A stretch of 63,995 bases of DNA, counting the filler, from Folioceros fuciformis (lineage: Eukaryota): NCBI GenBank assembly GCA_049999805.1. It is 6 parts of 6 records of this genome, joined end to end, with 100 filler letters (N's around TTAATTAATTAA, not from the genome) between each part and the next. Parts side by side here need not be neighbours in the genome. Positions count along the whole stretch, not along the records: positions 1 to 27,158 come from JBNGIO010005832.1; 5 more parts are not named here. One strand, 5' to 3'. The notes beneath the pieces are model-generated. The model was not told the origin of the DNA, made no database searches, and saw nothing but the letters and a program-made list of their open reading frames with translations. Position 1 is the stretch's first letter; every line of letters begins with the position of its first letter. A program made the position numbers and the translations under genes. Of this stretch, positions 1-63,995 are shown one piece after another.

Positions 1-878
1 GGATCAGAGGGGCTGGCTAGGCATGCTGATTGGAGTGGGTATGGGGTCCAACAGCGGGGCTATATGAGACTGGAAGTTGGGATCAGGATGGAGCAAAACG
101 GGGCTAAGGGAGAGGAGAGGAAGAAAAAAAACCAAGAAGGGACTAGGTGGATGGCTGAGACGCGCATCCCGAATGCCTCCTGCAGCATCCCAAACAACGC
201 TCGAATCTCCAACGACGCTTGATCTGCTAGCTCTCCCAACCCCAGCAACATGATCCTGCACACCACATCCACCCAGGAATCCACCCTCCTGCCTGCTACT
301 CAAATCCATAGAGACAACAAAACTGGGAGCTGGAGAGGGCAGGGGGAAAGGAAGTAGGGGCAAGAGGAGAATGGAGGAGGAAGGGAGAAAGGGAGAGAGG
401 AGGAGGGGGATGGGGGCGGCTGCAATCCCTGCCTCTAGCCCTAGCTAGGGCACAGCCTCCATGACCGTTCAAGCCAGCCAGGCAATCAGCCAGCCTGACC
501 CCTGACACTGACATACCCCACATATTCCCATTCCTATGTTCAGATCATTATTCTATTATTTTATATTATTCTATTATTATTTGATCTTTAATATTATATA
601 TAATTAATATTAAACTAATCACCAGACCTAGACTCAAACTTTCCCAACCCTATGGCCCGGTACCGAACCTAAACTTTCCCAAGTCTGGAACCAGACCTAT
701 ACCCACTCTAATAACCAAACGAACTATTTCCTAGTCAATTAACCTAATTAGCACAAAGAAAAATAGGAAAAATAAAGAAAAAATAGGAAAAAGAAGTAGA
801 AAAAGAAAACCAAACCATACCACTATTAACCCTTTTTCAACCAAAATAAACTACTACCCCAAACTTTGGAGGTTCACA
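1..878. mobile_element. Right part of a large LTR (family A), inserted into a Copia RT region
   Basis: About 340-878 aligns with 7460-8006 and ends in the same GGAGGTTCACA terminus. Copia RT codons resume immediately after 878. Confidence 0.8.
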
Positions 879-3048
879 GCAATTCACCAACTTTGATGAC
901 TAAGATTAAGGACATGCTTCTCTCCAAATTTGAGATGACTCATCTAGGGGAACTCACTTTTTTCTTAGGTGTTAGTTTCATTTCAATAGGGTAGATGGTA
1001 CAATTGACATACATCAGGAACATTTTGTTCATCAGCTACATGAGCGTTTGAATGTTAGATGCTAAACTAGTCTCTACACCTATGATAGTAGGTGAGAAAC
1101 TGTCCTTGGAACAGTGTCCAGTTACCCTAGAAGAGAAACAAGCTATGTTCGGAACCCCTTACAGACAGGCTTTGGGATTCCTTATTTACTTATCTAGCTG
1201 GACTAGGATGGACATTACTAGGGCAGTGGGAGCCGTTAGTCAATTCCTAGAGAACCCTGGACTTGTACACTTGACAGCTGTAAAACGCATATTCTTTTAT
1301 TTAAAGGGGACTGCTAGGAAGGGTCTACGATTTCAGAAATGCAAGGAAGGTCTGGATCTCACAGCATACTATGATGCCGACTAGGTAGGAGATCCTGACA
1401 CAAGGCGAAGTGTAGCTGCTAATTGTATTTTTATGGGCACTTTCTGTAGTGTCATGGTCTAGTAAGAAGACACCTATAGTCTGTTTCTCCTCGACTGAAG
1501 CTGAGTATGCAGCTATGACACAAGCATCTAAGGAGATTATTTGTATTCGAAGTTTTCTTAAGGGATTACTCCTACAACAACTTGGACCAACTCCTCTCTG
1601 GTGTGATAATCAGTCTGCTATAGCAGTTACAAAGAATCCTGTTTTTCATGCCCGATCAAAGCATATTAAGATAAGTCATCACTTTATACGACATGCAGCA
1701 GAGAATGGAGAGGTAACAGTATCCTATGTCCCAACTGAGGACAATGTTTCAGACCTTCTCACGAAGGCTTTATATAAGCTAGCTCATAAAAAACATACAT
1801 AAGCTGCTGGTATTTGCCTAATTCCCCCTGTTGTTACAAAGGGGACTGCTCCCTGACTAATCCTTGTGTGGGAGCTTGCCATCCTTGTTCAGAAGTTTGA
1901 TTAGCTCTTCTCGAGTCTTGTTGGCTTTGGCAAACTCTTCTGTGAGTGCTGTATAGCAGTAAGCAGAGTTAGAATATGAGCAGTATATCACCAAACAGAG
2001 TTTAGGTACTTACATCCATAGGTGACCAATAGACCAGTCTCAGTGGTATGAGGCTTAGGCTTCACTACCTCACCCTTCTTCTTTGTGGGATTCTTCATAG
2101 GCTTCCGTCCCCACTCTTTCTCCATGTACTTCTCATCTTTAGAGTCGATAGGGAGAGGTACCTTTGTGAAGCGTAAGAATTCTTCCATGCTTGGGTCTAT
2201 ACCAACGTCCATCACACCGGCTTGCTTGCACTTCATCTCTGTCTCCTTACAAGCAACTTTTTCAAAGTCTACTGAGGCAGCAGCAAACTCCTGTTTAGGA
2301 TTTCCCTTGCTGTTAAAGTTGTGAATTCTCCTTGCAGTCTTGCCTTTTGAGCTATCTGTAGGAAGAGGAGCACCAGCTGGAGACTCAAAGGACACAATGT
2401 TGGAGTCCAGACAATTCATTGCATGAAGACAAGACTGACGTTCGGAGAACTTGCGGACTGGTATCCACAAGCGATCACAACCCAGACACTTGAGACCTTG
2501 AACAGAGTCTTCCATCTCAAGCCACGAAATCCTGGAGTGTGTGCAACTTGACTGAACGACTGAAGATTGCCAATGACAAAAAGCACAAAGATGAAGACGA
2601 TCACCACAAGCAACGAGAGTTCTTGTAGTGTAGCCATTGTTGCTTTTATGGTGATCCGTGGAGAGCAAGGCAATGGAGCGTAAGGAGTTGTTGGACACTA
2701 ATTGATAAGCATGAGACTGTCTTCACGTTTAGCAAGAGTTCGTAAACTGATGATGATTCGCACAAGAACATGCATTCAGTTTAATGCCCGTTTCGTACTC
2801 CTAAAATACTAAACTAAGTGGGAGTATAGAAAACCTAGAGTACAGTTAAGACTTCTACCCTAGGTTAAATAGTTAGTTTTATATTTTAGTTATGACGGTT
2901 TAATAATCGCATACGTTTTTGGGTATATAGCACAATGCTCTACCCTTCTTAATTAATTCTCTTTTATGCTGATGATCTCTTGCATCTTGTCTTCCCAATG
3001 CCTCCGCACTTGTGTTGTATGATCTGTAGTATAGATTTTATTATAACA
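879..3048 (+). mobile_element. 3' part of degenerate Ty1/Copia element 1 (RT end, RNase H, 3' region, probable 3' LTR ~2825-3048)
   Basis: ORFs 1052-1384 and 1449-1802 carry AYYDAD, SSTEAEY, CDNQSA and FHARSKHI with stops and frameshifts. Purine tract AAGTGGGAG at ~2816-2824; the putative LTR ends TAACA at 3048, where Harbinger repeat sequence begins. Confidence 0.8.
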
Positions 3049-3054
3049 TGAGTT

Positions 3055-3462
3055 CAATTGTATATAAATTATGATTTCTTAAGGTATAGATGGGAACTAA
3101 TTTATCATCAAAGTTCGCCTTTTATTTTCAATACACAAAGTCATGCTGCAACTTTCAACGTTCGTAGCAACTGCTAAACGCATGTTCTATAAAAACTAAG
3201 ACCATCATCGTGTAGAGATTGCAAAGCCCTACACGTGGGTATATAAAGCATGATTTCTAAGAGCCTACATGTCAACTGATTTGCCATCAAATCTTGACTT
3301 TTATTTTCGATGGCCAAGTCTTGGCTGCATCTTTTAATGTTCATAGTAACTACAGGAGTCATGCTTTGTAAGATCCAAGCCCATCATCGCATAGAGCATG
3401 TAAAGGCCTACGCGTGGGTATGTAAATCATGCATTGTAAGAGTCTACATGTGAACTGAAATT
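3055..3462. repeat. About 179-bp diverged tandem repeat (2-3 units) downstream of the Harbinger transposase
   Basis: The motif TATATAAA-ATGATTTCT recurs at ~3061, ~3240 and ~3420. A reverse-complement homolog lies at ~15772-16215. Confidence 0.7.
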
Positions 3463-4823
3463 CACTTCAAAGAATTCCCTCCTCATCATGAGACTCCTCT
3501 ATATCCTCCCAAAAAACTAACTTGACATTTTTCTGGCTTCTAGTTTTGTAGAGGGCCCTAGCTAGGTTACGGATTCGCTGCACTCCAGTTTGATATCCCA
3601 GCAGATCCAATGCTACTGGTTGTTCCCTTCCATCAGCATCTACAACCTTATGTCCATTTTCCATGCTAGGTCGCACTCCATTTAGTTCATACAGGGTTTC
3701 TCGAGCTACTCTTGTCGCTTCTTCATTGCCACCATCAACATCATGAACACATGAGTACGCTGCCTTATCTAACCAATCTTGATGAAAAGCGTCCTTATGG
3801 ATAATGCACATGTTATGTAGAATCAAGCAGGCTTGAACAACTACAGGGGTGTTCTACAACTGCATGTCTAGTCCTTTCAGCAAGCATTTCCACTTGGCTT
3901 TTAAAATTCCAAATGTTCTTTCCACGGCCATCCTTATGGGGCTTTGAACAAAGTTCTAATGCTCCTGCACTAGCGTTAGACCATCCTTTGATCCTGTATA
4001 AGGCGTCAACATATAGAGCCTAAGTCAATAGCCTACATCTCCTACGAGACAGTAAGGTCCTAGCTTACCTGCAGCACACTTTTGTCCAAGTTCAGATCTA
4101 GTGAATAGATTCCAATCATTCAAACTACCTGTCCATCCGAAGTCATAATCCCACACTAAGCAATTTGCAGTCACTGTTTATTGAAGAAGTTGAGAATAGA
4201 AGCCTTTCCTGTTATAGTAGTCATCCTTGTTTTTGCAAGGTCCAATAATAGGAATATGACTCCCGTCTACAGCTCCAATCACATACGGAATCCCTTGCAG
4301 TTCACGAAACTCATATGCATATTCAACCATTTTGCTCTTTGTAGGCCATATGATATATGTATCATGCAACTTATAAACAAGTGCTCTACAAAACTCCAAA
4401 GTAGCCTTGCCAACTGTAGATGTGCTACATCCATAATAGTCGGCAAGTGTCTTGAGAGTGTCTCCAGTTGCTAGCCTCCTCAATGCCATGGCAATTCTTG
4501 CATAAATAGGAATGGCTTTCGGAATGTGATGTCTTTTTTTGTGCAGCAAAGGGCCAATTTCAGCACACAAATACAGGAAAGTGGCTTTGCTCACTCGACA
4601 ACGCTGCCTGAACATTTCATCTATGTAAGACCTAAGAAGGGATTGATTTGTGAAACCATGGTTTCGTTTCACACACTATGTTGACCGTCGTTTTCTTTGT
4701 CTTCCACTAGACTCTAACAATTCCTGATGCAAAGCCACTGCTGCGGTAGATATGAATGTCCGTAGGGAAGATGAACAAATCTCGAGAGCACACAACACAC
4801 TTAGAGCTAATAAAATCTTCTCT

Positions 4824-7082
4824 TGAGAACTATCAAAAGATAGTCATCTAGCGTAGATAGGCAAGAGAGCCAGGAGGCTGAGACTTGTGTACAAAACTTG
4901 TATATAAAAGTGATTATAAAAATGTCTCATATGTTCATTAAATAGCTAAACCCTAAACAACCAAAGGACACATATAATATACATATATATATAGGACTTA
5001 AGAGCATATGTCAGCTTAAACCCTAACACTCCCTCTTAAGCTACATCAGCTTAAACGAGAAAATTATATTCTGAACCCCAGCTTAGGCTAGCAAAAAACC
5101 CTTCCCCTGTACCACAAAGTCACGGGAGGTGGACACTGTGTGCGGCCATCTTCACGCTCAAGTGCCTACGCTTGGCGTGTAAACGCGGGGCACAACCGCC
5201 ACTTTACCTGCAGCAGCATCCTCCCTCAACTTCTTAAGATGGCGACCCACCAGGTTGTCATAGTTGCATCCATAGAGCTTGTGCTGTTCATCCTCAGCGC
5301 CGTCCTTACCTCTGCAATGAAAACCAGAAGTGGATCCTCCTATGAAATGAATTCTGCACCATCGGAAAGGAAGAGACGGCGACGAGCTGGCTCTGGACAA
5401 ACTACAACATCTGGACAGCCTTTGGCTTCACCAACAAGGCAAGCTGTAAACGAGGATGAGTGGGAAGAGATGCATTCGATGGCAACCAAATGCCAAGGTA
5501 GGCGGATACAGATTCCGCCTGTGTATCTCTGAGCTCAGCTGGAGGAAGGGGGCGACTTCATCCCACCTGGGAATAACAAGCTCAACATGTGGGGCAGACA
5601 AGACACTTCTAACTTGCTAAGGCCCCTCAAGGAGACCATCGAGCTGCTAGACAAGCTCAAGGGAGTGGAAAAGAAGAAAGTGAAGGAAGAATGGGATGTG
5701 AAGGAGGAGGCTTGACAACAGGCGACTAGGTAATAGTTATGCTTCATCTGACTGTTGTTGCCCTTTATCCCTTTGGTCCACCCTTTAGAAACTACCAATG
5801 AAAATAAATTCTGTTCGTGGCAGGTGAGGCAGAGTGTCTGGCTGTAGAGGAGAGGCAACATTAACCATACAACAAATTTGGATACTACATCCAAACCCCC
5901 TCCACACCACTTGATAAATACTGCCACTTACTCCCCTTGGTGTTGAGAAATCAATTAACCCTAGGCCCTCCATGTGCTCATAGTGTCTGTGCTTAGGGAG
6001 GCCCTTAGTTATGATGTCAGCAGTGTTTAGGTCTGTTGCCAAATAGCTCACTGTGGAGGCAAAACCCCGGGCACTAATTGCCGACGGGTTCCACCTTTAG
6101 TGGCCACACTTATCCCACTGTCATTGAGACATTGGGTTCCGTTCCCACGAAGGAGCGATGGGGTTCCTTGCTACTGTGGAAGGAGGGTCGGACTCAATCG
6201 ACTCAATGATGGATTCGAGGGCTCCCCTCCAGCTCCGATCAGGCGTAGGACAGGCCTCACTTTCCAGCGGTCAGTTGCACCTCTCTCGGTGCCCACAAAC
6301 TCACTCCAATCACTACAACGACCATAACCTCTCAGATCTGCGACTTCCCTCACTCACTTCACTCGCTCTCTCACTCCAGCACCAACACTAGCAACTAACA
6401 ACGACACTACTACCGTCTACACTTCCCTACTGACTCCTCCTACCCGGCAAGAGTCACTAGACTAACCCCAAAGAAAAGAAAGAAGGGAACACACTCCCCT
6501 CTTGGATATCTCTTCCCCACAACCTTACCAGACGCCATGAAACATGGCCAACCTACAGCACTTGTCCAAACAGGGAACAAGAGTGGACAGGTTGAGAGAA
6601 AGATGCATCCTTTACAATCAAGAGCTAGGGGCAAGCCCCTTCACCCTGGTCATTACACCTTGTGATCCTACCAGACACTGTACAACCGGCAACACGCGGC
6701 TTGCCATCCTACCAGACGTTGCATAGCCGGCAACACATTGCAGGTCCTAAACCAAGCAGGGACAAACCACAAGAGCTCATGAAGAGAGTACCTCCAAGAG
6801 CTCACGAAGTGACAAACTGACTCCCAAAGTGAATGACTCCCTCCTCCTACAGACTCACCTGATCTTATAGGAGCCTCTCTCTCTCTGACTTCACCTCTCT
6901 CTAACTTGACAAATATTATTTTAATAGGACCACTAGCCTAACCGGCTGTCACCAGCCACTTATTTAGACTTCTAGCACATCCTGCCACCAATGAGCTGGC
7001 CCTACCACCATAAGGATCTACCACCTCTTAGACTATCCTGAGCCAGTGGCTCTCCTACAACGCCGCGGCGACGGGAGGGATT

Positions 7083-7135
<53 letters not shown>

Positions 7136-10012
7136 GCCTGGCTGGATTGGTGGCAGCGCGGGCTGGGGAAAGGGGCAGGAGAGAGGGAAAGGGGGAGGAA
7201 ATGGCAGCACCGGTAGCGAGACAGCAATGGGAGCAAGGCAGATCTAGCAGCGGAGTTGTAGATTGGGGAGGAAATCGGGACAGGGTAGGAGGGGAATGGG
7301 AAAAGAAATCAGGGAGAAGACAGAGACAGGCCTGGCCCTGCATTAGTCGAATCCTCTAGCTCGCCTCATGCTCCTTCTGTGCTTGCCCTCGGTCCCTTCA
7401 TCCGGTCTACCTGCAATGTGGATCCAAAAGAAGAAGCAAGACAAAGAGATGGAGAGGGAAGGGGAAGAAGAGGAAGCGGGACAAGAAGGGAATGGAGGAG
7501 AAAGGGAGAAAGGGAGAAAGGGGGAGGGGGATGGGGGCGGCCGCAACCCTTGCCTCTAGCCCTAGCTATGGCACGACCTCCATGACTGTTCAGGCTAGCC
7601 AGGCAATCAGCCAGCCTGACGTCAGACCCTGACATACCCCACATATTCCCGTTCCTATGTTCAAACCATTATTTTATTATTCTATTATTATTTAATCACT
7701 TAATAATTATATACCTTTAATTAATATTAAACTAATCACCAAACCTAGACTCAAACTTTCCCAACCCTATGGCCCGGTACCGGACCTAAACTTTCCCAGG
7801 TCTGGGACCAGACCTGTACACACTCTAATAACCAAACCAACTATTTCGTAGTCAATTAACCTAATTAGCACAAATAAAAATAGGAAAAATAACCAGAAAA
7901 TAAATAAAAATTAGGGAAAAGAAGTAGGAAAAGAAAACCAAACCATACCACTATTAACCCTTTTCCAACCAAAACAAAGTACTACCCCAAACTTTGGAGG
8001 TTCACACTCACGTTTACGATCTCACACTCCATTACATCTTTGATGTAGTGGTGTTGGATTTCTATATGCTTGTCTTTGCATGGAACTTGGGCTTGGCAAC
8101 GAGTTCCAAAGCTGACATATTATCACAAAATAGAGGAGTCGGAGCAACTTGTTCCTGCCCTAAATCAGGAAGAAAGGTACGCTCCCATTCTGCCTCTTTC
8201 GAGCTTTAGATTGTAGAACTTGTGTTTCACTGCACACAGGGTTAACACATTTGTGACCTTGTAGGTCTTCTCCAACTGTAACCATATCTCATAAGCATTT
8301 TCCAGGAATTCCACCTATGGTACAAGGTTAGCATCCAGGCCTCAAATTAGTAGACCAATGGCAATGCCATTCAGCTCATCCCACTCAGCAATCTAATCTA
8401 CTTTTGGAGCTGGATTTGCATTGCGATTTGGTTTCTTTGTAGTCCCATCCACAATTCTCCATACACGTTGGGCTATCAAGGTAGCCTTCATTTAGATTCG
8501 CCAAAATGGGTACCTTGTCCCATTGAAGCGATCTTTCTCCTTTAGACGTGTATGTTGCCTTGGTGGTAGTGATAGCCATTACTACAGGCTGGTTAAATTT
8601 GACAGCAGACTGTATGAGGCTTAGGCTATGGAACTCACCAATTAAGGAGTTTATGGATGCAGCAAAACTTGCGGACATAAGATCTTAACAAGGTAACTAG
8701 AGCTATGACCCTATTGACACAGGTTAGTAGCTTAGGCCCACTAGATTTCTTTACTTTTAGATTATATGCGTTCTAACACTAGCATTGCAAGCTATGATCG
8801 GAGGGGAAGGTTGAGTTCGAAGGGGAGGGGGTACTAAAGTATTCTTGCCTCATCGTACTCATCCTTTCCATCATATCCCGTCTATTTATGCTTAGTTTAG
8901 ACTAATAATACTTCATTAGGTGGAAACATACATGACTTAATTAATTAATTTTCAAAAGGCATGTTCTTTCAGCTAAACCCTAACTGTCACTTCTTGGTGT
9001 CTTTACAAGTGGACACTAGCACTCTAAGGGATGCAAGAATGCCAAGGGACACCTCTTTGATTGTAGCTCTTCAGATCTATGGCCTCAACAACGCCGGGTG
9101 TGGGTGCCTTCGGCTCTTCAGCAGCGGAAGCAAGGAAAGGTCATCGAATCTGGGAAGATCTGTTGCAGATGCTCTCAGATTCAGATTCTGTAGAAGAACA
9201 ACAATGCTCTTCATATCTTCCTTTATTTGTTTTGATCCCACAATTGTTGTTTGCTCAAGGGAATTTCTTATGTCTTCAATGTTGTTCATAATCTCTTCTT
9301 GACTCTGTAGCAGCAATGACTGAATTTTCTCCACCTGCCTTAGCACAACCAATTGTCTGAACACCACATTGGTTAGGATCGCTTCTGATGATCGTGCTAC
9401 TTGTGGTGCAGTTGGATATGCCGCTTGACGAATTGGGTGTCTACACGGTGGAGGTGTGATCCTTCTTCTTTCGCAGCAATGTGAGGTCTGTGTCCCTCGG
9501 TGCCAATCAACTTTTGAATATCCAACATACGATGAATTTCTGCTCACGTCTTGTTTCTGTCCAAATAAGTGGTTAGGGCGGAAGCCGCCTCTCCTGTTTG
9601 CAGACCTTCGAGGCATTGTGCCTACTGCTGGTTCATCTCCCAGACAAGAGGTGAGAACTTTGTTTCTTCATTTTCCTCAGCCAGTTGGCTGTTTTCTCAT
9701 GGATTGCTAATGCAGGCTGTTTGTGTTTTTGTGCAGCAGCATGTTCGCTAATCCTAGCAAACCAAGTGCGGGGTGCATTGGCTGCACCGAATGGCATAGA
9801 GGGATTAGGCTCTGATACCATGAGAACTATCAGAAGATAGTCATCTAGCGTAGATAGGCAAGAGAGTCGGGAGGCTGAGACTTGTGTACAAAACTTGTAT
9901 ATAAAAGTGATTATAAAAATGTCTCATATGTTCATTAAATAGCTAAACCCTAAATAACCAAAGGACATATATATAGAGGACTTAAGAGCATATGTCATCT
10001 TAAACCCTAACA
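4824..10012 (-). mobile_element. Internally deleted Ty1/Copia element 2 with both LTRs (4824-5028, 9821-10012) and TSD TCTCT
   Basis: Near-identical TG...CA LTRs. PBS is the reverse complement of GCTCTGATACCA at 9809-9820 (tRNA-iMet); PPT is at 5029-5040. TCTCT flanks both ends. A gag remnant (~8200-8680) abuts the RNase H end (~5950-6051 plus 8007-8100); no INT or RT is seen. Confidence 0.9.
6052..8006. mobile_element. Solo LTR (family A, 1955 bp) with TSD CTCAC
   Basis: Termini TGTGG...TTCACA; CTCAC at 6047-6051 and 8007-8011. It splits the Copia RNase H coding sequence. Homologs at 1-878 and 49657-50625. Confidence 0.9.
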
Positions 10013-10132
10013 TCTCTCTACAGCCATTCTGCAGCGTTGCCAATTCCATGTCCTTCCACGTCCTCGTAGCTATCCACGTGCATCACTGCAGGAATTTGGA
10101 GAGCCATCTCACGCTCCTCCCCTTCCATGTAA

Positions 10133-10529
10133 GAGCTTTCTCGATGTTGTGGCCTCAACCCTAAATTGGTCTACCAGCGAGAATGATTGTGAAGGTAGCG
10201 GAGGAGGCCTCAACCCTAAATTGGTCTACCAGTGAGAATGATTGTGAAGATAGCGGAGGAGGCCTCCACCCTAAATTGGTCTACCAGCGAGAATGATTGT
10301 GAAGGTAGCGGAGGAGGAGCTTTCTCGACGTTGTGGCCTCAACCCTAAATTGGTCTACTAGTGAGAATTGTGAAGGTAGCGGAGGAGGAGCTTTCTCGAC
10401 GTTGTGGCCTCTACCCTAAATTGGTCTACCAGTGAGAATTGTGAAGGTAGCGGAGGAGGAGCTTTCTCGACGTTGTGGCCTCAACCCTAAATTGGTCTAC
10501 TAGCGAGAATGATTGTGAAGGTAGCGGGG
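10133..10529. repeat. Subterminal tandem array of six 55-74-bp units in the Harbinger
   Basis: The core GGCCTCAACCCTAAATTGGTCTACCAGCGAGAATGATTGTGAAGGTAGCGGAGGA is repeated six times head to tail. Confidence 0.9.
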
Positions 10530-10999
10530 ACTGAGCACGGTTGAGTGGCAAGCTGGTTCATAACTCGTAATTACGAAATTATAACAAGTTTACCATAAAG
10601 AGGTGCTGCAAAGACGAGATGTAAATACTCACCATGACCCGTGATGCCGGGAACGGATGTTAGAAAATAGAGTTCGACCGGTCAAGTGTACAACCACATC
10701 TCTATAAAATCCTTGTCACCATGTGTCAGGGTCATCACCGGCCGGTGAGCAGTGCTTCGTGGCACTGACAGCCCGGTCATAGTGTAAACCCGGCCTTAGT
10801 TGTCTAGCTATCAAAGCCTAAAACCTAGCAACAGTGAATAGGCAGGGTTAATATGGCCAGCTGGCAGACGTGTTGGCCAAGTCAAGTATCAGCATTCAAG
10901 GCAGCATTGAGGGACTGTTGACGCCGTCAAGAGAAATGTGGGAACGGGGCATTTTGGACGGCAGCCATTAAGAAGACGGCTCAGGCAATAAGGAGTAGG

Positions 11000-11930
11000 G
11001 GAAGCAAATACAATGTTGGATTGCCTGATGTCCGCAAGGAAAGACGGCTAAACGGATATCACGGACTAATTAAGGAGACTGTGCAAACGCTATACAAATC
11101 AAGGAGAAGAAAGCCTTTTTATGAGACACATCAGGCAAACCCTCCTTTTTGATGTTGGTAGCAAAGGCAGTGGAGTCAGCAGCAAATCTACTGGAAGGCT
11201 CGAAGGGACTATTGAGTGAAGAACGAGACGAATCGGTGCACACGAAGTGCGTGATGCCACGATTGTTCTTTGCTGGTTGGACGATCTTGGAACTAGCTAA
11301 TGTGCTAGAGATAGATTCAGCTGAGTTTGTGGAGGCTGTGGGTGGAAGCAGTTGACCTCCTAATCTGGTTGACCGACTGGACGAGGGGAGGAGCCAACAT
11401 CGACTTGGACAGCATGCCATACATAGTGTTAGGAAGGGGCAGAAACTGAGGACATGGTTTTCCTGCGATCGGGTTGGACCAACGAGAGCACCCTGGAAAC
11501 AACGAACAACATTCCAAGCCAGCCATAGACTAGTTCGGAAGATTGACGGACAGTGTGATTGGAGTCGAAGCCCGGAAAGGATATTGACTTTGAGAAGACT
11601 AAGCAAGCGTAGGTAAGCAAGGAGGATGAACTTCTGCCAAGGAAGAATGATGTGTCCACCCCAGACATGGTAGCATGTCCTTAGCCGACTTTCAAGAAAA
11701 ATTTAGGTGGGCATTGGATGCAATGATGCTGAAGTATACAGCTGAATTCACTCCTGAAATGGCATTGCGAATGATGAGCACCTTCTTGGAGGGTGAGACG
11801 CTAACGTGTTCTCGAGATTGCAAGAAGCCGATCTTGGAGCAAGTCCACGCACTTGCTCATGGGAGCAAGATAAACGCAATATTGATGGAACCTGTTGCTA
11901 GAAGCAACCCCTCTGGGTTCGCTCATGACA
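11000..11930 (+). mobile_element. Degenerate retroelement gag-like fragment (possibly Gypsy)
   Basis: Broken ORFs such as SLADFQEKF...MSTFLEGE weakly resemble retrotransposon gag. Confidence 0.35.
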
Positions 11931-12186
11931 CAACCGTGAGGTTCCCTTACCTTCTGCAACAAGAGCCCCAAGGAAGACTTCCCTGGACGTGACTTCTACG
12001 TCACGTCCTAGCCACCGAAGTTGAGGGATTGGGATCAAGAATCAGCGGCCTCCTTTTCCTTGAGGGCCTTTCTCAGTTGCCGTCTCTGCTTGGATGTCTG
12101 GCCAGACTTGACCTGCGTCTTGGCGGCCGACTTGATGTCAAGGACCTCAAACGATTTCTGTATGTGGATGAATGTATGTCCGTTAG

Positions 12187-13566
12187 ATGAAATGTGTGCG
12201 GGGGAGGTGCGTGGAATGCGCCGTTTGCAAAATGCAGGCGCGAGGCGGAGGGTCAAGCTCAGGCTCGTACCTGAGGCCATTTCGGGAGACGCTGCAGGCA
12301 GCAAAGCGGCGATGGGGATGGATGGAGTACCTGGCAGGCCTGGCCACCATTATCCTGGCTGTGGCAGCCGTGTCTCTCGCATCGCACCCCGACAAGCCTC
12401 TGGAGAGCCGGGGCATGCCCGATCCCGGGCAGGAGAATTCGGTCGCGCAGCCCGAGGGCTCACCCATCATGGTGGAGAAGACGGTGGTGAGGGAGCCAGG
12501 CGATGGAGTCTGCCTTGACGGCTCCTCGCCAGCCTACCACCTGCAGCTGGGCACGGGTGCAGGCACCAACAACTGGATCGTCATGCTGGAGGGCGGGGGA
12601 TGGTGCAGGGATGTTCAGGATTGCGTGCTCCGAGCCACAACCCCCCTCGGATCCTCGGCTTACATGGAGGCTTTGCCCTTCGAGGGTATTCTCAGCTCTA
12701 CTTCACCTGCCAACCCTGACTTCCATACCTGAACGCGGGTCAAGGTGCGCTACTGCGATGGCGGCCCCTTCGCCGGCCACGCCACCGACAAGCACCAAGC
12801 TGGCATCTTCTTCCGTGGCAGGGAAATCTGGAGAGCTGTCATGGCAGATCTGCTGCGACTGGGGCTCAAGGATGCGGAGCACGCCCTGCTGGTAGGCTGC
12901 TCAGCTGGGGGCCTTGCTGCCATGCAGCATTGTGATGATTTTGCGGAGCTGCTGCCGAGTGCGAAGCGGGTGCGCTGCGTGAGCGATGCCGGATTCTTCA
13001 TGCGGGTGCCGGATGTGGCGGGCCGGCCTACCATTGCCGATCTCTTCGCTGGGGTTGTGGAGATGCAGGGAGTGGAAGTGAGCCTTCCTTTAGCCTGTAC
13101 GGCTGTTCGACCCACGCTCGACTGTTTCTTCCCTCAAGTTCTGCTTCACTACATCCGCACGCCGCTGTTTGTGCTCAATTCTCCCTACGACGATTGGCAA
13201 GTGCAGAATGTGTTGGTCCCAGGGGGCTCGGATCCTCAAGGCCAGTGGGACAACTGCCGCGAAAATTTGGCGCGCTGTTCGCAAGAGCAGTTGCAGGTGG
13301 TGCATCCTTTCAAAGACGCCACGCTCAAGGAGTTGCAGCCTCTCCGGGAAACGGCTCCGGCATGTTTCTGGACTCTTGCTTCACGCACTGCCAGACGGAG
13401 GGGCCCATTCCGCATGATGCCCATTCCAGACCCTGGAATGGGCCTCACGCGATGCGCCTGGATGGCAGGACCATAGCGGATGCCGTTGGGGATTGGTACT
13501 TCGATCGCAACGCCTGTGCACCTTATTAATTGCGCTTACCCCTGCAATCCCTCCTGCCCGATTTAG
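12187..13566 (+). pseudogene. Intronless pectin acetylesterase (PAE/Notum family) pseudogene
   Basis: Motifs CLDGS.PAYH, LEGGGWC, NPDF..W..V.VRYCDG, GCSAGG, DAGFF, DSCF.HCQ, DWYFDR and C.YPCNP.C are all present. TGA replaces Trp at 12730-12732, with frameshifts near 13350 and 13515. Confidence 0.9.
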
Positions 13567-15429
13567 GGCTTGGCTCCCCCTCCCGTCGGCAGCTTCCTTC
13601 CTTGATGAAGGTAAATCCTTGTTTCCTTGTAAGGAAAGTAATTTAGGGTGGATTTGCTGTGGATTCCATCGGATTCTCGATGTCCACTTTGGGACACCAA
13701 CCAAACGAAGACATTGCACCAAAGGGAAGGCCGAAAATGCAGAATAGCACAGAAACAAATAAAATTTTCAATGAAAGCGACATAGCTTATGCAATTTTGC
13801 AGTACATGCCTTCTTCACAAGACTTCAAACTCATGAAATCGTTGGTGCCAATGCGATTTGGGTATGCTTTCATGACTACTCTACACTGAGGGTTTCAGTC
13901 CAACAGTCCGTTTCAGGGTTGCTAGTAGACGTGAGGTAGTTTTTGGTGTGGTAGGAAAGATACTACAACCGGCTATGCAGCTACATGTAGCCCATTTCAA
14001 GTTGTAGGCAAAGGCACAATAGTATCTATGATGCTTGAAATCGGTCACGAGTGGAGCTTGTAGCCCAAGTTTGGACTAAAGGCATCCAAGGCTATTAACT
14101 TCAACATGTCCCCTAAACACTGAAATGTGATCAGTGGGCAACAAATAGTGCATATTGGGCTGTACGCCAAGCAATCGCCGAGCATAATACTCTAAAAATG
14201 CTAAAGGGCGAGTAGCAATAGAGGAAGGGTGAGCATGAGGCACAGCAAAGAAGGGGTATGGTTCCATGCCCATGCATGTACCCGTATGCGGTGGGTGTAG
14301 AGACCCAAGGGTCAGTGTCATGCTGTTGTTCTAGTCTTGTACCAGAACACCGCATCATGAAGAGTAGTTGTAATGCACAAGATAAGGCAGAGGTAGAGGT
14401 GATGGAATACAGCATGCAAAAGCAGCCACTCTCTCTCTCCAACTAAAATACTCATTTGTCACAGGGTATCTAGTAGCATATTCACCCTCGATTCTTGGAT
14501 TCTCGATGCTTGCTTTGGAAAACCAAGCAAAGCAAACATTACACCAAAGGGGACATAGAAAAACAAGAGACAATCATAATTTTCAACATAGCCTTGTAGT
14601 CCTTCATTGGCCTCGGGCCCACCAAAAGCACAAAACGGGTTGTTGGCACGAGCGAGGCAATTTTTGGCTTGGCAGGGCAAAGGTTGTAACAGGCCGCGCA
14701 ACCCATTGCATCAGCTCTTGTGATGGTTGAAATTAGCCGAGTGGAGCATGAGCCTCCCATGCTGAAAATTGTCTCGCAGCTGCCTACAAATTGAAACAAG
14801 CTATTGCCGCCCCCCATGAAGTTTTCAATGTGGCAAGGGAGATGCTGGAATCGACTACAAAGCTGCATGCAATCCATTTCAGTACTAGCAAGTGCGTGGC
14901 CGATTACAATATCTCTAATAAGCCTTGAAATTGGTTGCGAGTGCAGCATGCAACTTGAGCTCAACTTGTAGGCAGTTAGGTAACTATCTTGACCATGTCC
15001 TATACACACTGAATTGCCAACAAGCAGCAAAAAACTCTTTTCGGGCAGTAGGCTAGACGCCCATTGGGCAAAATATCACAAAAATGCTAAAGGGGCAGTA
15101 GCGGGAGCACTAGTATGAGCTGGAGAAGGGTTATGGTTCCATGCCCATGCCTATGCCTATATGTGACGGGTGTAGAGCAGTGGTAGGTGCGTCAGTGCGA
15201 TGCTAGTGGTTAGGTGGGTCTGTGCAATGCCAGTTGTCGGTACAGTGGAGATCATGGTGCGAAGCACAATTGAAATGCATAAGAAATGGTAATGGAGTGG
15301 AGTGTATGAGTGGCATTGAGTATGTGAGTCTTGTGTTCACTTTCCATGTCCGTGCACATCCATTCTATACAATTTGTGCAATTTATGCATTTGTCATCAA
15401 CCAATGCAATGGTTGATGATTTGTGACGA

Positions 15430-15770
15430 CTTCAAATCTTCATATATGTACATAGACTCGGAAATGCATCACTGCCCACACAAGTGCTAGACACTCTCCT
15501 TCATAAGAACAATAGTTTGCCTCTACTGCGTTCGTACTACGACTAGCATAAGCAATAGGGTGTTCTTCTCCATCCCCAAAAATTTGTGCTAGTACTGCAC
15601 CCAATCCAAGCTTGCTCCAATCAGTATACAACAAAAATTCCTTGGTAAAGTCTGGTCTTCGTAAAATTGGACTGTTGCATAGCATGTTCTTCACCTTTAG
15701 TAATGCCAACTCTTGTTCCTGCCCCCAACACCATTCCTAACCATTCTTCAACAAGAGCGTCAATGTTGAA
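15430..15770 (-). mobile_element. Ty3/Gypsy RT-RNase H fragment
   Basis: PILRRPDF..EFLLYTDWSKLGLGAVLAQ...IAYASRS...E.NY..YEGECLALVWA. Confidence 0.9.
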
Positions 15771-16223
15771 CGCTATGGTGGTCTTGGTTTTTAGGGTTTA
15801 CATGTAGAAGTTGCTAAGAACGTTGAAAGTTGCAGCATGACTTTGTGTATTGAAAATAAAAGGCAAACTTTGATGACGAATCAGTTCCCATCTAGACCTT
15901 AAGAAATCATAATTTATATACCCACGTATAGGCCTTTGTAAGCTGAAGACTATGGTGATCTTAGTTTCTATGGAACATGTGTTTAGCAGTTGCTATGAGC
16001 ACTCAAAGTTGTAATGAGACTTTATTTATAAAAAATGAGAGTCAAACTTTGAGTGCAAATCATATAAAGTTTGGACCCTAAGAAATCCTGATTTGTACAC
16101 GCACATATAGAACTTTATAATCTCTACACGATGGTGGTCTTAGTTCTCATAGAACAAGCCTCTAGCAGCCGCTACTAACCGTGAAAGTTGTAACCAAACT
16201 CTAAATTCAAATGTAAACTAAGA

Positions 16224-16867
16224 CTATTTCTTGAAACTTGTGGCCAGAGAGGCAACTAAAGTTTCCAGTAGTGCTACTTTCTTCTCTTCAAGGGCTTCTA
16301 GTTTCATGGACATAGAGCTCCATAAGCTGATAGCATCACTTGAACTTTCTTGAGAGGTCTTTCTCTTTTTAACGATGTCGTTATTGCTAGCTCTACTTAG
16401 TGTAGAACTGTCAACACTTGACCTCTTGTGTGAAGAAGCATGCGCCTCACACACAACATGAGCACGATTATGCATATAAAGATCAACAATGTCAAACCAT
16501 GCACACATTTCAAACCTGTCGTTGCCGGATATGGTATTGTAAGCCTTGTTCACTTTGTAGTCCTCATAAATCAATTTCAATTTCTGCTTGCAGGCCTCCG
16601 AATTCTTATCAAAATCATGGCGAATTACAGCTATTGCTGCAGCCACCTTGCTCCAAATATCAAATCCTAGAGGGTAGAAAAATTCTTAAACAAAAACTTG
16701 AATTTGCTCCTACTAACTCTTGTACCTTGTTTTGGAGTTTTGTTAAATTTAGCCTCCATCCCATCTCTTACATGAATGAGGTTTATCACATGATGCTCTT
16801 TCCATGCATCTCCTTTCTTGCCACCAGCCGAAAATTCCTCTATCTTCATGAATTGCTCTTTCTTCAC
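16224..16867 (-). CDS. Harbinger Myb/SANT (trihelix-like) DNA-binding protein, 3' exons; 59-nt intron at 16667-16725; 5' part disrupted by Copia
   Basis: W.EHHV.NLI...IWSKVA...K.SEACKQK.K.I..DYK...C.WFD.VD pattern. A GT-AG intron joins the two ORFs in frame (KQG/FDIWSK). Confidence 0.75.
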
Positions 16868-17025
16868 AACATGCCATCGTCGTTAGGTGGGCACTGGATA
16901 GATTCGCACACAGTCTTCATCTTGGGGGAGGGTTGTTGCAGGTTGAGGTGTTGGATGTACCTGCAAGGACAGCCCTGCTGCCAAACCCCAGATACCAGTT
17001 GGTACCAAGGTGTTGCTAATGATAG

Positions 17026-20000
17026 TGTTAAGACCCCATCTGGTCTATTTAACCACGTCGCTAGGGTTTACCAATATGCTAGGTATAATATACATATATA
17101 GCTGAATTAGCCCTAATATGAATAGACACAAATGAATAGCCACTTAACCCTTTTTAGTGTGGACCAGGTTCTTGTGCCTTTCGACTAAAGGACAGCATTG
17201 CTCTTCAGCTTGACCATGTTCTGTATGTACCTACCATGGCTAAGCATCTCCTGTCTGTCAGCCAGCTTATGAAGCTTCGACAGTTTGATCTCTGTTTCTC
17301 AGCCTTTGGTTGTACTCTTACATACAAAGGCGCTGCCCAAGGTGCTCCACTTGCTCGAGGGATTTTGGTAGATGATCTCTACAAGCTGAACATCTGCTGT
17401 CAACCAGCACACAGTGCTTTTGTGGCTGCCAACACACAGTCTGCATTAGCCCAACTTTGGCATGCTCGCTTGGGACATGCAAACAAGAACAAACTTCTAA
17501 AAATGTCCAGCATGGAATGTTATAGGGAACCGTTGCCCAAGTGTTTTAAGGAACTTCCCCTTTGCGATTCTTGTATCCTGGCCAAACAAAAGGAGTTACC
17601 TTTTCCATCTGTTGTTGCCTACAGGACTACTCATGTTCTCGATCTTGTGCACACAGATATATCTGGCAAGATACAAGTTCCTTCTTTGGGCGGCTCCAAA
17701 TACTATCTTACCTTAACTGACGACTATAGCAGGTATTGCTGGACATACCCTATTCAAAAGAAATCAGATACGTTTTCAGTGTTTCAAGAATGGCTTCCCA
17801 TGTTTCAACGACAGACAGGTCGACTTCTTCGCTGCTTACGGTCTGATAATGGTTCGGAGTTTATAAATTCAACCTTCTATGAATATCTTGCTGCCCATGG
17901 CATTTTGCGCCAGCTTGCTGTTCCCTACACACAACAGCAGAACGATGTCGCTGAACGACGGAATCAAACTTTCTTAGGCATGACTCGCAGTATGCTTCAA
18001 TGGTCTGGCTTGCACAAAGCCTATTGGGCAGAGGCAATTGTCATTGCCACTTACATTCTTAATCATCTTCTTACCAGTTCTGTGTCAGGGCGTACCCCTT
18101 TTGAAGTAATATGGCAGCGTCGACCTAGTATACTACATCTTCGAGTATTCGGTTCCCCTGCATATGCTTATGTCCCTGCATAGCAACGTAAGAAGTTAGA
18201 CGCTCGTGCCCGGCCCCTTATCTTTGTCGGTTATGGTGAAGAAAGCAAGGCATACAAGTTATATGACCCCCCCACCCGGTCATGTGTCTTTGCTCGTAGT
18301 GTCACATTTAAGGAACTTACTCAACCAGCTGTTTCTCACTTTGCTGATGTTACTGCACATCCTGTGCTTCCTGACGATGACTTTGATGCTGCTGTTTCGG
18401 AATATCCCCATGATGTGTATCTGGTTCCATCTTCAGGGGGTGTGGCTGCTCGTGGTTCAGGGGGTGAGTTGCCATCATCTGTTATTCTGCAGCCTGAATC
18501 TCCACTACAGGCGCCTGTTCAGTATGACTCGACATCAGCTCAACCTGCAGATTCAGCTGTGTTGGAAGATGATCATAGTTTGACAGAACCTCTAGCAGCA
18601 CACTCTGAGGAATTAGACATTGACATGATGGAGTCGTTTCCTGTAACTAATGACCTGGACAATACATTGGACGCTGCTGCCTCTTCCGAGGATGAACAGG
18701 AAACTCCTGCTCACATTGAATCTGAGATACATGTTCAGGATACATCTGCTCTTGCTGAACCTAGGTACCCTAGCAGGACAAGACATCCCAGAGATCAGTG
18801 GCATGAGCGACCATATGAAGCAATAGATTTCAGGAATACCAGATCTTCTAGACTGGCAATGAAATTGCCGGTTGTTTTCTCTGCTTCCATCGAGCATCCT
18901 GCAGAACCAAGATCATATAAGGAGGCAATCACAGGTCGTGACAAAGATAAGTGGATTCCCTCCATACAGGATGAATTCAGTTCTCTTGTCAAAAATGGAA
19001 CTTGGGAGCTCTGTCCTTTGCATGCTGGACGCAAGGCAATTAGTTGCAAATGGGTTTTTAAGCATAAGCTTAATGCCCAAGGCCAGACTTATTGCTCGAG
19101 GGTTCTCCCAAGTTGCTGGAGTGGACTACACTGATACTTTCAGTCCTGTGGTAAAATCTCAGTCCATTCGAATGATTCTGGCTTTAGCAGCTGCCCGCGA
19201 CTGGGACTTAGAGCAGATGGATGTATCCACCGCTTTCCTTTATGGAGAATTGGAGGAGGACATATACATGGAACAGCTAGAGGGATTTGTAGATCCTGAG
19301 CATCCAACATGGATGTGCAACCTTAACAAAACCATTTATGGACTCAAGCAGAGTGCCAGGGAATGGTATAAGACGATCGATGCTTACCTCAAATCGATAG
19401 GTTTTGCCCAAAGCTCAGCAGATTCTAATGTATATATCTACATTACGAATGGACACATCGTTATACTAGCACTATACGTTGCTGATGCCATTTTAGCATC
19501 AGACAGTCGTGAGCTTATGGATTGGATTAAACAAATGCTTCATAAACAGTATGAGATGAAAGACATTGGTGCCCTCACCTTTGTACTTGGAGTACAGCTG
19601 CACAGGGATCGCATCAACAAGACTCTTCTTCTGCACCAGACAAAATATGTAAATGAAACTCTGAAGCGTTTTCATCTTGACCAGGCTAAACCCGTCAGCA
19701 CACCAGGAGTTGTTGGTGCTAGGCTCACCTCTGAGCAATCTCCGCAAACTGATGATGAGCTTCAGGAAATGGCAGATGTACCCTACCGCCATGCGGTTGC
19801 CTGAATTATATTGCCTGCTGGACTCGTCCAGATATCCAGCATGCCGTAAGTTGCGTTTCACAGTTCCTCGAGAAACCTGGCAACGACCACTGGGGTGCTG
19901 TTAAACGCATTCTGCGCTACTTGAAAGGAACCTCCACCTATGGACTTCGTTATCGTGGGGCATCTCTTGATTCAGACTATGTTCTTCAAGGATTTGCTGA

Positions 20001-21105
20001 TGCAGACCGGGCCTCTGATCCTGAAACTCGCCGTAGCTTATAAGCTTATTGCTTCACACTATCAGGAGCTGTGGTAACTTGGAGTACGAAGAAGCAGATG
20101 TCCGTGGCTCTCTCCTCCACCAAGGCCGAATACAAGGCTTTGACGGATTCAGCCAACAAGGCAGAGTGGGCACGCAGTTTCCTTGCCGATCTACAGTTCC
20201 CACAGGCCAAGCCAACCAAAGTATTTTGTGACAATCAGTCTACCATCGCGTTGGTTGGAAACCCTCGTTTCCATGCCCGCACGAAACATATCGAAATTCA
20301 GCACCACTTTGTGCGACATTCAGTTGAGAGGAAGATTGTGAAGATTGAATATATACCTACCGATCTTAATCTAGCTGATCTGCTCACCAAGGCCCTTCCT
20401 AAGGCTAAGCACAATTTCTTTCTTAAAGAAATGGGAATTGCAGACCACCTTGGCCTTCTTCCACCAACTGGCTAGCCTTAGTCTACAGTTCTGAGCAACA
20501 GGTACCCGCGGATGAAGCTCTCTCACCATATCCAATCGCGCATCTTGTTGCTACTCTGGTAATGGGATTCTCGCTGCTGCTGCTAGTCTCGCTGCCACCT
20601 CAGCCCTTTCTACATTGTGCCTTCGTTGCAGTTGCCGATCCGATTGCAGGACTTACAGTCGCTGACACAGCGAGCTCGATATTCCATCCTGCCAGAGTGA
20701 CGAGTTTCTTTGCTTCATGTCTTCCCCAGTTTGTATGCGCTTATCCTTGTGTTTCTGCTTCTTCACATGTTCGATGAGGAGGAATATGGCAATGGTTAGC
20801 GCACAGCTCGTCAGCGTAAAGTGGACTGCTGCACTTATCATTTCTGACGTTGTCGTAGTTCATAGTGTCGTGGTTAAGGGGGTGTATTAAGACCCCATCT
20901 GGTCTATTTAACCACGTCGCTAGGATTTACCAATATGCTAGGTATAATATACATATATAGCTGAATTAGCCCTAATATGAATAGACACAAATGAATAGCC
21001 ACTTAACCCTTTTTAGTGTTTAAGAACAAAAAACCTTTTATTATCAATCATCATTTTTTGCTGAATATGTGATTTTTTCAAGCTCCGCTCTACCAAAATC
21101 TAACA
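17026..21105 (+). mobile_element. Ty1/Copia element 3 with TSD GATAG; 5' LTR truncated (17026-~17160) and PBS/gag deleted; 3' LTR 20885-21105
   Basis: The LTR sequence is present at both ends, with GATAG at 17021-17025 and 21106-21110 and PPT TAAGGGGGTG. GAG-pre-integrase, INT, RT (YVAD) and RNase H carry stops and frameshifts. Confidence 0.9.
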
Positions 21106-21818
21106 GATAGACGCCCTAAGGATGGGCATTGTGAAAGGTGACAAAGAGAAACTGGTCGTAGGTGAAAAGTTATTGACTTGTGAGCCTTGTGACAGGCTAC
21201 TCACTTGCCACTCATCTGGACTGCTGAAACCACCACTTATTTAGGACAGCATTGTTTCACAAGGATGATGAATAAAGGGATCCATGTCTTTCTCGGTTAA
21301 GCAAAACCAAGTGCACAACAGAGCTTTGTGGAAGACGGGCGGGAAACTTGTTTAACCAAAATGAAGTGCATGAAGTTGGTTTGAGGAAGAAGTATGTTTC
21401 GCGAGCTGCTGAAGTAATAAAATAGATTGCATGTGAATGGGTATTGAAAAGGATTGTGCCTAGTAAATCATTGACCGTAATAACATTGTTAAATATGCCA
21501 TGGGTTGGCATACAATTGCATTCAAGTTTTTTCATGTTGGGTGTGTCAGGGTGTGTGAGTAGCTACCGGCCAAAGGGGTTGGTAGCTACTGACAAGTTTC
21601 AGAAGTGAGCGAAGCTGCCATGTCACGATGGCATGACTGCGCAGTGTACAAGGGCTTTACATGCACCACCCAATCCTGCCTCCCCATTTCCTAACACCTA
21701 GTGTAAACTCGGCCTAATAGCTAGACAACGACAAGCGCAAGCAGGATAGGACGAAGTGAGGTTGGATAGTCGAAGGAGCAACAACAAGTGGGGACAAAGT
21801 GAGGTTAGACAGCTGAAA

Positions 21819-21948
21819 GAGAATGACAAATGATCGAAGAGCCACTTGGAGAGTAAAGCCAACGTGGCAAATGTGTTGAAGGAGGAGAATGACAAATGAT
21901 CAAAGAGCCAATTGGAGAGTAAAGCCAACGTGGCAAATGTGTTGAAGG
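21819..21948. repeat. Tandem duplication of a ~65-bp unit
   Basis: GAGAATGACAAATGATC.AAGAGCCA.TTGGAGAGTAAAGCCAACGTGGCAAATGTGTTGAAGG occurs twice. Confidence 0.85.
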
Positions 21949-22779
21949 CTACGAAGGAGGCCGCATCGTTGTCAAGATCATTCAAAACCACCAACGAGTG
22001 GTTGGTTGGTGCATGATGTCCCGAAGCAGAGAATACGTTTATTCACTTAACTTTAGGTCCATTAGACGAGGTTCAAAAAATAGACCATTTGGCGGACAAC
22101 AAAAGCCGCATCCCATGCTATTGCTACTAAAAGGGGTAACATATACATTCTTTTCACGTGCACTTTCTCCAAAGAATGTACCTTGTTCTTGTTCTACGTC
22201 AAACCGCTTACTTTCCTCATGCAACCGCGGTTGCAGATTTTCGGACACCTTGACAGGCTTGACCGCCGCTTGAGGCCATTCAATCCCTTCAAATCATCCT
22301 TTGATTCCACCCATATTGTTATTTATTTATTTATTTATTTTAGAAAATCAAGATGGAAAAACCGTTCTCCCATATTGCTTCGCGTAGGGCAGCCACAATC
22401 ATTCACATTCTTCAAGGAAACGTCTGTACAAGACAGGAGTCCTCACATCATCGTTGACGTTATACAAGTACCACACCTTTTTGACCGCCATCCTGTTCTG
22501 CCATGCTCGCCAGCACTGTACCTCATCATCGCAATAAACCACCCGTCAGCATGGAAGAAGATCATAGCAGACCACTGCGTTTCCAGCCTGCAGACTACTA
22601 TACCGGCTCGAGCATGAATATGAATAATTGTTTGCTTAGGCCATGCTACACGCCGATGAGCAGCAGAAACCTAGAGCACCCTGTCACTACCAGCGCCAGT
22701 GCTCCCCCCCTCCCCATTTTTTTTGTTGTCTTCTTCGGACCCGTTGTGCACTCAGCAGCAGGCTGGTGTGTGCACAGGG

Positions 22780-25700
22780 ATGGTCATATTTGGATCTCCG
22801 GCTCACCTCAGTGCAGGTAGTAAACCCCTGAACATCAAAGCCTCCAGGTGCAGCAGAGTACGAAGTCGGAATCCAGCACTTCCACTTCCCACAAAGTATG
22901 TGGCTGGGGACCGCGTTTCCAACGATGCTCGTCGCCAGGAGCAGGAGCAATTGTGGCTGCATCTTTTTCTGGATCCTACCATGTGGTGGGATAGCAGAGG
23001 GGATAAGAAGAGCTCACATTGGCCTGATTTCCGGCGGAAGGGGTCAGGTGAGGTCCTGTGGTTAAACAACATGTTCAAGCCAGCTTGGGTGGATGACCAG
23101 CTCCTTTTCTTGGATACCCACTTGGCTCATGGAGCCTCTTCCAGATCCAGCTCTTCGGAGAAGCCTCAAGCTGACAACAGGCGTGCCACATCGGAAATGG
23201 GCTCCAGGTGCAGCACCAGCGTAAGGACCCCAGCAATTCTACCTCCCACCAAAGATTTGAGTGGGGACGGGTTCTCAAGTGATGCTCGTTGCCAGGTTCA
23301 GCAGGACTTGTGGCAACCATTTTCTCCTGACTCTACCATCCAGTGCCACTATAAACGAGATAAGAAGAGCTCCCGTGCGACCGAATGCCGGCGCAAGGGG
23401 TCGAGCGAGGTCCTGTGGTTAAACAATCTGCATGCCCCAGCTTGGGTTGATGAACAGCTCGTCTCCTCCTTGGATACACGGACGGCTGATGCTTCCGTAT
23501 GCTCTCCTTCCAAGCCGACCTCCCCGGGTAAGCCTCAGCCTGGGAGGCGTGCAGGATGGGAGGTTGGCGTCGTAACGCCCGGCACCGTTACCATGTTATG
23601 TCATCAGGGGAAGCTTTCTGAGGCCATTGTGGCCCTGGAATCTTTGGCGCACATGGACTCCGCTATTTCTCACTCTTTGCTTCGCACGGTGCTCAAACTT
23701 TGTACATCTAGGAAAAATTTGGTTGTGGGTCGACGCCTTCATCATCTCTGTGTCAAGCTGGGGTACGACTCCAATACATCTTTGGGGAGCCACATCTTGC
23801 GCATGTATGCATCTGAAGGTAGGCTGAAGGAGGCGAAGGAAGTGCTCACCAGGGTGGGCAAACCAGATGCCCTTATGTGGTCTTCCATCATTTTCGCATA
23901 TGCTAAGCATGGGAAACCTAACGAAGCCTTGCAACTGTACCAGGAGATGCGTAGGTCAGGAGCCAAGGCAAATGCCCACGTCTTTGCAGCTGCTCTTCAA
24001 GCTTGTGCTTTGGCTGCGGACTTGGAATCGGGCAGAAAAGTGCACTGTGATATACTGCACAGCTGCATTCCCCCTGACATATTCGTTGGCACCTGCCTGT
24101 TGAACATGTATGCAAAATTTGGTGAAATGGAAGATGCACGTCAGGTTTTTGACAGCATCGCTACAAAGGATGTGGTGACGTGGAATGCCCTCATATCTGG
24201 CTATGCAAAATGTGGTCAGCTGGAAGACGCACGTCAGGTTTTTGATAGCGTCAAGACAAAGAACGTTGTGACATGGAATGCCCTGATATCTGGGTATGTG
24301 GAACACGGGCAGGGACATGAGGCCCTTCTTGTGTATGGAGAAATGGAGCGGGAGGGGCTCCTTTTGGCTGACCACGTTACGTTTGCTTGCCTTCTGAAGG
24401 CCTGTGCAAGCACTGGTGCGTTACAGAATGGCAGGCACCTGCACTCCCTGATTGTTGAAAGAGGGCTGCTGGATAACCTGGTGTTGGGTAACTGCGTGGT
24501 GGACATGTATGCAAAATGTGGTGAATTGGAAGATGCGCGCCAGGTTTTTGACAGCTTGGTCACGAAGGATGTGGTGACATGGAATGCCCTCATAGCTGGG
24601 TATGCACATCAAGGCCTCGGCCGAGAGGCGCTTCTTGTGTTTGAGCGAATGGAGGAGGAGGGCCTCGTTTTGGCTGACCATGTTACATTTGCCTGCCTTC
24701 TAAAGGCCTGTTCAAGGACTGGAGACTTACAGAATGGCAGCCATTTGCACTCACAGATTGCTGAAAGACGACTGCTGGATAATGTAGTGTTGGGCACCTG
24801 CCTAGTTGACATGTATGCAAAATGTGGTCAAATGGAAGATGCACGCCGTGTCTTTGACAGCTTAGCTACCAAAAACGTGGTGACATGGACGGCACTGTGT
24901 GCTGGGTATGCACAGCAAGGGCTCGGCCAAGAGGCCCTTGTGGTGTATGGACAAATGGAGGAGGAGGGCCTCACCCTGGCTGACCATGTAACTTTCGCTT
25001 GCCTTCTGAAGGCCTGTGGAAGCAATGGTGCGTTACAGAAGGGCAAGCAGCTGCACTCGCAGATTGTAGAAAGAGGACTGCTGGATAACGTGGTGTTGGG
25101 CACCTGCCTGGTGGACATGTACGCAAAATGTGGTGAACTAGAAGATGCACGCCACATTTTTGACAGCATGAAAACAAAGAATGTGGTGACGTGGAATGCC
25201 CTGATATCTGGGTATGGTAGTTGTGATGATGGTCATACAGCAGTAGCTTGTTTCGAGGAGATGTTATTTGCGGGTATCCAGCCTGATGGTGGTACTTTCA
25301 CTTGCCTTCTATCAGCATGCAGTCATGAGGGACTTGTGCAGGAGGGTCTCAAACACTTTGTTTCCATGGCTGAACTGCATGGCGTCAAACCCACTATTGA
25401 GCATTACACCTGCATGGTCGATCTTCTTGGGCGTGCAGGCCATTTAGGTGAGGCTGAGAGCATGCTTTTGTCATGTGAGGGCCAAAATAATGTTGTGGTC
25501 TTGACGTCCTTGTTGAATGCGTGCAAAAATCATGGGGACATAGAGAGGGCGATGTGGTGTTTTGAAGCCATTGTCAGGTTGGACCCCCACGAGGCGCCTG
25601 CGTATGTGCTCATGGCCAATGCTTACGCAGATGCAGGCAGGTGGACCGATGTACACAGAATCGAATCACAGAGACACATAGCAGGAGCTCACAAGAAACC

Positions 25701-26097
25701 AGCGGTGGCGACCGTTGAGGTGAATAAGCAGGTACATAGGTTCCTGGTGGGAGAAAGGAGGGAGGATATTGCCCTTACGATAGAGAGCTCGAATGCACGG
25801 CTGAAGCAGGAAGGGGGCCATGAACCTCACACAAAATTGGTGTTGAAGCCACTTTCTGAGACGGAGAAGGAGGATGCGCTTTGTGGGCATGCGGAGAAGC
25901 TGGCCCTGGCGTTTGGTCTGTTGAACACTCCGAGTGGGACCCCTCTTGTGGTGACGAAGAATCTACGGATGTGCAGTGACTGCCATAGTTCCACGGAGAT
26001 AATGTCACGGCTTGAACAGCGAGACATTGTTGTGAGGGATGGGTACCGTGTGCATCGATTCGCAAAGGGTTCATGCAGTTGCAAGGGTCGACCATGA
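22780..26097 (+). CDS. PLS-class PPR protein with E1/E2 and DYW:KP (GRP-type) deaminase-like domain, N-terminal transit-like peptide and two PDF-like motifs; candidate U-to-C organellar RNA-editing factor
   Basis: Uninterrupted ORF (open from 22699; first ATG 22780) with P-L-S triplets, an SS motif and P2-L2-S2, then KKPAVATVEV, CGHAEKLALAFG, KNLRMCSDCH and HRF..GSCSCKGRP-stop. Confidence 0.95.
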   Translation: MVIFGSPAHLSAGSKPLNIKASRCSRVRSRNPALPLPTKYVAGDRVSNDARRQEQEQLWLHLFLDPTMWWDSRGDKKSSHWPDFRRKGSGEVLWLNNMFKPAWVDDQLLFLDTHLAHGASSRSSSSEKPQADNRRATSEMGSRCSTSVRTPAILPPTKDLSGDGFSSDARCQVQQDLWQPFSPDSTIQCHYKRDKKSSRATECRRKGSSEVLWLNNLHAPAWVDEQLVSSLDTRTADASVCSPSKPTSPGKPQPGRRAGWEVGVVTPGTVTMLCHQGKLSEAIVALESLAHMDSAISHSLLRTVLKLCTSRKNLVVGRRLHHLCVKLGYDSNTSLGSHILRMYASEGRLKEAKEVLTRVGKPDALMWSSIIFAYAKHGKPNEALQLYQEMRRSGAKANAHVFAAALQACALAADLESGRKVHCDILHSCIPPDIFVGTCLLNMYAKFGEMEDARQVFDSIATKDVVTWNALISGYAKCGQLEDARQVFDSVKTKNVVTWNALISGYVEHGQGHEALLVYGEMEREGLLLADHVTFACLLKACASTGALQNGRHLHSLIVERGLLDNLVLGNCVVDMYAKCGELEDARQVFDSLVTKDVVTWNALIAGYAHQGLGREALLVFERMEEEGLVLADHVTFACLLKACSRTGDLQNGSHLHSQIAERRLLDNVVLGTCLVDMYAKCGQMEDARRVFDSLATKNVVTWTALCAGYAQQGLGQEALVVYGQMEEEGLTLADHVTFACLLKACGSNGALQKGKQLHSQIVERGLLDNVVLGTCLVDMYAKCGELEDARHIFDSMKTKNVVTWNALISGYGSCDDGHTAVACFEEMLFAGIQPDGGTFTCLLSACSHEGLVQEGLKHFVSMAELHGVKPTIEHYTCMVDLLGRAGHLGEAESMLLSCEGQNNVVVLTSLLNACKNHGDIERAMWCFEAIVRLDPHEAPAYVLMANAYADAGRWTDVHRIESQRHIAGAHKKPAVATVEVNKQVHRFLVGERREDIALTIESSNARLKQEGGHEPHTKLVLKPLSETEKEDALCGHAEKLALAFGLLNTPSGTPLVVTKNLRMCSDCHSSTEIMSRLEQRDIVVRDGYRVHRFAKGSCSCKGRP

Positions 26098-26641
26098 AAA
26101 CAATGAAAGTTCCAGCGAGTACTTTACCTCTGCTGTGTATTGTGGGTAGTAGAGATGTCATTCGCGTTCTTCCTTGGGAGTGGCGTGAAATCGAGATTGT
26201 GGAACTGAAGGTGAAAGCTTCTGCCAGTGTTTCCAACTTGACGGCCGGTATATCATCTCTAACTGCACACCTGCGGAATGGAGTGTGTGCACACCTCTCC
26301 CCTTCTCTGTGTGGAATGTTCATGCTTCAAATCGATTGAAGTAGCAGAGCGTGACCCCACCAACTCATGTCCAGCCCTCCATCTCCATATATTTTCCTGT
26401 TTCTCGGTACCCAAGGACAATCAGCCTGCGCTATCTATCCGTCTTTCCTTCAGGGTGACATCTTGCATAGTGGGCTTCCACTCACTACAGGTGATCAACT
26501 ATGATCTTCACTATCTCGTCTTTACTCACCGCTCTTGGAATTTTATTTCTCACAATTAAGCATACTTGGCTCCACGGCTTGCAACCTGTTGTGCAAAAGT
26601 TCTAAAGTTCTAAGCTTCCTCTGTGGCGGACACTTCCAAGG

Positions 26642-26755
26642 CTTACTTAAGGTTTGGCCAGAAATCCACCTATAACAACGTCTGAATTAAATCAGGTCTT
26701 ACTTAAGGTTTGGCCAGAAATCCTCCTATAACAACGTCTGAATTAAATCAGGTCT
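26642..26755. repeat. Tandem duplication of a ~56-bp unit
   Basis: CTTACTTAAGGTTTGGCCAGAAATC...AATTAAATCAGGT occurs twice. Confidence 0.85.
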
Positions 26756-27158
26756 GTCCACACAAATTGGTTTTCATTCTAAATCCAAATGAATTTGGTT
26801 TTCACTCTAAATCCAAATGGTAAATGGCCATGTTCGCAATCATCCGCTTTTTTTTCTAGTCTGGTGCACACCATGCACTCTTTACGGTGCAATCACATCG
26901 GGAATGATATGATGAGACATAAATGTTTTAGATCTTCGACCATGCATGATTCTAAATGTCCATTGATACTATTTGTTCTCAAAAAACCCTGTTTTTTGCA
27001 TGTATTTGATTCATTTCAAATAGTGGGTCTTCAGTTCTGGGTTACCCTAGAGTTCGCCAATCTCGCCTATTCTTTTCCTATTCTTCACTTCTGATCTCAT
27101 CACTCAACTTCAAACCATGGGTGGTGGCACTGGCTAGATTGATGACACGGGGGCATAT

Positions 27159-27258
27159 NNNNNNNNNNNNNNNNNNNNNNNNNNNNNNNNNNNNNNNNNN
27201 NNTTAATTAATTAANNNNNNNNNNNNNNNNNNNNNNNNNNNNNNNNNNNNNNNNNNNN
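27159..27258. other. Assembly gap spacer; identical spacers at 40841-40940, 50642-50741, 53673-53772 and 60897-60996
   Basis: 44 N + TTAATTAATTAA (stops in six frames) + 44 N. Confidence 0.98.
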
Positions 27259-27300
27259 TTTAAAAGTGACTCGTTAAAGTTTTTTATTCATAGCAGGCAT

Positions 27301-30300
27301 TGTGAGTTAGAGTTAGAGTTAATTTAATCCTAGTTAGGGTCAACGGTCACACCCTTTCCAAAGGGGCATTTTCTTGACTCTTAAGATGTGTCTATTTAAC
27401 AATTATTACAATTAATAATAATAATATCTTTGTGTTCTTCACAATCACATGGTATCAGAGCATGGTTTTTATAAAACAAAAATGTCTCTTTTCATAAGAG
27501 AATTTTCTCTCAAAATATACATTAATTTCTGAACACAAGATCTCTTAATGGATACATATCATTTTGAGAATCTTTTAAATAAATTATTTAAATCAAATCC
27601 TTCAAAAAGAAATAAGAATTTTTCTAATTTCTATTCTAGTAAAAAGCATGAAATCATTTCAATTCCAAAGTAGAACAAGAAACAACATAGTTTAAATTAT
27701 GTTCAAGACAAAGATACCAAAGTTTATCTTCAATCTTTAGAAAGAAAGATAGATGCTATATATTCTAGAATTAATATTTTTTATAGAACATATGGATTTA
27801 TTTAATTATCACATTAGAAATCTAATATCTGATGTTAATCTGGTAATTGAGTTTAACAACAAAGAGACTCAATCTCAATCTTCTCAAACAGAAGATCTCT
27901 AGAAGTTTCTTTATTAAGAACTTGTCTTGATTAGAACATAGTGTTCTTCTTTAAAATTTTCTTCCAAGATATATATATATATATATATATATCTTCAAAA
28001 ATATTTCTTTATAGACTATTTTAGTTTAAATAATCAACATGGCATCTTCATCTACTTCTCAAATTCGTGCTTAGAATATTGAGAAGCTCTCAGATCATAA
28101 CTGGCATACATGGTCTTATAAAATTCAAATGTTACTTAAGAAGTTAGGGCTTTGGCTTGTAGTGGATGGCACACATGCTAAACCTGCAACTGGAGATCCT
28201 GCTGAAGCTGCTTGGCTAATTTTAGATAATCATGCCCAAACAGAGATTGTTCTCCATTTAGGAGACCGTCACATTGCTAAAGTTAAGCGGCTAACTACGT
28301 CCAAGGACATTTGGGACAAGTTAACAGGTTGTTTTCAGGAGGTTAGTTTAACAACTCAACTCCTACAACAAGATAAACTAGCTGCTTTAAAGCTAAAAGA
28401 AGGAGAATCTGTAACGGATTTTCTCTCAACTTGGGAACAAGCTCTTGATGAGGCTATCTCATCCGGCGTGATTGTGGATGACAAGACACAAGTGATGAGG
28501 TTGCTTAGTTCTCTGCCTCCATCCTGGAGACCTTTTGTGTCTACAATATTCAGTTTAGACACAATGGCTCATCCTCTCACTCTTACATCTCTGTTGGCAA
28601 AAATCCGGCATGCAGCTATTTTGAGAGGCGTTCATCTTTCAGATACCAGTAACACAGGTACCTCAGCTCTCTATGCGGGTCCTAAAAAACCCAGAAATAA
28701 GGGCAGAGTTCCTTTCAAAACTGGTACTCCTTTTCAACCTGGACCTAAATCCAGACCACCTCCAAATAATCCAGCTCATAAGGATCTAATTTGCCACTAC
28801 TGTAAGAAGAAGGGCCACATAGCCCCAGAGTGTCGCAAGCGGAAACATGACAGAGTTAATGGCATTACGGCCTTCTCTAATCATGCGCTTAATTCTTCAG
28901 CCACTGCTTCTACAACTTCTACAGGGGTACCTGCTTACCTGTTTGCTGCTCACTCTCCTATTTTGCTACCAGAACCTCTTTCCAATTGGTGGCTTCTTGA
29001 CAGTGGTTGCACTAAGCACATGACTCCTCGGAGAGACTGGTTTTTCACATATGCTCCTTTATCGCAGCCGAAACCTGTTCATCTTGGTGATAACTCCACT
29101 CTTCTGGGTATTGCCATAGGCACTGTACAAATTCAGATACAGGGCATTACTGCCTTTGTGAAAGATGTTTTACATGTCCCTGGTCTTTCTCAAAATCTTC
29201 TATCTGCCCATCAAGCTACAATGAAGGTTGGCAATTTTATTACTTTTTCCCATCGAGGCTGTCACGTCAAACTGAATGCAGGTAACGATCAGAGCTTACA
29301 GCTTATCTGTCCTCCTGTGGGATGTCTCTATCCCATAGCTCGAGGCTTAGTTCCTTCCCCTGACAATAACCTGGCTGTGGTTTCTGCCACATCCAGCCCT
29401 TCCTCTTTAAGTCTCATCACCGCAAACAAGCTCAGTGATCAGACTACGTTGTGGCATTTAAGGCTATCTCATCTTCATATCCAGGGCTTACATCGAATGC
29501 AGAAGCAACAGATGGTTGTTGGCTTACCCCCACTATCTGACTTGCCTTTGTGTCCCGGTTGCCTTAAGGGTAAACAACATCTTCAACCCTATCCTAGGTC
29601 CGCTTCTCATACTACTCAATTACTTGAGCTTGTCCATGCTGACTTGTGCGGTCCTATGCAGACACCTTCTATTGTAGGCAAACTTTACATGTTTGTCCTC
29701 CTAGATGATTTTAGCCACTATACCCTTCTTTACTTTCTCACTCATAAGTCAGAGGCATTTCCTAGCTTTCGAATCTTTCAGGCTTTAGCTGAGAATCAAA
29801 CTGGTAACAAGATCAAGATTTTTCGGTCTTATAATGCTAAGGAATTAACTTCCCATGCCTTTGAAGCTCACCTGCTTGCTTGTGGCATTCAACATCAAAA
29901 GATAGTGCCTTATGCCCATCAACAACTTGGCAAGGCTGAGCGTCGTAACAGGTCTCTTCTTGATGCTATGTGGAGCTCTTTGGCTACAGCCCACCTTCCC
30001 CATTCTTTTTGGGCCGAAGCTGCTGCTACAGTTTGTTACGTGCAAAATCAGTGCAACACTTCCACTGTTCCTGACAAGACTCCATACGAAGTCTGGACAG
30101 GACGCAAGCCGAATATTAGTCATCTTCGTGTTTTTGGCTGTGATGCGTATGCTCATGTTCCACCAGAACTTCGGAAGAAATTGGATTCGCGATCCACCAA
30201 ACTCACCTTTATTGGTTATGGTGAATCTGATGGTGTCAAAGGCTATCGTTTGATGGCCAGACGCACCCGGCGTATCACTCTTGCTCGGAATGTCCTATTT

Positions 30301-32651
30301 GATGAGCTTTCACCATTGTCTCCCTCTTCTCCGAGCTTGCCTGAAGTTCTCCAGCCCGACCCTGCTTCCATGGCTACCTGCTTTGAAGATGGTGCTATTC
30401 CGGTTGTTCGTCCAACATGTCCTCCAGCCCCGCCTCCTTCCCCTCCGCCTGGTGGTGTATATGCTCCTGCAACTCCGGTTCGCTCCCTGCCTCATCCAGT
30501 GGAAGCCACTCCTGTGGATGATTTTGGTCTTGGGGACCCTTCCTCGCCTCAGGGGGTGCAGGATTTGGACGGTGCGGTTTTGCCTCTGGCCCCTGCTCTT
30601 GATACCCGCCTACCGGATTCTAGTGATACAGTTTCCCCGCCTGTTTTTTCCCCCGGTGTGTTATCTTCTCCCAACCCTGGCAGACCTATGCCGCTATCGG
30701 GGGGAGACGGTGCAGAAGCACACAGGGATTTAGCTGCACAAGCTCCTGCCGAATTGTTAATCCGTGCACCTGCCAACTCACCTGGTCCACGTATAAGACG
30801 TTCCTCAAGAACAACTAAAGGAATACTAGGTACGCGTTATGATGACCTTCAGTTTTCCCGTGGCTTAATAGCAAGCCCCGTCTCTATTATCAGTGATCCG
30901 CGTGCCGTTCGGGAAGCACTTAAGGGTGTTGAAGGCCCTGAGTGGCAAGCCGCTATGGATCGAGAGTTCGATTCACTTATTTCTAATGCTACTTGGACTC
31001 TCGTGGATCCTCCTCCTGGCCGAAGTATCGTGTCCAGCAAATGGGTCTTAAAAAAGAAATACAATGCCGATGGCAGTCTTTCAAAGTACAAGGCCAGACT
31101 TGTGGCGCGGGGGTTTACACAAAAGGACGGCTTAGACTATCAAAAAGAAAGCACATACAGTCCAGTCGTGAAACTTACCTCGCTTAGGGTCATGCTTGCT
31201 TTATTTGCCATCCACAAGCTACATGTCCATCAAATGGATGTACAAACGGCCTTCCTGAATGGCGTTCTTCGAGAAGAAATCTATCTTCAACAACCTGAGG
31301 GCTACATTAAACCTGGTGAAGCCCATAAAGTGTGTAAACTCCATAAGACATTATACGGATTAAAACAATCTCCTCGTGGCTGGTATGAGAGGTTACAAAT
31401 CTTTCTTCTAAGTAAGGGCTTCAACAAATCACATGCAGATTCCAGTGTCTTCATAAGAAGACAAGGTAACGCTCACCTTATAATGGGTCTATATGTTGAT
31501 GACCTTGTACTTTGTTCCAATGATCTCGGTTTTCTCAACTTGATCAAAGGTGAGCTCAGTAAGGAGTTTCTAATGACTGACAACGGTAACATCAAGTATC
31601 TACTTGGTGTCCAGGTTATCATGACCTCCGATAGCATAAGTCTTTATCAAGAGAGGTACATTCTTGACATGCTAGAAAAGTACCAGATGCAGAATTGTAA
31701 ACCCGTTGACACCCCTATGCAAACTGGTGAAAGGCTACGTTCTTCTATGTGCCCCAATACTCCTACAAAGATAGCAGAGATGAAGGATATACCCTATAAA
31801 GGGATTGTAGGTAGTATACAGCACTTGGTACAGAATACCAGATTTGATGTTGCTTGTGCCTGTAACCAGACTGCTCAGTTTCAAGCTTCCCCTGGAAAGC
31901 CCCATTGGGTGGCTGCCAAGCGTATTCTCCGATATCTTCAAAAGACTAAGACTTTTGGCATCACTTATTCTGGAGGTACGGGTGCACAAGACAAGCTTCT
32001 AGGATGGACAGACTCCGATTGGGCTGGTGATCCAGACTCCAGAAAGTCTACATCCGGTTATGTTTTCACTCTTGCTGGTGGTGCTGTCAGTTGGAAGTCC
32101 AAGAAGCAAGCCTGTGTTGCTCAAAGTTCCGTAGAGTCTGAGTATATTGCTGTAGCTGCTGCCGCAAAGGAAGCCATTTGGCTTGTTCAACTTCTGGAAG
32201 ATCTCGGTTATCCTCATGATGGGCCTGTAGAAGTTAGGTGTGATAATCAGGCTGCCATCTCTCTTTCTCGAGATCAGCGCTTCCATGATCGTTCAAAGCA
32301 CATTGAATTGCGCTATCATTACCTTCGTGAGAAGGTGGAATCATGTCAACTTCTTCTTACTTATCTCCCGACATCGGAGCAAGCTGCAGATATTCTCACG
32401 AAGCCCGTGTCTCGCCTTATACTTGATCGTTGCTGCCAGATGCTAGGCTTGTCCTCACTCTCATGAGAGAGTGATTATTTCCTACCTAGGATTAAGGGGG
32501 TGTGTGAGTTAGAGTTAGAGTTAATTTAATCCTAGTTAGGGTCGACGGTCACACCCTTTCGAAAGGGGCATTTTCTTGACTCTTAAGATGTGTCTATTTA
32601 ACAATTATTACAATTAATAATAATAATATCTTTGTGTTCTTCACAATCACA
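27301..32651 (+). mobile_element. Young full-length Ty1/Copia element 4; 149-bp LTRs (27301-27449, 32503-32651)
   Basis: The LTRs differ at 2 positions by eye. PBS TGGTATCAGAGC at 27450-27461, PPT TAAGGGGGTG, TSD GGCAT/GGCAC. Confidence 0.97.
28039..32466 (+). CDS. Copia gag-pol polyprotein (gag, CCHC knuckle, PR, INT, RT, RNase H); early in-frame TAG at 28072, open from 28129
   Basis: CHYCKKKGHIAPEC, WLLDSGCT, LWHLRLSH, HADLCGP, YKARLVARG, YVDD, DSDWAGD, ADILTK. Confidence 0.95.
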
Positions 32652-32939
32652 GGCACATAGCCAGGTTCTTTTTAGTGAACCACGCTGTTTAGTGCGCGGT
32701 AGACCAGCACACTCTAAGGAGGATTTGGTTTTCAGACAAAATTTAACCGGTGTTCTACTTTATGTCTCAGTTGGATTGAGTTGGTTTAGACATTTTTGAT
32801 TATGTGTGGTGTCCACGACATGTCCAAACAATATGTTTTTTAAAAAACAGCTTAAATGTGGATATGTGACTAGGATGGTGTACATTCAAAAGTGCGCCAA
32901 ACGGGCTTCATCGAATACGACTGTTAGACGCAAACCGTG

Positions 32940-33923
32940 TTACATACCTTTCCTTTGCACATTCCACAACTTAGATATTTCACTCAATGGGCATAGAGCT
33001 CCAAATTCCACTTCTTTTGTAGTCAGGTCTCTTCCATGCTGTTGTCGAAATTTGAAAATCCATCCTTTCTTGCTGTGTTGCCTAAGCTCAACACGAGCCC
33101 ATGTTAGGATGTCTTGCCAAACCTTGTCATCAGCCATTGGTGGCTGGAATTGTTGTGATCGCGGCCTCCCGACTCGCTTCTCCTTCATCGTACAAGCTCT
33201 GGCCGCTTCCACATATCGGGAGTTTCGACTCCTTGTGTAGTATCTAAAATACCTCGAAACCATTGTCTTGATGGAGAGGTCTAGAAACTCCTGCCACACA
33301 GATTCGCATAGAACCTTCCATTGCAGACGAGGCACCTCGCTCCACTTTCTCGGTTTCTCCTTCATGGCCTTCGTTGGGATGGCCTCCATAAACACCTTGT
33401 GCCTGGGGGAGAACAACCCTCCAAACAACAAGGCCGTTGAAGACGGCACACCAATGCCAGGAACTCCATCCCCATTTGTAGGTGGCGCAATTGTGCGAAC
33501 GGGTTCAATCGCAAGGCGTTCATGGGCCCATCGAATCTTGTGTTTGTTTAGTAGGGCTTGTAGCAACTGGGAGTTATCCATGTGCTCCACGATCACCTCC
33601 ACGCCATCCTTGTAGGAATAATGATGGACACCTGCCTCCCCACCAGCAACTATGAAATTCCCCTGCCAAGCATCGTGCAACGCCGCTGCAGACTGGTGCA
33701 TTGTGGTCGGCGCCAAGCCTCCATACCCGCAAGGCCCTTCTGCTCCGGGTTCCTGCAAATCTGGGACTTCGTCTAGTGGGGAAAAGTTTTCGAGTTCAAT
33801 GTCCTCGGGCTGGCTATCACAGCTTGTGAAATCGCCGATGGCTTCGTCGTCCGAGGCCCACACAACGGTGCCATTCTTCCCAACCCTCCAATCGGTAGTG
33901 GATTGATTCCCCTGCAAGCACAA
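32940..33923 (-). CDS. Hypothetical 327-aa ORF, possibly a DNA-transposon accessory protein fragment
   Basis: Long ORF with a basic, Trp-rich helical C-terminal half and no recognised catalytic motif. Confidence 0.35.
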   Translation of the reverse strand: MCLQGNQSTTDWRVGKNGTVVWASDDEAIGDFTSCDSQPEDIELENFSPLDEVPDLQEPGAEGPCGYGGLAPTTMHQSAAALHDAWQGNFIVAGGEAGVHHYSYKDGVEVIVEHMDNSQLLQALLNKHKIRWAHERLAIEPVRTIAPPTNGDGVPGIGVPSSTALLFGGLFSPRHKVFMEAIPTKAMKEKPRKWSEVPRLQWKVLCESVWQEFLDLSIKTMVSRYFRYYTRSRNSRYVEAARACTMKEKRVGRPRSQQFQPPMADDKVWQDILTWARVELRQHSKKGWIFKFRQQHGRDLTTKEVEFGALCPLSEISKLWNVQRKGM

Positions 33924-34418
33924 TTATCACGAAGAACTATAAGCCCGTGCTCAACAATGGCAACCACCCATGACTGTGGAGAAGGTTCACTACATATGCT
34001 ATCGGGAAACTAGGCTTCCGCATGCGGGCCATGTTGTGGCCGTTGTGGTGACGGTGGTACCCATGCATTCAGATATGGCAATGGTGGATAAGTATGCTTA
34101 AATTGTCAAATATTTCCAAGAGTCTATATATGTGTGTATGACCATGAGTCTATACATATTTGGCTTTCCAATTTCACATTAGTGTTCATGTTACACAATT
34201 GCTTTGATTTCACATACTTTTTCTAGTTAATGGTATTAACTAAAAAAAGTATCATTGGTAGGAAAAAATCATCTTTTCCATACATATTCCTTACAATCTA
34301 TATATGCATGCACTCTATATATTTATATTAAAAATATTTCAAAACAAACACATTAACAACTTCTTTGGTTATCTATTGCATCCGAGTAATTCCCCTTACA
34401 TTTTTTTTGCATATTAAA

Positions 34419-34945
34419 ATGTTTTTGAGGATAGGCTACTACATCACATATGGTTATGAGGGCCTCACATTATTTGGATTACTGAGAATAAAAGCAGTGT
34501 TGCCTGTATTATTATTTTCATATGTATTTTACTGTTATTCTTAAAATGTTTGAGGTGGAGATTTCAAGACAGACTCATCATAAATGATAATAATATTTGG
34601 TACGATGAAATTGACTCCCAAAGAAGAATACTTGAGCGGCAAAGTCATGAAACTCAACATAAACAAGAGCAATTAGATATGGCCAAATTGGAGAAGTTGA
34701 TTCTATTCACTTTGTATAAGAAGGTCTTTGAGGGTGATGAGAAATGCTATATATGTCTTAACATGTTAGAGACTAGACAGCAAGTTTGAGAACTTCCGAA
34801 GTGTTGTCATACTTTCCATCACGAATGTATTGATCAATGGTTTTCTTCATCAAAGACGTGTCCATTAGATAGGCAGCCCGTGAACATAGCTAATGCATGA
34901 GTGCCCTTTTGTCCTAATGTAGTGGATATCATGATCCTCCAATAA
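34419..34945 (+). pseudogene. ATL-like TM+RING-H2 pseudogene, paralog of 37176-37694
   Basis: MAKLEK.ILF.LY...CYICL...[29 protein letters not shown], with a frameshift near 34530 and stops at 34787 and 34898. Flanks are homologous to those of the intact copy. Confidence 0.85.
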
Positions 34946-35944
34946 ATATGTATCCCTTTCATATATTTAAAATATATATAATTTGTATATTTTATTGTTT
35001 AATCACTTAATTTTTTAATATCTTCAAACAATGAAACAATAAATAAATCAGTTTCGTTGAACATTGTTGATGTAGCATTTGATTGAAAACTAGTTTAAAA
35101 TGTGAAGTGAACCTCATTATTTTTGGATTTGTATTAGTAGTATGCCTGAAGGAGAGAATAGAACAATGCACGAGGTCAACCCATTGTGTTCACTACACCT
35201 TACCTTGACAATTCATCACTAAGAGTGTCAGCAGAAATCCATTAACCTCATGACATTGGATTTGGGGTAACAAAACCCTACTTAAACGCAAACCAAACCT
35301 TTGGAAACAAGGTGAAACACTTTTCCATAAAAAGAAAAAAGATGCAAACTTGTCTAACTAAGAATTAACTATTTAGATATGTACCATGTACCCACTTTAA
35401 CACAATTTCCATTGCCAATCCACTTAATGCTCCTCATATTGGACAAAAACTATTTGTCAAACTTCACCCACCATAGCTAATGATCTTCCCCAATGATAGT
35501 TGATCTATGGGTGCCATGTGGAAAAGTCATCTGGCACTAACATCCAAAGTGTAACAAACTAAAAAGTGTTTGTCATTTTGATCATCAAACTTTATTTGTA
35601 TTATCCATTTGAAGCATACCATAAACAAGATTGAGCTAGTTGTTGGTTTAGGCTTAATAGACAAAAGCTGCATTTTAAAACTTTTGCACCAAACACCTCA
35701 CACACAAGAATGACCTTTACATCCAACATTCTACCAATTGGTAGAATGCCGTTATTGATAAGAGCATCTTTTACAAAGCTTATTGATAAGAGCATCTTTT
35801 ACAAAGCTTATTAAGCCCTCTACTGTCATGGGCAAGCTAGATTACCTTGTTGGCACACACAATTATCTTTACATCTAACATTCTACCAATTGGTAGGATG
35901 CTATTATGGTAGGTTACCTTCTTGGCACAACCTAACTATGTGTG

Positions 35945-36112
35945 TCAGTTAAGCAATCCAAGCTACACAGAGGTAAGAGTAGTGGTAGTTAGGGTTTAGG
36001 GTGCCAACCCAGTTAAGCAATCTAAGCTACACGAAGGGCAGAGTAGTGGTAGTTAAGGTGTGCCAACCTAGTTAAGCAATCTAAGCTTCATAGAGGGTAA
36101 AGTAGTGGTTGT
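35945..36112. repeat. Three ~58-65-bp tandem units
   Basis: AGTTAAGCAAT.TAAGCT.CA....AGTAGTGGT recurs three times. Confidence 0.8.
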
Positions 36113-37175
36113 TCATGTGTACGATGTAATAACTGAGTCATAGGTTTCATAAGCATAGTTGTGGATGAGGTTGAAATCTATCACTTTTAAGATTTCAATC
36201 TCACCCACACCTGATCTTCATTATTAGTTTGTAGTCGGACTTCACATTGCTTCGAGTGCAACAACTAATCTCTTAAAAGAGGTGATTTGTTACATTAGGA
36301 GTGATGTTTTGATGGGGAAGCTAGATACGGAGCTTCAGTTTCCTACATGCATCTTTACACTTGGTTCAATGAGGTTCTAAGTATCCAAGAGAGGTCCACA
36401 TATCTATACAAGTGGAATTTGAGATTAATCTAATAGACCTTATATTGCTTGGTTTGTTTAGAAGCAGGTAAGTACTTGCATTATTTGTTTATATCTTAAA
36501 ATATAATGTACCCACTAAATTAGTAACTGTATAAGTTTAAGAGACATACTAAATTGAAGAGCCTTATATCAAAGGTCTCTAGCTATGGATCTAGTTAGGA
36601 AGTTTGCATGAGAGGCATGTAGCCATGGATACAAAAGGAAAGTTTAGTGTGAGTGCTAGCAAGACTTAAGTTAAACCCTAGGGAAAGTCTACTTTAGAAA
36701 GTTGAGTTGAGAGTAACATGAACCTCACTATAAATGGGGCCTTAGTTATAGACTATCATTCAGTGCTTTGACAAAATAGATTGTGCTACTCTAAGCTAGT
36801 AATTCTTGGGTTGAACTTATATGTTTTATCTTGTTCGTCCATAATTATATTGAAAGCAACTTGTTTATTCTATTGTATGACCTGCATGTGTTTTATTATT
36901 GAAGGTTTGTATTGGGTGGTTGCTTAGATCAGAGAATCTTTCCTAATTAAATATCTTTTGTAGTAAAAAAAGTATTAACAAAAATTTCTAGCAATCAAGA
37001 TTTAATCCTATCTATGCAAACACTATATCATATCCATAATAGAAATATTTTGACAAAATACATTGATAAAATCTTAGGTTATATATTACATCATAGTAAT
37101 TATTCTTCACAATTTCATCAAAAGTAGGGATATATCAAGTTCTTTTCAAACAAAACAAGTTTCTTCCATCTTACA

Positions 37176-37694
37176 ATGGCGGATGATAGCCCTAAAGTAT
37201 TTGGAGTGCAACTAGTAGTAGCATTGACTTGTACTACACTATTCATATATCTTATATTATGTTTCTTCGTATTTATGAAATATATATATCCAAAGTTTAT
37301 CGGTTCAAATAGGGAGCCGATAAATAGGCAAAGGGGAATACTAGGTGAGCAAGTCGATGAAATTGAACAAAGGGAAATACGTGGTCAGCATGTGCATGAA
37401 ATTGAGCTTAGTGAAGCGCAACTAAAGATGGCGAAATTGGAGAAAAATATTCTATTTATCTTGTACACGAAGGATGTCAAAATGGATGAAGAATGTGTTA
37501 TATGCCTTAATTTGTTGGAGGAAGGACAAGAAGTAAGAAAACTTAAAGAATGTGGTCACACTTTCCATTCTTCGTGTATTGATAAATGGTTCTCTTCTTC
37601 AATGACATGTCCCTTAGATAGATCGCGTCCTAATATAGGTTCTGCAATAGTGTCCTTTCCTCCTCCTCCTACACTAGAAATTATTGTCCAGTAA
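37176..37694 (+). CDS. ATL-like RING-H2 E3 ubiquitin ligase with N-terminal transmembrane helix (172 aa)
   Basis: Hydrophobic segment at residues ~8-37, then ECVICL..LEEGQEVRKLKECGHTFHSSCIDKWF....TCPLDR; intronless. Confidence 0.9.
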   Translation: MADDSPKVFGVQLVVALTCTTLFIYLILCFFVFMKYIYPKFIGSNREPINRQRGILGEQVDEIEQREIRGQHVHEIELSEAQLKMAKLEKNILFILYTKDVKMDEECVICLNLLEEGQEVRKLKECGHTFHSSCIDKWFSSSMTCPLDRSRPNIGSAIVSFPPPPTLEIIVQ

Positions 37695-38557
37695 TAAGCA
37701 TGTATACCTCATGTGCATTTTTTTGAAATTCAATAATAATAATATGGGGTCCTTAGATCTTCTTAAAATGGACATGAAAGTCAATGTTATTGTTGTTGTA
37801 ATAGTTCTTAATTAAAACCTAGTTTAGAAGGAAGGATTTAAGTTCATTTATTTTAGATTAGCAAGATGGGAAAACCATCTACCCCTGAAGAAGGAGATAA
37901 AACGTGATTGAGATACTATGGGCTAACCTCATGTCAACTAAATGTGAGGTCGCTCCAAAGGCTTCAATTAAAGGTCGACCCTTTCACGTACTCGACCATG
38001 TTATATTAAGTGTAGTCGGTAGTTGAAAGTCTTTAGCCTTTGAATTAGCCTCTTTTATGTAGTCAACTTTTTGTGGGCATTTTCAACTCTTCCATGTCGT
38101 TTTTTAAAAGAGTCTCTATGTTCACTTGGTATAGATGGGATTATTTGGAAACAAGTCAGTGCTTGCACTATTTAATTTATTTGTTAAAATAGTTTAGAAA
38201 TGTCTTAAATACAAAATGTAGGCTTGGGGGCGAGTCTTCTTTGGTCATGCTGCTTTTGTGGATTAAATTTTCTGTTTTTCGAGGTAGATGGGATTTCAAT
38301 CTCGTTTTCCAATAAAGTCTGTGTTTGTGAGTTGATAAAATTTGTTTATCACAATGAATACTTTTATCGGTGTTGTTTTATTTTATCATAAAATAGTCTA
38401 AGATATTTTATTTATATTAATTATGCTATAATCATATTCTTAAAATCTTCACGATCCAAGTATTTCCAACATTTCGGCACACTTCGTATGTTGTTCGCTA
38501 GCTTTTGTGTCTAAAAATAAAAATGTTGTTTTGCAAATGAAAATAGTTTTCATTTTC

Positions 38558-38619
38558 AAGATTAATAATGAGTGTAGTTTTTCATTTGCAAATGAAAAAC
38601 TATACTCATTATTAATCTT
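38558..38619. repeat. 62-bp near-perfect palindrome
   Basis: Arms AAGATTAATAATGAGTGTAGTTTTTCATTTG and CAAATGAAAAACTATACTCATTATTAATCTT, with 1 mismatch and no loop. Confidence 0.9.
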
Positions 38620-38829
38620 TTAAATTTAAGAATGCGGCAAGGGCCCGATATGTTATCTTAGACAATATTGACACTTTAAGTCAATCTTCTTCATTCTACT
38701 CAAATACAATTATGTCTTTTTTTTCGTGAAAAAAAATCTGATTATTCGTAGCTCAAGCTGTGTCCAAAGTACAGCACTTGCACGCGCAACTGCGTAAGGC
38801 GTTAGTCTACCCGCAAATTCCTAGACTGC

Positions 38830-40254
38830 AGAAGTGAACAAATATGATTTATCATGCAAGCGAGAGATCCCTCGTCATTGTGTCGCTCACCTTCCCCACA
38901 GGCAAGAGTGGTTCCACGGGCCATTATGCCCGAGGAATCGAGCTGTCTTCCACTCTATCCGTCTGAACTTGTTGTGGGCGAAAGTACGAATGCTCTCTGC
39001 AATCACCAAGACCTGTTCCCAAATACGCCAAAGCAGAGCTTTCCTTGATATCAGGTCACTACCGCTAGAGACCATAGCTGTCCAGTTTTGCTACAGGGCG
39101 AAGAGAGACAAAGACCACACCACTCCCCACCATTGCTTCTGAACAAGTGGCTCTCCTATCAGCGCATCAAGCCCGAATAGGGCGGTTTGCTCTGTAACCA
39201 AAATGGTTCTCTTCGCGAGAAGACTTTGAAGCCATCTGCCAACTTCAATCCAGACACCTTGCACATAGTCGCACTGGAAGAAGATATGTTGGCTTTTGTG
39301 AGGGGCGCCAACACTACAAAGCGTGCACCACTCCTCCCCCGTGGCCGCCAACAATCCCAGCGATATGCCCAGTGATCTGAGTTAGGCAAACAAGCTTGGA
39401 AGAACCACCAAATGGTAACCCGCACCTTGAGGGCTAACCCAATGGTCGACCATAGGGGTTTAATCGTTGCCCTTTGGCAACGCTGGGACAGCCTCAACCT
39501 AGGAGCCAGTCGACTTCACTGAAGAGATTTTTGTGTGCGCACCAATCGAAGGTAGATGGCTGCCGAAGGAAAGTTTTAGAGTGATCTCGCGTTCTCCTGT
39601 ATACTTCCGGAGCTCACAAGCCACATATAGAGGTCAGGTCTCATCACTAACTCCCAATTCTCCCTCAAACGAAACCAACATCTTACAGCACTTTGTTGCA
39701 GAGGTTGTTTCTTGTTGTCATGTTCTTCCTGGGTAAGTCAATGTCTTGCTTGCCTAGCCCTGTACAGTGTAGTAATCCCCCTCAGGCATACTCCACCGAT
39801 CATACCTTCCTCTCTGCCTACATCTTCCAGAAGCCCCTCTGTGTTCAAAGTCCTGTGGGATAGATTCCCATTGTCGTCCGTCAGTGATGACACGAGCACT
39901 GCCTGGTCAATGTTTGGGAGGGCCTCATCCTCCTCCAGGTCGGAGTCTCTTATCCTGTCTTCCATGGGGTGGACCCTCTACATGTGAATGCCCACCTGGG
40001 CCCACCGTAATAACGCTTGCTTCACCTCCTCTGCCATCCCTTCTTGTAGCCATGAAACCATTAGTCTCACATGTCGATTCGGAGTCTCAAACTCTTCTCG
40101 AACCTCCTCCGCTATTTTCCATCCTTCTTCTACTTGGTTCCACAGGTGCCCGAGCTGCACAATGCCTCTTCTACCTGCGGAGCCAAAAATCTGGGATCGA
40201 TACACCTGCGAATGGAAGTCCTATTACCAAAGCCCCATGAAACCTTGGAGAGGG
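38830..40254 (-). mobile_element. Degenerate L1-type LINE ORF2 3' fragment (zf-RVT region)
   Basis: Trp-rich fragments and CTLC.......QHIFFQCDYVQGVW, the CCHC motif of plant LINE ORF2. Confidence 0.7.
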
Positions 40255-40840
40255 TGTAGGGTTATTAAAGCCCAACGTGCTTAGACTAATGTGTTTAGTC
40301 TAAGATTAGTGTCTAGTTAAGTATCATTAGTTTAGATTAGCTTAAGCTAATATGTATGAAGCTTCTTGCGCAACTTCCTGTGCGCTTCTGGTGAAGCTTC
40401 CTAGGGAGCTCTTCTAGAGGGTATAAATACCCCCTTGAGCTCCCTTGCATATTGAGACCTTTTGTGAGAGTGTGACCCCTCTTCTTCTCCTCTCCTCCTT
40501 GCTTCCTCCTCTCCTCTCCTTCACCATGCTCCTCTAGCGATCCTTCAAGTGGTATCAGTGCCAGGTTGCGGAGCAAGATGGTGATGTCTGTGGGTGATGC
40601 GGATAGACGCTCAAGGCTATGAGGTGCGAGGGTCTCGAACCCCACCCTGCAAGGAGTGGTAGTACGGAGCAAGAGTGATCTTGGGCTGTGTGCAACGTCT
40701 GGGGAGCTTCAAGATCGCTAGGAACACCAAGAGCGCCTCTACGTAGGGCGCTCAGCCACAGGCGCACAAAGCGCCGTAGCCCAAGGGGCCGTCAGCCCCG
40801 CGGGCGGGGGCCTTCGGCCCCGGCCGATGGGCCATGCAGG
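40255..40840 (+). mobile_element. 5' LTR (~40255-40547) and PBS of an LTR retrotransposon, truncated by the gap
   Basis: TGTAGG...CTTCA with an internal TATAAAT, followed by TGGTATCAGTGC at 40550-40561. Confidence 0.7.
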
Positions 40841-40940
40841 NNNNNNNNNNNNNNNNNNNNNNNNNNNNNNNNNNNNNNNNNNNNTTAATTAATTAANNNN
40901 NNNNNNNNNNNNNNNNNNNNNNNNNNNNNNNNNNNNNNNN

Positions 40941-42397
40941 CTCCATCCTATCAGACTTTTGTGTCAGGTCAAAATGCAGCCTTGCGTGATGCGTATAAAA
41001 TCGTTGCTACTGGCCAACCTTTTACCATCAATCTGAATGAAGTGGCTAGAGCACTCCTGCAAGAGGAACATAGTAGACTAAGGTTAGGCTCTTCTTTTCG
41101 CCTCCGTGGTGAGAAGGTTCTCTTTGCTGCAAAGGGCAAAGGAACCTGGAAGGGGAAAGACAAAGGGAAGAAGCAACCTAATAGCAATCCTCAATTTTCT
41201 ACTTCCTCTTCAGCAAAGAAATAAGGCTCTTGTAATTGGTGCCAGATTCCGGGTCACTAGGAGTGTGACTGCCTGAAGAAAAAGACTGGTGAGCCCAAAC
41301 GAGAGCCTAAGCACGAAGCACACGTGACATCTCCAGCGGCCAAGTCTTCTGGATCTCAGAAACAGCCAAGGAGCAGCAGTACAACATTAGCAGTATGCCT
41401 GGCGCTGTCCAAAGGAAGTTCTTTCCCAATGGTTTGTTGATTCTTGAGCCACAGCACACGTTTGCAACAACTGTGGGCTCTTTACCACCTTTCACGGCAA
41501 ATCATACCACAATCAGTTTTTGTTGGTGATTCATGAGAGTTCAGGTTAAGGGATCTAGTTTTGTTAGCATACCTCTCCTCGATTGGTCTTCCTTGTTAAT
41601 GGAGGATGTCCTCTTCATTCCTGACATGAGTAAAAACCTCCTGTTGATACGGGCCATAGCTCATAGTTGCAAGTATGGTTTTAGGTTTGAGGACAAAACT
41701 TGTTATGTCTATCATCTTTCAAACCCATAGAGCTATATTGCTAGAATAGTTCTTGTCAATGAGCTTTACCAACTAGTTACAGTTCACAAGTCAAAGGTTA
41801 GAGCTTTGCTTACTGCTTTTCATGCTCAAGCCAACTTGTGGCATGCTAGGTTGGGTCATGCCAATCGCTCTAAGTTAGACTTGATGGCTAATTCCTCCTG
41901 TTATCGTGAACGCTTACCCTCCTATTTTAAGCATCTTGCTGCCTGCAGTTCTTGTATTCTATCCAAGCAAAAGGAGTTACCTTTCAAGAATAAACAAGCA
42001 AAGCAAGTTATGGAGCTCATACATGCTGACATTTCTGGAAAGCTGTCTATAAAATCATTGAAGGTGTAGAATACTATCTTACCTTGATGGACAACTATTC
42101 TCGGTACACGTGGACGTTTCCTCTCAAATTGAAGAGCGACATTTTCAAGACTATCTCCACTTGGATCAAGATGGTACAATGACAGACTGGTCAGCTGGTG
42201 AAGTGCTTTCGCCTAGACAACGGTTAGGAGTTCACTGGCCGATAGTTTGATGATCTCTTTGCCGAGCATGGTATTGTGAGGCAACTCTCTATTCCCTACA
42301 CTCAATAGCAAAACGGTGTGGCAGAGTGTAAAAACCATACTCTTATGGGCATGGTGAGAAGCATGTTGTCATGGGCTGCCCTTCCTAAGCCATTATG
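40941..42397 (+). mobile_element. Degenerate Copia gag-PR-INT fragment related to element 3
   Basis: LWHARLGHAN..KL..M....CYRE.LP..FK.L..C.SCIL.KQKELPF is shared with ORF 17236-18183; many stops. Confidence 0.85.
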
Positions 42398-45300
42398 GTG
42401 TGGGGGAAAATATTACACCCGGGGTTGCAGCGAGATCCACACAAACCCTCTATGTTGTTATAGCACTGGGATTCGATCCCAAGGGAATGATTTGTGTCAA
42501 ATAACACAAGTTTCTTCTAAAAGTCAGTTACTACCTAGGACGAACTTTAACTACCCCAGCTCCACTACCTGCTGGTTCAACTACCCCTACCTCCGTTGTG
42601 ACTCAGCTACCGCGGCTCTACACTACCTCTCAAACTCACTCGGCTACCGGGGGGGTCCCTTCAACCATCATCTTCTTCTGTGCATCGGCAGGTGCTTCTA
42701 CTACCTTGGCTCTCGACTACCTCGGTCGTTACTCAACAACCGCGGTAGTGGTCTCCACGATGGTAGTCGAGTTTGCACTACCGCCATCGTGGTTCCACTA
42801 CCTATGTCGTGGTTCCACTACCGCTATCGTGGTTCCACTACCGCCGTCGTGGTTCCACTACCGTGGTGGGTCCTGATAAGGATCATACGCTAAAGGCGCG
42901 CCATTGTATTAGCATAAAGAAAAGGTGAATACAACGCCGCGGTCTCGTGACCTTGATGCGGTGACGGTTAGGGTTTCCTAACTGTCTAGCCCTAAGCCTG
43001 TCTCTCTGGGTTAGTAGACATAACCTACCCTAACACTCCCACTCAGGTGAGAGGGCTAGTCCTATATTCATTTATATATATATTGTTTATTGTTTACTAT
43101 CTAATAATGAAACACTTCGAATCAACTAACGATCGAAATGGCATGGCAGCATATTTAAAAGAAACTTAGGAAAAACCTAAGCCTAACGCCCGCTCTCTTG
43201 GGCTAGCAGTTTTGCGGCTCATTCTTCGATTGCGCTCCAGATGGTCGTGCTTCCGTCCTCACCTGGCTGTGCTCGTGCTCGTTCGAGCTGCCGATCGGGC
43301 ACCCTACTCCACTTGATGTGTTCTCCTGCAGCGTGCAGTCCAAGGCCGGCAGCATGCTGGTAGGCCTTGATGCGGCCAAGTCCCTTACTCATGATATCAG
43401 CCGTCATTTCCTCCGTCGGACAGTAGACAATCTCAGCAATTCCAGTTGCTACTACTTCCCTGATGTAGTGGTGCTGGATTTCTATATGTTTCGTCCTCGC
43501 ATGATACCTGGGATGGATTTATATATGTTTCGTCCTCGGATGATACCTAGGATTCATGCTGAGGGCAGTCGCGCTTTGATTGTCACCGAAGAGGCTGACC
43601 GGCAATCTTTGTTCTACTCCTAGCTCCTACAAGGCTCCGACTGTCCATGTCACCTCTTTGCAGGCCTCCGTCAGGCTCTTGTACTCGGCCTTTGTCGAGG
43701 AGAGCGCGATTGTGTTATGCCTTCTACTGCTCCAGCCCACAACACCTCCAACAAGCAGGGTAATGTAACTTGAGATGCTTTTCCTGCTATCAGGGTCGCT
43801 GGCCTAGTCTGCGTTACTGTATGCTACTAACTGCAATGCATCCTTGGATTTCGAGCTGTACAGAATGCCCCAGTCATAGGTTGCTGCTATGTATCTGTAC
43901 AGTCTGTCCATGAGGTTGTTGTGGTGTAGGTTTGGATTGGACACAAACCTCGAGGTCAGTCCAGAGATGAATGCAAGGTCTGGACGAGACCCTATCATCA
44001 GATGCATAATACTTCCATTTCTAGAAGGGTACTGCTGCACTTTCTCCACATCCTCTGCAGGTATGTCTCCTACCTGTGCATAGTACTTGGTATTTTGATC
44101 AACAGGGGTGGAGATAGGTTTGTAGCTACTCATCCCGTATCTAACTAGAATCTCTTGTGCATACTTCATTTGGTGCAGGAAGACTGTGCCATCTTTGCGA
44201 TTTCGAAGCAGCTGCATGTCAAGGCAGAATGCCAGTGGTCCTCCAGCAGTTATTTTGAATGCTCTGCTCAGCTGCTGTCTGAGGCCCTCAATCATACAAA
44301 CGGAGTTGCTCATGATTATAATGTCGTCGACATATATGGTAAGTGCCAGAAAATCTGTTCTTTCTCGCTTTATATACACATTGCTGTCAGCGTTTAATGT
44401 TTGCATAGGCAATTGACTTCAAGTAGCTGTCTATGCGCGAGTACCAGGCCCTTGGGCTCTGCTTGAGCCCGTACAAAGATTTGTGCAGCTTGCAGACTGG
44501 ATTTCGCAGGCTGCCAAGGATGTCCACTCTTGAAGGCTCAGTCATATAAATCTCCTCTTGGAGATTGCCATACAAGAAGGCAGTGGTAACATCTAATTGC
44601 TCCAGTTCGTAGTCTCCCACTGCTGCTAGTGCTACGAACAATCTTAGAGTTGTTAGCTTCACTACGGGGCTGAATGTGTCCTCATAGTTGACTCCGGGGA
44701 TTTGTGAGTACCCCTTTGCCACCACCCTTGCTTTTTATTTGTCTATACTACCATCTGCCCTTAATTTGAGCTTGAATACCCACTTGGACCCAACAGCCTT
44801 GCGATGTGCAGGTAGGCTTGTTAGGGACCAGGTTTTATTCTCATACAATGAGGCTAGCTTAGAGTCGATGGCCTTTTGCCATAACTTTGCATCCATGCAT
44901 GCTAATGCTTCCTCATAGGTCTGTGGCTCAAAAGCCTTCAAATATGCTGCTAGGCAATACGTAAGATGTGACTTCGGGTGTCTGAAGTCATTAGGTTTCC
45001 AATAGTCTGGAGGCTTCCGAACCCTTGATACAGACCTTGGCTCCAAGTAAGCGTGCTTCTGCTTTCTTCTTTGCTGGGCAGTTTGTTGCTGACTTTCTAC
45101 TTCCTCAGCTGCGTGCATCACGTCCATGTCGAAGGACACATGGCTGATCGGAGACTCATGCAATGCCCGATTCCGTACTGCTCTCCTTGGAGTCTTTGCA
45201 GGTGTCCGAAGGATGGGTCTCAGGTTAGCTGCTGCTGGTTGCTGTGGGATTGCTTGTGCTTGCATAGGTATAGGTGTAGGCACCTGCTGCTGCTGACCTT

Positions 45301-48300
45301 GTTGTTGTGGTGCAGGCAGCGGTACCTGCAGGTCACCGACGAGAAACTCCTCTTGGTCTTCTGAGGAGTCTTCTTCTTCAGTATCCCACGCTGAGCTGGT
45401 TTCTTCTCCCACTGTGTGGTCAGGCTCAGCTCCTTCAACAAACACCACATCTCGTGAATGTGTCGTGTTCCTTGTTTGTCTGTTCAGCAGCTTGTAACCC
45501 TTAATGCCTTCGGTAAAGCCCACAAAAATCCATTCCTTCGATTTAGGCTTGAATTTCTTTCGAATGTGTTTATGGACCTGTGCATAGACTATGGAGCCAA
45601 AAACTTGCATATGAGATACATTTGGTCTGCTTCCTGTCCATAGCTCGTATGGAGTTTTCTCCGGCACACTGCTGTGAGCTATCCGATTCTGAATATAAGT
45701 GGCATAGGCCACTGCCTCTACCCAATAGCTTCTAGGCAGGGCTGCATGCTGTAGCATGCTCGAAGCTGATGTCTCCAGGTCAGCATTTTTGTGTTCAGCT
45801 ACTCCATTCTGTTGCGAGGTGTGTGCATTTGTGAGTTGTCTAACAATGCCATGTTGTGTGCAGTAGGCATTGAACTCCCCGGATGTGTACTTGCCACCAT
45901 TATCAGTGCAGAGTTGCTTCAGCTTGTATCCGGTTTGTAGCTCTACCCAAGCTTTGTACTCCAGGAAGCAGGAATACGTTTCAGATTTGAGGCAACGGAA
46001 CTAGACTACGCAGAATCTTGTATAGTCATCCATAAAAGTAAGGAAATATTCCTTCCCGTTAAGTGACTTGGGCAGAGGCCCACATACATCACTATGTACT
46101 TACTTTAGAACCTATGTGACCCTTGTGGAGGCATTTGTAGGAAAGGAGTCCTTTTATGCTTGCCGAGGACACATGATTTGCACACATTAACATCATCAAG
46201 CTTGTCTAAGGTGAGCCCGTCCACCATCTTGTGCTTGTACATGTGTACCAGTTTGCCATAATTTGTATGGCCTAGGCAGAGATGCCATAAATATGTTTGA
46301 GATGGCTTAGCAAAGCTGGATGACGACTGAACAGCATGAGCCTGTGCTGTCTGCAGATCGAGATGATACAAATCGTCATTTTGCAAATGGCCAGTTGCAA
46401 GGAGAGTCCCTTCGCTCGACTCTATCACACAGTTGCCTCCTCCAAAGCATATAAAGCAGCCGAACTGATCGATCTTTCTCACCGAGACTAAATTCTTCGT
46501 AAGTCCCGAAACATAAAGCACATCTGGAATTTCAACATGCTGAGATGGCATGAGATCCAGTCTTATGGTCCCTTGACCTTCAATGGGGTGCTTGGTATCA
46601 TCCCCTAAGCACACATACTCTGCTGGTGTGCTGCTCGTTAAGTCTGTAAAATAGGCCAGGTGAGGAGTCATGTGTTGTGAGGCGCCACTATCTATATACC
46701 AGGCATGTGCTGGCTGATTGGCATAGCATGATACCACGTTACAGGAGTGATGGAACCTGATGGCATCAGAAGACGATGTGGGAGGCTTCATTACTTGGGT
46801 AAGGAACGCTCTGCTATACTTACTCATTGTTACAGCTAAGTGGCCTGCATATGGGCCACTTTCTCCAGATAGTCGCTTACGACACACTTCCCATGTGTGA
46901 TTTTGCAGGCCACAGAACTTGCATGGAGGCTTTGGCCTAGTACTGCTAGGCTGCTAGGGTTGGAATCCTCCTCGACCTCCACGTCCTCCACGTCCTCGTG
47001 CAAAAGGACGGCCTCGTCCTCGACCTCTAAACGGTCGGTTCATATATAGTGCCTTGTCATTGCTGCTGCTAGAAATAGATGTGCTGGCTATCTTTCTCCT
47101 AGACTCCTCAGTTAACATTGCAGCGATGACTCGATTCACGGTGAGTGTAGGTACATCCTGGAGAGCATGGACAACACTGGACCAAAAATCTGGCAGTGTT
47201 GTTAGGAAGAAGACCGCCATAAACTCTTCCTCCAAAAAGAAACCAGCAGATTGCATCTTGCCTCTCTAGGTCCGAAACTCAAGGACATGCTTGTCCACAG
47301 GGTCACCATCAGCCATCCGGTAAACTGCTTGAGGACATAAGTTTGCAGCATGAGGTCACGTGAATCGTAGACCATTAGAACTTGTTTCCACCAATCTGCT
47401 GCTGTCTCTTCTGCTCCTTGGAAAACATTTATGTGCGTGCTCTTCATGCTAAAGTGCAGGAGCGTTCTTGCCAACTGGTCATCCTCCTCCCATTTCGCAA
47501 GAGCATCACGATCTGCTGCTGCTGGCTTGGGTGTGGGGACTGGTGGTGTTCCCACACCATATACATGTGCCCATAGTTTGCGAGACTTGAAGATCTCGAC
47601 CATCTTGAATTTCCAGACATGGAAATTCATTCCATTGAATTTGTCCTCCTTGGGAAGATTTGGGTTGGAGGACAGAGTGGTTGGTTGCTGCTGCTAGGCC
47701 ATGTTGGAGGAGGTTGCTTAGATCACAAGAGGAACATACGTAGCCCGGACTAAAATGGGCTGCGTTGGTGAATTGCAAAGCTGCAAGGTAATTTTCAGCA
47801 CTTCAACTTCACAAATGTCATACTCTTCTCTGATGTAATATGAAATGTGGGCAACATACTGATGTAGTAATGCTGCTTTAGGTTGTGCAGGTTGTCTGGA
47901 AAATAAGTCATGAAGGTGATTGAGAAGCAAGGAATATATTGTAGGTGCTGATGCAGGTAGATATAAATTAAATATGCAGAAGCTTGCGGTTAGCATCTTG
48001 TCATACTAGATCTGAAACATTGAAAGTGCTCTAGTCGTATCCATCCAGGGCAGGGTACCCTTGCAGGATATTTGTGGCCATAAGCTCCAGGATTATGCTG
48101 ATTTTGTTCCACACTTGCTGCCAACGATTGGGGCCAAGAGAGCAAAGGTATTCTTCGTCCCTGGCCTTAAGCCATTCTCGTAGGCTTTGCTGACGTTGAG
48201 CCCTCCTTGCTAGTCTTTCTCTTTTCCTAAGTTCAGGCATATCTGTTGCTAACAAGCAGGATTGAGTGCATTCTTGCAGGCCGAGTGAGTACCTGTAGGC

Positions 48301-49656
48301 ATTTGCACACAAAGATGTCGTCGCAGCAGATTACGCTCGTCCAGAATATAGAAAAAAAAGAGCGCTAGATTAGATAGAGGGTTGCAAAGCCAAGAGGCAT
48401 AAGAAAAATTTGCGCAGAATTCCAGAAAGCTGGAATAATCGCATTGGCGTGCACGTTAGGTTTGCGCACGTCACGAATTACCATAGCTTTGATACCATGA
48501 TAAGGATTAGATGCTAAAGGTGCGCCATTGTATTAGCATAAAGAAAAGGTGAATATAGTGCCGCGGTCTTGTGACCTTGACGCGGTGACGATTAGGGTTT
48601 CCTAACCATCTAGCCCTAAGCCTGTCTCTCTGGGTTAGTAGACATAACCTACCAGAACAGATCCCACCCCAAACCCTAACTAATTATTTTTGGCGTAGGC
48701 GCTGCCACGGGTTTCCACCCATGGGTTTCTGCCCTAGACCTTCCTCACTCACAGAGCTGGCTTATTCCATGCTCCTCACACATGCAAGGGCTAATCCTTG
48801 GGGAACAAAGCCTTGCGGATCAGCCACACCTCCCCACACACTCATGCAACACTCCATACACATGCAAATCACACACAAGAGCTCTAGTTCACAGTTATTC
48901 TTACAGGCCTGCCCCCAAGGGTCTCAATCTCCAGCAATGTCCAAAATCTTCCAGCAAATCCTTCACCACTCCTCACAATCCCTCACAATCTCTCATGGGC
49001 TTCAACAAGCTCCAACAGCTGCTCACAAACACTTCAAAATCTCGTAAAAATCCTCCAGGATTCGCATCAAATCTTCAGTACTCTTCCTCCATTCTCCAGC
49101 AACTTCTTAGCTGTTTTCTCTTCAATTCTCCAGCAATGTTCCCAACTCTCCAGCAATCTTATAGCAACTCCAGCAACCTTCCACTGTCCTCCACAAACGT
49201 CCAAGGATTCCTAAGAAATTCCCTAGCAATCTCGTCCAAACCTCAGCAATCTTCTTCAACAATTTCTCAGCGATTCTTCCAGCAATCTTCCAATAATTCC
49301 TCACATCTCCTCACAAGCTCCCACACTTCTCAACCAGTCCTCCACAAATGTCTAGGGGTTCCTTAGAAATCCCCAGCAATCTCGTTCAAACCTCAGCAAT
49401 CTTCCTCAACAATTTCTCAACGAATCTCTTCAGTTCTCCACCGTCTCTCAGCTCTCTTTCTCACCAAATTCAGCACGTAGTTAATGGTTCATGGAATAAG
49501 GGAAGGAGAAACACTCCATCCACTCTAGCAGCGGTGGATTCGTCCCCCTCTTCTCAGCTACGGACCAAAATCAGTCCTCACTCACTCTAGCTCCTCAGCC
49601 TCCTTCTTCTCCTCACTCACTCTTCAGCCTTCTCCTCCTCACTCACTCTTCAGACT
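42398..49656. mobile_element. Large LTR-like element inserted in the Copia INT and itself interrupted by Copia element 5 and an LTR of family A
   Basis: Begins TGTGGGGG where INT coding stops. Shares a CCACAC...GGGATTCG.TCCCAAGGGA block with the end of the 55605-60189 element. Contains 20-21-bp tandem repeats at ~42760-42866 and C/A-rich repeats at 48900-49650. Confidence 0.55.
42874..48659 (-). mobile_element. Older full-length Ty1/Copia element 5; 162-bp LTRs (42874-43035, 48498-48659)
   Basis: About 14 LTR mismatches by eye. PBS is the reverse complement of GCTTTGATACCA at 48486-48497; TSD GGTCC/GATCC. Fragmented gag (47202-47700), PR (WYIDSGAS), INT, RT (YVDD) and RNase H. Confidence 0.92.
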
Positions 49657-50641
49657 TGTGGAGGCAAAACCCCGGGCACTGATTGCTAACGGGTTCCACC
49701 TTAAGTGGCCACACTTATCCCACTGTCGTTGAGACATTGGGTTTCGTTCCCACGAAGGAGCGATGGGGTTCCTTGCTGCTGTGGATGGAGGGTCGGACTT
49801 GATCGACTCGATGATGGATTCGAGGGCTCCCCTCCAGCTCCGATCAGGCGTAGGACAGGCCTCGCTGTCCGGCGGTCAGTTGCACCTCTCGATGCCCACA
49901 AACTCACTCCAGTCACTACAACGACCCTAACCTCTTAGATCTGCGACTTCCCTCACTCACTTCACTCACTCTCTCACTCCAGCACCAACACCAGTAACTA
50001 ACGATGACACCACTACCTTCTACACTTCCCTACTGACTCCTCCTACCCGGCAAGAGTCACTAGACTAACCCCAAAGAAAAGAAAGAAGGGAACACACTCC
50101 CCTCTTGGATATCTCCTCCCCACAACCTTACCAAAGGCCATGAGACATGGCCGGCCTATAGCACTTGTCCAAGCAAGGAACAAGAGTGGACAGGTCGAGA
50201 GAAAGACACATCCTTTACAATCAAGAGCTAGGGGCAAGCCCCTTCACCCTGGTCATTACACCTTGTGATCCTACCAGACACTATACAACTGGCAACACGC
50301 TGCCCGCGATCCTACCAGACACTGTACAGGCGGCAACACGCTGCCTGCGATCCTACCAGACACTGTATAGCCGGCAACACGGGGCTTGAGAAGGGATAGA
50401 ATGACTCCCAAAGTGAATGACTCCCTCCTCCTACAGGCTCTCTTATAGGAGCCTCTCTCTCTCTCTGACTTCACCTCTCTCTAACTTGAGAAATATTATT
50501 TTAATAGGACCACTAGACTAGCCGGCTATCACCAGCCACTTATTTAGACTTCTAGCACATTCTGCCACCAATGAGCTCCTGGCCCTACGACCACAAGGAT
50601 CTACCACCGCTTAGACTATCCTGAGACTTCGGAGGATGTCT
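49657..50641. mobile_element. Left part of a family A LTR, truncated by the gap
   Basis: High similarity to 6052-7043 starting from TGTGGAGGCAAAACCCCGGG. Confidence 0.9.
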
Positions 50642-50895
50642 NNNNNNNNNNNNNNNNNNNNNNNNNNNNNNNNNNNNNNNNNNNNTTAATTAATTAANNN
50701 NNNNNNNNNNNNNNNNNNNNNNNNNNNNNNNNNNNNNNNNNAAGACCATAGAACATGGAACTCAGGCGGTTCTTGTTGTCTTGAGCCATAGGAGCCATTC
50801 TATATATCAAATCAACGTCCTAAGCTAAGGGATTAGGCCAGGGAGAGGAGACAGAGGCCTGTCTAGCAGAGACCAAGAGACAGGCCTCTACAGCA

Positions 50896-51058
50896 TAGAC
50901 CAGCCGTCAGAACCAGCAGAGAGCAGCCCAACCGTCAGAACCAGTAGAGAGCAACCCAGCCGTCAAAACCAGTAGAGACCACCCCAGCTGTCAGAACCAG
51001 CAGAGACCAGCCCAGCCGTCAGAACCAGCAGAGACCAGCCCAGCCGTTAGAACCAGCC
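50896..51058. repeat. Tandem array of ~24-29-bp units
   Basis: CCCAGCCGTCAGAACCAGCAGAGA recurs about six times. Confidence 0.85.
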
Positions 51059-51059
51059 T

Positions 51060-51760
51060 CAAGCAATCCCGGACCCCTAGAAACCAGCGACAAACCTGAA
51101 CCGAGCTACCAAAACCTTACCTAAAGCAGAGAGGTGAGCTAAGAGCGGGCAGACATACCTGCTTGTCAGCGACGTTCGGAGAAGTAGGTGGGCACAGCGT
51201 TGGCAGCGCTCAAGCTGAAATCCCATCCCCACCGATCTATGTCTGTACAGCAGTAGAACCAGGTAGGAGCAGCCCCCCGGATGTTGAGTTATCGAGCTCT
51301 ATATGAGCTAAACTCATGTGGTGTTAGTTATCCCAGTTGGGTTCATACTAGACTAGTTCTAGTTATTAGTGAACTTAGGATAGTGTAGATTATCCCATAT
51401 TGAACCTGGAAGTTGTGTAGCCCTAAATGTACTACGTAAATGGAGACCTCGGACCTCCATAGTAAGACAGTGGTGATGTGTATTGTTTTCATGGTTGTGA
51501 TCACCAATACCACCCTCTCTTCTCTCCTCTCCTCTCCTACACTTGCACGTAGACTGGAGTCGATCCTATTGACACCGGACCCCTAGAAACCAATCGAAAG
51601 CAGAATCGAGCTACCAGAAACTTCCCCAAAGTAGAAAGCCGAGTTACCGCAACCTTACCCAAAGCAGCAAGGCGAGCTAAATATGGTCTGGGAAATGGTG
51701 GGCGCCACTTACGGGCCATACGATTTCAAATCACCGCCCATGAACCGGCTCACCGGAACC
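51060..51760 (-). mobile_element. Probable LTR-retrotransposon leader fragments with PBS-like TGGCGCCCACC
   Basis: GGTGGGCGCCA at ~51697-51707; duplicated block at 51070-51145 and 51576-51680. Confidence 0.4.
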
Positions 51761-52299
51761 CAACTCGACACGCCATTCATAAAGGACTGTGAGTGATCAG
51801 TCGGGGGGACATACATCTGTAGATGTTCGAGGCTGTTGTTCCAAAGTAGACCTTCAGTTGTCTCGGATTCCAGATCAAGTCTCTTTGGCACTTATCATCA
51901 AGGGGTCAATGCTACTCCTATGATCCGCAAAAACCTAGACCATACACAGGGGGATCTTTCCGGCCTCCAGTTGTGCTCTATGCGGCCCGATTACAACGAG
52001 GCCTCCTTGGTTTCCAATGAGAAATGGCACTTTTAGCACCCTTCAGCAGAATTGGTCCTTCATCAGAAACATTATCCCCCACAATTGTCAAGGTTTCGGA
52101 CATGATTACTTTCTGCTCCGGGGAAATCATGGCAATTGGAAATAGTCCCATAGTCACATTCCACATCAACAATCCTGCTCTTCACGCAATTCGGTAATAT
52201 TCTTGGTCACCTTATTCAGCGCCTGCAGCTGCTCCCGATTTTGTTTCCTGCCCCTCATAAGCTCAGCCTCTTCATCCTTCAAGAGCTGCCCGGCCGCCT

Positions 52300-52517
52300 A
52301 CTGCTACTGCAATCACATCTTTCCTTGCAATACATCCCTTGAGAACCCGATAGAAAACAGAATCTGGAACATATTCATCATCTTGCACCAAGAGTTCCAA
52401 GGCCAGCACAAACTCACAAACCCGTCCCCACTCAGTCTGAGACAATTTACTCCAGACTCCATGTCCAAAATCATCCTTCATCTTGCAAGAATCCACCTCG
52501 TTAAAACGAGAGTGCAA
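52300..52517 (-). pseudogene. 5' fragment of a PLS-PPR gene
   Basis: GRVCEFVLALELLVQDDEYVPDSVFYRVLKGCIARKDV aligns with GKLSEAIVALESLAHMDSAISHSLLRTVLKLCTSRKNL of the intact PPR, then breaks off. Confidence 0.6.
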
Positions 52518-54099
52518 GCTTGATCATGCTCTGAGCTTGATACTTGCGAGCTCTCCCAAACAATAAAAGTCAGATATGCAATCTCACTCAAGCACTGAAT
52601 GCGTCAAACTAGCGTAGGATCGGTAGCACACGGCGTAGAGAGGAAGCTTAGAAAATCAGAATAGCCACTTGTGAATGTGGGTGTAAGGCCATAAGAGGCC
52701 GTGTCATGTGACAGGTACGGCGGTTGACTATTAACGTTACGACTGTGCACCTGTTCGTGCACTTATATAATAAATATATATATGTGTAACTATTCGCTTA
52801 ACGACCTAAACTATGCATGACGCCGGGATACGGGCTAGTTAGGGCAACCTATCTCGCTACCCCCACTTAGACTGTAATCCCGCCGTCGTGAACCTCACAT
52901 GCGCCGTAATCCGTGCCGTCTCTCAGCTTGCGCATACTCTCCGTCTGTAGATCGAGTTGTAGCTATGCTGAGTGTTGGCGGAATTTCGCACTTGGACGGC
53001 AGCTTTATCCTACAGCTCCTGCTTGGGCTGCTAGTTTGTGTCGCCACCTGGGAGTAGAAAAGATTTTCCGGGAGGAGTTCAAGGCTCCAGAAAGGCTGGC
53101 AGACTTGAGCTTGGCAGGGAGGAAAGGCTGCGCCACAGGATGAGGATGTTGCATGCTCAACTCCGGCAGCTCAAGGGATTGTCTCCTGCTTCTGACGAGG
53201 AGGAATTTCGTAAGTTGTCGCCATGTCCAGGTCTTGCCATGATCTTAGACTCTGCATGCTGTGACGCGGAAGGCAACCTTGTCTTTAGGTATGCTCCATT
53301 TTGGAGATGCCCTGAGGTGGCGGCGGAGATGGCAGGCGCCTAGTTGTTTTGTTTGCCTGTAGCACACAAAGGAAAGCAAGCATAGCTGCCCTGTTGTGCG
53401 CCCATCCGCCCCCACTAATTGTGACAAGCGCTAACCTTGTGAGTGAGTGCGTGCATGTGCAGTTGTGTGCAGGTCAAGGGTTTGTCTTGACTACAAATCC
53501 CAAACCTTCACAGTGCGCGGTATGGCGCTCCTTAGGTAGTGGTTTTGTGAACAGGTCAGCAAGGTTCTGGTCTGCAGGTACGTAGACTAGGTCTATCTCA
53601 CCTGACTCCACGGTTTCTCTGATGCAGTGCTGCTTCACTGCAATATGTCTTGTTCTGGAGTGGTGAACTGGANNNNNNNNNNNNNNNNNNNNNNNNNNNN
53701 NNNNNNNNNNNNNNNNTTAATTAATTAANNNNNNNNNNNNNNNNNNNNNNNNNNNNNNNNNNNNNNNNNNNNCTACATGGGACCTCATGAATCTCATCTG
53801 CGGGCAACCATTCTCCTTCTTGCAAGCCAGTGTCACCCACCACCCTTGCCTCATCTGCCATTCCCAGTGGCAACAAAATCTCCTTTGCCTACAGCGTAGG
53901 TGCACCTTCCTAGAAGCCACTACTATCCTCTGCCATGGCTTCAATTGCACCTTTCTCCTCACAGCCCTCGTTCCATGGAAGGTGCAGCAAGTTGCCATTG
54001 CTGCCACCTAACAGACCTTGCAGGAGGACTTCACCATGCACCTCACTTGCGACCTTCACTGTTACATCTTCGTCCTCATTAATGGAATATAGCTTATTT

Positions 54100-55604
54100 T
54101 GAAATAGATATGTGTTAAAACATAATGGTGATTTCAATTACAATTAAATTAGGTTTAGTTTTATTATTTGTTAATTAATAACCATCAATAATTGTTTTTG
54201 TATAAGACCCTTTCTTTGTATGTAATTTGTATCATCTTTCGATTCCAACTTGCTCTTGTCCCTCGTGCTTACCTCTTGCACGATCTTCACACATGTGATC
54301 CTAGGCTACCAACTTCTTTATGGTATCAGAGCCTTGAATCTGCTCATCTCCCATGTAGCTAAGCCTCATGGGGTAGCTATGCTTTTCCTTTTTTGTTAAA
54401 AAAAAAAATGGAAGAGGGGAACACATCCCACTTGCCTTCAACGAGGCAAAATAGCAAAAAAAAAGGAAGCATATGGAGCGCCCCAGCCACACTTCCTGGA
54501 AAAATGTAGCAGATGCATCACGGCATCCTTCCCTCAAAAGTAATCGAAAGGATTGAACCCCATACCAATCCAGAGGCACACCCACTGTCCGACTCTGTCC
54601 TAGCGATTTTTAGCAGCGGCCCCTCTAGAAGGAACCGCAACGACTTGCAACCACGGGACATTGTAAGGAGGTGCGCACACCGGCAGCCCGTTTCGAAGAC
54701 ATGCAGCAGAAGCAGCCAGCATGACTTGCATCCTTGTTCGTGATCCACCGCACCCAACCAACTACGATGGAATTATGGAATTCTGCCACAATTTGTAGGT
54801 GATGCTGGCTGATTGCAGTCGCGAGGCAGGGGCTAATCAGGTGCACGGCGCAAGGATCAAAATTGTTGAGTAGCGGGTGCAAATTGAAGACGCTGCACAC
54901 ACAGCGGCTACGTGGCGTAGGGATCAAAATTGTTCAGTAGCGGGTGCCAATTGGAGGCACCACGCACACAATGGTTACCATCGGCGGCCACGCCCTAACC
55001 GCCGTGCGCACCCTGATCGCAGTTTTTTTTTTAAGGAGTATTTCCAATTCGAGGCGCTGCACTAGACGGAAGTTAAACCCAGGTGGCTCGGGTGATAGAC
55101 ACGGTCACTAACCACTATACTAAGGTAGCTTCTTATTTTGCTGTTGTTTTCAATTAATTTATGTACACTAGCTTAGATCCTTTACATCTCATCGGTTGTA
55201 ATATGCTTTGGTACTAATCATTGTTTTTGTGTATTTTGATCTCAATGATGATAGTGATGACAGTGAAGCATTCAATACATTGGTTTTTAGATTCTGGAGC
55301 CACTAGTCATATTTGTTTTGATAGACACTCATTCAAAGCTTTCTCACCCACATATAATGCCAATCAGTTTGTGCTTTTGGATGATGACAATGGGCTTTCC
55401 ATCAAGGGCTTGGGCTCAGTGGTCATACAGCTCTCAGACGAGTCTTCACTTATACTTTCTGGTGTTTTATTTGTCCCATCTATGACCAAAAATTTGATGT
55501 TAGTGATTAAGTTGTCACAAGAACACTCTTGCTGAGTCTGCTTTGATCAATATGGTTGCACTGTAATGCATGTTCCATCAAGTCAGGACCTTTTCATAGG
55601 CACC
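54100..55604 (+). mobile_element. Copia 5' remnant: LTR end, PBS and protease fragment
   Basis: TGGTATCAGAGCC at 54321-54333; WFLDSGATSHIC...VLFVPSMTKNL at 55221-55535. Confidence 0.8.
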
Positions 55605-58600
55605 TGTGGAGACCATATGGTAGATAGGCCTCTTAGAAAATGGGTGGTATTTGTTTTTTTTGGAGTTTTGATAGAATTCCTTGGAGAGGTAATTAGGAAA
55701 CTATGTTAGATAAGGCTAGATTAAATAGGATGATCAGGGTGGTGTAGTTTAGAAAGTCAACAATCGTCTAGCTAACCCATGGCCGTGGAAAGTGTGAAGT
55801 AGGGGGTAGGGTGTGCCCGTGGAGAGGGACGCCGGCGTGTGTGGAACCCTAAGTCGGCGTGTGAGGGTGAGTTGGGGCCTCGGGAGCGTGCGGTTGGGCA
55901 TAGGCATGGGGGTGGCGTGCTTAGACTTGCCATGGCCTTGCCCAGGTGCGCCGGGGGGGCTAAGGATCCTGAGAGCAGGCAGCTGGATAGGCCAGGAGTA
56001 GGGCCAGGCTTGGCCGGATCCTGGTCTGCAGGCGGGCTGACCTGCTATGGTGGGACTCCCGACAGGCCAGCTGATCGGCGGCTGCAAGCCTCAGCTTGAT
56101 CCAACAGGCCGGGGTGACCGCAAGCTGGCTCCACGCAGGGTAGTAGGTGGAAGGCCTGCCAACATGTAGGTAGGTAGGCCGGGTAGCGGCAGAACGGCTG
56201 GCCGGATTAGCAGACCGGCGGGATCCGAGGTGGTGGCTTGGATGTGGTCGGATCGGGGGCAGATAGCAACCGGACTCTGGCTGGCGGATTTGGCCAGGGG
56301 TGGATCCGGGAGTGGCAAGCGGTCTGGGTGGCTGGCCGGGCCAGCAGCGGCTCGGCTGTTGAAGCGATGGCGGGCCACCCAGCAGATCAGGCCGGCTGGC
56401 TAGCACGCTCAGGTGGCCTCCTAGCTGGAACAGGTGACTAGCGGCGGCTGGGGGGCTAGCGAATCTAGCCCGCCAGGCGGCCACGTTGGTCAGCAAAGCA
56501 GGGGGCTGGGCTAGCAGCGGTCTGGCTGCTCGCCCAGCCGAGCTGGCCGGCTGGGCATGGCTGGAACAGGTGACAGGTGGCGACGTTAGCTCTGGGCGGA
56601 CCGGTTTAGCAAGTAGCCAAGCTAAGCAGGTTGGCAGCCTGGCCAAATCCGGAAGGAGGGAGGCCAGCTTGTGGCCTCTGGCAAGGGGCCTGGCAGTAGG
56701 CTGCCAGGAGGGTTAGCAGCGGGAGTCGGCCTAGCTACTTGGCCAGTAGATCCTGGAGCCGGGCAGGCGACCCAGCACTGGCGCAAGTAGGCAGCCGGCA
56801 GGTCGCAAGTTGGCAGGGGGGGTTGGCTGTCGGGTCTAGCTAGCTTGCGGGCTAGATCTAGCCGGCAAGCAGACCGGCCAAGCAGGGCGCAGTTGACTTG
56901 GCTGGGCACTGGAGGCTGGCTGCCCAAGCCATTGACCGCAGCTGCCCGGCTGCCTGGCTAGCTGGCTCAGCTGGCTGATTCAGGCTGCAGGTAGGCGCCA
57001 ACGCTTGGCCGGCTGCGAATGAGGTTGGAGCGGACCCAGGCAGGCTGCGGGCTGAATCCAGCAGGCCGACTAGCTAGGTGAGTCACGAGAGGTGGCCGCT
57101 TGGCTAGATCAGCAGGGTGGGCGGAAGCCGAGTCCAGGCCAGGTGGGTGGGGTAGAGACTAGATTGGTGGGCTCCAGGAGCTGGCTGGGATCCAGGCAGG
57201 CCGAGGAATGGAGAATTTAGGCAGCCAGGCCGACTAGCTGGACCGTGGCCAGTCGGTGGGCTAGCTAAGTTGTGGCTACAGGGGATGGATCCGGCCGGAA
57301 TGGCAGACCGGCTGACAGCGACCTTACAGGTGGATTCGTCCAGGCAGGCGTTGGCCAGATCGAAGGCAGCCTAGCGGGCGAGTCAGTAGCAGGCTAGCAG
57401 GTAGTCAGATGGTGGGTAGGATCGATCAGGCAACAAGGCGGCTGGGGAAGCCAGGCAGTGACTGGCTGCAGGAACCAAGCAGTCAGGCACGCTACCTCGC
57501 TAGATCCGGAGGGCAAGAGGCCGGTGTCTGGCCACGGTGCAAGCGGCCTGGCGCTGAAGGCTAACCGCGTGGGAGGAAGGGCTCCAGATGGCTGGGGCCG
57601 GATTTGGTCGGCCAAGGGATTAGAGGGGAGCACTGGCCTCCAGGTGACCGGTGCTCTGAGCAAGCGGGTGCCAGGATCAGTCTAGCAGACTGGCTGGTTG
57701 GTGGAGAATCTAAGCCTGGCCAGATTGCTGGGGCTGAGAGGGCCGGGGTGGATCCGCTCAGGCGGCCTGTGGTCGGCAGAGGTAGATCCAGCCAGCAGCA
57801 CGCCGAGAGCGGGTTGTGGCTGACCGGCTGATGGCTAGCTGAGGAGGGATCAGCCAGGTCGGGCCATGGCGGCTGGGGAGGTGGCTAGTCGGGCAGGTGG
57901 CCTAGTCGGCCAGGGTGGTGGGCGACAGCCGGGGTCCCGGCCAGTCAGGCCAGGGGTGGACCTGGACGGGCTGGTCGGCAAGGCCGATGGTCGGATCCCG
58001 GGCAGCAGGAATGGGAAGGCTGGTAGCTGGCACCGAGAGCCTGACAGGATCGGTAGGCTGCACAAGCCAGACGGCCTTGGGGGAAACCAGCCAGGCGTAG
58101 GCTGGCGGCATGGCTGGATCCGGCAACCCACGAGGCTGGTGTGTGGCCTCGATCCAGGCCAGCCAGGGGGATCCAGCCTGGGGCCGGGGAGAAAGCCTGG
58201 GTAGATCTTGGCCAGGATGCAGGCAGCCTAGCCGGGGCGGAAACTAGGTTGGTGGGATCCGACTGGGTCTAGGAAGGCATGAAGCAAGCGGGGACGGTCC
58301 AATTGCCCAGACGGATCGGGGAGTGGCGAATCGGTGCAACATCAGGCTGAAGTCCCCGAGGGGTAGGATCATGAGGAGGACTCTGCTTCCATTGCAAACC
58401 GGGGGGTTGTGGAAGAACATCCTAGAAAACCAAAGTGAAGGTGGCTTTGAGAGTTATATGGGCGAGGGGTTCTCCCTGAAGAGTTTCTCCTTCAACGAGC
58501 ACAGGAAGGAAAGGCAGCTGCACAGAAGCAAGTTGAGACAGTTATCTGTGCGTTGATAGATTTCGGCAGAAGTTAATGGAAGAGCATGCGCCCGAACTGA

Positions 58601-60189
58601 AAGATGCTCATGCAAAGGAGCTGATGAAGGCCGAAGCCGCACACCTTCTACAGAAGGAGATTATTAAGGAGCAACGGGAAGCTAACGAGAGGGTGAGGTC
58701 ATTGCAACAGGCAGCAGAGGAGAGACTAAAGAGTGAACTCAGGCGAAGGGATTAAAATAGCTCGACTTTGGCTCCGGCTCGAGTCTTGCTTCGAGCAAGG
58801 GGGTTACGATGACCTGGACAAGGGTCGGAGGCGTCGGTTGCCAGAAGAATGTGTACAGGCGTACACATTCAATTAGTACAGACGTGCTGCTAGTGGGTGG
58901 GAAGCCCAATGATGGTTATGTTGACAGGAAGGGTGCAGGATGATCTGAGGGGGAGGGATGATCTGATCCGAGAGAGGAGGGGAGGGTGTTGAGAAGCACT
59001 ATTGATTTTTGCTAGTGGTGAGAGGCTGATAATTTTGGATAGGGGGAAACCAGTGGTGTCCAAGGGGGTAACGGGCAATTAGGTGCAGGGGTAGGTTAGA
59101 GTTACGCTTGGTTTAGGTTGGGGTCAAAACTAGGTCTGACTATGTTTAGGTCTGATTAGGTTAGGTCAGACTTAGGACTAGGTTTAGACTTGATTAGGGC
59201 TAGGTCAGACTTGGCTTAGGTTTAGGTTAGAACTGGGTGTAGGTCAGAGTTAGGTGCAGGTGCGGCTTAGGTCAGAGAGAGACTGTTAGGTGGTAGATTG
59301 AGGTTAACCCTAGTAGGGGGAGATGGAGGGTTGGGTGAAGGCAGTATAAGAGGCCAGGCCACTCATTGAGGGGGAGGTTCTTTTTGGTGAGAGCTCCTGT
59401 GACCTTGTGTGCAGGCTACTGGGTTAGAGGTTTAACCCAGTATGCAGATGTGCCTCGGCCTTGATTCCCCATGCCACTAGGGAAATGTGGTGGCTCCCAA
59501 AATCGCCGAGATCTGGGTGGCCAGATCCGTAGGGGCTGACTTTTCTTGCATGCTGGATGGGTAGTTGGGGTACCTTGATGTCCCTAAGGGGTTTCCAAGG
59601 TAACGGATTGCAGGGCTGTGAGCCGAGAAGGCCATCCAGCCTAGGTCTGCACATCCCTACCTCAAGGATTGCAAGTGAGGGGCTGCTGTGTTTCAAAGTC
59701 CGGGAGTGAGACGTGATGGTGAAGGATTGAAGAGCTGAAGTGCTGGAGAAGTGCTGGAGTAGAGACTTGAAGTGCTGGAGTAGAGAGTTGTTGTTGAGGT
59801 GAGGAGCTTAGGTGCTGAAGTTCTCAATCAGCTGCTAAGGTTGCTGGCATTTAGGGCTGAGAGTGGAGGTTGAGGCCAGGGCTGGAACCTCCTCCCAGCT
59901 GCTGAGGCCGGCTAACACCCGGAGCTAGGAGTGGGAGCTGAAGATGATGCTGAGTCCTCATTCAACTGGGGTTGTAGTTGGTGTTGAAGACAGGGTTCTG
60001 ATCTTTTTGCTGTAGTGTGGTTAGATCTAGGAGCCGGCGGATAGGTAGCATCAGATTAGGGTAGAGTGGGGGAGATTGTAGAAAACCTTGACACTGGTTC
60101 ACTCCCTTGGGAGCGAATCCTGGTACTACGACGATTATAAGGGGAAAGTGTGGCCCTTGGTGGTACTTGGATGCAAGTTCCACTCCACA
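55605..60189. mobile_element. 4.6-kb LTR-like element with GC-rich low-complexity interior and no TSD
   Basis: The termini TGTGGAG and CTCCACA are inverted repeats. Copia coding sequence is cut at both borders. The right end resembles (inverted) the starts at 6052 and 42398. Confidence 0.6.
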
Positions 60190-60896
60190 ATATCATCATC
60201 AAGTCTTGGAATATCTCCATTGACGTGTCCCCACACACCAACCTCCCGGAGGAAGCCTCGTATCCGCATCACCCAGACATCATAGTTCGCGCCGCTGATG
60301 AGACGATCTTTGTCCTTGAAATCGATTTTAACAGCAGGGAGACGCTCAAAGTTAAGTCTATCCTGCCGCTCCTTCTCTTCCCTCTCTCTCCTTTCGTCCT
60401 CTAAATCAGCTTTAAATTTATCCTATCTCTCTTTGTCTTTTCTAGCTCGCTCACGATCAGCATCGTCCCCCATTTCAGGATGATCAACGACCTCTTGAAA
60501 GAGGTTCCTCAAGCTTGCAAGAACCTGTACACTGGGAAATCATTGGGCGAGAAGTGCCCTTGCATCCTAGCTTCGCATTGATCAGGACAGACGTATCTTC
60601 TTCCTCAGCGCTGCCTTCCAAACCAACCACGACGCGGCTCCATGCTCAGCAGGTAGGACTATGATCTGGCAGTATTCCTGCCTTCCAAACAACTGGCTGC
60701 CTCATGGTTGATGATCCTGCAACTAGCGCAATGCCCCACGGACCAAGCTTTGCTGTGCGCAGGTGTTTAAGATCAACGGAGTGCAAGTCTTGCCCGCTTG
60801 CACACCGGAAAAACACCAGTGCATGGGCCACCGGGCCAGAGCTTCTTCTCTCGCAAGCATGGCCTGGATTGCCCGCTGAATCAGAAATGCGAGCTC
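60190..60896 (-). mobile_element. Copia gag N-terminal fragment
   Basis: The minus-strand translation KDRLISGANYDVWVMRIRGFLREVGVWGHVNGDI matches the Copia gag N-terminal pattern. Confidence 0.65.
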
Positions 60897-62449
60897 NNNN
60901 NNNNNNNNNNNNNNNNNNNNNNNNNNNNNNNNNNNNNNNNTTAATTAATTAANNNNNNNNNNNNNNNNNNNNNNNNNNNNNNNNNNNNNNNNNNNNCATT
61001 GAGAGCTGCTGCTACTGGAAGTGCTGTAAACATCACTCTGGAGATGTTATAGGCGCCTTGTACCAGGAAGAGCAGAGCCGAATGTTTTCTTCAAGTACTC
61101 CAAAGAGAGATTATATGAAAGGTTAAAAAAAAAATACTTCAAAGTATTTGAAAAAATAAAATAAAAAATGAATGCCTTAAATGAATTTGAAACCCTAATT
61201 GATAGACATACGAAGTACATGACCATAACCATTATAAATTAGCCTGAGCACTCTTGGCTAAGCTAGTATGCTGAGGTACCTCAACATTTTTACTTTTGCT
61301 CTCTTCCCCTTTGGTCCCCTCTCCTCTCCTCTCCTCTCCACTTTTTGTTTTTGTTTTTGTTGAATGTATTCTATCTCCTTTGGTTGCGTTTCTCTTTTCT
61401 TTCCCAATGTGTTTTATGGATTTTATGTGTCACATGAGTGGGTTTGGTTTCTTGGATTGTTCCCTTTTTTTTCTCTTGTTGTGTATGTTTTCTTCTTTTT
61501 CTTAGGGTTCTTTATTGTCTCTTCTCTTTCCAATATGTTTGACCTAAGTGCTTTTTTCCTTCTTGCATTGTTTCTATTGTGTTTCCTCTTAGAGTTAGAG
61601 TTTTTTTGGTTTTGGTTTTGGTTTTGGTTCTTTTTTCTTTTCTTTTCGAGCTATTCTTTCTCTCCTTCTTTTGAGGGTTTCATTGTTTTTTGTTGTAATC
61701 CTAATCTTCATCTTCATCTTCATCTTCATGTTGTTCTTGTTCTTCATGGTGAATCTTCGATTTCGTGCTTGATTGTTTGTTTTTGTTTTCATTTTGTTTT
61801 CTGCTTTTTATTTTGTTCTATGCTTTGAATTAATCTTTATCTTTATAGGTCCATAATTGAACTTTTATGAACATCAAATTATTAAACTCAAAAGGAGATC
61901 CCTTCAATAATTCAATTACGAGAGAAGTCTATAAATCAAATTTATTCTATTTCATGAAAAATGCAAGCCCCTAAGTCAAAAGGCCCGAAAGGGCATGCAA
62001 ACATGCTTCGTATGGATGACTTAAGACACTTGATCAATCTAAAGAAACAAGAAAAGGAACGCGCTCTACAATTACACAGCCCAAAAGAAGAAGGGCCTAT
62101 GAACTTCTTAAGTTTGGATGAACTAATTAAGTTCAATAAAAAGCAAGGAAAATCTAATATAAAAGCAAAGCTCAATAAAGAGCAAGAGCAAGCAAACTAT
62201 ATAATAAGAAACAACCTTAATACAAAATAATATTAATGATCAAAGTCTTGACGACTTGATCAAGCTTAATAGAATGCAAGTAAGACGCGGCGCTCGTCAA
62301 TGCTATAATGAACAAACAAAAACAAGCAAATCTTGCTAAGGAACAAATATCCTTAGAGCGAGTCTCCAGATGTGGAAATAATGGAGCAGCAAGACGAAAT
62401 GCACCCTACTCAACATGCAAGGTTCGTAACTAGCCACTTTCCTATGTCA

Positions 62450-62580
62450 TGTTAGGTGCATAAGTACGTAGGGCAACTTGTACATTGCATATTTTATGCT
62501 ACCTTGTGTGGCACATTGTGGTATACCACGTTAGGTGCATAAGTACGTAGTGCAGCTTGTACATTGCATATTTTATGCTG
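62450..62580. repeat. Direct duplication of a ~50-bp block (period ~78)
   Basis: GTTAGGTGCATAAGTACGTAG.GCA.CTTGTACATTGCATATTTTATGCT occurs twice. Confidence 0.8.
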
Positions 62581-63995
62581 TGTTGTGTCATGTCGTGTTG
62601 TGTGCTTGCGGATGCACATACATGTGATTGACATGTTTGCACTTCAAAGTTCACTCTTGGATTTTGTAATATATTCATGTTCTTAAGAGTCTCATAATGC
62701 AAGTTCAAGTTTGTGGCAATGCGGTTATGTGCATAAGTAAGCGCTCACCTTGACTTTGTTGCAACGGGTTATCGCGCTTCTTTTCTTACATGATAAAATA
62801 AAAGAAAATAATTATAACAAAATTGATCTAAATGAGAGTGTGGCACCACAAAAAAAAAAGAAAAAGAGGAGCCTTATGGCATTTTACGGGGTTGCCGCAA
62901 CCATCGGCATATGCGTTAAATCATAAATGCAAAGAAAATTAAATTAAATTAAATGATATGGACTTCATCGATGAAGGGCACTGCGGTAGGAAGGCAAGAT
63001 GCGATGCCGTCGACCTACAACGCCATGATGTAATAGCAAATCGTGCAGTTGAGGACTTCATTTCAAAATTTGGATCCATGCAAATTTAAAACTAGAACAA
63101 TATCTTAGAAAATCCTATTCTTTTCTCTCTCTCTTGTGGAAGGACTCTTTTTTTTTTTCTTCCATGAGTTCTTTTATCCAAAACATTTTTAATGTACAAT
63201 TAATCTCCATTTCTTTTAATCTTAAAATATCTTTTTTTTAAAAAAAATTATAAGTACTAAGAGTTTTCCAAATTTTCAAAATCATGCAAATTACTCCAAA
63301 AAATTAGTTGCCTAAAAATAGCCCAAACATACCATCGATTACAGTTATTTGGATCCAATTCATCAAGTTTTCTCAATCTTCTACGTCTTCTTCTTTCGCT
63401 TAGCATCCCTCGAACATGTATGGGTTGTCATACTTGCATGAAATTGACATCATAATCAAAATTTATCATCCATTCTTGATTATATCAATACCATGTCGGG
63501 CACTGCCCCTCGTATGTTATGTGGCTATTCTCGGGAGATCACAAGACTAGTACTAGACTAGCTACTCGTTTTGAGGGGATGTTATTCAGCCCGATGCATG
63601 CTATGTTTGTTTGTTTGCCTTCGAGTAGCATTTCGTCTCCCTTCAGAATGGGCCACTTGCACAGGCAGGTTAGACACCAGCCGCTGGTCAACCTGGCCAT
63701 TATTCGCTGGACGCAGTCATTGCTGCCTTATATCAAGAAGAGCAAACTCGTTAACGACATGCAGGTTCTGGCTCAAGCAAGATACGAACTGGCAGGGTTC
63801 TATATACTTCTCGGAATTCGCGTGGAGGTTCTAGGAGAGGGCGTGGTAGAGGTGGAGGTCGACCTCCTTCTCAACAAGGGCGTCAGCAAACCTCCACTAG
63901 CTCCTCCTCTACTAAAAGACCTGGTAACTATAATTGGTGCCATGTTCCTGGCCATTGGGAGAGGGACTGCCGACGCAAGGAGGCTGGCGAGCCCC

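Follow-up and report, generated by a model that had tools for sequence, protein, structure and literature searches.

The Folioceros fuciformis gene at 22780..26097 (+) of the window (the whole 63,995-nucleotide stretch of DNA analysed) encodes a protein that, judged from its sequence, is a probably organelle-targeted PLS-class PPR editing factor of the DYW:KP type (GRP variant), a candidate U-to-C editor, and that very probably carries a genuine PDF domain, as known from OSB proteins, fused to it. The same unannotated PDF-PPR architecture is also seen in ferns, in lycophytes and in a moss, as well as in assemblies with KP-type domains. The best explanation overall, which we consider reasonably probable, is a candidate U-to-C PDF-PPR editor whose PDF module serves as an RNA helper in cis.

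The ORF is single and uninterrupted, with 1105 aa plus a stop codon; the stop-to-stop frame runs from 22675, and its first ATG is at 22780. The initial annotation had placed PDF motifs and a PPR array in one ORF, and the peptides concerned are indeed found within 22780..26097 (+), its coordinates being right within about 10–20 nt. The features are arranged as follows.

22780..26097 (+), full ORF: presequence, two PDF units, PLS PPR array, E motifs and DYW:KP domain
22780..22932 (+), probable organellar targeting presequence, judged by amino-acid composition only
22838..23201 (+), tandem unit 1, ~364 nt (repeat families D1, D2, D5 and D6)
22933..23103 (+), PDF copy 1, intact, residues 52–108 (non-PPR PDF profile, 61.5 bits)
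23202..23568 (+), tandem unit 2, ~367 nt (repeat analysis)
23299..23460 (+), PDF copy 2, degenerate, residues 174–227 (non-PPR PDF profile, 23.1 bits)
23575..25530 (+), PLS-class PPR array, residues ~266–917 (Pfam PPR and PPR_2; boundaries by our own reading)
24202..25216 (+), internal tandem array in the PPR region, 306-nt unit (102 aa), 3.3 copies, 79% matches
25531..25719 (+), E motif, residues 918–980 (Pfam PF20431, 1.2e-14)
25816..26094 (+), DYW deaminase-fold domain, KP type, residues 1013–1105 (Pfam PF14432, 1.2e-32)

The first 50 residues of the presequence contain 5 R, 3 K, 7 S, 6 A, 2 D and 0 E. The 306-nt unit corresponds, in our reading, to one P-L-S triplet in length. Copia elements lie on the flanks of the gene.

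The protein has the full set of PLS editing-factor features, namely the PPR array (Pfam PPR 3.1e-95 in 14 stretches, PPR_2 3e-92), the E motifs and a DYW fold in which HAE and CSDCH correspond to the HxE and CxxCH zinc ligands. The DYW:KP C-terminus proposed earlier is likewise recognised by its KP box (KKPAVATVEV, residues 967–976) just upstream of the DYW domain, by HAEKLA and by the end CSCKGRP. It has been reported that in the GRP variant of DYW:KP the KP box replaces the PG box, HAE replaces HSE and a terminal GRP replaces DYW (PMC9478123), and these are the characters found in the PDF-PPR protein. Its DYW part shares 52–73% identity with HAE-type (HAE/KPA) proteins, its nearest relatives, and 37–49% with HSE/DYW-type proteins. 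In the designer protein KP6, the active-site Lys88 is reported to be essential for U-to-C editing (PMC11845758); a lysine, a candidate counterpart at most, is present in KNLRMCSDCH of the DYW:KP domain. DYW:KP GRP-variant PPR proteins are hornwort U-to-C editing candidates and the basis of the designer KP2, and they resemble the present protein in PLS array, E motifs, KP box, HAE, CxDCH and GRP end (PMC9478123). However, as described in the accessible part of PMC9478123, they have no N-terminal domain beyond the PPR array, whereas in the present protein that array is preceded by a PDF module together with a decayed second copy.

The PDF motif of OSB proteins is about 50 aa long, and their ssDNA binding has been assigned to it (PMC6963530, PMC4166229, PMC6451138). 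[quoted passage not shown] Among 135 non-PPR matches, Pfam SSB (E ≤ 0.01) occurs in 50 and any other family in at most 4. An independent PDF profile was built from 319 segments of 134 non-PPR proteins, one of which bears the name OSB3 and many of which have an SSB/OB fold; it gives copy 1 61.5 bits and copy 2 23.1 bits. Of 52 other PPR-DYW proteins scored against it as controls, 48 reach at most 4.4 bits. The likeness to OSB proteins lies in a PDF of ~50–58 aa with conserved W, P, WWD.R, K, PDF, LWL and P.W, and in organelle targeting, which is probable for both. In OSB proteins, one to three or more C-terminal PDFs come after an SSB-like OB fold, whereas the PDF-PPR protein lacks such a fold and carries its PDFs, which belong to a PPR-linked subfamily, N-terminal to the PPR array. 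Neither SSB nor an OB fold is detected by Pfam in the whole 1105-aa protein, and its first 273 aa match no family at E ≤ 10. With no SSB-like OB fold N-terminal to its PDFs, the PDF-PPR protein is therefore not an OSB protein, and the PDF module alone is common to both. No Pfam family is shared by all 135 PDF-bearing proteins that were scanned; the PDF thus has no Pfam model, and domain annotation that relies on Pfam misses it.

AlphaFold2 models copy 1 as helix, beta hairpin and helix (pLDDT 94.7, pTM 0.80), which confidently predicts a small alpha-beta-alpha domain; copy 2, modelled with the same alignment rows, gives pLDDT 74.3 and pTM 0.47. For the copy 1 model, Foldseek against the PDB returned nothing at E ≤ 0.001 and the best VIA-align wide hit has Z 4.8, in the noise range, while the PDF profile matched no PDB sequence at E ≤ 1. 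These empty searches do not prove a new fold; since the fold has no solved neighbour, no functional hint comes from structure. Phage gp49-like clusters in the protein atlas, with a best score of 0.83, fell under the 0.9 lead level and were disregarded.

As had been suggested, the two PDFs arise from a tandem duplication of about 360 nt: 22868–23110 and 23225–23467 share 71% identity at a spacing of 357 nt, and short flanking matches (22842/23202 and 23179/23545) widen the units to ~22838–23201 and 23202–23568. Translated, the units share 52.9% identity over 85 aa (tblastn, E 1.5e-22), whereas the next-best tblastn match in the whole window has an E of only 0.21, and the motif is therefore confined to these two units. 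Copy 1 keeps all 13 of the positions that are at least 85% conserved across 367 segments. Copy 2 keeps 6, with P, W-D-R and P-D-F gone; WWD..R and PDF are thereby lost, and LWL and P.WV are retained. This count is the lowest among the 367 segments compared, which agrees with the decay already ascribed to copy 2, and its score lies below those of 99.8% of 407 other domains. Taken alone, copy 2 (6/13, PDF replaced) does not qualify as a PDF motif, and copy 1 does. Comparison of the copies gives a Ks of 0.77 and a Ka/Ks of 0.47; the latter, together with the decay of copy 2, indicates that constraint was relaxed on at least one copy. In the best explanation, a ~360-nt unit with the PDF module was duplicated in tandem; the copy farther from the PPR array stayed intact, and in the PPR-proximal one half of the conserved residues disappeared.

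Nor is the fusion unique to this protein: a PDF followed by PPR motifs occurs in 12 of the best 150 PDF matches (of 449 at E ≤ 1e-3), from Adiantum, Ceratopteris, Pteridium (a transcript), Diphasiastrum, Selaginella, Sphagnum and further assemblies. Among these 12, only the Sphagnum protein has a complete DYW end, which is a canonical DYW:PG; the remaining complete proteins end in or just past the E motifs, and the short sequences stop within the PPR array. The seed-free proteins (Adiantum KAI5076972.1, Ceratopteris KAH7415342.1, Selaginella XP_024517303.1, Diphasiastrum KAJ7570437.1, Sphagnum CAM6033764.1 and the Pteridium transcript) are labelled in databases as hypothetical or plain PPR. 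They have a short N-terminus, one to three PDF motifs and a PLS PPR array in the same order, but differ in ending with E motifs or a canonical DYW:PG rather than DYW:KP. A literature search covering part of the relevant papers returned no report tying the PDF motif to PPR proteins.

A strong PDF is present in at least 3 of 28 HAE/KP-type relatives; the true number may be higher, as several ORFs taken from assemblies begin inside the PPR array. The module is clearly not required for KP-type editors. Four GRP-ending relatives were identified, two of them with a PDF. The KP-type relative P0168, 55% identical to the PDF-PPR protein over 936 aa, has one intact PDF, and P0175 has a PDF remnant of 4.4 bits. 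The PDF is not specific to DYW:KP, as it is combined with PPR proteins of all three kinds of C-terminus, E motifs, DYW:PG and DYW:KP. Thus, in the initial interpretation, the OSB-PDF homology, the decay, the duplication and the DYW:KP assignment hold, but the suspected special link between PDF and DYW:KP fails, both on the 3/28 count and on the sole complete DYW end among the 12 being DYW:PG.

The signature KP.WV[DE] is found in 12 of 20 PPR-linked segments versus 3 of 347 non-PPR segments. The starred set in the tree (SH-like 97) contains 17 segments, 14 of them PPR-linked, and IQ-TREE gives an SH-aLRT of 98 for a set of 15, of which 13 are PPR-linked. By these sequence comparisons, the PPR-linked PDFs are a subfamily of their own with a distinct signature. 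One clade of all PPR-linked PDFs was not rejected in the IQ-TREE run (p-AU 0.71), so a single origin of an ancient PDF-PPR class is compatible with the data.

The PLS editor carries the PDF module between its probable presequence and its PPR array. In the proposed mechanism, this module, a domain of ~55 residues that follows the OB fold in organellar OSB proteins, would in its intact copy expose many conserved aromatic and basic residues and could bind single-stranded nucleic acid in cis without sequence specificity. It may thereby add affinity for the transcript beside the sequence-specific PPR tract and take the helper role of separate seed-plant accessory proteins. We propose this cis RNA-helper mechanism tentatively, at somewhat less than even chances. 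MORF/RIP and ORRM proteins (the latter with an RRM domain) are accessory RNA-binding helpers of seed-plant editosomes; a functional likeness is possible, in that a non-specific helper module would stand beside a specific PPR tract, but their folds are unrelated and they are mostly trans-acting. Hallmark domains of editing factors are known to occur fused to one another (PMC13386178); that paper contains none of the terms OSB, PDF and single-stranded DNA. It is conceivable that the PDF region is cleaved off together with the presequence.

The PDF could instead bind single-stranded organellar DNA, for instance at transcription bubbles or replication intermediates, and so concentrate the editor at nucleoids for co-transcriptional editing. 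It has been reported that OSB1 and OSB2 prefer ssDNA to RNA (PMC4166229), which favours a DNA-directed role over an RNA helper, and in the accessible parts of PMC4166229 and PMC6963530 ssDNA binding, stronger than that to dsDNA and RNA, is the sole biochemical property reported for the PDF; copy 1, moreover, keeps 13/13 conserved positions. However, the PPR-linked PDFs are set apart as a subfamily by their own signature and may thus have come to prefer another ligand, and most KP-type relatives are without the module; we regard a DNA tether as unlikely. A still less probable role is that of a protein–protein module for oligomerisation or for docking to PDF-bearing or nucleoid proteins, with no nucleic-acid binding here: the PDF occurs in SSB-type and PPR proteins, in a kinesin and in arrays that reach 13 stretches, a diversity typical of a generic adaptor, and AtOSB2 is reported to be tetrameric (PMC6963530), but ssDNA binding has been ascribed to the PDF motif itself (PMC6963530, PMC6451138). 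That the N-terminal extension is a functionless, decaying relic, either tolerated or lost along with the presequence, in a gene that evolves by sloppy internal duplication within a transposon-rich region, would suit the most degenerate of 367 PDFs in copy 2, the further internal tandem duplications in the gene, the flanking Copia elements and the remnant in P0175, but is highly unlikely given the 13/13 positions of copy 1 despite a Ks of 0.77 between copies, the intact PDFs at the same position in P0168 and in fern and lycophyte proteins, and the intact 1105-aa frame and catalytic residues.

DYW:KP U-to-C editors are under development as programmable RNA base editors, and to our knowledge little is understood of how natural U-to-C enzymes find and hold their substrates. 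What is offered is a small, confidently folding and apparently portable domain, putatively binding single-stranded nucleic acid, on natural PLS editors of several seed-free lineages. Such a module may help to explain how RNA binding is stabilised in lineages thought to have no seed-plant helper proteins, might be a gain for designer editors, and would give a handle on editing coupled to nucleoids or transcription; the range of the PDF module is now wider than the OSB proteins. Speculatively, PDF-PPR proteins could be an ancient conserved class of organellar editing factors of seed-free land plants, in which an OSB-derived PDF ties the editor to single-stranded nucleic acid at the nucleoid or nascent transcript as a built-in stand-in for the trans-acting accessory proteins of seed plants, KP-type members bringing a U-to-C editor to its substrate co-transcriptionally; this wider picture is doubtful as a whole.

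Run X1, whose kind we guessed to be RNA, has no cover at 21000–22427 and 26712–27100, gaps that are not evidence of anything. Its pieces are identical to 22581–22992, 23061–23621 and 23596–24194; this run therefore covers, on ungapped pieces, the start codon as well as copy 2 and the beginning of the PPR array.

An intact PDF domain lies in frame in the window protein, behind a presequence-like N-terminus and before a complete KP-type editing factor, and the arrangement of a PDF motif followed by PPR repeats recurs across seed-free plants. The first ATG of the gene is at 22780, in a stop-to-stop frame starting at 22675, and its features are as follows:

22780..26097, + strand: single uninterrupted ORF, 1105 aa
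14 stretches of the window protein: PPR array (Pfam PF01535, 3.1e-95)
residues 918-980 of the window protein: E motif (Pfam)
residues 1013-1103 of the window protein: DYW deaminase domain (Pfam, 1.2e-32)

Residues 1-273 match no Pfam family, even at E<=10; the N-terminal 50 residues are basic, rich in Ser and Ala and include 2 acidic residues, a composition that, considered alone, is compatible with an organellar presequence. Passages of Ichinose et al. 2022 (PMC9478123) give three marks distinguishing DYW:KP, the candidate U-to-C editor type, from the canonical DYW:PG, and all three are present, in agreement with the initial annotation: the KP box is KKPAVATVEV, HAE replaces HSE in the DYW domain, and the last triplet is altered from DYW to GRP, one of two hornwort end-triplet variants named in those passages, which suggests a hornwort source. 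The DYW part shows 52–73% identity to HAE/KPA-type proteins and 37–49% to HSE/PG/DYW-type proteins.

Ahead of the PPR array, both peptides first quoted for this gene are present in the ORF as given, and the proposed tandem duplication of about 360 nt was recovered by repeat search: 22868-23110 and 23225-23467 are 71% identical over 243 nt at a spacing of 357 nt, and, with short flanking matches included, the two units span about 22838-23201 and 23202-23568. At the protein level, the units share 52.9% identity over 85 aa (E 1.5e-22), and nothing further resembling them was found within the 64-kb window (next E-value 0.21). The values for copy 1 versus copy 2, the PDF motifs of units 1 and 2 (Ks 0.77, Ka/Ks 0.47; Nei-Gojobori, 86 codons), point to an old duplication under moderate constraint. 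Recent internal tandem duplications also occur in the PPR array at 24109-25216, namely a 306-nt unit (102 aa; 3.3 copies, 79% matches, 24202-25216), which we read as equal in length to one P-L-S triplet, and a unit of 93 nt (31 aa; 2.0 copies, 83%, 24109-24298). The PPR gene seems to grow by duplicating units at each of its ends, a behaviour relevant to the evolution of target specificity.

None of the sequencing runs recorded as RNA contains this stretch. Contigs of X1, a sequencing run whose kind is a guess, match the window without difference at 22581-22992, 23061-23621, 23596-24194 and more up to 26667; thus, ungapped pieces of X1 hold the region around the start codon, copy 2 and the beginning of the PPR array. 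In runs of other coded organisms, 17–22 contigs at least 90% alike lie over place 23049 in copy 1, with far fewer covering copy 2. The pile-up at 22836-23447 in runs X1-X4 (at least 3 coded organisms) consists of contigs 90–95% alike, many on copy 1, and a contig of X4 connects 23015 with 23391 through 18 different letters, which makes a net deletion of 357 nt, the size of one unit. These contigs hint that related genomes contain a fairly large gene family bearing this PDF region, mostly with a single unit.

The original paper on the PDF motif is reportedly that of Zaegel in 2006. [quoted passage not shown] Unlike them, the window protein carries the PDF module without an OB fold (Pfam, 1105 aa); it is therefore ruled out as an OSB protein, with only the module in common. 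With unit 1 (86 aa) as query against 1.84 billion representative proteins, phmmer gave 449 matches at E<=1e-3, of which 102 reach E<=1e-10 and 12 reach E<=1e-30, and details on the matches rest on the best 150 of the 449. Among these 150, the source name of P0055 (E 5.4e-16) is organellar single-stranded DNA binding protein 3; in 135 non-PPR matches, Pfam SSB was found at E<=0.01 in 50, with no other family common to more than 4 and none over the motif itself, and the three longest non-PPR matches, scanned separately, were two proteins with weak SSB matches and one kinesin.

An independent profile, built on non-PPR proteins only (134 proteins, 319 motif segments), gave 61.5 bits for copy 1 (residues 52-108) and 23.1 bits for copy 2 (residues 174-227), and at most 4.4 bits in 48 of 52 other PPR-DYW proteins serving as a negative control. 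Of the 13 positions with 85% or higher conservation in 367 segments, copy 1 retains all and copy 2 retains 6, the minimum among the 367. Compared with 407 other domains, copy 1 outscores 31%, and copy 2 falls below 99.8%. Copy 1 therefore qualifies as a good PDF motif and copy 2 as a decayed one, as had been proposed for both. The AlphaFold2 model of copy 1, made with a 50-row alignment (mean pLDDT 94.7, pTM 0.80), has the predicted order helix 4-20, strands 25-27 and 40-42, and helix 60-74; the model of copy 2 from the same 50 rows (pLDDT 74.3, pTM 0.47) is consistent with its decay. Fold and profile searches found no solved relative of copy 1, a result that does not by itself make the fold a new one.

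The fusion is not an isolated case. The motif is N-terminal to a PPR array in 12 of the best 150 of 449 matches, and since only these 150 were examined, the figures on PDF-PPR fusions are lower bounds. Their sources are the ferns Adiantum capillus-veneris (2), Ceratopteris richardii (2) and Pteridium aquilinum (a transcript ORF), together with Diphasiastrum complanatum (2), Selaginella moellendorffii (1) and Sphagnum compactum (1); the remaining 3 of the 12 are assembly-derived. The complete ones end in or directly past E motifs, the short ones stop inside the PPR array, and the Sphagnum protein has a canonical DYW:PG end with HSE and DYW. Conversely, the window's DYW:KP part as query gave 52 proteins (28 HAE, 23 HSE, 1 neither). 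Strong PDF motifs occur in 3 of the 28 HAE proteins (P0168 and P0172, ending in GGRP, and P0179, ending in SDRH), a lower bound because several assembly-derived ORFs start within the PPR array; P0175 has a PDF remnant (4.4 bits), and the same profile found none in the other 24. Over 936 aa, P0168 and the window protein share 55% identity, and the only PDF of P0168, an intact one, stands where the window protein has copy 2. The module is thus not confined to DYW:KP, DYW:KP does not depend on it, and the suggested tie between the two is not supported.

Of 20 PPR-linked PDF segments, 12 carry the signature KP.WV[DE], against 3 among 347 from non-PPR proteins (Fisher p 5e-15, inflated by sequence relatedness). 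FastTree, run on 154 segments with 56 columns, groups 17 segments under a branch whose local support is 97; of these, 14 are PPR-linked, including both window copies, and 3 are short fragments, one running into a PPR-like start. In IQ-TREE (77 segments), a comparable set of 15 received SH-aLRT 98, and the AU test did not reject a single clade made up of the 20 PPR-linked segments and those 3 fragments (p 0.71). These alignments support at least one well-marked PPR-linked PDF subfamily, and a single ancient PDF-PPR fusion would be compatible with the trees, which comprise only 56 columns.

The PDF domain would add sequence-unspecific affinity for single-stranded nucleic acid. We tentatively favour the transcript as its ligand, with the domain as a cis helper. 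The main rival is binding of nucleoid ssDNA, the tether idea of the initial annotation; it draws on the reported preference of OSB1 and OSB2 for ssDNA, and we consider it unlikely. A role in protein docking is less probable still than nucleoid binding, and a functionless relic is very improbable.

Earlier work already described PDF motifs, OSB proteins and DYW:KP editors. The PDF-PPR architecture was not found in the published literature searched, a range with key subscription papers and all supplements outside it: papers using "PDF motif" included none on PPR proteins, the term co-occurs with "pentatricopeptide" only in a review where PPR refers to RNA polymerases, and no match joined "organellar single-stranded DNA" with "DYW". 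By term search, OSB, PDF and single-stranded DNA are absent from a kingdom-wide survey of 2026 on domain fusions in editing factors (PMC13386178).

The window holds 440 N in total, and near 27203-27214 there is a gap adjoined by short pieces; the assembly is therefore non-contiguous just downstream of the PPR gene. A Ty1/copia-type LTR retrotransposon (28075-32466, +), 2 kb downstream of that gene in the window, has one open polyprotein frame of 1463 aa (gag, integrase, RVT_2), and two more copia-like copies, each split over several frames, lie at 16406-19804 (+) and 44735-46953 (-). An open frame at 12733-13473 (+), which strongly matches positions 100-310 of the 355 in the Pfam pectinacetylesterase profile (5.9e-72), probably represents a single exon of a nuclear gene. 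Among the best 150 of 449 phmmer matches with unit 1, three unusual carriers (P0069, P0004 and P0013) are a Coptis chinensis protein with 3 PDF copies before a kinesin motor, a Kingdonia uniflora protein with 13 PDF stretches and a protein of the chlorophyte Astrephomene with 4; some of these partners or numbers may be gene-model fusions.
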